34,119 nucleotides of DNA from Ruminiclostridium sp. Lineage in GTDB: Bacteria > Bacillota > Clostridia > Acetivibrionales > DTU013. The translations under genes and the position numbers were made by a program. The stretch lies in assembly GCA_012027035.1 (NCBI GenBank), contig VEPD01000072.1, positions 1 to 34,119 of the forward strand, in the 5' to 3' direction. Below, one piece after another: positions 1-34,119 of this stretch (its first letter is position 1; each line of letters starts with the position of its first letter). Under the pieces are notes generated by a model. The model did no database searches. It worked only from the letters and a program-made list of their open reading frames with translations, and had not been told where the DNA came from.

Positions 1-816
1 ATGTTCACCCCTTGCAATATCAAAATCACTACTCTCCATTCGGACGATATTTTTTTCTAACGCCTCCGTCCACGCTTGAATTGTATCTGCATGCATCGTT
101 AATGGGTAAAGGGAAATATGGCATTCTTTCAAAGGTTTTATTGTCTTTAATGTTCTGGAATCAATATTTGCAAGTCCCGTACCTTTCACCGCACAGCCGA
201 AGGTAAGATGAAGCAAAGGGTCATCATACCTCTCTTCAATGTCCTGCAATCCCTGAAGCCGCATTGTTGCATCCCAAATCGACGCCTCATTCCTATGATA
301 CCAGATAACCCTGTCATCCTGATTTTCTACAACCACGTCCGGCAGCTCAATTACAGGCTCGGGACTATCACACATGGCATAGCTGCTGTGAAGCTCCTGT
401 CCTTCAAGCCTACGCTCGGAGGTACGCCAGACTTCAAGAACGGCTTCTGTTTCAAACGGGTTACTTCCTCTAATATCCAGATGAATCACGGGCCTGTTTG
501 CATCTACCCAGATGACGATTTCCATTTCAGGCTGTCCTGTGCAAATCGAGATTGAACCTTGGCAAAAATCAAGTTTCTGACTGAAGGACATATTTTTTAC
601 ATTCAGGCCGGGCTTAAATGATACCCGCATTCTACCGATATTCAAACGCCGCATGTTTTCGTTCCATGTATCAGTTTTGCTTATATAAAATAGCAGATCG
701 CCGTTTTCCTCAGTCCAGACATTTACACCGATATCTCCATTACCCGCCGGCATGGAATCCGGTGAGCCGGAGCCCGGAGTATTCCATATCACATTAAATT
801 TTTCTATTTTCTCCAT
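1..816 (-). CDS. DUF5703-like / GH95-related glycosidase-like protein, 5' part (runs off the left edge; absent from the ORF track)
   Basis: Hand translation from ATG at 816 (GGAG upstream): MEKIEKFNVIWNTPGSGSPDSMPAGNGDIGVNVWTEENGDLLFYISKTDTWNENMRRLNIGRMRV. The SMPxGNGDIGxNVW...DLLFYI pattern is typical of DUF5703/GH95-like N-termini. Frame is open at both ends checked. Confidence 0.8.
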   Translation of the reverse strand, partial: MEKIEKFNVIWNTPGSGSPDSMPAGNGDIGVNVWTEENGDLLFYISKTDTWNENMRRLNIGRMRVSFKPGLNVKNMSFSQKLDFCQGSISICTGQPEMEIVIWVDANRPVIHLDIRGSNPFETEAVLEVWRTSERRLEGQELHSSYAMCDSPEPVIELPDVVVENQDDRVIWYHRNEASIWDATMRLQGLQDIEERYDDPLLHLTFGCAVKGTGLANIDSRTLKTIKPLKECHISLYPLTMHADTIQAWTEALEKNIVRMESSDFDIARGEH

Positions 817-861
817 TAATTTTCTCCATAATTCTATTGTACAAGATCACTCTTCTATAAA

Positions 862-900
862 TGCATTGAAGACCTGGCTATTCTGCCAGACCTTCAGTGC
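862..900 (-). terminator. Intergenic stem-loop (terminator or mRNA processing/stability hairpin)
   Basis: Imperfect inverted repeat GCATTGAAGACCTGGC-tattct-GCCAGACCTTCAGTGC between two co-oriented genes; weak U-tract. Confidence 0.4.
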
Positions 901-919
901 ATTAGATTTACTGTGGTTG

Positions 920-2428
920 TCATTTATCCGCCGACGATCTATATCCGGCGCTTTGTAAAACGACTGGCACAAGCATAACCGTATGGCGGCCGTCGACCGT
1001 CAATTCCATAACGAATCTAAACGTGATATCATCCGTATCTTCAGCCGACAAAATGCACTCTATCTCGTTTTCACCGGTATAAGCAAAGATTTTGCCGCGC
1101 TTTGCCGGACTGACCGACCATCCTTCGTGCAGATACCATTTTATATTCACATTTTCCGCATACTTATACTTATTGACTATTTTGATCCTGAGCCTCTTTT
1201 GATACGGTCTTTTTATATATGGCCCGTCTATATAATCAACCAGGACGTCGTAGTATTCAAAACTATAGGAGGGACCGTTTAAATTCCTGTACAGGCTGTT
1301 AAAACCAGGCGCTGAAAATAAGTTTCTATAATCAAGATCGCTTAAATCAGTAGCCTTTATCTCCGATAATTCCATATCCTGCCGATATCTCAACACTGCC
1401 TGCCTGGCTATAGCCTCAATCCTTTCTGCAAGTTCATCAATATTTAAGGCCGCTTCCCAAAAATCGCCGAGATTCAGGCTCATGGTCTTGATGCTCCTGC
1501 CTATAGGTTTAGTCCATCTGTCGGGTATTGCGTCAATCCCATGGATGATTCCCATAATCGAACCCAACGTAGCACCGGTACAGTCGGTATCCTCGCCGCA
1601 GTTCACCGCGGTGCACAGGGATTTCCCGAAATCTCCCTCTCCATAAAGCCAGCCAATAATAATCATACCTATGTTTGCCGGCACATCAAAGCCTAATTTT
1701 CCATCAGAAAACCCTTTTTCCACATCCTCTTTTGAGATACCTGCATTTTTCACATAATGACCCCTGTACCTGGAAAGCATCTCATCCCGCGCCTCAAGCC
1801 AGGTTTTGCCCGATTGCCGGCTATCTATAGCGCATTTTACAGCTTTGCTGATGGCACAGTCCTCCGGTATATAAGACAATCCAATATCTATAAGCCTGTA
1901 TACGTCCTTTTCAACAAAGGCCGCGCTCTCAAGCACCGCGCAGAATATCTCGGCATACATCCCTTCGCCGTTGCCATGGTCGACCGCCGCATCCTCATAA
2001 GCGTATTTTGCCGCAATTGCGGGGCATCCTGGGGCAATGCAGGCCCAAATCTCCGAGCGTATAAAAGCGCCGCAGCTATCCTTGTAGCAATTGTTCTCAA
2101 TACCGCTCAACGGAGGCATCAGCCCTGCTCTCAGATTGATTTTACTATATCCGTATTCACTCCAGTGAGGACCTATGTAGGAAAGCCAGTATTCGCCCAG
2201 CATCTGCGAGTTGACATCAAGCCCCTGCCTCTCAAGCGCCGAAAGCCATACAAGCTGCAGATCAAGGTCGTCGTTTGGCAAAGCCTCGCCTTTTAATTCC
2301 TGTATGTAAAATGAGACATTATTTACCTGCCGCTTCCATTCCATGGGCGCGCCTAATGTTCCCCCAATATTTTTGCCCATAAAACAACCCAAAACCTTTT
2401 TCCTGAAATCGTTTAAAGATAGAATCAT
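920..2428 (-). CDS. ADP-ribosylglycohydrolase (ARH/DraG) family protein with C-terminal beta-rich extension
   Basis: 502 aa; family motifs GCFMGKNIGGTLGAPME, PNDDLD and GEDTDCTGATLGSIMG; GAGGAGG RBS. Confidence 0.88.
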   Translation of the reverse strand: MILSLNDFRKKVLGCFMGKNIGGTLGAPMEWKRQVNNVSFYIQELKGEALPNDDLDLQLVWLSALERQGLDVNSQMLGEYWLSYIGPHWSEYGYSKINLRAGLMPPLSGIENNCYKDSCGAFIRSEIWACIAPGCPAIAAKYAYEDAAVDHGNGEGMYAEIFCAVLESAAFVEKDVYRLIDIGLSYIPEDCAISKAVKCAIDSRQSGKTWLEARDEMLSRYRGHYVKNAGISKEDVEKGFSDGKLGFDVPANIGMIIIGWLYGEGDFGKSLCTAVNCGEDTDCTGATLGSIMGIIHGIDAIPDRWTKPIGRSIKTMSLNLGDFWEAALNIDELAERIEAIARQAVLRYRQDMELSEIKATDLSDLDYRNLFSAPGFNSLYRNLNGPSYSFEYYDVLVDYIDGPYIKRPYQKRLRIKIVNKYKYAENVNIKWYLHEGWSVSPAKRGKIFAYTGENEIECILSAEDTDDITFRFVMELTVDGRHTVMLVPVVLQSAGYRSSADK

Positions 2429-2502
2429 AAAATTGCCTCCTCACTTAAAACTCATTGATCTTAACCTTAAATCAACGGATTTTTATAAAAATGCTATTAT
2501 CC

Positions 2503-4071
2503 TCATAGCTGTTGAATCTCAAAACTGCAATTTGCCTCACCGGATACCGGCGGTATAACAATACTGATCCAATCATCTTTAATTATAAACGCAGCGGAAC
2601 TACCATTGATAGCAGCCTGAACTGCCTTCTCACGAGGCGGTTTCGAGAACCGCACCGATAGTTGTTGAAATGTTTGCCCCGAGTATTCACCCTGTATGTT
2701 GTCATTCTGCATCTTATAGGAGATTTGACGCCCCCGGTATGACAGTGTCTGTCCAAAACCTGCAATCCAGAATTCCTCCGGAACGGTCGGCCCTATATAT
2801 AATGTCCCGTCGAGGCCATGCTCCACTCCAAGCATGAAACGTTGAACGATCCGTATCAGATTGGCTGGATACTCACAGTACTTTTCCGCACCATAGCCGC
2901 CTTTGCCGTTATAGCGTTCACGCCAGTAGTATCCATTATCCCTGCCTGCTTTACAGACTTGATAAACCGCTTCCAACAGTCCATGCGCATCACGCATGTT
3001 GGCCCGCGCCCAGGATTCGATGTACCAAACCCGCCCCATGGCTGCAAGATCCATACTATCGTCATATGTAGATTCCCATTTTTCATAGGTCATTGGCAGA
3101 GTAGCTATGCCTGTAGGCATTCCACCATAATAGAATAACTTCTCGTCCTTCAGCATAGGCCAAAGAATGGCTTGCTGTTCCGCGCCGGCCGTACCGGTAG
3201 CGATTGAACTCCAGTCCACGTCTGTCAGGCCATGATTTGAAATGACGCCGTACTCAGGGTGAATGTATTCAGCGAATCTGTTATTGAGCCAGAATCGGGT
3301 ACGGAAATGAGTTTCGATTCGGTTGGCAAGTTTCCGGTATTTTTGGGATGCCTCACTATTGTTTGTAATAGCATTTAATTCTGCAATGCGATGGAATGCG
3401 TCCACGGTGTGACACTGCGACACTCCATCGTATTCAACACGGGTAGGCCGTTCAACATAATAGCCGGCCCCCTTGACAGCGCCGTCGTCCATAGTCAGGG
3501 ACGCCAGATAGTCCGCCGCCAGATTGACAGATGGCAGTTGTCCGGCAAGCCATTCACGATCCTGCGTGAAACGGAAGATAATATCTGCATTTTGAATATA
3601 AGTAGTATATGTGGACACTCTGAGCGGATCACCAGGCACCCAGTGACGATAAAGGCCGCCATTCGTATCCACCTGGGCGGGTGAATCCGAAGGGCCTATA
3701 TTTTTGCCGGCTTCGGCAGGAAGGATTGCAAAGGGCAATTGTCCATTCGGCCTTTGAAATTTTTTTACATAATCCCAGTTCGCTCTCACTACATCAATTT
3801 GCTCCAGCCACAGGAGCGCGTCTGTCATCTGGTGCCCATCCACCGCAGGATAGCTGTTGCCGTAGCCAAAGCCTATGCCGTCGGCACATACCGAAAAGTA
3901 TCCGAAAAAGACTTCAGGGTTGACTGCAGCAAGTATGTTTTGCGCCGCAGCCCGTTCATAGGCTTCCATAATCAGCCTGTCAGGAATATCAGGCAGTGAA
4001 CCAAGGGATATTGGCTTACCGGCGCTATCCTTCACTTTAAGCAATATGCCAGGCTTATCTTGTTTCGTCAT
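2503..4071 (-). CDS. Uncharacterised six-hairpin glycosidase-like protein
   Basis: About 522 aa; ATG at 4071 follows AAGGAG. Helical barrel-like segments (DREWLAGQLPSVNLAADYL, ASQKYRKLANRIETHFRTRFW) and C-terminal RFMLGVEHGLDGTLYIGPTVP resemble (alpha/alpha)6 glycosidases. No signal peptide. Confidence 0.6.
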   Translation of the reverse strand: MTKQDKPGILLKVKDSAGKPISLGSLPDIPDRLIMEAYERAAAQNILAAVNPEVFFGYFSVCADGIGFGYGNSYPAVDGHQMTDALLWLEQIDVVRANWDYVKKFQRPNGQLPFAILPAEAGKNIGPSDSPAQVDTNGGLYRHWVPGDPLRVSTYTTYIQNADIIFRFTQDREWLAGQLPSVNLAADYLASLTMDDGAVKGAGYYVERPTRVEYDGVSQCHTVDAFHRIAELNAITNNSEASQKYRKLANRIETHFRTRFWLNNRFAEYIHPEYGVISNHGLTDVDWSSIATGTAGAEQQAILWPMLKDEKLFYYGGMPTGIATLPMTYEKWESTYDDSMDLAAMGRVWYIESWARANMRDAHGLLEAVYQVCKAGRDNGYYWRERYNGKGGYGAEKYCEYPANLIRIVQRFMLGVEHGLDGTLYIGPTVPEEFWIAGFGQTLSYRGRQISYKMQNDNIQGEYSGQTFQQLSVRFSKPPREKAVQAAINGSSAAFIIKDDWISIVIPPVSGEANCSFEIQQL

Positions 4072-4148
4072 ATTTTGCAACTCCTTTCCCCCGAAAATAT
4101 GCTTTTACCCTGCTTCACCAACTGTTTGATCCGTTCGAAAAATTTGCC

Positions 4149-5315
4149 CTATTTTTCACCTTGGAACAATTCGGGATGCCTTGCCGCATACTCCTCAGAA
4201 GCTTCGGTAAAAGCTGCAAGGTTTTCCAGAGGTGTTCCCGGGCATACATTTGCACCGTCGCTCAGGATAAAGCCGCCATATGGCGCTATTGCCTCAAGCG
4301 CTTCCATACATGCTTTCTTCACTTCTTGTTTTGTTCCGTTCTTCATCAGCACAGGATCGATATTCCCCGACATGAATACTTTACCTCCCATATTCCTGGC
4401 GGCTACTTCAGGAGGGACAAGCGAACCGAAATTATTAAAGCTTGATATTTTCAAATCCTCCACCAGCGTCTTGTGCAGGTGTATGCTATTTCCGCACATG
4501 TGCATTCCCCTGCTGCCGGACATCCCTGAACCAAATCTTTCATAAAGGATCTTGTCATAAGGGACGGTAAACTCCCGGAACATCGCATCGGACATGATTT
4601 GGGCGGAATCTTCAGCCAGTTGGACCGGGCCCTGCTTTTTGGAGTCGATTTTCCTGGCGTTTTCTTCGATGGAAATCAATCCTTTGGTAATCTTGTCCAG
4701 CAGCCGGTGGCACTCATCGGGATATTCCAGCATCCACCAGTAGAAATCCGTCCCCACAAGGTCCACTGCAATCATATGAGGTCCCAAACCCAGCAAAGTA
4801 AGCGGAGCAATTTCAACCCGGCCTTTTTGGCTATTGAATGTAATTTCCGTATTCCCGGCCAGCTCTTTCATTTTCAGCCACCATTCAATTGTTTTGCCGC
4901 ATAGTCCCGCATCAGGCTCAGGTATTTTGAAGGACTCTATTTCACTTACATCCTTCATAGTAGGAATAGCTTGCAGCGTCTCATTTTCCGGCCAGGCTAC
5001 CTCTACGCCGAAAGCGGATGACGCTATAACATTGTCAAAATAGGGGTGCACGTATATTACCGGCTCAGTACAGAAATCACATGGGATATTCTCGATCTGA
5101 TACTTTGCAAATTGCAAAAGCCAGTAATAATGGGTTTCTACATCCTCGAAAATTTTGCGGTAATCGATACCGAAAACCCTTGTAAAAAACCTTGGTACAA
5201 TGCAAAAACCGACGGGTACACGATCGAAGTACTTGAAATACGGCCATACTTCCAATATCTTTTTACTCTTTTCCATCTTCTCTAACGGATAATCAATGTT
5301 CAACGAAAATCTCAT
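4149..5315 (-). CDS. Uroporphyrinogen decarboxylase / MtaA-CmuA methyltransferase-like TIM-barrel protein (paralog A)
   Basis: 388 aa; DRVPV, MSDAMFREFTVPY, HMCG, GNIDP and GGFILSDGANVCPGTPLENL motifs. Confidence 0.85.
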   Translation of the reverse strand: MRFSLNIDYPLEKMEKSKKILEVWPYFKYFDRVPVGFCIVPRFFTRVFGIDYRKIFEDVETHYYWLLQFAKYQIENIPCDFCTEPVIYVHPYFDNVIASSAFGVEVAWPENETLQAIPTMKDVSEIESFKIPEPDAGLCGKTIEWWLKMKELAGNTEITFNSQKGRVEIAPLTLLGLGPHMIAVDLVGTDFYWWMLEYPDECHRLLDKITKGLISIEENARKIDSKKQGPVQLAEDSAQIMSDAMFREFTVPYDKILYERFGSGMSGSRGMHMCGNSIHLHKTLVEDLKISSFNNFGSLVPPEVAARNMGGKVFMSGNIDPVLMKNGTKQEVKKACMEALEAIAPYGGFILSDGANVCPGTPLENLAAFTEASEEYAARHPELFQGEK

Positions 5316-5334
5316 ACACTCATATTAAACCATA

Positions 5335-5365
5335 TATAGGGATGTGTATTTAACACACCCCTATA
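5335..5365 (-). terminator. Stem-loop downstream of the ABC binding-protein gene
   Basis: Minus strand TATAGGGGTGTGT-taaat-ACACATCCCTATA, 13 bp stem with one G-U pair, no U-tract. Confidence 0.6.
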
Positions 5366-5416
5366 CAAGTTACCCCTTTTCGTTTAGTGAAATACGGTCA
5401 TTATATCATCTGTACT

Positions 5417-7183
5417 TTATTTGAGAGTATTTGCCAGCGCCTCGGCGCTTTCGTAATTCTTCTTATACTCTGCATTCACAGCTTCCATACCCATGGACAT
5501 AACTTCCTTAATTACTGCTTCCCTGACAGAGTCGAAGGTTGCGTCATCCTTTGCCATAATGATTTTAGCCATGTTGGCAACGTAGTACTCTGCCGCCTTG
5601 TTCGAGATCTGTTCATTTTCAGCTGAAGCCGGCGGTATAATAAAAGCGGCAAAAGGATAGGTTGAGATTGTTTTCGCCAGCCCGTCCTTGACCCATTTGG
5701 CGTATACTTGCCCGGGATAGGAGAAGCTTGGGTCAAAATCCTGTGCAAAGCTCTTTTTGTTCGTTGGGACGCCGTTTTGCTTAAACTCCGTAGTATTCTT
5801 CAAATTAAGCGGTAAGCCGTCAGGAGTCTTAAATTCTCCAGAAGTCCAGGCCGAACCCATAGCGGCATAGGTTTCACCGTCTATTCCGGTAGGGTTTGCT
5901 TTTGCATAATCATTGATTGTCCCGTTCTTGAGCGCCTCAAGCCTTGGTCCAATGAGCTGCGCCTTTCCGCCAACCACATCCCAGTCAACGCCTTTTATGC
6001 CGTTGAAAAGTGTCCTTGCCCCATCCACCGAGTCAAAATAGTTCAACAATTGCATGGCCCGTTCAGGATATTTGGTTGATGCGTTGATGGCTCTGGCCTG
6101 TTCCATCTGGTATCCTATCGGATTCTCAGCGGTATATACGTCGGTCAGGACCGGAAATGCGCCTGCAAGCTGGACAAGAACCGCCTTATCCCCCAGAACT
6201 GTCGCATCCAGGGAGAACCATTGCGCATCTGCTACAAGAACCGTACCGGCTTTAACCTTGGCTTCATACTGGCCATATTTCATCGTAAATGCCTCCGGGT
6301 CGAAGATTCCCATTCGATATGCCTTATTGAAGAACTTCAATCCTTTCCAGAAGATACCATCTGCTGCAGTAAGTCCGCTTTCTATTACTCCGGTCTCCCT
6401 GTTTACAAAATGATTGAGCGCTGAATTTGTATATCCGTGCGCAAACGGATAGGATATCAGGTATACCCACAATCCCCAGTCGCTCCATGCAGAGAGGGCG
6501 TAGATTTTTTTATCGCCAGTTGCCTTGCGCTGGTAGTCCTGCATTTGTTTAAGTACGTTGAGATAATCATCCTCGCCGGACATTTTTGGCGAGCCAACGG
6601 CCTTATAGATATCGTAACGGGTATTGAACGTCGGGCCTGCGTCAATGGAAGAGCTTGTATCCGCTACGGTTGTAAAGGCAGGCAGTAAATATGTCTTACC
6701 CTTTCCCGCTACTTGCTTGGACCATTTAAGCGCTATTGGGATATTCTGTTTAATATTCTGCCCATACTTGTCAAGCAGGTCATCGAGAGGCAGCAGCGCG
6801 CCGGATTCAATCAGGCTGGGGGCAGTAGCTGAAAAAACTCTAAATATATCCGGTAAATCGCCCCCCGCGCTAAGAACCTTGAATTTTTCCACATCGTAAT
6901 TCACAAAACTGAGTGTAACACCTGTTTGCGCTTCAATTTCCTTAAAAACGGAATTGTCCTGATGCGTCCCATCGCTCAGAGTACTGCCCATGCCTATTGT
7001 AAGTGTGATGGGCGTTTTGTCTACCGCAGTTGTGCTGGGACTTGATTCGGTACTTTCACTGGAAGCGGCAGTTGAACTAGATTCTGTTGTCCCGCCCTGC
7101 TTTGAACCGCAGGCAAACAACGACACGCTCATAATGGCTGCAATAGACACTGCCATAAGCCGTTTGAAAATGTTGGATTTCAT
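5417..7183 (-). CDS. Carbohydrate ABC transporter substrate-binding lipoprotein
   Basis: 588 aa; signal peptide with lipobox LFAC, Ser/Thr-rich linker, GDLPDIF and LLPLDDLLDKYG motifs; AGGAGGAG RBS. Confidence 0.93.
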   Translation of the reverse strand: MKSNIFKRLMAVSIAAIMSVSLFACGSKQGGTTESSSTAASSESTESSPSTTAVDKTPITLTIGMGSTLSDGTHQDNSVFKEIEAQTGVTLSFVNYDVEKFKVLSAGGDLPDIFRVFSATAPSLIESGALLPLDDLLDKYGQNIKQNIPIALKWSKQVAGKGKTYLLPAFTTVADTSSSIDAGPTFNTRYDIYKAVGSPKMSGEDDYLNVLKQMQDYQRKATGDKKIYALSAWSDWGLWVYLISYPFAHGYTNSALNHFVNRETGVIESGLTAADGIFWKGLKFFNKAYRMGIFDPEAFTMKYGQYEAKVKAGTVLVADAQWFSLDATVLGDKAVLVQLAGAFPVLTDVYTAENPIGYQMEQARAINASTKYPERAMQLLNYFDSVDGARTLFNGIKGVDWDVVGGKAQLIGPRLEALKNGTINDYAKANPTGIDGETYAAMGSAWTSGEFKTPDGLPLNLKNTTEFKQNGVPTNKKSFAQDFDPSFSYPGQVYAKWVKDGLAKTISTYPFAAFIIPPASAENEQISNKAAEYYVANMAKIIMAKDDATFDSVREAVIKEVMSMGMEAVNAEYKKNYESAEALANTLK

Positions 7184-7250
7184 CGATCTTCTCCTCCTGT
7201 TAATTTATTTTTATTAAAACGCTGCAGCGAAATAATACAAACTTAAGGAA

Positions 7251-8165
7251 TCAACCTTTTATAGCGCCAAACATGATGCCTTTTGCAAAATGCTTCTGAA
7301 GAAAGGGATAAACCATCAAAATCGGGACAACAGAAATGACAATAATGGTCATCTGCACACTCTGGGGAGTGATGACCGGCGCCTTGAACGTCCCTGGAAC
7401 ATTTAAGTTGTTTCTCATACTCATAGCAACATCCTGTGCATTGCGCAAATAGTTGTAGAGAATCATCTGCACAGTCTGAAGGTGCGGATTATTAGCCAGA
7501 AAGTAATTATCCGTCCATGTGTTCCATGCCGACACGGCGGAATAGACTGAAATTGTGGCAATAATCGGCTTTGACAGTGGTATTATTATTCTGAAAAATA
7601 TTTGAAAAAATCCCGCTCCGTCCATTGACGCCGATTCTTCCATTGAAGCGGGCAGCTGCTCAATAAATGTTTTTACCAGAATCACATAAAACGCATTAAC
7701 CATCCCCGGAATTATATAAAGCAGGAAACTGTTCTTTAAGCCATAACTCTTCATGGCGATATACCATGGAATCAAGCCCACGTTCAGATACATTGTGATG
7801 ATGACAAGGCGGTAAACAAATCTTCTGCCTATCATCTCTTTTTTTGTTACAAGATAAGCAAGCATTGAAGAGCAGACAACAGTTAATAAAGTCCCCAGAA
7901 CTGTTCTTGAAACTGATATAAGAGAAGCATTCAGCAGATCTCCTCTCTGAAATATGCTTGTATAAGTATAGAAGCTGAGTTTCAGGGGCAGCAGGATGAC
8001 GCCCTTTACCGATGCCTCTGTGGGGTCTGAGATAGAATAAATAATGACATAGTAAAACGGATAAATACATAACAGTGTGAATACTGACATAGTTAAATAA
8101 TTCAATTTATTAAAGACTTTCTCTCCTACACTTGTTTTAACAATACCCATTATTATTCTATCCAT
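7251..8165 (-). CDS. Carbohydrate ABC transporter permease (MalG/LplC-like)
   Basis: 304 aa, hydrophobic; EAA-type loop LPASMEESASMDGAG; C-terminal YPFLQKHFAKGIMFGAIKG. Alternative start at 8150. Confidence 0.95.
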   Translation of the reverse strand: MDRIIMGIVKTSVGEKVFNKLNYLTMSVFTLLCIYPFYYVIIYSISDPTEASVKGVILLPLKLSFYTYTSIFQRGDLLNASLISVSRTVLGTLLTVVCSSMLAYLVTKKEMIGRRFVYRLVIITMYLNVGLIPWYIAMKSYGLKNSFLLYIIPGMVNAFYVILVKTFIEQLPASMEESASMDGAGFFQIFFRIIIPLSKPIIATISVYSAVSAWNTWTDNYFLANNPHLQTVQMILYNYLRNAQDVAMSMRNNLNVPGTFKAPVITPQSVQMTIIVISVVPILMVYPFLQKHFAKGIMFGAIKG

Positions 8166-8202
8166 CCTTTGTCAATTTATCTATTGCACAATTTATAAAA
8201 GC

Positions 8203-9138
8203 TCAAACAAGCGACTCTCCCCGCAGCCTCTTGGATATCCAGTTTACAGTAAACAGAAGAATTACGCTGACCATGGACTTCAGCATTCCTATTGCTATAG
8301 AGTAGGAATAGTCATTTATCAATATTCCAACCTTGTAAACATAATAATCAAGAACCTCGATTTTATCAGCTACCATGGAGTTATAAAATACAAAATATTG
8401 ATCAAACCCATTATTTAGAAAATTGCTTATACCAAGGAGCAACAAAACAAGATATGTCGGTATCAGTCCCGGAACGGTGACATGCATGATTGTTTGTACT
8501 CTATTGGCGCCTTCAGCTTTTGCAGCGTCATATAGTTCTACGTCTATACCGGCAATTACAGCTATAAATATAATTGCGCTCCAGCCTAATCCTTTCCACA
8601 GCCCCAGGCCAAGCTGAAATAACCAGACGTACGTATTGTTTCCCAGTATGCCAACCTCAGAGGTCGGGATATGAAATACCGATAAAACAGTATTGACAAG
8701 TCCCGAGGAAGAAAACATAGCAAATGAAAGACCGAATACAACGATCCAGCTGATGAAATTGGGCAATGTTGTCATTGTTTGAACAAACCTTTTGAATTTA
8801 CTGCTTCCTATCTCGTTGAGCATAATGGCAAAAATGACGGTCAGCGGCGAAAAGATAATACCTAATGTACTCATGGCAAATGTATTCCTGAGAACTCTGA
8901 GAATCTCATTTCGTCCATCAAAGAGTTTGATAAAATTATCAAAACCGACAAATTTCATATCGCTGAGCCGGAACCCGATTTTGTAATCAACAAAGGCGTA
9001 TGCCCAGCCAAAAAGCAGCATATAGTTGAAAGCTATAACCAAAAAAACAAATGGAAGCGATAAAAACAAATATTTAAGTCCGGTTATTTTTTTTCTGCTG
9101 ATATTAAAGTTTTTCAACACCGAAATTTGTATATTCAT
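8203..9138 (-). CDS. Carbohydrate ABC transporter permease (LplB-like)
   Basis: 311 aa; FVGFDNF, LPNFISW and ELYDAAKAEGANRVQTIMHVTVP motifs. Confidence 0.95.
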   Translation of the reverse strand: MNIQISVLKNFNISRKKITGLKYLFLSLPFVFLVIAFNYMLLFGWAYAFVDYKIGFRLSDMKFVGFDNFIKLFDGRNEILRVLRNTFAMSTLGIIFSPLTVIFAIMLNEIGSSKFKRFVQTMTTLPNFISWIVVFGLSFAMFSSSGLVNTVLSVFHIPTSEVGILGNNTYVWLFQLGLGLWKGLGWSAIIFIAVIAGIDVELYDAAKAEGANRVQTIMHVTVPGLIPTYLVLLLLGISNFLNNGFDQYFVFYNSMVADKIEVLDYYVYKVGILINDYSYSIAIGMLKSMVSVILLFTVNWISKRLRGESLV

Positions 9139-9209
9139 GAAGTATTGATATCCTTCCCATGTACTGTTTAGTAATTATTACTGCATCCTTCAACATAGTA
9201 TCTTTATAT

Positions 9210-9355
9210 TTAGTATATCCCTGAAGAATACCGGGTACAATGAACAATCGTACTAATTATACAAGAATAATATAGGGACAGATTGGATTTTATACATTCT
9301 ATATAAAAAAGCCCGGACTATTTTACGATTTGCGGACTAATGCTACAGCGTAAAC
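9210..9355. repeat. Duplicated promoter segment, copy 1 (matches 12944-13088)
   Basis: 146 bp direct repeat with a handful of substitutions and one indel in the A-run. Confidence 0.95.
9212..9240 (-). promoter_or_regulatory. Putative sigma-A promoter of the ABC operon
   Basis: Minus strand TTGTAC-17 nt-TATACT, about 75 bp upstream of the permease start. Confidence 0.6.
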
Positions 9356-9356
9356 C

Positions 9357-9417
9357 TCCTTTATATTTCCCCTGATCCCATTGAGTCTTGATTTGCTTAT
9401 ACCGTCGCCGTCATCAA
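9357..9417 (-). pseudogene. 61 bp remnant of the histidine kinase 3' region (matches 13344-13404)
   Basis: 56 of 61 nt identical by hand alignment to the kinase segment encoding DDGDGISESRLNEIRENIEE. Confidence 0.85.
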
Positions 9418-9436
9418 AACATGATAGCATGTATAA

Positions 9437-10096
9437 TCAATATACAAGCGGAAACCACCTTAAGAATTCATTTCTGACCAACTCATGACCTTTACTGTTC
9501 GGATGGTTGCCCCATGACAGCAAATCAGAAAGCTCCCCTTCTTTTTTTATATAATTTCCAAACGCAGCATAACTATCAACTAATCCCACTTCATATTTCA
9601 TTGCCAGTTTTCTTATCAGGTCGGCATGTAATTTCAAATCAGTAATATTTTCAGTCATTACACCACCTATATCCATAGTTGGTGTAAATAATAGCAACTT
9701 AATGTTTTCTTCCAAGCTTTGTTCAATCATACTGCTCCAAAAAGCCTCTGCTCTTTCCAGTCCCATGCTTCTGTCATTAAGTCCATAGTCAATTGTTATA
9801 ATATCAGGTTTATGGCATAAAACTTCATTCTTAAACCTTTTTAGTCCGAGTTCTGATGTTTCTCCTCCAACGCCTGTTACAATTACATTGATAACTGCAA
9901 AAGGGAAGCGTTCCTTTAGGCCTTTATGAATCAAATGGGGATATGCATTGAATGTATCTACCATAGGCGTTGCAAAGTATCCTGAAGGAACACTGTGCCC
10001 GTGACACACTATATTTATTGTTCTATTCTGTGGCCAATGCATATTCAATTCATTTACTAAATTCAATAAATATGTACATCTATCTGCTATATTCAT
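9437..10096 (-). CDS. SGNH/GDSL-family hydrolase (esterase)
   Basis: 219 aa; block I CHGHSV (variant of GDS), block II GVGGETS, block III DYGLND, block V NHPNSKGH. Confidence 0.88.
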   Translation of the reverse strand: MNIADRCTYLLNLVNELNMHWPQNRTINIVCHGHSVPSGYFATPMVDTFNAYPHLIHKGLKERFPFAVINVIVTGVGGETSELGLKRFKNEVLCHKPDIITIDYGLNDRSMGLERAEAFWSSMIEQSLEENIKLLLFTPTMDIGGVMTENITDLKLHADLIRKLAMKYEVGLVDSYAAFGNYIKKEGELSDLLSWGNHPNSKGHELVRNEFLRWFPLVY

Positions 10097-10109
10097 CTTT
10101 TTTGCTCCT

Positions 10110-10240
10110 CATATTCCTTATTTCCGTAAGTTTCATTCCTGCAATAAGGGCACGGTGAGCCTTCTCGCAGCTGATAATCACCACTATCGATATTAACAAA
10201 CAAAGGATTTGCTAAGATACTTTGTTTGCCGTGGCGGTTT
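10110..10240 (-). pseudogene. C-terminal remnant of a right-handed beta-helix-type protein
   Basis: Reads SILANPLFVNIDSGDYQLREGSPC, then after a 1 nt shift LIAGMKL, matching the common DPLFVxxxxGDxxLxxxSPAIDAG tail motif. Confidence 0.55.
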
Positions 10241-10283
10241 CTGTCTGATAAAGCTGAAACTGTGACGATCCGTAATGCTTTGT

Positions 10284-12923
10284 TTAGCTGTCTAAATAGT
10301 TTACACACACATGAATATCTCCAGAAGCTTCTTTAAGTCTGACGATTTCACTTTCATCATCGAAATCCTCCCATATCTGACCATTAACTTTTACACCAGC
10401 GATTTTTACACCTTTGGTATATCTCAACTTGAGGTATAAGTTTCCGATTTTCGGATCATTTGGCAGTTTTAATTTTACATCAATCAGGCCGTTAATCTTA
10501 GAATCTATACAGTAGCTCACCATGCCAAACTTCGTTGCGGCGTTCTCCACTTCTATACTGCAGCCTGCATCCAGCCAACTCCGTGGCACTGCTTTGGCAA
10601 TCCAGAGTATATCCTCGTATTCATAAATCAGCATATCTCTTAACCTATGCAAAAACAAAGCTTCTTCAAAAGTTTTCGGAGGATATCTCAAAGTTGCCGC
10701 ATGCTCTCTCATCCAATACGATTCGAGGTCTACATGCAGAGCATATGTATTGTAGAAAGTCCTTATAAAGCAGGATATGTCATCCTTGCTCAGGTATACT
10801 TGAGCCAGAGGATAATACCCATTCTGCCAACCTGTCCCACCCCAACTGAACCAATCCTTTTCAACATCATAGTCCGTCATCATTGCAGGTGTATCCCTGC
10901 CCTTCGTATCCGGATGCACTCCATAAACCTGATCCCATTTTTTCGGCATAATAGAAGCATCCAGCATGAAGTTATCTTCCAAAATATCCAGTATCCAATC
11001 GGCCTCAATACTTTGAGGATCGATAACCTCCATGTGCACCAGTGCAATCGCACTATGGTCTATATCGAGCCACGGTCTTCCTATGGAAGGGCTTGGGGGC
11101 ACAAGTTCCACACCCATACCGCGTAAATACGGAAACGGTGGAATCATGGGAACGAATATTCCGTTTCTGATCGGTTTTACAGGTGAAAGTTCCATTGACT
11201 TTTTTACTGCTGTAAGTATGTCATTCTTGAATTCCAAAGCTTTGTTTTCAAGCAGAGCTGCATATTCCCCATCCAAAACGGCGAGAACTTTTGCGCTTTT
11301 AGTAAGAGCACTGTAAGCATATGCATTCATCTGATACCAGCTTTCCCATATATCCATATCACCTCCACGGGCAGGTGGCAGTAAACCATAATCCCACGGT
11401 TTCGACCCGTTCGGATAGGTAACCATATGCCATTTTCTTTCAGTCAGCAACCATTCGCAACATGCTTTTATCTTCTCACTGCACTCTTCCAACCACTCCT
11501 TATCCTTTGTAATAAAATAGTGTTCAGCCAATCCGATAAGTATAGACGGAGGGTCGAGGTAAAGCCAGCTGTCACCATGCTTAATGCCGTATGGGAAACA
11601 CAAACAGCCTTCTTTGAACCGGTACAACCCATCAGGCTTACGCTGTCCGCTTTGTTCGAGACATTTGTTAAGTCCTGACTTTGCCATATCATGGAGTCCC
11701 AAAATATCAAAAACTGTAATAATCGGACATGATTCCATTCCAATCATCGGATATGGTCCAATCCTTATATCCCACGAGCCATCTTTTTCTTCATCGCAGT
11801 ATGCAAGCAAATGCTCCGGCCCGAGTTTCCAAGCCATATTAAACCTCCAATCAGGAGTCTTGACTTTCATTGGAATTTCAATACTTTTCGGGCCTGTAGT
11901 TTTAGGATCTTTCGGTACCGGCCTGGTACCTATTTCTTTAAGAATCCTGTTCCAGTCCTGTTCCTGCTCTTTTCGTACCTTTTCCCTGATTGTTTCCGGT
12001 GCTCTCGACTTAATATTTTCAAGCCACTTCTGTGCTGAGCAACCCGTACTCTTTCTCCTTATATAGAGTCCCTTGGACGGTATGTATATACCTTCAGTAC
12101 TATCAAGGTCATCTGGAGCAAAGGAGACCGTACCGTTTGTCGTAGTAAGTGTAATCACTGTTTTATTAGGGACAAAATGCCGCCCTTTTCTTTGCTCTGC
12201 CCATTCTGCTTTCAGTAAACTAACATTTATGCCCATTTGCATGCTGTTATCGGAGAGGCATTGCCATGTATGTGCTCCACCTTCGTTCTTCTTGATGGAA
12301 ACGCTTCCGTTGCAACCTTTACCACACAAGGCCGAAACATTTTCTATAATTCCGTTATATGCACTTATAGTCCCGTCTACAAACCTGTTGGACGAAATGC
12401 CCTGAGTATCAAAACCCCATTCTATTTCTAAAGTTTCTCTCTTCCACCATGCATCCGTGAAAACTTTTACAGAAAAAGAAGGAACATTATTGACATCAAA
12501 AGAGGGATAAGTCACACGAAACCTCAATTTCATCGTTCTGATACTGCTGTCCTCAAATATAAACGTTTTTGGAGACTTGCAACGGCAATATTGCGGATAA
12601 GGCTGCCAGTTGCCTTGATACCATGTCCAAGGTCTTGAATTCTGCCATTCTACAGTTGGCGCCCAATATTCGCAAAGAACCATTTCCGCAAACCATTCAC
12701 AGTCTTCATCAAGCTCTATATTTATTTTGTTTATCCTCCTGGGCTCCTCCCAGGCTAGCCCATATATTACATTGCTATCTTTAGCATCGCAAATCCAATC
12801 GCTCTCCGCACAGGCTTCAGCTTCTGAAGATTTGAAGCTGTATTTATAAGCCCATCGTTGGATATCAATAGGCTGTGGATTAGAACAGGTGTCCTTTGTC
12901 TCATTGAAGTGTTTTCCTTTCAC
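10284..12923 (-). CDS. Large uncharacterised six-hairpin glycosidase-like protein (879 aa)
   Basis: GTG at 12923 preceded by GGGAG; the ORF-track TTG at 12974 falls in the -35 box. Barrel-like motifs LAEHYFITKDKEWLE, YGLLPP, NAYAYSAL and C-terminal AVPRSWL...VENAATKFGMVSY. Confidence 0.7.
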   Translation of the reverse strand: MKGKHFNETKDTCSNPQPIDIQRWAYKYSFKSSEAEACAESDWICDAKDSNVIYGLAWEEPRRINKINIELDEDCEWFAEMVLCEYWAPTVEWQNSRPWTWYQGNWQPYPQYCRCKSPKTFIFEDSSIRTMKLRFRVTYPSFDVNNVPSFSVKVFTDAWWKRETLEIEWGFDTQGISSNRFVDGTISAYNGIIENVSALCGKGCNGSVSIKKNEGGAHTWQCLSDNSMQMGINVSLLKAEWAEQRKGRHFVPNKTVITLTTTNGTVSFAPDDLDSTEGIYIPSKGLYIRRKSTGCSAQKWLENIKSRAPETIREKVRKEQEQDWNRILKEIGTRPVPKDPKTTGPKSIEIPMKVKTPDWRFNMAWKLGPEHLLAYCDEEKDGSWDIRIGPYPMIGMESCPIITVFDILGLHDMAKSGLNKCLEQSGQRKPDGLYRFKEGCLCFPYGIKHGDSWLYLDPPSILIGLAEHYFITKDKEWLEECSEKIKACCEWLLTERKWHMVTYPNGSKPWDYGLLPPARGGDMDIWESWYQMNAYAYSALTKSAKVLAVLDGEYAALLENKALEFKNDILTAVKKSMELSPVKPIRNGIFVPMIPPFPYLRGMGVELVPPSPSIGRPWLDIDHSAIALVHMEVIDPQSIEADWILDILEDNFMLDASIMPKKWDQVYGVHPDTKGRDTPAMMTDYDVEKDWFSWGGTGWQNGYYPLAQVYLSKDDISCFIRTFYNTYALHVDLESYWMREHAATLRYPPKTFEEALFLHRLRDMLIYEYEDILWIAKAVPRSWLDAGCSIEVENAATKFGMVSYCIDSKINGLIDVKLKLPNDPKIGNLYLKLRYTKGVKIAGVKVNGQIWEDFDDESEIVRLKEASGDIHVCVNYLDS

Positions 12924-12943
12924 GTTAATCAACTCCCAATTTA

Positions 12944-13088
12944 TTAGTATATCCCTGAAGAATACCGGGTTCAATGAACAATCGTACTAATTGTACAAGA
13001 ATAATATAGGGACAGGTTGGATTTTATACATTCTATATAAAAAAACCGGACTATTTTACGATTTACGGACTAATACTACAGCGTAAAC
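12944..13088. repeat. Duplicated promoter segment, copy 2 (matches 9210-9355)
   Basis: Direct repeat of copy 1, located downstream of the intact kinase gene. Confidence 0.95.
12946..12974 (-). promoter_or_regulatory. Putative sigma-A promoter of the 879 aa gene
   Basis: Minus strand TTGAAC-17 nt-TATACT. Confidence 0.6.
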
Positions 13089-13186
13089 AACCAATTTATC
13101 CTCACTGAAATAGTGCGTTGAAGCATTCGCAATATTTCTGTGAGGCGCATAAATGCCGATTTAATAATGAAGTTTACGCTGTAGTA
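13074..13186. mobile_element. 113 bp MITE-like element
   Basis: Perfect 15 bp terminal inverted repeats TACTACAGCGTAAAC (13074-13088) and GTTTACGCTGTAGTA (13172-13186), flanked by CTAA on both sides (13070-13073, 13187-13190). Confidence 0.75.
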
Positions 13187-13192
13187 CTAATA

Positions 13193-15052
13193 CTAAAAAC
13201 GTACTAATGGCATCATAAACCGGACTTCTGTTCCTTCGCCGACTCTACTGCAGATTGAAAGTCCGTATTGTTCTCCGCAATGAAGCTTAATTCTCCGGTT
13301 TACATTTGAAAGGCCAATGCTTGAATCATCATTTTGAGATGCTTCCTCTATATTTTCCCTGATCTCATTGAGCCTTGATTCGCTTATACCGTCGCCGTCA
13401 TCAATGATTTTTATCAGAAGATCCCGTGCCTGGGCAGATGCAGTGATGCTGATTTCTCCTGAAACCTTATTCATCAGCCCGTGAATAAGGGCATTTTCCA
13501 CCACGGGCTGTAAAATAAACCTGATAATTTCGCATGTCATCAATTCATCAGGTACGGCAATGTTTAATTTGAATTTACCTGCAAACCTATAATTCATTAT
13601 CTTTACATAATTCTCAATATAGCTTATTTCTTCTTCCATCATGCACATGATATCATGCTTTTTAAAAATAGGTCCCAGAAAATCCGAAAGGGTTGTAACA
13701 CTGTCGACAATATTATCCGACTTGTTGATGACTGCCATCCATTTTATTGTATTTAACGTATTGTAAATAAAATGTGGATTGATCTGGGCTCTGAGCGCCT
13801 CCATTTCCATATTGCGTTTCTCTGTCTGAATCAGCTCGTTCTTATGGAACAATTCCTTTATACTTGTAGACATTTTATTAAACTGGCTCACAAGTACGCC
13901 AAGTTCATTTTTCGGTGTTTGTTCAAGTGTCAGGCCGAGGTCGCCGTGCCGGATTTTTTTAATTATATCGGTTAGCTTTTTAAGCGGCTTCATCAATTTT
14001 AATATCCAGAATCTTGACAGAACAAAAACAACCGCCAGACTCAAAAAAAATATTATGGCCAGTGTTTTTCTCATGTACACAATATCCTTCAGGATTTCAC
14101 TCATTGGCATCTCACTCACCAGGATTCCAATGGAATTGTTGAGCTTATAATATACAACCTGTACTTTATTATCCGGATTTTCAACAGTAAATGTCCCTTG
14201 ACTTGAATTGGGATCCACTTTCCGGTAAAGCTCGGATTTCTTTGCCAATTTTGAATAGTCCCGGCTGGAAATGACTTTACCTTCGTTATTAATAATATAC
14301 ATGCTGCCTGTACCGGTATCTCTTGAATTGTTATAAAGTGATGTGAAATAATCCTCAGTGATATTAATGACAAGGGCGCCCGAATTACTCCCTGCCAGGA
14401 TATTTCTTGCCGCGGAAACATGATATACCCGGGTGTCTCCCTTCTGATCGGAATTTGCCAAACCAAAATCACGGTCGGTATACCCTCCGAACCATATCAG
14501 CTTCTGCTTGCTTGTCTTTGAATCATTGTATTGTTTTGATTTGTAAAACCAATTGTCTTTTGAAGCTTCATCAAACACGATGTAATTTCCATAAACGGAG
14601 CTCTTTATGATCAGCCCGTCCGCACCATAATAAATAACTGAATCAATATATTTGAAATTGATTACGATATTCGAAAACTTCCGCAATACCGATGAGGCAA
14701 ATGATACTTGATCACTTTCCGGCATTGTACCGTATCGGGTAAGGCCCTGCAAGTCCCCGTCAATAACAAGCTGTCTTGAAATCAAGTCAATATTGTCGGA
14801 AAATCTGCTGATGTTAAAATCGCTCTGTTCGAATCGCTGAATTATGTTGCTTTCTGAATTTCTGCTAAGTATACTGACAATTCCCGAATATAAAAAAACA
14901 AAACTAACGGCAACAACAATCATAAACATAACCAGAAATGATAATATGAGCTGAATCGAAAGCCTTGATGTAAATTTTTCCTCAATTAGCTTTTTTATTC
15001 CCAGCTTTTTTATTCCGTTAAACCTTGTTTTTATCAAAGAGATCCTCCACAA
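13193..15052 (-). CDS. Sensor histidine kinase, YesM/LytS-like (Cache, HAMP, His_kinase, HATPase)
   Basis: Two TM helices, HAMP, LRAQINPHFIYNTLNTI, LQPVVENALIHG, DDGDGI, IGLSNVNRRIKL. Exact start uncertain. Confidence 0.95.
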   Translation of the reverse strand: MWRISLIKTRFNGIKKLGIKKLIEEKFTSRLSIQLILSFLVMFMIVVAVSFVFLYSGIVSILSRNSESNIIQRFEQSDFNISRFSDNIDLISRQLVIDGDLQGLTRYGTMPESDQVSFASSVLRKFSNIVINFKYIDSVIYYGADGLIIKSSVYGNYIVFDEASKDNWFYKSKQYNDSKTSKQKLIWFGGYTDRDFGLANSDQKGDTRVYHVSAARNILAGSNSGALVINITEDYFTSLYNNSRDTGTGSMYIINNEGKVISSRDYSKLAKKSELYRKVDPNSSQGTFTVENPDNKVQVVYYKLNNSIGILVSEMPMSEILKDIVYMRKTLAIIFFLSLAVVFVLSRFWILKLMKPLKKLTDIIKKIRHGDLGLTLEQTPKNELGVLVSQFNKMSTSIKELFHKNELIQTEKRNMEMEALRAQINPHFIYNTLNTIKWMAVINKSDNIVDSVTTLSDFLGPIFKKHDIMCMMEEEISYIENYVKIMNYRFAGKFKLNIAVPDELMTCEIIRFILQPVVENALIHGLMNKVSGEISITASAQARDLLIKIIDDGDGISESRLNEIRENIEEASQNDDSSIGLSNVNRRIKLHCGEQYGLSICSRVGEGTEVRFMMPLVRF

Positions 15053-16643
15053 CTACCGCATTTTGTTTTTTAAATTCATTCGGCCTATACCCTGTAATCT
15101 TTTTAAAAATACGGCTGAAATAGCTTTCGTCGGCAAAGCCTACTTTCTGTGCGATCTGGTAAGTTTTTAGATGTGTGTTCAACAGGAGCTCCTTTGCCTT
15201 GTCAATCCTTACCCGGTTAACATAATCCATGACGCTGATATGCAAATCCTTCTTAAAAAGACTGCAGAGATAATTTGCGCTTATTTCAACCTGGTCGGCA
15301 ACCTGCTGAAGCGAAATATCCATGAAATAGTTGTCTTTTATAAATCTCACCGTTTCTGAAACTTCCCTGCCTACCAACCTGACATTTGCCTGGGATTCAT
15401 TGATATCCAGCAGATATTGCTCAAATACTCCCATTATTTCAATCAGCGTTGTACAGGTACGTATACGTCCGGCATATTCAAGCGCAATGTTTGACCTGTC
15501 ATTCCCGAACGCATTTGAGTTTGCCGCAGGCCGGTGAATCCACTGTATAAATAATTCTTGAACCTCTTCTTCCGGTACGCAGAACATCTCTTCCAGCAAG
15601 GAAATACCTTCCATGATTTCTTTGCGGTATTCATTGTTCATATCCGGGATTCCGGTAACATGTCCACGGAATTTTTCAATCAAAGAAAGATAAACGCTCT
15701 TGTTGCTGTTGTCCGCATATCGGATACACCTGACGTCTCCCATAAAATAGCTTTGTTTCAGAGCCATAGCCGCTTCATAATATAGATCTTTCAGAGCGGA
15801 ATAATGATTACAGCGGGTACTGATTCCAAAAGTCACCTGTGAGTTTATATAAGTTTTCATAATTATGCTTATCCTGTCCAGAATTTCGTACAGCATCGTC
15901 TGCGCATCATTTTCACCCGCTACATCCCCGAAGCTGAAGAGTATCATGTATTGCTGATCCTTCTCATACACGATTTCCCCTCTTTTATACTTGTCCAGGA
16001 GTTCGTCAATAAGATTCAGGATCGTTTCCCGAAGTGTATTTTCATGTTTGGCATCTAATTTATCATGAGAATTTCTGTTGCTGCTGACTTTCATCATGCA
16101 TAAAATCAATCCGGATGATTTTAACCTCATCTGCATTCCACAGATCATTTTTTCAAATTCAGCATCGGAATAAGCCTGATTAATAATATAATCCTTTATG
16201 ATTTTTTCTTTAATGAACCTTGCATTAACAACCATACCGTTGTTTACAAGTCTGGTTATATTTTCACTCGCAAGCTCGTCATGCACCTTTTTGATCACTG
16301 ACTCCATATCATCCGTCGACATCCTCAGCTTGAGAATATAGTCCGATATCCCCAGCTTCAATGCCTGATGCACCATGTCAAATTCCTGATAACATGTCAA
16401 TATGATGATTATTGTTTTTTTATCCTTCTCTCTGATTCTGGATATCAGCTGAAGTCCGTCCATGACCGGCATTTTAATATCTGTGAGGATCAGATCGGGT
16501 TTTTCTTTTTGATAGATTTCAAACGCTGCCTCCCCGTTTTGAGCCTCTGCAATAACCTTCATATCCATTTTTTCCCAGTCGATCATATTCCTCAAACCAA
16601 TGCTCACCAGCATTTCATCTTCGACAATCAGAACAGTAAACAT
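15018..16643 (-). CDS. Response regulator, YesN-like (REC plus AraC HTH)
   Basis: VLIVEDE, DLILTDIKMPVMDGL, C-terminal IAQKVGFADESYFSRIFKKITG; ATG at 16643 or TTG at 16649. Confidence 0.95.
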   Translation of the reverse strand: MFTVLIVEDEMLVSIGLRNMIDWEKMDMKVIAEAQNGEAAFEIYQKEKPDLILTDIKMPVMDGLQLISRIREKDKKTIIIILTCYQEFDMVHQALKLGISDYILKLRMSTDDMESVIKKVHDELASENITRLVNNGMVVNARFIKEKIIKDYIINQAYSDAEFEKMICGMQMRLKSSGLILCMMKVSSNRNSHDKLDAKHENTLRETILNLIDELLDKYKRGEIVYEKDQQYMILFSFGDVAGENDAQTMLYEILDRISIIMKTYINSQVTFGISTRCNHYSALKDLYYEAAMALKQSYFMGDVRCIRYADNSNKSVYLSLIEKFRGHVTGIPDMNNEYRKEIMEGISLLEEMFCVPEEEVQELFIQWIHRPAANSNAFGNDRSNIALEYAGRIRTCTTLIEIMGVFEQYLLDINESQANVRLVGREVSETVRFIKDNYFMDISLQQVADQVEISANYLCSLFKKDLHISVMDYVNRVRIDKAKELLLNTHLKTYQIAQKVGFADESYFSRIFKKITGYRPNEFKKQNAVVVEDLFDKNKV

Positions 16644-16795
16644 CGCCAAGCCCCTTTGCTATTCAATCATGTTTAACACCAGGAAAATCAAACGGTGTTG
16701 TTCGATAATTCAGCCTGAAATCTGTTGAAAGTAATAATAACGATATCTTTTATGAGTAATATTATATAATGATGCCATTTAAATGTATAGTAGTT

Positions 16796-17185
16796 CTATA
16801 AAATCCCAAAAGTTGCTATTTGCCACGGTTTCAAATCTACTTCAAAGGTTTTGTCTCTTGTATTTATCTGCCTGATTCTATTACCTGCAAGATCAGTTTC
16901 ATAACCCTCTTCTATGGGCACTGCAAATTCAACAATTACATTCGTCTGTTTCCCTTCAGTTTCAAACAATCTGATCTCGAATCCCTTCTCACCTTTTCTT
17001 CTGAATAAAGAGGTTACAACTCCATCTCCTTTGACTGCAAGCAAACTCATTTGCTTCGGAAGAGACCCTTTAGAAGGGCTTTTTACCAAGGTTATTGCGT
17101 TGTAATCCATCTCCATGGACATCCTTAATCTTTCCTGATTGGATATAGCCATATCATGTGGTATCAGGAGGTATTTGTATTCCCA
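16796..17185 (-). pseudogene. C-terminal fragment of a GH38 alpha-mannosidase-like protein
   Basis: Frame extends upstream as EYKYLLIPH, then IRLFETEG...ETDLAG...LKPWQIATF, typical of the GH38 C-terminal beta-sandwich; no catalytic domain present. Confidence 0.7.
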
Positions 17186-17230
17186 TTAATTCACTGATCC
17201 AGAAATCCTTACCCCTTGCCGCGCTTCTAG

Positions 17231-17355
17231 TTAGTTCCAATATGCCTGCACACTCGGCAAGAAACCTTCCGCAAATTTACTTTTATAGTCGTCAGTAAAC
17301 ACTTCATTTAAAGGAACAAGTTTACCTGCATTCATATAAGTGCCCATTCTGCCTA
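17231..17355 (-). pseudogene. Possible internal fragment of a sugar-binding protein gene
   Basis: Reads GRMGTYMNAGKLVPLNEVFTDDYKSKFAEGFLPSV, resembling the xGxLxPLxx motif of family 1 solute-binding proteins. Confidence 0.4.
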
Positions 17356-17453
17356 TAAAGTCTCTTATCAGGAAGAATATTTACACCTGTGGTACCTGGT
17401 ATATTGTATAATAGGTTTATTTCTTCTATATCTCCAAACATTTAAAATGTTAT

Positions 17454-17484
17454 AAAAAAAGTGCCCCCAGTCAACTGGACACCT
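17454..17484 (-). terminator. Terminator-like hairpin, alternatively an IS3-family end remnant
   Basis: Minus strand GTGTCCAG-ttga-CTGGGGGCAC followed by 7 T. Confidence 0.4.
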
Positions 17485-17497
17485 ATTTTCTGTTTGA

Positions 17498-17695
17498 TTA
17501 TCTCAAATCATGTGTTCTCGGCGGTTCAATATCCTTATCTATGAGAAACCCTTTCAGTATTTTTTCGGCTGATTGCTGGCAATGATAGCATATGATTTCC
17601 AGTTTAAGCGGATATAGATTTAACAAATATTTTGCAGTTACTAAATCATCATTTGCAAAATCATGCCATAGTTTGACTATACTGTTCTTGTCCAT
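17498..17695 (-). pseudogene. HEPN-domain protein, C-terminally truncated
   Basis: 65 aa, ICYHCQQSAEKILKGFL...PPRTHDL then stop; this class is usually about twice as long. Confidence 0.8.
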
Positions 17696-18008
17696 AGAGC
17701 TTCACCCCATCTCGGAAAATTATCCTTTCAATGGTTGGCAGTTGCTTTCGCTGATTGAATACAGTTTCCTTTCCAACCAGAATATCTACTGCCCGAATAT
17801 CTTTCCGGCTGATTGCACCACTAATTTTTTGCATAGCTTCAATAGGACGCATACTGTCGTCAGGAATAACCACATAAATGTCAAAGTCACTATCTTTATG
17901 AGGCATTCCATATGCATGGGAGCCAAATAAGTATATCTCATTAGCATTAACAGTATCTAAGATAGCCTGTTTAATACTTTCAAGCTCTTTGCTTGCTGTT
18001 ACATCCAT
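17661..18008 (-). CDS. Minimal nucleotidyltransferase (MNT), partner of HEPN
   Basis: 115 aa from ATG 18008 (GGAAGGGGG RBS); IYLFGSHAYGMPHKDSDFDIYVV motif; overlaps the HEPN start. Confidence 0.9.
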   Translation of the reverse strand: MDVTASKELESIKQAILDTVNANEIYLFGSHAYGMPHKDSDFDIYVVIPDDSMRPIEAMQKISGAISRKDIRAVDILVGKETVFNQRKQLPTIERIIFRDGVKLYGQEQYSQTMA

Positions 18009-18286
18009 AAAAAACACCCCCTTCCTTATTTCGTTATTCCGGTTATAAAGCCCACCATCAAGTACAGCTTTCGGTATACAATACATTCACCCTTGTATAA
18101 ATATTGTAGCATATTTTCTTAAAAAAGGGGAATGAATTTATTTAATCACCCAAGATTATCCACCTTTCACCGTCAAAGTCTTCGAATTTTTCAGTGGTCA
18201 CGTTCTGCTCAAAGTATACTGCCAAGATTCATTTTATGTTTTCTATTATACACTTTATTCTATTCATTTCCAATATACCTCACTTT

Positions 18287-18915
18287 GGGTGCAATTTTAA
18301 AATTTGTACCATCTATTTTAATTTATTCCATATAATGTCACGTTAAAAGGACAGTAACCGTAATATAAGCTTTGCCATCACCACTTTTGACAAAGTTTAT
18401 CTATGTTTATTAACTTGTCCTTTTCTTTCAAGACCCGTAAACACAGCTGTCTTTATGAATTACATCTACAGTAATAATATTTATAGTCCAATAACCGCTC
18501 TAACCTTATCCCATTGATTACTTGCATATTTTGCCCTCAATGCCGCCATATATTGACCTTCTGAAACACCCCACCTCATACCGGACTGCTTCATACGTTG
18601 TTGTATCACCAACTTGTTTCCACTTTCTATAGCGCCACTCCCTATATGATAGCCCCTCAACTTGTATCGCCGGTAATCTATGCGTCCTCGGTTATTCGTA
18701 ATATACACTTTCAGATTTGATACCTGGGCAGGAAGTTTCACACCTGTTAAGTCCGGGAGACTCTCCAAAACTTCATCTATAAGGCCTTTGTCTATCTTGT
18801 CCAGTATATCCTTTGCCTAGCCTTTCATCTTTATTTCATTATCAGGATACTGGTATTTGGCAAAGCTATGCACATTCTCGCTCAAATGATAATAGTCCAT
18901 AATCTGTACCGCCCG
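18287..18915 (-). mobile_element. ISKra4-like (UPF0236-related) transposase remnant, 3' part
   Basis: Frame 18915 to 18481 reads AVQIMDYYHLSE...KG*AKD...IGSGAIESGNKLVIQQRMKQSGMRW with an in-frame TAG at 18817-18819; N-terminus missing. GGGTGCAATTT at 18287 is a tentative right end. Confidence 0.78.
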
Positions 18916-18930
18916 GATTTTTAAAGGTAT

Positions 18931-19218
18931 TCACGCTTTATCCCCTCTCCCCCGCGTACTTTCAACATTATGTATATGTACATGCTGTCCCGGCAGGATA
19001 TCCTCCGTAGCTGTACCGATAGGATAGCCGTATTTTATTACCTGCTGTCCGCACAGAATATGCCGGACCGCAATTTTGTGGCCTGGCGCAATCGTATCTT
19101 TAAGCATGACTTCAAAGCGCTTTTCTTCAAAATATATTGTAACTGACTCCCCTTCTTTTTCGCCTATCAGAGCTGTTGCAACATTGTCCCCGCCGTCAAT
19201 CATAATAAACCTTCCCAT
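18931..19218 (-). CDS. UxaA-family dehydratase small subunit (SAF domain)
   Basis: DNVATAL, IAPGHKIA, VIKYGYPIG, GQHVHIHNVES motifs. ATG 19218 or GTG 19224. Confidence 0.9.
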   Translation of the reverse strand: MGRFIMIDGGDNVATALIGEKEGESVTIYFEEKRFEVMLKDTIAPGHKIAVRHILCGQQVIKYGYPIGTATEDILPGQHVHIHNVESTRGRGDKA

Positions 19219-19245
19219 GTCCACATCCTACCACCCTTTTAAAGT

Positions 19246-20403
19246 TTATGGATTTACCGATGTCCTGTAAAAGTCAAACTCATCGAACCCGAGTTCCTCG
19301 GCACAACACAGCATTTTGCCGTTAAGTATTTCAAGCATAAGATTAAAAAGCTCTTCCCCTGCTTTTTCTATACTATTCTTACCATCAATTATTCCGTTTA
19401 CAATATAATCCATATTGCAGCCCATCTTAATACCTGTTTCAGGAGTCCCGGTAATCTTCACAACAGGGGCGATCGTACTACCGACAGGCGTACCCAATCC
19501 AGTGGTAAACAGGATTATCTGGGCGCCGGAAGCAGTCATGCCGGTGTTGCAAACAACATCCTGGGAAGGGCCGTCCATAATTACAAGCCCTCTTTTTGAA
19601 GGCTTTTGCCCGTATAGGATCACTTCCTGAATTGGTGATTTCCCACCTTTATGTATTGCACCAAGGGACTTCTCTTCTATAGTTGTCAATCCTCCCTCAA
19701 TATTTCCAAGAGAAGGCTGGGTTCCGCGTATATCAACTCCATAACTCATCATAGTCTTTTCATATTCATTAACCATTGTCTTGATTTGATATGCTATCTC
19801 CTCATTTGCAGCTCTTTTTACAAGGCACTGCTCCGCCCCTATGAATTCGGTGACTTCTCCCAAAAGTACGGTTCCTCCCATTGAAACTACCTTATCTGCC
19901 GCAATACCAACTACCGGATTGGCGATAATGCCGGAGAATGTATCCGAACCTCCGCATTTTACTCCAAGAAGCAGATTTTCCATTCCCACAGGCACCCTCT
20001 TGATGTTCTCAATTTCACTTTTCCATCTCTCCAGTATGTTAACACCCTTTTCTATGGTTGAAGCAGTACCCCCGTCTTTTTGTATAGCAAGTACTTCAAC
20101 AGGTTTCCCTGACCGGCTGATCTCCTGTGCAAGCTCCATACCGCCAATTTTCTCACAACCCAGGGCCACTACCAGTACTGCAGCGACATTAGGATTTTTT
20201 CCTATTCCCTCAAGAGTCCTTTTCGCTATTTTATAGTCCTCTCCTATATGACCGCATCCGTGAAAATTATGCGCAATTGAAACGCCAGCCTTCTCCGCCA
20301 TTATTCTGGCAGTCTTTTCCGCGCATATAACAGTAGGGAGAACCAGTATATGGTTTCTGAAGCCTATTGTGCCATTTTCCCTTGGATAACCGTATAACAG
20401 CAT
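19246..20403 (-). CDS. UxaA-family (altronate/galactarate dehydratase, SuyB-like) large subunit
   Basis: 385 aa; GYPRENGTIGFRNH, HGCG, ALGCE, KCGGSD, PSLGNIEGGLTTIEEKSLG, FTTGLGTP. Confidence 0.92.
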   Translation of the reverse strand: MLLYGYPRENGTIGFRNHILVLPTVICAEKTARIMAEKAGVSIAHNFHGCGHIGEDYKIAKRTLEGIGKNPNVAAVLVVALGCEKIGGMELAQEISRSGKPVEVLAIQKDGGTASTIEKGVNILERWKSEIENIKRVPVGMENLLLGVKCGGSDTFSGIIANPVVGIAADKVVSMGGTVLLGEVTEFIGAEQCLVKRAANEEIAYQIKTMVNEYEKTMMSYGVDIRGTQPSLGNIEGGLTTIEEKSLGAIHKGGKSPIQEVILYGQKPSKRGLVIMDGPSQDVVCNTGMTASGAQIILFTTGLGTPVGSTIAPVVKITGTPETGIKMGCNMDYIVNGIIDGKNSIEKAGEELFNLMLEILNGKMLCCAEELGFDEFDFYRTSVNP

Positions 20404-20586
20404 CTCTCTGCTCCTCTACATGCAGCCTGTCTTCCTCAACTGCTCAGCAATTACGTTTCTGATGCTTTCCAGGCTTTTTAACATTAAAATCTCATCATTG
20501 TGCATACTTCTATAGTCCGGTAATGGAGACATCCCTGTCCGAGCCCCGGGTATCAACTATTTCTATTTTAACATAACGGCAGGTGA

Positions 20587-21753
20587 TTAAACAATTGCAT
20601 GAAATAATTCCTTATGGGCTAAAGCATATTCCTCAGATGCTTCTGTCAAAGCAGCCAGGTTTTCTACAGGCGTCCCGGGGCAAACATTTGCACCGTCTCC
20701 AAGCATCAGGCCGCCGTATGGCGCCATTTCCTCCAGCGCCGCCATACAGGCCTTTTTTACTTCAGCTTTGCTTCCGGACATCATCAATACAGGGTCTATA
20801 TTGCCCCACAAAAGTACTTTTCCACCCATATTCTCAGCTGCGGTTTTTGGAGGAACAAGGTGCCCAAAAAGATTAAAGCTGGAAATCCTTAGATCCTCAA
20901 CGAGAGTTTTGTGCAGATGAATACTGTTTCCGCACATGTGCATTCCCCTGCTGTCCAACATCCCCGTGCCGAATCTGTCATACAATATCTTGTCATATGG
21001 AACGGTGAATTCTTTAAATAAATCATCAGACATTATTTGGGACGAATCCTCAGCCAACCAAAATGCGGAACGCTCCCGCGGGTCAATTTTTCTTGCATTT
21101 TCTTCAATAAGTATCATCCCTTTTGTAATTTTGTCCAAAAGCTTATGGCATTCTTCGGGATATTCCAGCATCCACCAGTAAAAATCAGCGCCCGCCAGAT
21201 CGACCGCAATCATATGGGGCCCTATGCCCAGCAAGGTAATAGGTGCCATTTCCACCCTGCCTTTTTGTCCATTGAAGGTGATATCGGTTTCCTTTGCCAG
21301 TTCCTTCATTTTAAGCCACCAGTCAATGGTCCTTCCGCATAACTGAGCATCAGGCTCAGGTATTTTGAAACTTTCTATTTCACTTGCATCCTTCATTGTA
21401 GGAATGGCATGGAGCGTTTCGTTTTTAGGCCATGCCACCTCCGCGCCAAAAGCTGAAGAAGTAATCACATTGTCAAAATAAGGATGCATATAAATGACAG
21501 GCTCAGTGCAGAAATCACATGGTATGTTCTCAATCTGATATTTTGCGAACTGCAGCAGCCAATAATACTGGGTTTCTGCGTCCCTAAAAATATCATTGTA
21601 GTCTATGCCGAAGCCCCTGGTAAAATACCTGGCCACGATACAAAAATTGACCGGCACACGGTCATGGTACTTGAAATACGGCCTTGCCTCCATCCTCTTT
21701 TTACTATTTTCCATCTTCTCAGGCGAATAATTGATATCCAATGAATATTTCAT
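20587..21753 (-). CDS. Uroporphyrinogen decarboxylase / MtaA-CmuA methyltransferase-like protein (paralog B)
   Basis: 388 aa; aligns without gaps to 4149-5315; HMCG, GNIDP and DGANVCPGTP motifs; AAGGAG RBS. Confidence 0.85.
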   Translation of the reverse strand: MKYSLDINYSPEKMENSKKRMEARPYFKYHDRVPVNFCIVARYFTRGFGIDYNDIFRDAETQYYWLLQFAKYQIENIPCDFCTEPVIYMHPYFDNVITSSAFGAEVAWPKNETLHAIPTMKDASEIESFKIPEPDAQLCGRTIDWWLKMKELAKETDITFNGQKGRVEMAPITLLGIGPHMIAVDLAGADFYWWMLEYPEECHKLLDKITKGMILIEENARKIDPRERSAFWLAEDSSQIMSDDLFKEFTVPYDKILYDRFGTGMLDSRGMHMCGNSIHLHKTLVEDLRISSFNLFGHLVPPKTAAENMGGKVLLWGNIDPVLMMSGSKAEVKKACMAALEEMAPYGGLMLGDGANVCPGTPVENLAALTEASEEYALAHKELFHAIV

Positions 21754-21889
21754 AAGAATTCTCCTTTTATCTGATATGAATTATCAATATAATCTATTTT
21801 ATAATTAAATTGTACTTGATAATATATACGCTGTCATTACATAATGGTATACTAATATATAAAATAAGTATACTCAGGAGTTGATATTT

Positions 21890-22756
21890 ATGTCTGAACT
21901 TGCCATAAACCCTGAAGTCAAACCGGGGTATGAACTGTTTTTAAACCATACGGCAAGCATTCTTGCAATGTCCGCCTTTTTTTATATCCAGCATATCGGT
22001 CATCATTTTTTTGATAAAGACAGTCTTTTCTGTGAAAGAAAAGACTTCAAGAGCATCCTTGTAGTTTATACTCTTGGAGGTAAAGGCTTTTTGAGCTACA
22101 AAGGAAGAAATTATGAAATCAGCAAAGGGCAGGTTATGATCATCAACTGCATGGATTACCATATCATGCGTTCGGATCCCAAACTCGGCTGGCATTATAA
22201 ATGGGTGCATTTTTATGGCTGCAGCGCCGAGACCTATTTCAACCTGATATACGAAAAATATGGTGTAGTGATGGACTTTTCAGACGATACCTACATCACA
22301 CAAAGTATCGACAATATGATTGATCTCGTTCAAACATCTGACATGCATACTGAAATTAAAGCATCGAATATTTTAAACAGTATTCTCACTCATATTTTTA
22401 TCATGGGCAATTCCCCAAATGGTAAAAAGCCATTAAGAATGAGAATGCAAGCCGTTTTGGACTTTATTAAAGACAATTATTCATCTGATTTATCAAGCAG
22501 TGACCTGGTCAAAATCTCCTGCTACAGCAAATGTTACTTGTTCAGAGTCTTCAAGGCAATCACCGGATATCACCCGTATGAATATATAATTAAATACAGG
22601 ATAAGCAAGGCAAAGGATCTTTTAAATGTTTCCAGCATGAGCATCGATGAAATCGCCCACAGTATAGGCTTCGAAAGCACCAGCAATTTTATTAACACAT
22701 TTAAAAAGATAGAGGGAATGACGCCGCTTAAGTTCAGGAAAGCCCAGGTGTATTGA
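21890..22756 (+). CDS. AraC-family transcriptional regulator
   Basis: ATG 21890 after AGGAG; N-terminal binding domain (WHYKWVHFYG) and HTH IAHSIGFESTSNFINTFKKIEGMTP. Confidence 0.93.
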   Translation: MSELAINPEVKPGYELFLNHTASILAMSAFFYIQHIGHHFFDKDSLFCERKDFKSILVVYTLGGKGFLSYKGRNYEISKGQVMIINCMDYHIMRSDPKLGWHYKWVHFYGCSAETYFNLIYEKYGVVMDFSDDTYITQSIDNMIDLVQTSDMHTEIKASNILNSILTHIFIMGNSPNGKKPLRMRMQAVLDFIKDNYSSDLSSSDLVKISCYSKCYLFRVFKAITGYHPYEYIIKYRISKAKDLLNVSSMSIDEIAHSIGFESTSNFINTFKKIEGMTPLKFRKAQVY

Positions 22757-22840
22757 GATTTCAAGGAAAGGTTTGTTACAGTACTACGCCGTATGATATA
22801 CTAATACCATATTTAAAGTTTTATGGAATAAGGAAGATTA

Positions 22841-23743
22841 ATGAACAGTAACTATACATTCTACGAAGTACCAAATAATCTAAAAAATGACCATATGACG
22901 GATTTCATAAATGAAATGACCTTTATCCCCCATGCCTTCGGTCATCAGTCCAGGGATCCCAGGGCAGTCTGCAATGAAAGGATTACCGGCGATTTTGAGC
23001 TGATTTGCATAGTAGGAGGAGAAAGCGTCATCACAATTGATAACAATATCTACACCTGTACCGCAGGAGATGTAGTACTGATTCCACCTTTTACAATGCA
23101 TAAGATACAAACACCCGAATTTAATCCGCACGAGAATTACTGGGTTCATTTCGACATTTATCCTTTTCATCTTCATAAGGATTTTACAGCGGCTATGATT
23201 GACAATACAGACTATGTTATTCATCCCGGAATGCCATGGGAACTGGTTTCCCTATATCAATTGCTCAAAAATGAAATAGAATCAGAAAAACCTGGAAGAA
23301 TGTTGTTCGTCAGCACTATACTGGTACAGATCATCACTGCAATACTCAGACTCCGCAAAGGCTCTACACTTCAGGAAAAAACTACTCCTTCAGGAAATCC
23401 TGCAGAAGCCGAAACTGTCCGCAAGTGTCTTGAATTGATTCAAAATAATGTATTTACCGGTATAGGTATCGCAGCCTTATGCAAAGAGCTTCATATAAGC
23501 GAATCCTGCCTTTTTAAATCTTTCTCACTTATACTGAATATGTCGCCTAATCATTTCATTCAAATGGTAAGAATTAAAAAAGCTGAACAATTGATAAAAA
23601 TTACCAATCATACTATAAAGGAAATATCGGAAATGCTTGGTTTTTCCTCTCCTTATTATTTCAGTAATGTTTTTAAAAAATTTTTCAAGGTTTCTCCCCG
23701 GGAATATATGCGTTCTCTCAACAGTTCAGTTCACAAATATTAA
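22841..23743 (+). CDS. AraC-family transcriptional regulator (cupin sensor domain)
   Basis: GDVVLIPPFTMH cupin motif; ISEMLGFSSPYYFSNVFKKFFKVSP HTH. Confidence 0.93.
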   Translation: MNSNYTFYEVPNNLKNDHMTDFINEMTFIPHAFGHQSRDPRAVCNERITGDFELICIVGGESVITIDNNIYTCTAGDVVLIPPFTMHKIQTPEFNPHENYWVHFDIYPFHLHKDFTAAMIDNTDYVIHPGMPWELVSLYQLLKNEIESEKPGRMLFVSTILVQIITAILRLRKGSTLQEKTTPSGNPAEAETVRKCLELIQNNVFTGIGIAALCKELHISESCLFKSFSLILNMSPNHFIQMVRIKKAEQLIKITNHTIKEISEMLGFSSPYYFSNVFKKFFKVSPREYMRSLNSSVHKY

Positions 23744-23849
23744 ACTGATTTTTACTGTATTTTATATGTTTTGTACAGGATATGGCATTCGCTTGCAATA
23801 ATATCTTTTATATAATCATTTAAAGAAAATATCTATCGGAGGCAACCGT

Positions 23850-24932
23850 ATGAGTATCGATTTCAAACCTTCATACTGGGAAAAAATTAGGGAAATCTAT
23901 GGTTTATGGTGGGTGGGAAAACTTGACAGACCAATAATTCCAGTTATTCTTGAAGGAAAAGATCCTGGCAGGTGCGAGCCTGATGCCCCACTGATCACGC
24001 AAGCCAATTGCAATGATCTGACTGTTGACTCACAGGATATTGTAGATAGAATCGATTATGAGCTTTCGAAGTACAAGTATCTGGGAGACGCCTTTCCATT
24101 TTACAATTTGGACTGCTTCGGGCCGGGTGTTATAGCAGCATTTTTGGGCGCAGATCTGGACAATTCAACAGGGCGCGTATGGTTTCACCCAAAAAAAATT
24201 CTGCCGATTTCAGAAATCCATTTTGAATATAATCCGGACAATATCTGGCTTAACCGTATCAAAGATATCTGCGCTACGGCAATGAATCGCTGGCAGGGTC
24301 AAGTATTGCTTGGCATGCCTGATATTGGCGGGCCTATGGATATTTTATCCGTTTTCAGACCGGCAGACAACCTTCTATTGGATTTGTACGATTATCCGGA
24401 GGAAGTGAACAGGCTGGTCTGGGAATTACATGATTTGTGGCACCGTTTTTTTAACGAAATCAATGATGTACTCATGCCTGTGAACCCCGGTTATTCCAAC
24501 TGGTCCCAACTTTACTGCGACAAACCTTCTTATGTGCTGCAGTGTGATTTCAGTTACATGATCAGTCCGGCTATGTTCAATGAATTTGTCAAGCCTGAAC
24601 TTATCGCTTCCAGCAGAAAGCTTCCCCATACCATGTACCATCTGGATGGAATAGGCCAGTTGAACCATCTGGATTCCCTGCTTGAAATAGAGGAGTTGGA
24701 TGCGGTGCAGTGGGTTCCCGGTGAAGGAAAGCCCAATCAATCGGAATGGCCTGAAGTGTATCGGAAAATATACATGTCCGGAAAAGGAATACAGCTATTC
24801 AACGGAATTAAATGTCTTGATGAAGTTGCAGCCCAAATAGGCTCATACAAAGGAATACTCCATATGCCGATCGGAGGAGACGTCTCACAGGAGACCGAAT
24901 ATAGAAGAATGCTTGAAAAATACGGAATTTAA
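23850..24932 (+). CDS. Divergent URO-D/methyltransferase-like TIM-barrel protein
   Basis: 360 aa; LLDLYDYPEEV, QCDFSYMISPAMFNEFVKP, YHLDG, VQWVPG; GGAGG RBS. Confidence 0.75.
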   Translation: MSIDFKPSYWEKIREIYGLWWVGKLDRPIIPVILEGKDPGRCEPDAPLITQANCNDLTVDSQDIVDRIDYELSKYKYLGDAFPFYNLDCFGPGVIAAFLGADLDNSTGRVWFHPKKILPISEIHFEYNPDNIWLNRIKDICATAMNRWQGQVLLGMPDIGGPMDILSVFRPADNLLLDLYDYPEEVNRLVWELHDLWHRFFNEINDVLMPVNPGYSNWSQLYCDKPSYVLQCDFSYMISPAMFNEFVKPELIASSRKLPHTMYHLDGIGQLNHLDSLLEIEELDAVQWVPGEGKPNQSEWPEVYRKIYMSGKGIQLFNGIKCLDEVAAQIGSYKGILHMPIGGDVSQETEYRRMLEKYGI

Positions 24933-25004
24933 AGTGCGTTCGCGGTTATTTCTGCAGGGCGTATGAATGCCGATATATTAATGTAACCTTCATTGCAGTA
25001 CTGA
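24933..25004. repeat. Degenerate partial copy of the 13074-13186 element
   Basis: AGTGCGTT..CGC..TATTTCTG..GGCGtATgAATGCCGATaTAtTAATG..TGcAGTACT aligns collinearly to about 13112-13190. Confidence 0.7.
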
Positions 25005-26297
25005 TTAACTGCTCTGCTTCAGCCCAATTTCCTTGAACACCCTTATCCTGGCCTGCAGTTCCGGATATGCGGCAACCGTTCCGGGTGCAAACATACCCTT
25101 TGCTTTGTCCTCCGTAGCAGCCTTTTCATGACCGATAAGCGCCCAGGTGGAATCGATGAGATTATCGAATTCCTTGTTCTCCATGGCTTTGCAAACGAAT
25201 GACTGCCTTGGCGAATTGATATCCTCACCGCTTATCTGGAACAATTCATGCCTATCGCACAAGGTTTTTACCCTTTTCAACTGCTTTATGGTATTTCTGG
25301 ACGGCATATAGGTGACCCCGTTAAAACCTAGTTTCTTCAAGAGTTCAAATAGTTCATCGATATAGTCATCCTCGAACTTCTGACTCTTCTTATCGCCTGT
25401 GACCGAATCACCGATATCCCCCAGATATGCATATGCGGATATTGCTCCTATGCTCCCCGTCAATTCGATAAAATCCTTTACATCAGGGCATTCTGCTTTT
25501 GCATCGATATAAAAGTCCTCAACCATTTCAGCTTTTAAAAGGCCCAGCAAATCATACCCATAATAAGGATTTTGCGGATCAAGCAGCATATTTTGTATTT
25601 TAGCGTCTATATTGAGTTTAAGACAATTTTTTAAGTATTCAAGCAATCCTGAACCTTTACCGAATTTGTCAACCAACTTAAGAGAAAGTGCATAAAGTAT
25701 ATGCCTTTCCGTTATGCTTCCACCCTCTTTATACATGGAAAGAGGCTTTACATCCTTTTCAAAATCCAGTTTGATACCTGCATTAGCGACCAGCTTGCCT
25801 ATCTTTCCCAGCATCAGTTCGTTACGCTTGTTTCTTTCAATAAGGTATGGCTGAAAGAACTTTTTAACATCCTCAATCCGGTTATGAGGAATACCGTGGA
25901 TTGCTACATATGCGACAGATCTCTGGTCAGGGTGGTTAATTCTTTTCCCTGCCAGAGGTGTTCCTGAAAAATCCACCCTGCATTCAGTACCTACCGTGGC
26001 TGCCATGCCGGTAATCTTCCCTGCCTGTATGAATTCCTCCGCTCCGCTGACGGAATCGTGGTCAACAATACCTGCCGTAATGAGGCCGGAATTGTATGCC
26101 ATCCACAAAGCCCTGGTTGGTGAATAGGGTGAAAAAGAATATGTCGTATGTATATGGTTATTGACGTATCCGCCATTCACAGGCCGTTGAATTTCTCCTG
26201 CATTAACCATGTTCATCAGCTTTCGAAGGCTGTCAAGCCTGATTTCAGCATCGCTGCTGTTAAGTTCATCAATTAATTTTAAATAATCTTCATTCAT
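25005..26297 (-). CDS. PHP-domain protein with atypical metal-ligand motifs
   Basis: 430 aa; NNHIHTTYS and GIVDHD motifs; later motifs read AYAYLGD and SGEDINSP. Confidence 0.8.
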   Translation of the reverse strand: MNEDYLKLIDELNSSDAEIRLDSLRKLMNMVNAGEIQRPVNGGYVNNHIHTTYSFSPYSPTRALWMAYNSGLITAGIVDHDSVSGAEEFIQAGKITGMAATVGTECRVDFSGTPLAGKRINHPDQRSVAYVAIHGIPHNRIEDVKKFFQPYLIERNKRNELMLGKIGKLVANAGIKLDFEKDVKPLSMYKEGGSITERHILYALSLKLVDKFGKGSGLLEYLKNCLKLNIDAKIQNMLLDPQNPYYGYDLLGLLKAEMVEDFYIDAKAECPDVKDFIELTGSIGAISAYAYLGDIGDSVTGDKKSQKFEDDYIDELFELLKKLGFNGVTYMPSRNTIKQLKRVKTLCDRHELFQISGEDINSPRQSFVCKAMENKEFDNLIDSTWALIGHEKAATEDKAKGMFAPGTVAAYPELQARIRVFKEIGLKQSS

Positions 26298-26403
26298 TAA
26301 AAAGTCACCTCATAATTTGATTCAACTAAACAGTATGGAAAAAGTGCATCCTGCATTTATTCACTTAATCCTGCTTCCCTTCAATCAATGTAAAATAGCC
26401 GGC

Positions 26404-27195
26404 TTACCGCATTTCCTGCCCGCCGGTTACATTTATAGCCTGTCCCGTCATATAGCTTGCCTGGTCGGAGGCAAGGAATACAAGTACGTTTGCTATATCT
26501 TCATATTGTGTACTCCGCTTAAGCGGCACCTGATCCAAGTATTTCTGTCTTACCTGTTCTTCGGTTATTCCCTGATTGGCTGCATACTGCTTGAAAAGGC
26601 TGTTGGGTCCCTGCGTCCACAAAGGCGAATCAAGAAGGTTGCCTGGACAAATGGCATTTACCCTTATACCAAATTCGGCTAATTCCAATGCAAGGCTTTG
26701 TGTAAATCCGATGCCGCCGAACTTGGCGGAAGCATATGCGGAGTTTTTATATGAGCCCTTTTTCCCTGATTTGCTGTTTATCTGGATTATACTTCCCTTA
26801 CGTTTAGGTATCATCACTTTGGCGGCTGTTTTGGCGCAAAGGAAATAACCCACAAGGTTTACTTCCATCATCTTTCTCCACTGCTCCACTGGAAATTCAA
26901 CCACCGGCTTCGCAATAAGTATGGCTGCGTTTGAAACCATTAAATCCAGTGTTCCGTATTTCTTAACAGCTGCATCCACCATGGCTTCCACCTGCTGTTC
27001 ATCGCATACGTCCACCTTTACTGCAATAGCGTTGCTCAAACTTTTTGCAACATTATCCGCCGCTTCAAAATTGATATCGGCTGCAACCACTTTGCAGCCC
27101 TCCTGGTCCAGCCTGCGTGCCAGGGCCTCTCCAAGCCCCTGTCCGGCGCCTGTGATTATTGCTACCTGTCCATCCAGTCTTCTTAATTGACACAT
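26404..27195 (-). CDS. srlD: Sorbitol-6-phosphate 2-dehydrogenase-like SDR
   Basis: TGAGQGLG, IQINSKSGKKGS, YASAKFGG, GNLLDSP, YLDQVPLKR and TGQAINVTGGQEM closely follow SrlD. ATG 27195 after AAAGGA. Confidence 0.85.
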   Translation of the reverse strand: MCQLRRLDGQVAIITGAGQGLGEALARRLDQEGCKVVAADINFEAADNVAKSLSNAIAVKVDVCDEQQVEAMVDAAVKKYGTLDLMVSNAAILIAKPVVEFPVEQWRKMMEVNLVGYFLCAKTAAKVMIPKRKGSIIQINSKSGKKGSYKNSAYASAKFGGIGFTQSLALELAEFGIRVNAICPGNLLDSPLWTQGPNSLFKQYAANQGITEEQVRQKYLDQVPLKRSTQYEDIANVLVFLASDQASYMTGQAINVTGGQEMR

Positions 27196-27257
27196 ATATA
27201 TCATCCTTTGGTATTATTTTTATGTTTATTACCGCGAAATGCAGCTTTGCTTACCAG

Positions 27258-28031
27258 CTAAAGCAATGCTACATTGAATTTCTCCGCTTCATTTATTATG
27301 TCCTGGGGCAGGGTGGTTTCAGCCACCCATACATCAATATCATCCAGGGCGGCATAGGTAAACGGCAGATTTTTGTTGACTTTGGAAGTATCCATCAGTA
27401 AAATGACTTTTCTTGCCCTTTTGATGATCTTTCTTTTCAATTCGCACTCATAGATGTTTGATACTGTAAAGCCGCTATCTATTGAGAATCCGGAAGACGC
27501 CATAAAAGCCGTATCGATATTGACGCTATCAAGAGACAGAATGGCGTCCGGGCCTGAAGTGGAAAGTGTATTGCGGTTTACAAGGCCTCCCAGGAGCACT
27601 ACTGAAGTGCGGAGCTTCTTTACAAGCTCAAGAGCTATATTGGCGCCACTGGTAAATATGGAATAGCTGTCATCGGCCAATATCCTTGCAAGGCACATTA
27701 CTGTGCTGCCTGCATCAAAGTAAATCGACCGGCCCTTTTCCACCATGTCAATTGCCTTATCCGCTATTTTCAGTTTTGCTTCCACATTCTCCGCCGCTCT
27801 TCTTGAATATGAATCTTCTTCGCCACTGTAAACTGTGCCTGCAGAGAGCCTTTTCAGGCTGACAGCCCCACCGTGGGTGCGAATTAACCGTCCTTCGGAT
27901 TCAAGCCCTATAAGATCCCTTCTGAGTGTCATCATGGAAACGTCAGGAAACAATTCTTTTAATTGCTGAAGCTGAACTTCGCTTTTACTGTCAAGCAGTT
28001 GAAGAATCTGCTGTTGCCTGCTGTTGTTCAT
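27258..28031 (-). CDS. DeoR/GlpR-family transcriptional regulator
   Basis: ATG 28031 after GGAGGAG; VSMMTLRRDL, RTHGGA, IYFDAGST, LMDTSK. Confidence 0.95.
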   Translation of the reverse strand: MNNSRQQQILQLLDSKSEVQLQQLKELFPDVSMMTLRRDLIGLESEGRLIRTHGGAVSLKRLSAGTVYSGEEDSYSRRAAENVEAKLKIADKAIDMVEKGRSIYFDAGSTVMCLARILADDSYSIFTSGANIALELVKKLRTSVVLLGGLVNRNTLSTSGPDAILSLDSVNIDTAFMASSGFSIDSGFTVSNIYECELKRKIIKRARKVILLMDTSKVNKNLPFTYAALDDIDVWVAETTLPQDIINEAEKFNVALL

Positions 28032-28061
28032 TTTCTCCTCCGCCCTCCCCAAATATTTTTT

Positions 28062-28195
28062 CCTTTTCAAAAGGGGACATTCCTCAGGCTCTCGTAGCCC
28101 TTCTTCTTTGCTGACGTGTGTCCCCTTACCTTTTCAAAAGGGGACATTCCTCAGGCCCTTGTAGCCCTTCTTCTTTGCTGAGGTGTGTCCCCTTA
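28062..28195. repeat. Tandem 2 x 67 bp palindromic (REP-like) repeat
   Basis: Units 28062-28128 and 28129-28195 are 64/67 identical; each has AAGGGGACA...TGTCCCCTT arms. Confidence 0.9.
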
Positions 28196-28197
28196 CC

Positions 28198-30669
28198 TTA
28201 AACTCCCAGCCTGTTTGTCCTTATTTGTTCGTTTGCAGTATAATTATTTCTGGCTACATGTCCCTTAAGAGGCATTATCTTTTCATGAATAGCATCAATA
28301 ATCCATCCGGGCTGCGGGAAAAAAGCCTCTTCCAGCTCGTAGGCAGGTGTGATCCAGTTTTTCGCGCCAACTACCACCGGAGGCGCATCCAGATAATCGA
28401 AGCCAAGCTCGCAAATATTGCGGGCCATGTCGGACAGATGTGAACCGCGTTCGCAGGCATCGCTGGCAAGAAGTATCCTGCCTGTCTTTTTCAAGGATTC
28501 CAGCACCTTTTCATAATTGAAAGGTACAATGCTTCTGGCATCAATGACTTCAGCCGATATGCCGTATTTTTCCTCCAGTATTTTCGCTGCGTCAAGAGCT
28601 CTGTACAAGGTTGCTCCAATAGTCAGTATGGTGATATCCCTGCCTTTCTTCTTGATGTCCGGCTCACCCAGAGGAATTTCATAATAGCCCTCCGGCACAC
28701 CTTCCATTTGGAACATTTCACCTATATCGTAAACTCTCTGGCTTTCAAAGAATATTACCGGGTCGGTACCCATAAGGGCCGTATTCATTAAACCTTTGGC
28801 ATCATAAGGCGTTACCGGGAAAACTGCTTTGAGCCCCGGGATGTGCGCTATGATGGAAGTCCAGTCCTGTGAATGCTGCGCGCCGTATTTTGAGCCTATT
28901 GAAACCCTCACTACCACAGGCATCTTCAATATTCCCGCACTCATCGACTGCCATTTGGACAGCTGGTTGAACACTTCGTCACCGGCTCTTCCCAGGAAAT
29001 CGCAGTACATGAGTTCAACAACGGCTCTGCCTCCGCAAAGTCCATATCCTACAGCAGTACCGACTATTGCGCCTTCAGAAATCGGCGAATTGAACAGCCT
29101 GTGATAAGGCATGGCTTCGGTAAGGCCTCTGTATACTGCAAAAGCGCCGCCCCAATCTCTGTTTTCTTCACCGTAGGCAATGAATGTAGGGTCTGTATAA
29201 AATTTATCTAAAATAGCCTCAAAGATACCGTCCCTGAGCTGGTAAACCTTATTTTTGGGGACGGGCTTTCCATCCTGGAATGCGCTTCTTACCTTTTTCT
29301 GTATCTGCTGCACTCTTGGATTTTCTTCCTTGGAGATAAGAGCATCACAAGGCCTGTTTTCCATTTTCTCAACTCTCTGATTGGAAAACATAAGGTCACC
29401 TATGGCATTGGGGTTTTTAACCATGTCCATCCTGGGTGACACATTGTCATCTGTGGCCATTTTGCAAGCTTTGGTAACAAGCTCTCTGGTATTTTCAAGT
29501 ATGGCGTCAAACTCTTCTGCTTTTGCAACACCGGCCAGTATGAGCTTATTCCTGTATTCAATCAATGAATCATTTTCAAGCCATGCTTCAATTTCTTCCT
29601 TTGTCCTGTAGCTGGAAGCGTCTGAAGGAGAGTGTCCGGTAAATCTGTATGTCAGAGTGTCAAGCAATACCGGTCCGTCCTTTTCTTCCAGAACCTTCAT
29701 CTTTCTTCTCATTACATCTATGACAGCCAGCGGATTGTATCCGTCCACCCTCTCGGCATGCATCTGTTCGGGATTTACACCGGCGCCCACACGGGCAAGC
29801 ACATTATAGCCCATAGTCTCGCCAACCGTCTGGCCGCCCATTCCATACTGGTTGTTAAAGAAATTAAGGATGTATGGCAGGCCGCCCTTGTATTCACCCT
29901 CCCAAAGGGTCTTGAACTGGTCCATTGCAGCAAAGCACAGGCCTTCCCAAACCGGTCCGCAACCCATGGAGGCGTCGCCGATATTGCCTATGACAATGCC
30001 TTTTTTCTTGTTGACTTTTTTATAGAGTGCGGCGCCTACGGATATATCGCCCGAACCGCCGACAATCGCATTATTGGGATAAATCCCGAAAGGGGTGAAG
30101 AATGCATGCATTGAGCCGCCAAGGCCTTTATGGAAGCCTGTTTCCCTGGCAAATATTTCAGCCAGGGTGCCGTAAATCAGAAAATCAACTGCAAGCTCCC
30201 TGACATCGCTTTTATTTTTCTGTTTGCCTTCCACAACTTTCAGGATAGCTCCATCAAAGAACTTCTCCATTATTTCCAGCAATTCCTTGTCACTGAGCTT
30301 TTGTATTGCTGAAAGGCCCTTTGCCAGGATATCGCCGTGGCTTCTGTGGGAGCCGAAAATATAGTCGTCCCTGCCCAGCAGGTATGCCTGACCAACAACC
30401 GACGCTTCCTGCCCGATGGAAAGGTGGGCGGGTCCCGGGTGGTTGTATTGTATGCCGTTATACTCATTTGTAGTTTTGATTGCATTCAGCATTGTTTCAA
30501 ATTCACGGATTATGGTCATGTCCCTGTATATCCTGAGGAAATCCTCCCTGGAATAGTTGGCTTTTTCCTCTTCAATTGTCTTATTATACTGGTTTATGGG
30601 AATATCCGCGAATCTCACCTTACCGCTTTTTCTTACCTCTTTCGGGTTGATAAATATTGATTTTGGCAT
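28198..30669 (-). CDS. Fused E1 alpha/beta, TPP-dependent 2-oxoacid/acetoin dehydrogenase family
   Basis: 823 aa; [21 protein letters not shown] motif GDA...[15 protein letters not shown], then beta-domain [24 protein letters not shown]. Confidence 0.93.
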
Positions 30670-30697
30670 TATGAAACCTCAGCTTTCTGTTATAAGT

Positions 30698-32065
30698 TTA
30701 TTTAAATTCGAAAATAGCTTCACGTATTATTTCACATACTGTAGGGTGCGGGAAAACCAATTCCTTGATGTCTTCCACCCGCATCTGGGTTTCAATCATC
30801 ATTCCCGCGCCATAAATAAGCTCCGACGAATAATTTCCTATCATATGCACACCCAGCAGCCGTCTGGTCCCTTTTTCGATGAGCGCTTTGCAAATACCGT
30901 CCCCGCCTTCGTTCTCAGCCGCATATCTTCCGCTGTACATCATTGACAGCCTGACTGCTTCAAATTCGATACCCTTCTGTTTTGCTGTTTCTTCGGTTTC
31001 ACCGACGCAGCCGTCTTCAGGGTTTGTATATATTACTGAAGGTATGGCCTCATACCTCATTAAGTCTTTTCTGCCAAGAATATTATTGATGCATACCTCG
31101 GCTTCCCTGTATGCTGTATGAGCCAGCATGGAAGTGCCGTTTACATCTCCGGCTGCATATACCTCCGGAATATTTGTCTTGCCTCTTGCATCCACCTTGA
31201 TGCCGCCTTTTTCCAGTTCGACACCTATCGTTTCCAGCCCGATTCCGTTTACCACAGGCCTGCGGCCTATGCTCATCAGCACTTTTTCCGCATCGGCAGA
31301 ATAGGTCCGGCCTTCGGATTCATAAACGACAGAGCCTTCCTTCACCTCAACCACCTTGCAGTTCAGCTTGAACTCCACGCCTTTTTTCTTGTAATTTTTC
31401 AGGAGTATTTCCGATATCTGCCTGTCGGTGTAGCCGGCTATATGATCAAGCATTTCTATGACGGTAACCCTGCTCCCGGCAGAATTGAAATACGATGCCA
31501 TTTCAAGGCCTATCACCCCGCCGCCCACTATTACAAGCGATGCGGGAATACTTCTGATATCAAGTATTTCTCTATTTGTTAGGACATAACCTTTATCCAG
31601 ACCTTCCTTCACTCCGGTTATCGGAGGTATGACCGGCATGGATCCGGTAGCAATCAATAACCTTTTACCTGTATATTTTTCATTTCCGGATTTGACTTCA
31701 TAACCTTCCGGATTTCTTCCGGTGATTTCACCCAGGCCTTCCAACAGTGTCACATTACTGGCTTTCAGCTTGCCTTTTATACCGGCTACAAGCATTCTGA
31801 CCACTCTATTTTTTCTTTCTATAACCGCTTCATGGTTAAAAGTTACATTTTCAGCCGTTACACCATATTTTTCACCATGTTTGACCGAGTCGTAAATCTT
31901 CGCGGAATATAACAGGGCCTTGGAAGGTATGCAGCCTTCATTCAGGCAGACGCCCCCCACAAATCTTTTTTCTATGAGCAGAGTGTTCAATCCCCCGTGT
32001 CCAGCCCTCTCGGCTGCCAGATATCCGGCAGGGCCGCCGCCTAATATAATCAGATCATAAATCAT
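30698..32065 (-). CDS. lpdA: Dihydrolipoyl dehydrogenase (E3)
   Basis: GGGPAGY, GGVCLNEGCIPSK, GGGVIGLE, MLAHTA, HPTVCE. Confidence 0.96.
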   Translation of the reverse strand: MIYDLIILGGGPAGYLAAERAGHGGLNTLLIEKRFVGGVCLNEGCIPSKALLYSAKIYDSVKHGEKYGVTAENVTFNHEAVIERKNRVVRMLVAGIKGKLKASNVTLLEGLGEITGRNPEGYEVKSGNEKYTGKRLLIATGSMPVIPPITGVKEGLDKGYVLTNREILDIRSIPASLVIVGGGVIGLEMASYFNSAGSRVTVIEMLDHIAGYTDRQISEILLKNYKKKGVEFKLNCKVVEVKEGSVVYESEGRTYSADAEKVLMSIGRRPVVNGIGLETIGVELEKGGIKVDARGKTNIPEVYAAGDVNGTSMLAHTAYREAEVCINNILGRKDLMRYEAIPSVIYTNPEDGCVGETEETAKQKGIEFEAVRLSMMYSGRYAAENEGGDGICKALIEKGTRRLLGVHMIGNYSSELIYGAGMMIETQMRVEDIKELVFPHPTVCEIIREAIFEFK

Positions 32066-32092
32066 TTTATCGCCTCCATTTTTTATTTACCT

Positions 32093-33478
32093 CTATTTCA
32101 CCAGCAGCAAGCTGAAATTCTCCAGGTTTTCCTTCAGATCCTTAAGGAATCTCGCAGCCGGCGCACCGTCAAGTGCCCTGTGGTCAAAGGTGAGGGACAG
32201 TCCCATGGCGGGGTAATAGACATACTGCCCATTAACCTCTTTCACTCTTTGAATTATATTGTTGACTCCGAGGATTCCCGTCTGCGGAGGATTGAGCACC
32301 GGGGTGAAGGATTCAATGCCCAGTGTGCCCAGATTTGTGATGGTAAATGTGCCGCCTTTAAGATCATCAAGTTTGATGGTTCCCTTCTGGCAGCTCTCAG
32401 CCAGCTTCTTGGCCTCACTTGATATTTCATTCAGCGATTTAAGGTTTGCACTTCTAAGAGTGGGAACCATAAGTCCTTTTTCAGTATCAACGGCTATTCC
32501 CAGATTTGCATTTTTGTAGATATTCATTTTGTCATCAAGAAAATGAGCATTCAAACTCTTGTGATTCAGAATGGTTCTTGAAACTGTATATAGAATTATA
32601 TCATTTATGGTGATATTCTCAAAACCCAGGCTGTTTCCCGCGTTTTTCAGCTTTTTGCGGAAGGCCAGGATATCGGTTGCATCAAAAGAGGAATTTAATG
32701 TAAGCTGTGCGGCAGAAGTCAGTGACTGCTGCATGGCTTTTGAAATGACTTTACGGATACTGGTGAGCTTGACCTCCTCAAACTCCGGCAGTATGCCGGC
32801 CGGAGCTGCAGCGGGAACGGGTTGGACCGTACTTCCGGATGCGGAAGGCGTCACAGGTGCGCGATTAACATCATCAACAGTTATCCTCCCGCCGATTCCG
32901 GAACCTTCAGCTGCATTAAAATCGGGATGCAATCCTTTTGCTGCAGTTGTAACAAGACGTCCGCCGTCTCTAAGTGCTGCAACATCCCTTTCAATGATTC
33001 TTCCGTCTGGTCCCGAAGGCTCAGCAAAGCGCAGATCGACTCCCGCTTTTTCAGCCAGATTTTTTGCACGGGGGGATATTTTCATTTTACCGTCCTGGTT
33101 GTGCATGGATACTTCAACCTTATGGGCTCCAATTTCAGGCGCGGCTTTTACTTCAATTTCTGTTGCAGCCACCGCTTCCGGTTTAGTTGACGGCGCGGCA
33201 TCCTGTTTTGAATTCGGGTTGAATATCGAAGCATCTTCACCTTCGTTTCCAATTGCGCAAACATTCAACAGACAGGGTACATCGTCACCTTCCTGAAAAA
33301 AGATATCCAGCAGTATCCCACCTGCCTTTGCTTCTTCATCAAAGGTTGCCTTGTCCGTCTCATATGTAAAAAGTACATCCCCGGCTTGCACCCTGTCGCC
33401 TTTTTTCTTTACCCATTTGGATATTATGCAGCTTTCAACGGATTGACCCTGACGCGGCATGATCACTGGTATTGCCAT
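32093..33478 (-). CDS. Dihydrolipoamide acyltransferase (E2)
   Basis: One lipoyl domain (ETDKA), E3-binding domain (ISPRAKNLA...SGPDGRI), catalytic GGTFTITNLG and FDHRALDG; AGGAGG RBS. Confidence 0.95.
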   Translation of the reverse strand: MAIPVIMPRQGQSVESCIISKWVKKKGDRVQAGDVLFTYETDKATFDEEAKAGGILLDIFFQEGDDVPCLLNVCAIGNEGEDASIFNPNSKQDAAPSTKPEAVAATEIEVKAAPEIGAHKVEVSMHNQDGKMKISPRAKNLAEKAGVDLRFAEPSGPDGRIIERDVAALRDGGRLVTTAAKGLHPDFNAAEGSGIGGRITVDDVNRAPVTPSASGSTVQPVPAAAPAGILPEFEEVKLTSIRKVISKAMQQSLTSAAQLTLNSSFDATDILAFRKKLKNAGNSLGFENITINDIILYTVSRTILNHKSLNAHFLDDKMNIYKNANLGIAVDTEKGLMVPTLRSANLKSLNEISSEAKKLAESCQKGTIKLDDLKGGTFTITNLGTLGIESFTPVLNPPQTGILGVNNIIQRVKEVNGQYVYYPAMGLSLTFDHRALDGAPAARFLKDLKENLENFSLLLVK

Positions 33479-33564
33479 ATAGACCTCCTGTTTTTTTATT
33501 GGATTATTATCTTCAATGTTACTTTATCACTATGCAGTGTTACAAATTAACATTAACAAGATGT

Positions 33565-33594
33565 ATTCTAACATATCACGGCAAAAGATGTCAA
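33565..33594 (-). promoter_or_regulatory. Sigma-A promoter of the E2-E3-E1 operon
   Basis: Minus strand TTGACA-18 nt-TAGAAT with TGn extended -10; repeated TAACA motifs nearby could be DeoR operators. Confidence 0.7.
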
Positions 33595-33611
33595 TAAAAA
33601 AACTCAGGGGC

Positions 33612-34028
33612 CACGGCAAAATCATGAACCCATATTTTTCCTAGCCCTTTATCAAGAGCTTTTTAAAAAATGCAGTTTCAGCATTAATATTAAAGAAAAC
33701 CGCCTGTATATCTGACTCTTGGGCCTTTCAAAGATTGCAGAAAGACCGAATGGATATTTGACAAGCCGGATGATCTATTCCGGATACACCCCGCTATTCA
33801 CAATTTAACTTCAAGCTATTATCTGTTTTTAAAATTCAAGTCAATTAAGTAATCACGATATGCAAAATCAAGTCCTGCTATGAATCGTCGGCTTTTCATA
33901 CTCTCTTTCGGGTGCTTTTTAGTATCATTTTTTACCAAGTTGAATGCTATCCTTTTCAATAAAGCCATGTTTTGCGGAGCAGTACCCTTTCTTGTCCGAT
34001 TAGCGTCATCACCATAGGTAACATCCAG
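33612..34028 (-). mobile_element. ISAs1-family element remnant (transposase C-terminus 33819-34028 plus putative right inverted repeat)
   Basis: Hand translation LDVTYGDDANRTRKGTAPQNMALLKRIAFNLVKND...SMKSRRFIAGLDFAYRDYLI matches the ISAs1 C-terminus; CACGGCAAAATCATGA at 33612 resembles ISAs1 ends. Confidence 0.8.
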
Positions 34029-34119
34029 ATTATCCCAGTTCTCAGATAATCTGGATTATCCCAGAAGTTCTGTTATCCGAGAAGAAGTGCCACGTGGCCG
34101 TTTCAATCTGCGTAGTGCA

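Follow-up and report, generated by a model that had tools for sequence, protein, structure and literature searches.

A lipoate-dependent dehydrogenase complex linked to L-rhamnose and L-fucose genes in many bacterial phyla: a candidate route to acetyl-CoA

The stretch of Ruminiclostridium sp. DNA analysed here (contig VEPD01000072.1, 34,119 nucleotides; the window) encodes the E1, E2 and E3 components of a lipoate-dependent dehydrogenase complex together with a DeoR-family regulator, an SrlD-like SDR and a PHP-fold protein, which raises the question of what such a complex cleaves in such company. The first-pass annotation interpreted the genes as a sugar-alcohol operon in which the SDR makes a ketose or ketose phosphate for cleavage by an acetoin dehydrogenase-like complex, an interpretation that is partly supported. 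The six window genes make up the greater part of a conserved module for catabolism of the 6-deoxyhexoses L-rhamnose and L-fucose, and the linkage of the complex to rhamnose/fucose genes in many phyla points to an undescribed route by which a portion of each sugar becomes acetyl-CoA. As that annotation supposed, literature searches found no published description of this system and no characterized example.

Organization and components of the locus

The six genes are all encoded on the minus strand within positions 25005–33594, in the order first proposed: a promoter-like site followed by E2, E3, fused E1, DeoR, SDR and PHP. The promoter-like site (33565–33594, minus strand; TTGACA and TAGAAT spaced by 18 nucleotides, with an upstream TG of the TG-extended type) is located upstream of E2 and agrees with the consensus at 11 of 12 positions, its outer edge (33594) being the coordinate from which the operon was originally drawn. 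It is to be read as a consensus match only, the region containing 18 such sites compared with 15.7 ± 4.5 in shuffled sequences. The successive intergenic gaps from E2 to PHP are 27, 28, 127, 53 and 106 bp, and no terminator-like site was found in any of these five gaps. The 127 bp gap between E1 and DeoR (28071–28197, no strand) holds two tandem copies of a 57-nucleotide palindromic (REP-like) repeat with a predicted hairpin energy of −25.4 kcal/mol per unit; the genome contains eight such sites, these two and six on other contigs. Because of these repeats, DeoR, SDR and PHP may form a separately modulated unit. The regulator (27258–28070, minus strand) shows profile matches to HTH_DeoR and the DeoRC sensor domain and would sense a ketose 1-phosphate. 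Its relatives align only from residue 14–16 of the predicted protein, so that translation may in fact begin downstream of the TTG.

The E2 dihydrolipoamide acyltransferase (461 residues; 32093–33478, minus strand) contains one lipoyl domain (PF00364), an E3-binding domain (PF02817) and a 2-oxoacid_dh catalytic domain of the canonical PF00198 type, and all of its scores against the NCBIfam equivalog models for PDH, OGDH and Aco E2 are below the cut-offs. The E3 dihydrolipoyl dehydrogenase (455 residues; 30698–32065, minus strand) is recognized by TIGR01350 (472.7 bits, cut-off 408.8). The thiamine diphosphate-dependent E1 is an alpha-beta fusion (823 residues; 28198–30669, minus strand) with E1_dh, Transket_pyr and Transketolase_C domains. 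It is divergent: its N terminus is extended, 44 residues are inserted between HRSHG and GGSMH, and it scores 127–149 bits against PF00676 compared with 203–304 bits for the five full-length unfused E1-alpha paralogues of the same genome, which also has one E1-alpha fragment. PDH E1 models likewise fall below their cut-offs (190 versus 394 for alpha and 233 versus 321 for beta). The fused E1 forms a distinct and highly conserved family, with 65–91% identity over at least nine phyla. An alignment of 13 orthologues that also span at least nine phyla has 252 invariant columns, and E1 retains its catalytic His residues. Fragments of this family carry the JGI label '2-oxoisovalerate dehydrogenase E1 component'. 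The motifs HRSHG, GGSMH and YRxxGHxxxD, initially regarded as AcoA-like, turn out to be generic E1-alpha motifs: those present in the fused E1 (HRSHG, GGSMH and [10 protein letters not shown]) have counterparts in the unfused paralogues (HRGHGH, G[KR]GGSMH and YR..GHS..D).

The SDR (266 residues; 26404–27204, minus strand) scores 364 bits against the sorbitol-6-phosphate dehydrogenase model NF009050 (cut-off 307), and its best solved relative is SrlD (5o3z; 234.7 bits, runner-up 165.9). Together with its low scores on the RhaEW (184.6 bits) and BudC (209 bits, cut-off 270) models, this indicates that the substrate is a sugar phosphate. It is probably not a sorbitol-6-phosphate dehydrogenase feeding fructose 6-phosphate, as had been suggested, but is the dehydrogenase (W) half of a split RhaEW-like aldolase/SDR; in Planctomycetota, Verrucomicrobiota, Acidobacteriota and Bacteroidota the SDR forms one protein with a class II aldolase-like domain. 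The standalone RhaE-like half is found on another contig of this genome (C337), directly after a kinase gene, and retains the Glu, HxH and NHG His seen in this genome's class II aldolase paralogues. The PHP-fold protein (430 residues; 25005–26297, minus strand), a metal-dependent type that always adjoins the SDR, scores 24.1 bits against PF02811, below the cut-off of 26.4, and its fold was confirmed by a predicted model (pLDDT 92.6) and Foldseek matches to 3e0f, 2yb1 and 9etk (TM 0.69–0.72, normalized to the target). One canonical PHP metal ligand is absent, the Asp of 'SDG' being an invariant Phe in the alignment.

The first-pass annotation missed members outside the window, namely MDR421–LipB–LipA on contig C413 and the kinase and RhaE-like genes on C337. 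MDR421 is a 421-residue polyol dehydrogenase-like MDR whose best solved relatives are sorbitol dehydrogenases and a ketose reductase.

Linkage to deoxy-sugar genes across phyla

In the loci of 19 relatives, E1 is accompanied by the SDR in 16, by PHP in 13 and by a DeoR-type regulator in 17 (at or above 55% identity in 12 and at 28–29% in five), a linkage far beyond chance. Neighbours were also counted in 32 loci, each extending 6 kb or more to either side of E1. E2 is found in 27 of these, E3 in 23, the SDR in 19 plus a fused aldolase–SDR in nine, PHP in 16 plus a distant PHP in six, MDR421 in 21 and a RhaE-like class II aldolase domain in ten; at least one rhamnose/fucose-type gene lies near the fused E1 in 25. 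The recurrent L-rhamnose/L-fucose genes are RhaA or RhaI, FucI, a rhamnulokinase-like kinase and RhaT, and LipA/LipB recur as further partners along with MDR421 and the RhaE-like domain. These neighbours, including the RhaB-like kinase, place the system in 6-deoxyhexose catabolism rather than in a sugar-alcohol operon, and the window ORFs scanned include no PTS or polyol-transport genes.

By their record titles, the loci with the fused E1 span Bacillota, Bacteroidota, Spirochaetales, Verrucomicrobiota, Planctomycetota, Acidobacteriota, Armatimonadota, Fibrobacteria and Atribacteria. The entire operon MDR–E2–E3–E1–SDR–PHP–kinase–FucI is seen, for example, at loci L096, L072 and L077, with a variant ending in kinase–RhaA–RhaE-like at L023; the regulator is of the DeoR or GntR type, and the kinases of the Bacillota and Bacteroidota loci are rhamnulokinase-like. 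The association of E1 with SDR, PHP, MDR and RhaE-like genes survives gene rearrangements. The linkage to SDR, PHP and a sugar-phosphate-type regulator on which the original proposal rested is thus conserved across phyla, which argues that the complex is not a stray PDH. Among 41 related genomes, which are kin so that the counts are not independent events, the fused E1 is present in 23, PHP in 21 and the RhaE-like protein in 18; all carriers of the latter two are E1-positive, neither being found in the 18 genomes that lack E1.

Plasmids of Rhizobium, Agrobacterium and Pleomorphomonas carry an orthologous fused E1 (51–55% identity) with the same extension and insertion. Its neighbours are a split AcoC-type E2, consisting of a lipoyl protein and an alpha/beta-hydrolase that match NF011457, a SorC regulator, a XylB-like or fructokinase-like kinase, a polyol dehydrogenase, LipA, a ketose-3-epimerase-like gene and a FucU-like gene. 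The annotation of these three loci shows neither an aldolase nor an SDR, and E1 must there act on a substrate close to what the kinase produces.

Candidate reactions of the complex

The preferred reading, with a probability of roughly 40%, is an acetoin-type oxidative cleavage of a methyl-ketone sugar phosphate to acetyl-CoA and an aldose phosphate. The methyl ketone (a 1-deoxy-2-ketose phosphate) would be made from L-fuculose 1-phosphate or L-rhamnulose 1-phosphate by two dehydrogenases. The MDR would reduce C2 of the ketose 1-phosphate and the SrlD-like SDR would oxidize the carbon beside the methyl group, with the regiochemistry of SrlD on sorbitol 6-phosphate, yielding a 1-deoxy-2-ketohexose 6-phosphate or, without the reduction, a 5-keto derivative. 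The fused E1 would cleave this product in the way that acetoin is cleaved, between the carbonyl and hydroxyl-bearing carbons of CH3-CO-CHOH-R, the acetyl group passing via lipoamide to CoA, E3 producing NADH and a tetrose 4-phosphate being freed. The RhaE-like and PHP-fold proteins might correct the stereochemistry or act on the C4 product, by resolving it or removing its phosphate. The module would thus exchange the usual fate of the methyl half (1,2-propanediol or a microcompartment) for oxidation to acetyl-CoA.

Several points count against this mechanism. On paper, the stereochemistry of the tetrose product calls for an epimerase to reach erythrose 4-phosphate, MDR421 is present in four genomes without the fused E1, and the data give the PHP-fold protein no role. 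In addition, the plain reading of the RhaE-like sequence is an enzyme that would cleave rhamnulose 1-phosphate to DHAP and lactaldehyde, leaving only the C3 piece for the complex. RhaEW, whose architecture is that of the aldolase–SDR fusion, has measured aldolase and lactaldehyde dehydrogenase activity yielding lactate (PMC3870299).

The main rival, itself unlikely, follows this C3 piece: the SDR and MDR421 would convert L-lactaldehyde to pyruvate via lactate or methylglyoxal, and the complex would be a dedicated PDH giving acetyl-CoA and CO2. The RhaEW precedent (PMC3870299), the aldolase catalytic and metal residues kept in the RhaE-like protein, its status as the sole class II aldolase family member (PF00596 match) found in the near-complete relative G020, the SDR–aldolase fusions in several phyla and the conserved E1 catalytic His residues are all consistent with this route, as is a module common to fucose-type and rhamnose-type loci, the known shared product of which is lactaldehyde. 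It accords poorly with an SDR that is SrlD-like and not RhaW-like (364 versus 184.6 bits), with a module lacking a known lactate dehydrogenase type and containing an MDR421 that resembles polyol dehydrogenases, with the divergence of E1 from PDH models and with the plasmid loci, in which E1 accompanies an AcoC-type E2 and sugar kinases but no annotated aldolase or SDR; PHP is left unexplained. Moreover, a dedicated PDH seems unnecessary because in at least one of these anaerobes, G020, genes of the ferredoxin-dependent 2-oxoacid oxidoreductase type directly adjoin the module (locus L024).

Oxidation of the ketose 1-phosphate at C5 by the SDR, followed by release of DHAP and methylglyoxal by the aldolase-like domain and conversion of the latter to acetyl-CoA and formate by the complex, is improbable. 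Consecutive SDR and aldolase-like steps would suit the fusion of both domains and SrlD-type regiochemistry, and two Bacteroidales loci contain an aldo-keto reductase whose best model is the methylglyoxal reductase YdjG (226.6 bits, below the cut-off of 550). However, methylglyoxal is toxic, we know of no E1 reaction that turns it into acetyl-CoA and formate, and neither the plasmid contexts with kinase and E1 nor the PHP protein are explained. The published RhaEW assay cuts both ways: no DHAP appeared without NAD+, which fits a dehydrogenase-first order, but the reported product is lactate and not methylglyoxal (PMC3870299).

The version put forward in the first-pass annotation, in which a sugar-alcohol phosphate is oxidized by the SDR to a ketose phosphate and transketolase-like C2–C3 cleavage gives glycolyl-CoA and a shorter aldose, is highly improbable in this form. 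Its general idea of an acetoin dehydrogenase-like, ketose phosphate-cleaving complex fits the plasmid E1 with its AcoC-type E2 and sugar kinases, and the SDR score above the equivalog cut-off and the XylB-type kinases (above cut-off) and polyol dehydrogenase adjoining E1 in Agrobacterium and Pleomorphomonas are in keeping with it. The polyol part does not stand, given the deoxy-sugar context and the absence of polyol transport/PTS genes among the window ORFs scanned. Rhamnulokinase-like kinases imply 1-phosphates, from which the C2 unit would be phosphoglycolyl, and ordinary ketose phosphates reach central metabolism without such a complex. Nothing favours glycolyl-CoA, and an acetyl group from the methyl end of a deoxy sugar suits the context better.

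An ordinary acetoin/2,3-butanediol, pyruvate or branched-chain 2-oxoacid dehydrogenase that happens to neighbour sugar genes is very improbable: the domain content is that of any alpha/beta-type E1–E2–E3 complex and the JGI label agrees, but the linkage to SDR, PHP, MDR and RhaE-like genes persists through rearrangements and across phyla, PHP and RhaE-like are confined to E1-positive members of the 41 genomes, BudC and all PDH, OGDH and Aco E2 models score below cut-off, and the unfused E1-alpha genes and fragment are free for ordinary roles.

Relationship to known systems

The complex resembles acetoin dehydrogenase (AcoA/AcoB/AcoC/AcoL), also found in strict anaerobes, in combining an alpha/beta-type thiamine diphosphate E1 with lipoyl-E2 and E3, in the NF011457-matching proteins that follow the alphaproteobacterial E1 and, in the proposed chemistry, in converting an alpha-hydroxy methyl ketone to acetyl-CoA and an aldehyde. 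It differs in its fused, extended and inserted E1, the canonical PF00198-type E2 of the window, the absence of a butanediol dehydrogenase (by the BudC score) and its deoxy-sugar neighbours. RhaEW (L-rhamnulose-1-phosphate aldolase/L-lactaldehyde dehydrogenase; Bacillus subtilis YuxG, Chloroflexus; PMC3870299) shares the class II aldolase-like domain and SDR, and the RhaEW-like pair similarly sits in rhamnose loci by RhaA, RhaB and a DeoR regulator. In contrast, the pair described here is far below the equivalog cut-off of 567.75 (184.6 for the SDR and 309.9 for one fused form), its SDR part is closest to SrlD, and it always occurs with a lipoate complex and a PHP-fold protein, neither of which is reported for characterized RhaEW operons. 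SrlD (sorbitol-6-phosphate 2-dehydrogenase) is the nearest relative of the window SDR by model and structure, but the latter has no glucitol PTS genes found with it, is linked to deoxy-sugar genes and is fused to an aldolase-like domain in other phyla.

The alpha/beta E1 of PDH complexes such as that of Geobacillus (1w85/3duf) has the same domain order, and its cofactor-activating Glu and beta-part catalytic His (His128 in 1w85) align with the fused E1. The loop preceding this His is shorter in the fused E1, with no counterpart of Thr124-Pro125 of 1w85, and the scores below the PDH E1 cut-offs, the fusion of the alpha and beta genes and the sugar-catabolic context set the two apart. A more distant parallel is the processing of phospho-AI-2 by LsrK, LsrG and LsrF, in which an FGGY kinase and a SorC/DeoR-type regulator likewise serve a small phosphorylated keto sugar that is then cleaved to an acyl-CoA and a triose phosphate, although LsrF is a thiolase of class I aldolase fold that acts without thiamine or lipoate.

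Operon layout and the lipoate complex

The six genes and the promoter that the first-pass annotation placed on the minus strand between 25005 and 33594 are all present, and the Pfam and NCBIfam domain calls agree with its assignments. A promoter-like site at 33594..33565 (TTGACA-18-TAGAAT with an upstream TG, 11/12 consensus) is followed by E2 (33478..32093, 461 aa), E3 (32065..30698, 455 aa), a fused E1 alpha-beta (30669..28198, 823 aa), a DeoR-family regulator (28070..27258, with both the HTH_DeoR and DeoRC domains matched), an SDR (27204..26404, 266 aa) and a PHP-related protein (26297..25005, 430 aa) whose assignment is weak by sequence and firm by fold. The region contains 18 promoter-like sites against 15.7 ± 4.5 in shuffled sequences, and the site at 33594..33565 is to be read as a consensus match only. 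No terminator-like site was found in any intergenic gap of the six-gene module. The 127-bp gap between E1 and DeoR (28071-28197) holds two tandem copies of a 57-nt palindromic repeat (AAGGGGACA ... TGTCCCCTT); this element occurs at eight genomic sites, two in the window and six on other contigs, looks like a REP-like intergenic repeat and could serve as an attenuator or mRNA stabilizer. A search for a common operator upstream of E2, of the kinase gene on contig C337 and of the gene for MDR421 (a 421-residue polyol-dehydrogenase-like MDR protein) on contig C413 produced only 14-mers with two mismatches, which are unconvincing.

The E2 is of the canonical type, with lipoyl, E3-binding and acyltransferase-core domains (Pfam), and E3 scores 472.7 against a cut-off of 408.8 on the dihydrolipoyl dehydrogenase equivalog TIGR01350. 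The fused E1 matches PF00676, PF02779 and PF02780, all over the cut-off. The catalytic His of its alpha part (YRxxGHS) is present, and its beta part retains the cofactor-activating Glu and the HSQ His in an alignment to 1w85 and 3duf, the residue roles being those given in PMC2663715. Relative to the Geobacillus E1p active site the catalytic residues are kept and one loop is different, a comparison that does not decide the substrate. The protein is divergent, scoring 127-149 bits on PF00676 against 203-304 for five paralogues, and lies below the cut-offs of the PDH E1 equivalogs (TIGR03182, 190.1 versus 393.85; NF006667, 232.9 versus 321; NF008854, 220.8 versus 454). Three motifs that had been called AcoA-like are indeed present but did not prove distinctive, since unfused E1-alpha paralogues in the source genome have them too. 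The spacing between the first and second of these motifs is 74 residues in the fused E1 and 30 in three paralogues, indicating a 44-residue insertion. A homologue search with the alpha part for unfused relatives returned almost exclusively contig-end fragments of the same fused family under generic names, and gave no placement of the family relative to AcoA, PdhA and BkdA; since the family is named only generically in the sources, annotation pipelines currently mislabel it. Besides the fused E1, the source genome carries five full-length unfused E1-alpha genes and one contig-end fragment (contigs C485, C125, C513, C364, C497 and C249, the fragment being on C249), an unusually large set for an anaerobic Bacillota genome.

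Conservation and genomic neighbourhood

The fused E1 is found in 23 of 41 related genomes (74-91% identity), and the family is large, at least 601 loci having come from a scan that took one genome per species. The best 80 of these at least 601 loci show 64-91% identity and are labelled as Bacillota, Bacteroidota, Spirochaetales, Verrucomicrobiota, Planctomycetota, Acidobacteriota, Armatimonadaceae, Fibrobacteria, candidate Atribacteria and Halanaerobiales; the one named isolate among the 80 is Caldicoprobacter oshimai DSM 21659, most genomes compared being metagenome bins. At the loci of 19 relatives the SDR accompanies E1 in 16, the PHP protein in 13 and a DeoR-type regulator in 17, independent of orientation (downstream of E1 or divergent), and the linkage of this E1 clade with SDR and PHP noted in the first-pass annotation is thus conserved.

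Neighbours were counted by clustering the ORFs of the best 80 of the at least 601 loci, followed by tblastn over at least half of the query at a minimum of 35% identity (45% for SDR, DeoR and E3, 50% for E1), and were tabulated for the 32 of these 80 loci in which at least 6 kb flank E1 on either side. E2 is a neighbour at 27 of the 32 loci, E3 at 23, MDR421 at 21, a standalone SDR at 19 and an aldolase-SDR fusion at nine; the PHP protein is present at 16 and a distant PHP subfamily at six, with a class II aldolase-like (RhaE-like) partner at ten, the kinase at eight, LipA/LipB at seven and FucI at four. At least one rhamnose/fucose-type gene lies at 25 of the 32 loci, and at 35 of the best 80 of the at least 601, many of which are short contigs. 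The neighbouring kinase scores 503-530 bits on the rhamnulokinase model (cut-off 528); further neighbours are L-fucose isomerase, L-rhamnose isomerase (RhaA or RhaI type), the RhaT symporter and, in three Bacteroidales loci, a FucA-like class II aldolase. Complete operons read MDR421-E2-E3-E1-SDR-PHP-kinase-FucI at three loci (L096, L072 and L077) and E2-E3-E1-DeoR-SDR-PHP-kinase-RhaA-RhaE-like at another (L023). The idea of a sugar-alcohol operon was not borne out: the window ORFs scanned gave no PTS or polyol-transport family match that would provide a glucitol PTS context for the SDR, and the neighbours elsewhere are rhamnose/fucose genes. Several rhamnose operons also carry, between kinase and rhamnose isomerase, an ASRT-family gene (PF07100, 'Anabaena sensory rhodopsin transducer'; L065 5265-5639, L135 2398-2769, L107 9932-10306), and this small protein may be a sugar-binding or mutarotase-like component.

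Across the 41 genomes, which are kin so that the counts are non-independent events, the PHP protein occurs in 21 (21/23 with the fused E1, 0/18 without), the RhaE-like protein in 18 (18/23 and 0/18) and MDR421 in 26 (22/23 and 4/18). In two of the four genomes with MDR421 and no fused E1 the MDR421 gene (67-66% identity to the source-genome copy) adjoins an E3-like gene (60-63% to the window E3), at L138 (G023:C17, 6706-9439) and L139 (G017:C51, 3548-6423), with no E1 or E2 beside the pair; this could be a remnant of the module, or MDR421 and E3 could function alone together. Taken together, the conserved neighbourhood points to a module for rhamnose/fucose catabolism that has its own dedicated lipoate complex, a reading to which we assign a probability of about 0.8.

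The window makes up the whole of contig C102 in a genome of 527 contigs, and parts of the module lie on other contigs. Transposase remnants are seen at 33820-34119 and 18481-18768, and the contig ends inside one of them, directly upstream of the E2 promoter. This contig end is probably the reason why MDR421, LipB and LipA are found on the separate 3.4-kb contig C413, which carries a zinc-dehydrogenase-like MDR421 of 421 residues followed by LipB and LipA; in two genomes of the same genus (L030, L031) the three genes lie ∼2 kb upstream of E2. The best solved relatives of MDR421 are sorbitol dehydrogenases. Contig C337 begins with a rhamnulokinase-like FGGY kinase followed directly by the RhaE-like gene (352 aa, class II aldolase-like), while C412 has an L-fucose isomerase at its end and C252 carries an L-rhamnose isomerase.

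The SDR exceeds the cut-off of the sorbitol-6-phosphate dehydrogenase equivalog NF009050 (364 versus 307); among solved structures SrlD (5o3z) ranks first with 234.7 bits, ahead of the next match at 165.9. In Verrucomicrobiota, Planctomycetota, Acidobacteriota and some Bacteroidales loci it forms the C-terminal domain of a 674-686-residue protein (L078, L080, L090) with a class II aldolase-like N-terminal part, an overall architecture that is the same as that of RhaEW, a characterized aldolase/dehydrogenase fusion; the SDR part of these fusions scores highest on the SrlD model (204-227 bits). The window SDR is one half of a split RhaEW-like aldolase/SDR, of which the other half in the source genome is the RhaE-like gene behind the kinase on C337. 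The RhaEW equivalog TIGR02632 (cut-off 567.75) is not reached by the SDR (184.6) or the fused form (309.9), nor is the RhaEW-type model NF006190 (313.7 versus 1014). Standalone RhaE-like proteins of Clostridia align with the N-terminal part of the fusions, including its C-terminal extension, and keep the Glu, HxH and NHG His residues as in six class II aldolase paralogues of the same genome; we take the roles of these residues to be those in FucA. Their sole solved-structure match is the uncharacterized 3m4r, which does not separate an aldolase from an epimerase. Among the related genomes, the RhaE-like gene lies behind those for the kinase and RhaA, and its distance from the module is often no more than a few kb.

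By sequence the PHP protein scores 24.1 bits on PF02811, below the cut-off of 26.4. Its AlphaFold model (33-sequence alignment, pLDDT 92.6) matches the phosphoesterases 3e0f, 3o0f, 9etk and 2yb1 with E values of 6e-11 to 2e-9 and target-normalized TM scores of 0.69-0.72. The HxH motif is kept (His48 and His50), 33/33 family members have a Phe (F55) where 3e0f has the Asp of the SDG motif, and the DHD His is missing in the Bacteroidota/PVC subfamily; the full canonical PHP metal-ligand set (HxH ... SDG Asp ... DHD His ...) is thus not found in this protein. In canonical PHP proteins these three positions act as metal ligands. Replacement of the Asp by F55 invites the speculation that the protein may be something other than a plain phosphatase. 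A search of the ESM Atlas gave only 'PHP domain-containing protein' and 'histidinol-phosphatase' clusters for it.

A plasmid protein search identified full-length fused E1 orthologues (51-55% identity) in Rhizobium, Agrobacterium and Pleomorphomonas, which also possess the N-terminal extension and the insertion; 252 columns are invariant across 13 fused-E1 orthologues. On these plasmids E1 is followed by a 78-residue lipoyl protein, an alpha/beta-fold hydrolase and a SorC-type regulator. The lipoyl protein and hydrolase jointly match the AcoC (acetoin E2) model NF011457 at 152.9-159.1 bits on the three plasmids, scores that fall under the cut-off of 307 because this AcoC-type E2 is split. The kinases are XylB-type (463-495 bits versus a cut-off of 380) or fructokinase-like PfkB. 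In Agrobacterium a sugar ABC transporter, LipA and a mannitol-dehydrogenase-family gene are all transcribed in the same direction, and the Rhizobium pRL8 locus contains a psicose-3-epimerase-like gene, a FucU-like mutarotase and sugar ABC transporters. No aldolase, SDR or PHP protein is annotated in the three loci, suggesting that the E1 substrate there should be close to the kinase product. According to the available portion of one study (10.1101/2020.05.07.082560), pRL80090 is a 'fucose operon protein' required in the rhizosphere, its position relative to the pRL8 E1 locus being insecure.

Several other features of the window may be recorded. Two URO-D/MtaA-like (methyltransferase-like) genes are present at 4149-5315 and 20587-21753, with a third member upstream of the module in Caldicoprobacter-type loci (L037 891-1973), and these may be connected with methylated sugars. 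An altronate/galactarate dehydratase-like gene (UxaA family) appears as two adjacent ORFs at 18931-19224 (a small N-terminal piece) and 19246-20403 (GD_AH_second and GD_AH_C), representing either a split form or a frameshift. At 17498-18086 a nucleotidyltransferase ORF (Polbeta/NTP_transf_2) overlaps a 65-residue ORF, likely as a toxin-antitoxin-type pair, and adjoins a glycoside hydrolase 38 C-terminal fragment (16796-17152), so that the stretch around 16796-18086 looks like a junkyard of gene remnants. The ORFs at 5417-7183 (588 aa), 10284-12974 (896 aa) and 23850-24932 (360 aa) match nothing in Pfam at E ≤ 1e-5, and the last of them nothing at the default 1e-3 either; they lie amid ABC permeases, a two-component system and AraC regulators in a polysaccharide-utilization-like region with a rhamnosidase-like gene (2503-4080).

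Proposed route and alternatives

As to the chemistry, we infer, tentatively and at somewhat less than even odds, that E1 performs an acetoin-type cleavage of a 1-deoxy-2-ketohexose 6-phosphate to acetyl-CoA and a tetrose-4-phosphate. C2 of the ketose-1-phosphate would be reduced by MDR421, and the SrlD-like SDR would then oxidize C5, which is in the same position relative to the phosphate as in sorbitol-6-phosphate, to give the 1-deoxy-2-ketohexose 6-phosphate. E1 would cleave this compound as acetoin dehydrogenase does acetoin, the acetyl group passing to lipoamide and on to CoA and the tetrose-4-phosphate being released. On paper, L-fuculose-1-phosphate would give 1-deoxy-D-tagatose-6-phosphate and L-rhamnulose-1-phosphate 1-deoxy-D-sorbose-6-phosphate, two products that would differ only at the carbon becoming the aldehyde, and a 4-epimerase would be required to reach erythrose-4-phosphate. 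The family of the RhaE-like protein includes such 4-epimerases, and casting the RhaE-like protein in this role is speculation. The same substrate class fits the plasmid loci, where a deoxy-hexitol or 1-deoxy-ketose would pass from the kinase to E1.

In its fullest form, which we consider unlikely as a whole, this proposal would make the fused-E1 family 1-deoxy-ketose-phosphate:lipoamide oxidoreductases (acetyl-transferring) of a third L-fucose/L-rhamnose route ending in acetyl-CoA and erythrose-4-phosphate. In it MDR421 would reduce C2 and the SDR would oxidize C5, the RhaE-like protein would act as a 4-epimerase and not as an aldolase, and the PHP protein would be a 3-epimerase or phosphatase. 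Such a route would avoid lactaldehyde and propanediol, would be an oxidative lipoate-dependent counterpart of phosphoketolase and transketolase for deoxy sugars, and in Alphaproteobacteria would serve 1-deoxy-ketoses or deoxy-hexitols.

Counting against the cleavage to acetyl-CoA and a tetrose phosphate, the RhaE-like protein resembles a working aldolase in its conserved residues and is the only protein of G020, a near-complete genome, to match the class II aldolase family, and the characterized RhaEW yields DHAP and lactate (available portion of PMC3870299). In a C3 route, an aldolase would be followed by conversion of lactaldehyde to pyruvate by the two dehydrogenases of the module and then by a PDH-like complex. 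This alternative is also unlikely, if to be taken seriously: the SDR is SrlD-like and not RhaW-like (364 versus 184.6 bits), the module contains no lactate dehydrogenase type, the PDH models remain under their cut-offs and the E1 is divergent from its five paralogues on PF00676. In addition, the alphaproteobacterial contexts do not fit it, and ferredoxin-dependent 2-oxoacid oxidoreductase genes adjoin the module in one relative. A methylglyoxal variant, in which the SDR would act first, the aldolase second and the complex third, would account for the aldolase-SDR fusion and for the formation of no DHAP by RhaEW in the absence of NAD+ (available portion of PMC3870299), and is rated improbable. 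The cleavage to glycolyl-CoA of a ketose or its phosphate made by the SDR, as put forward in the first-pass annotation, is more improbable still, and an ordinary complex lying beside sugar genes by coincidence is hardly to be believed. Separately, acetol cleavage was set aside as it would release formaldehyde, activation of lactaldehyde straight to lactyl-CoA or formyl-CoA as it leaves the SDR without a role, and the PHP protein as an aldolase substitute as it co-occurs with the aldolase-like domain.

Significance and relation to known systems

Rhamnose and fucose are major sugars of pectin, mucin, fucoidan and bacterial surface polysaccharides, and in their textbook anaerobic catabolism the methyl-bearing half ends up as 1,2-propanediol or a microcompartment is needed. 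If a lipoate-dependent complex instead converted that half, or the intact sugar phosphate at its methyl end, to acetyl-CoA, the assumed ATP and hydrogen balances of these fermentations would change, and so would what metabolic models predict for bacteria from gut, digester and sediment across many phyla. The range of substrates known for the 2-oxoacid/acetoin dehydrogenase family would change as well, and cleavage of the sugar phosphate, if confirmed, would constitute a new pathway. Caldicoprobacter oshimai DSM 21659 and Rhizobium johnstonii 3841 (plasmid pRL8) are open to testing.

No lipoate/thiamine E1-E2-E3 complex linked to rhamnose/fucose catabolism or ketose cleavage was found in the literature searched (main texts, with subscription journals thinly covered), in line with the earlier remark that no characterized example was known. 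The available portion of PMC3870299 makes no mention of such a lipoate complex, and that of PMC11958385 describes a planctomycete microcompartment route only. With RhaEW the module has in common a class II aldolase-like domain and an SDR in rhamnose loci. Compared with the acetoin dehydrogenase system, the window has a canonical E2 and no BudC equivalog (209 versus a cut-off of 270), whereas an AcoC-type E2, in split form, accompanies the orthologous E1 on three alphaproteobacterial plasmids. The kind of enzyme is known; new, as far as the literature searched goes, are the E1 itself, fused and divergent, the fixed set of partners it has in the RhaEW-like, PHP-fold and MDR proteins, and its setting in the breakdown of deoxy sugars.
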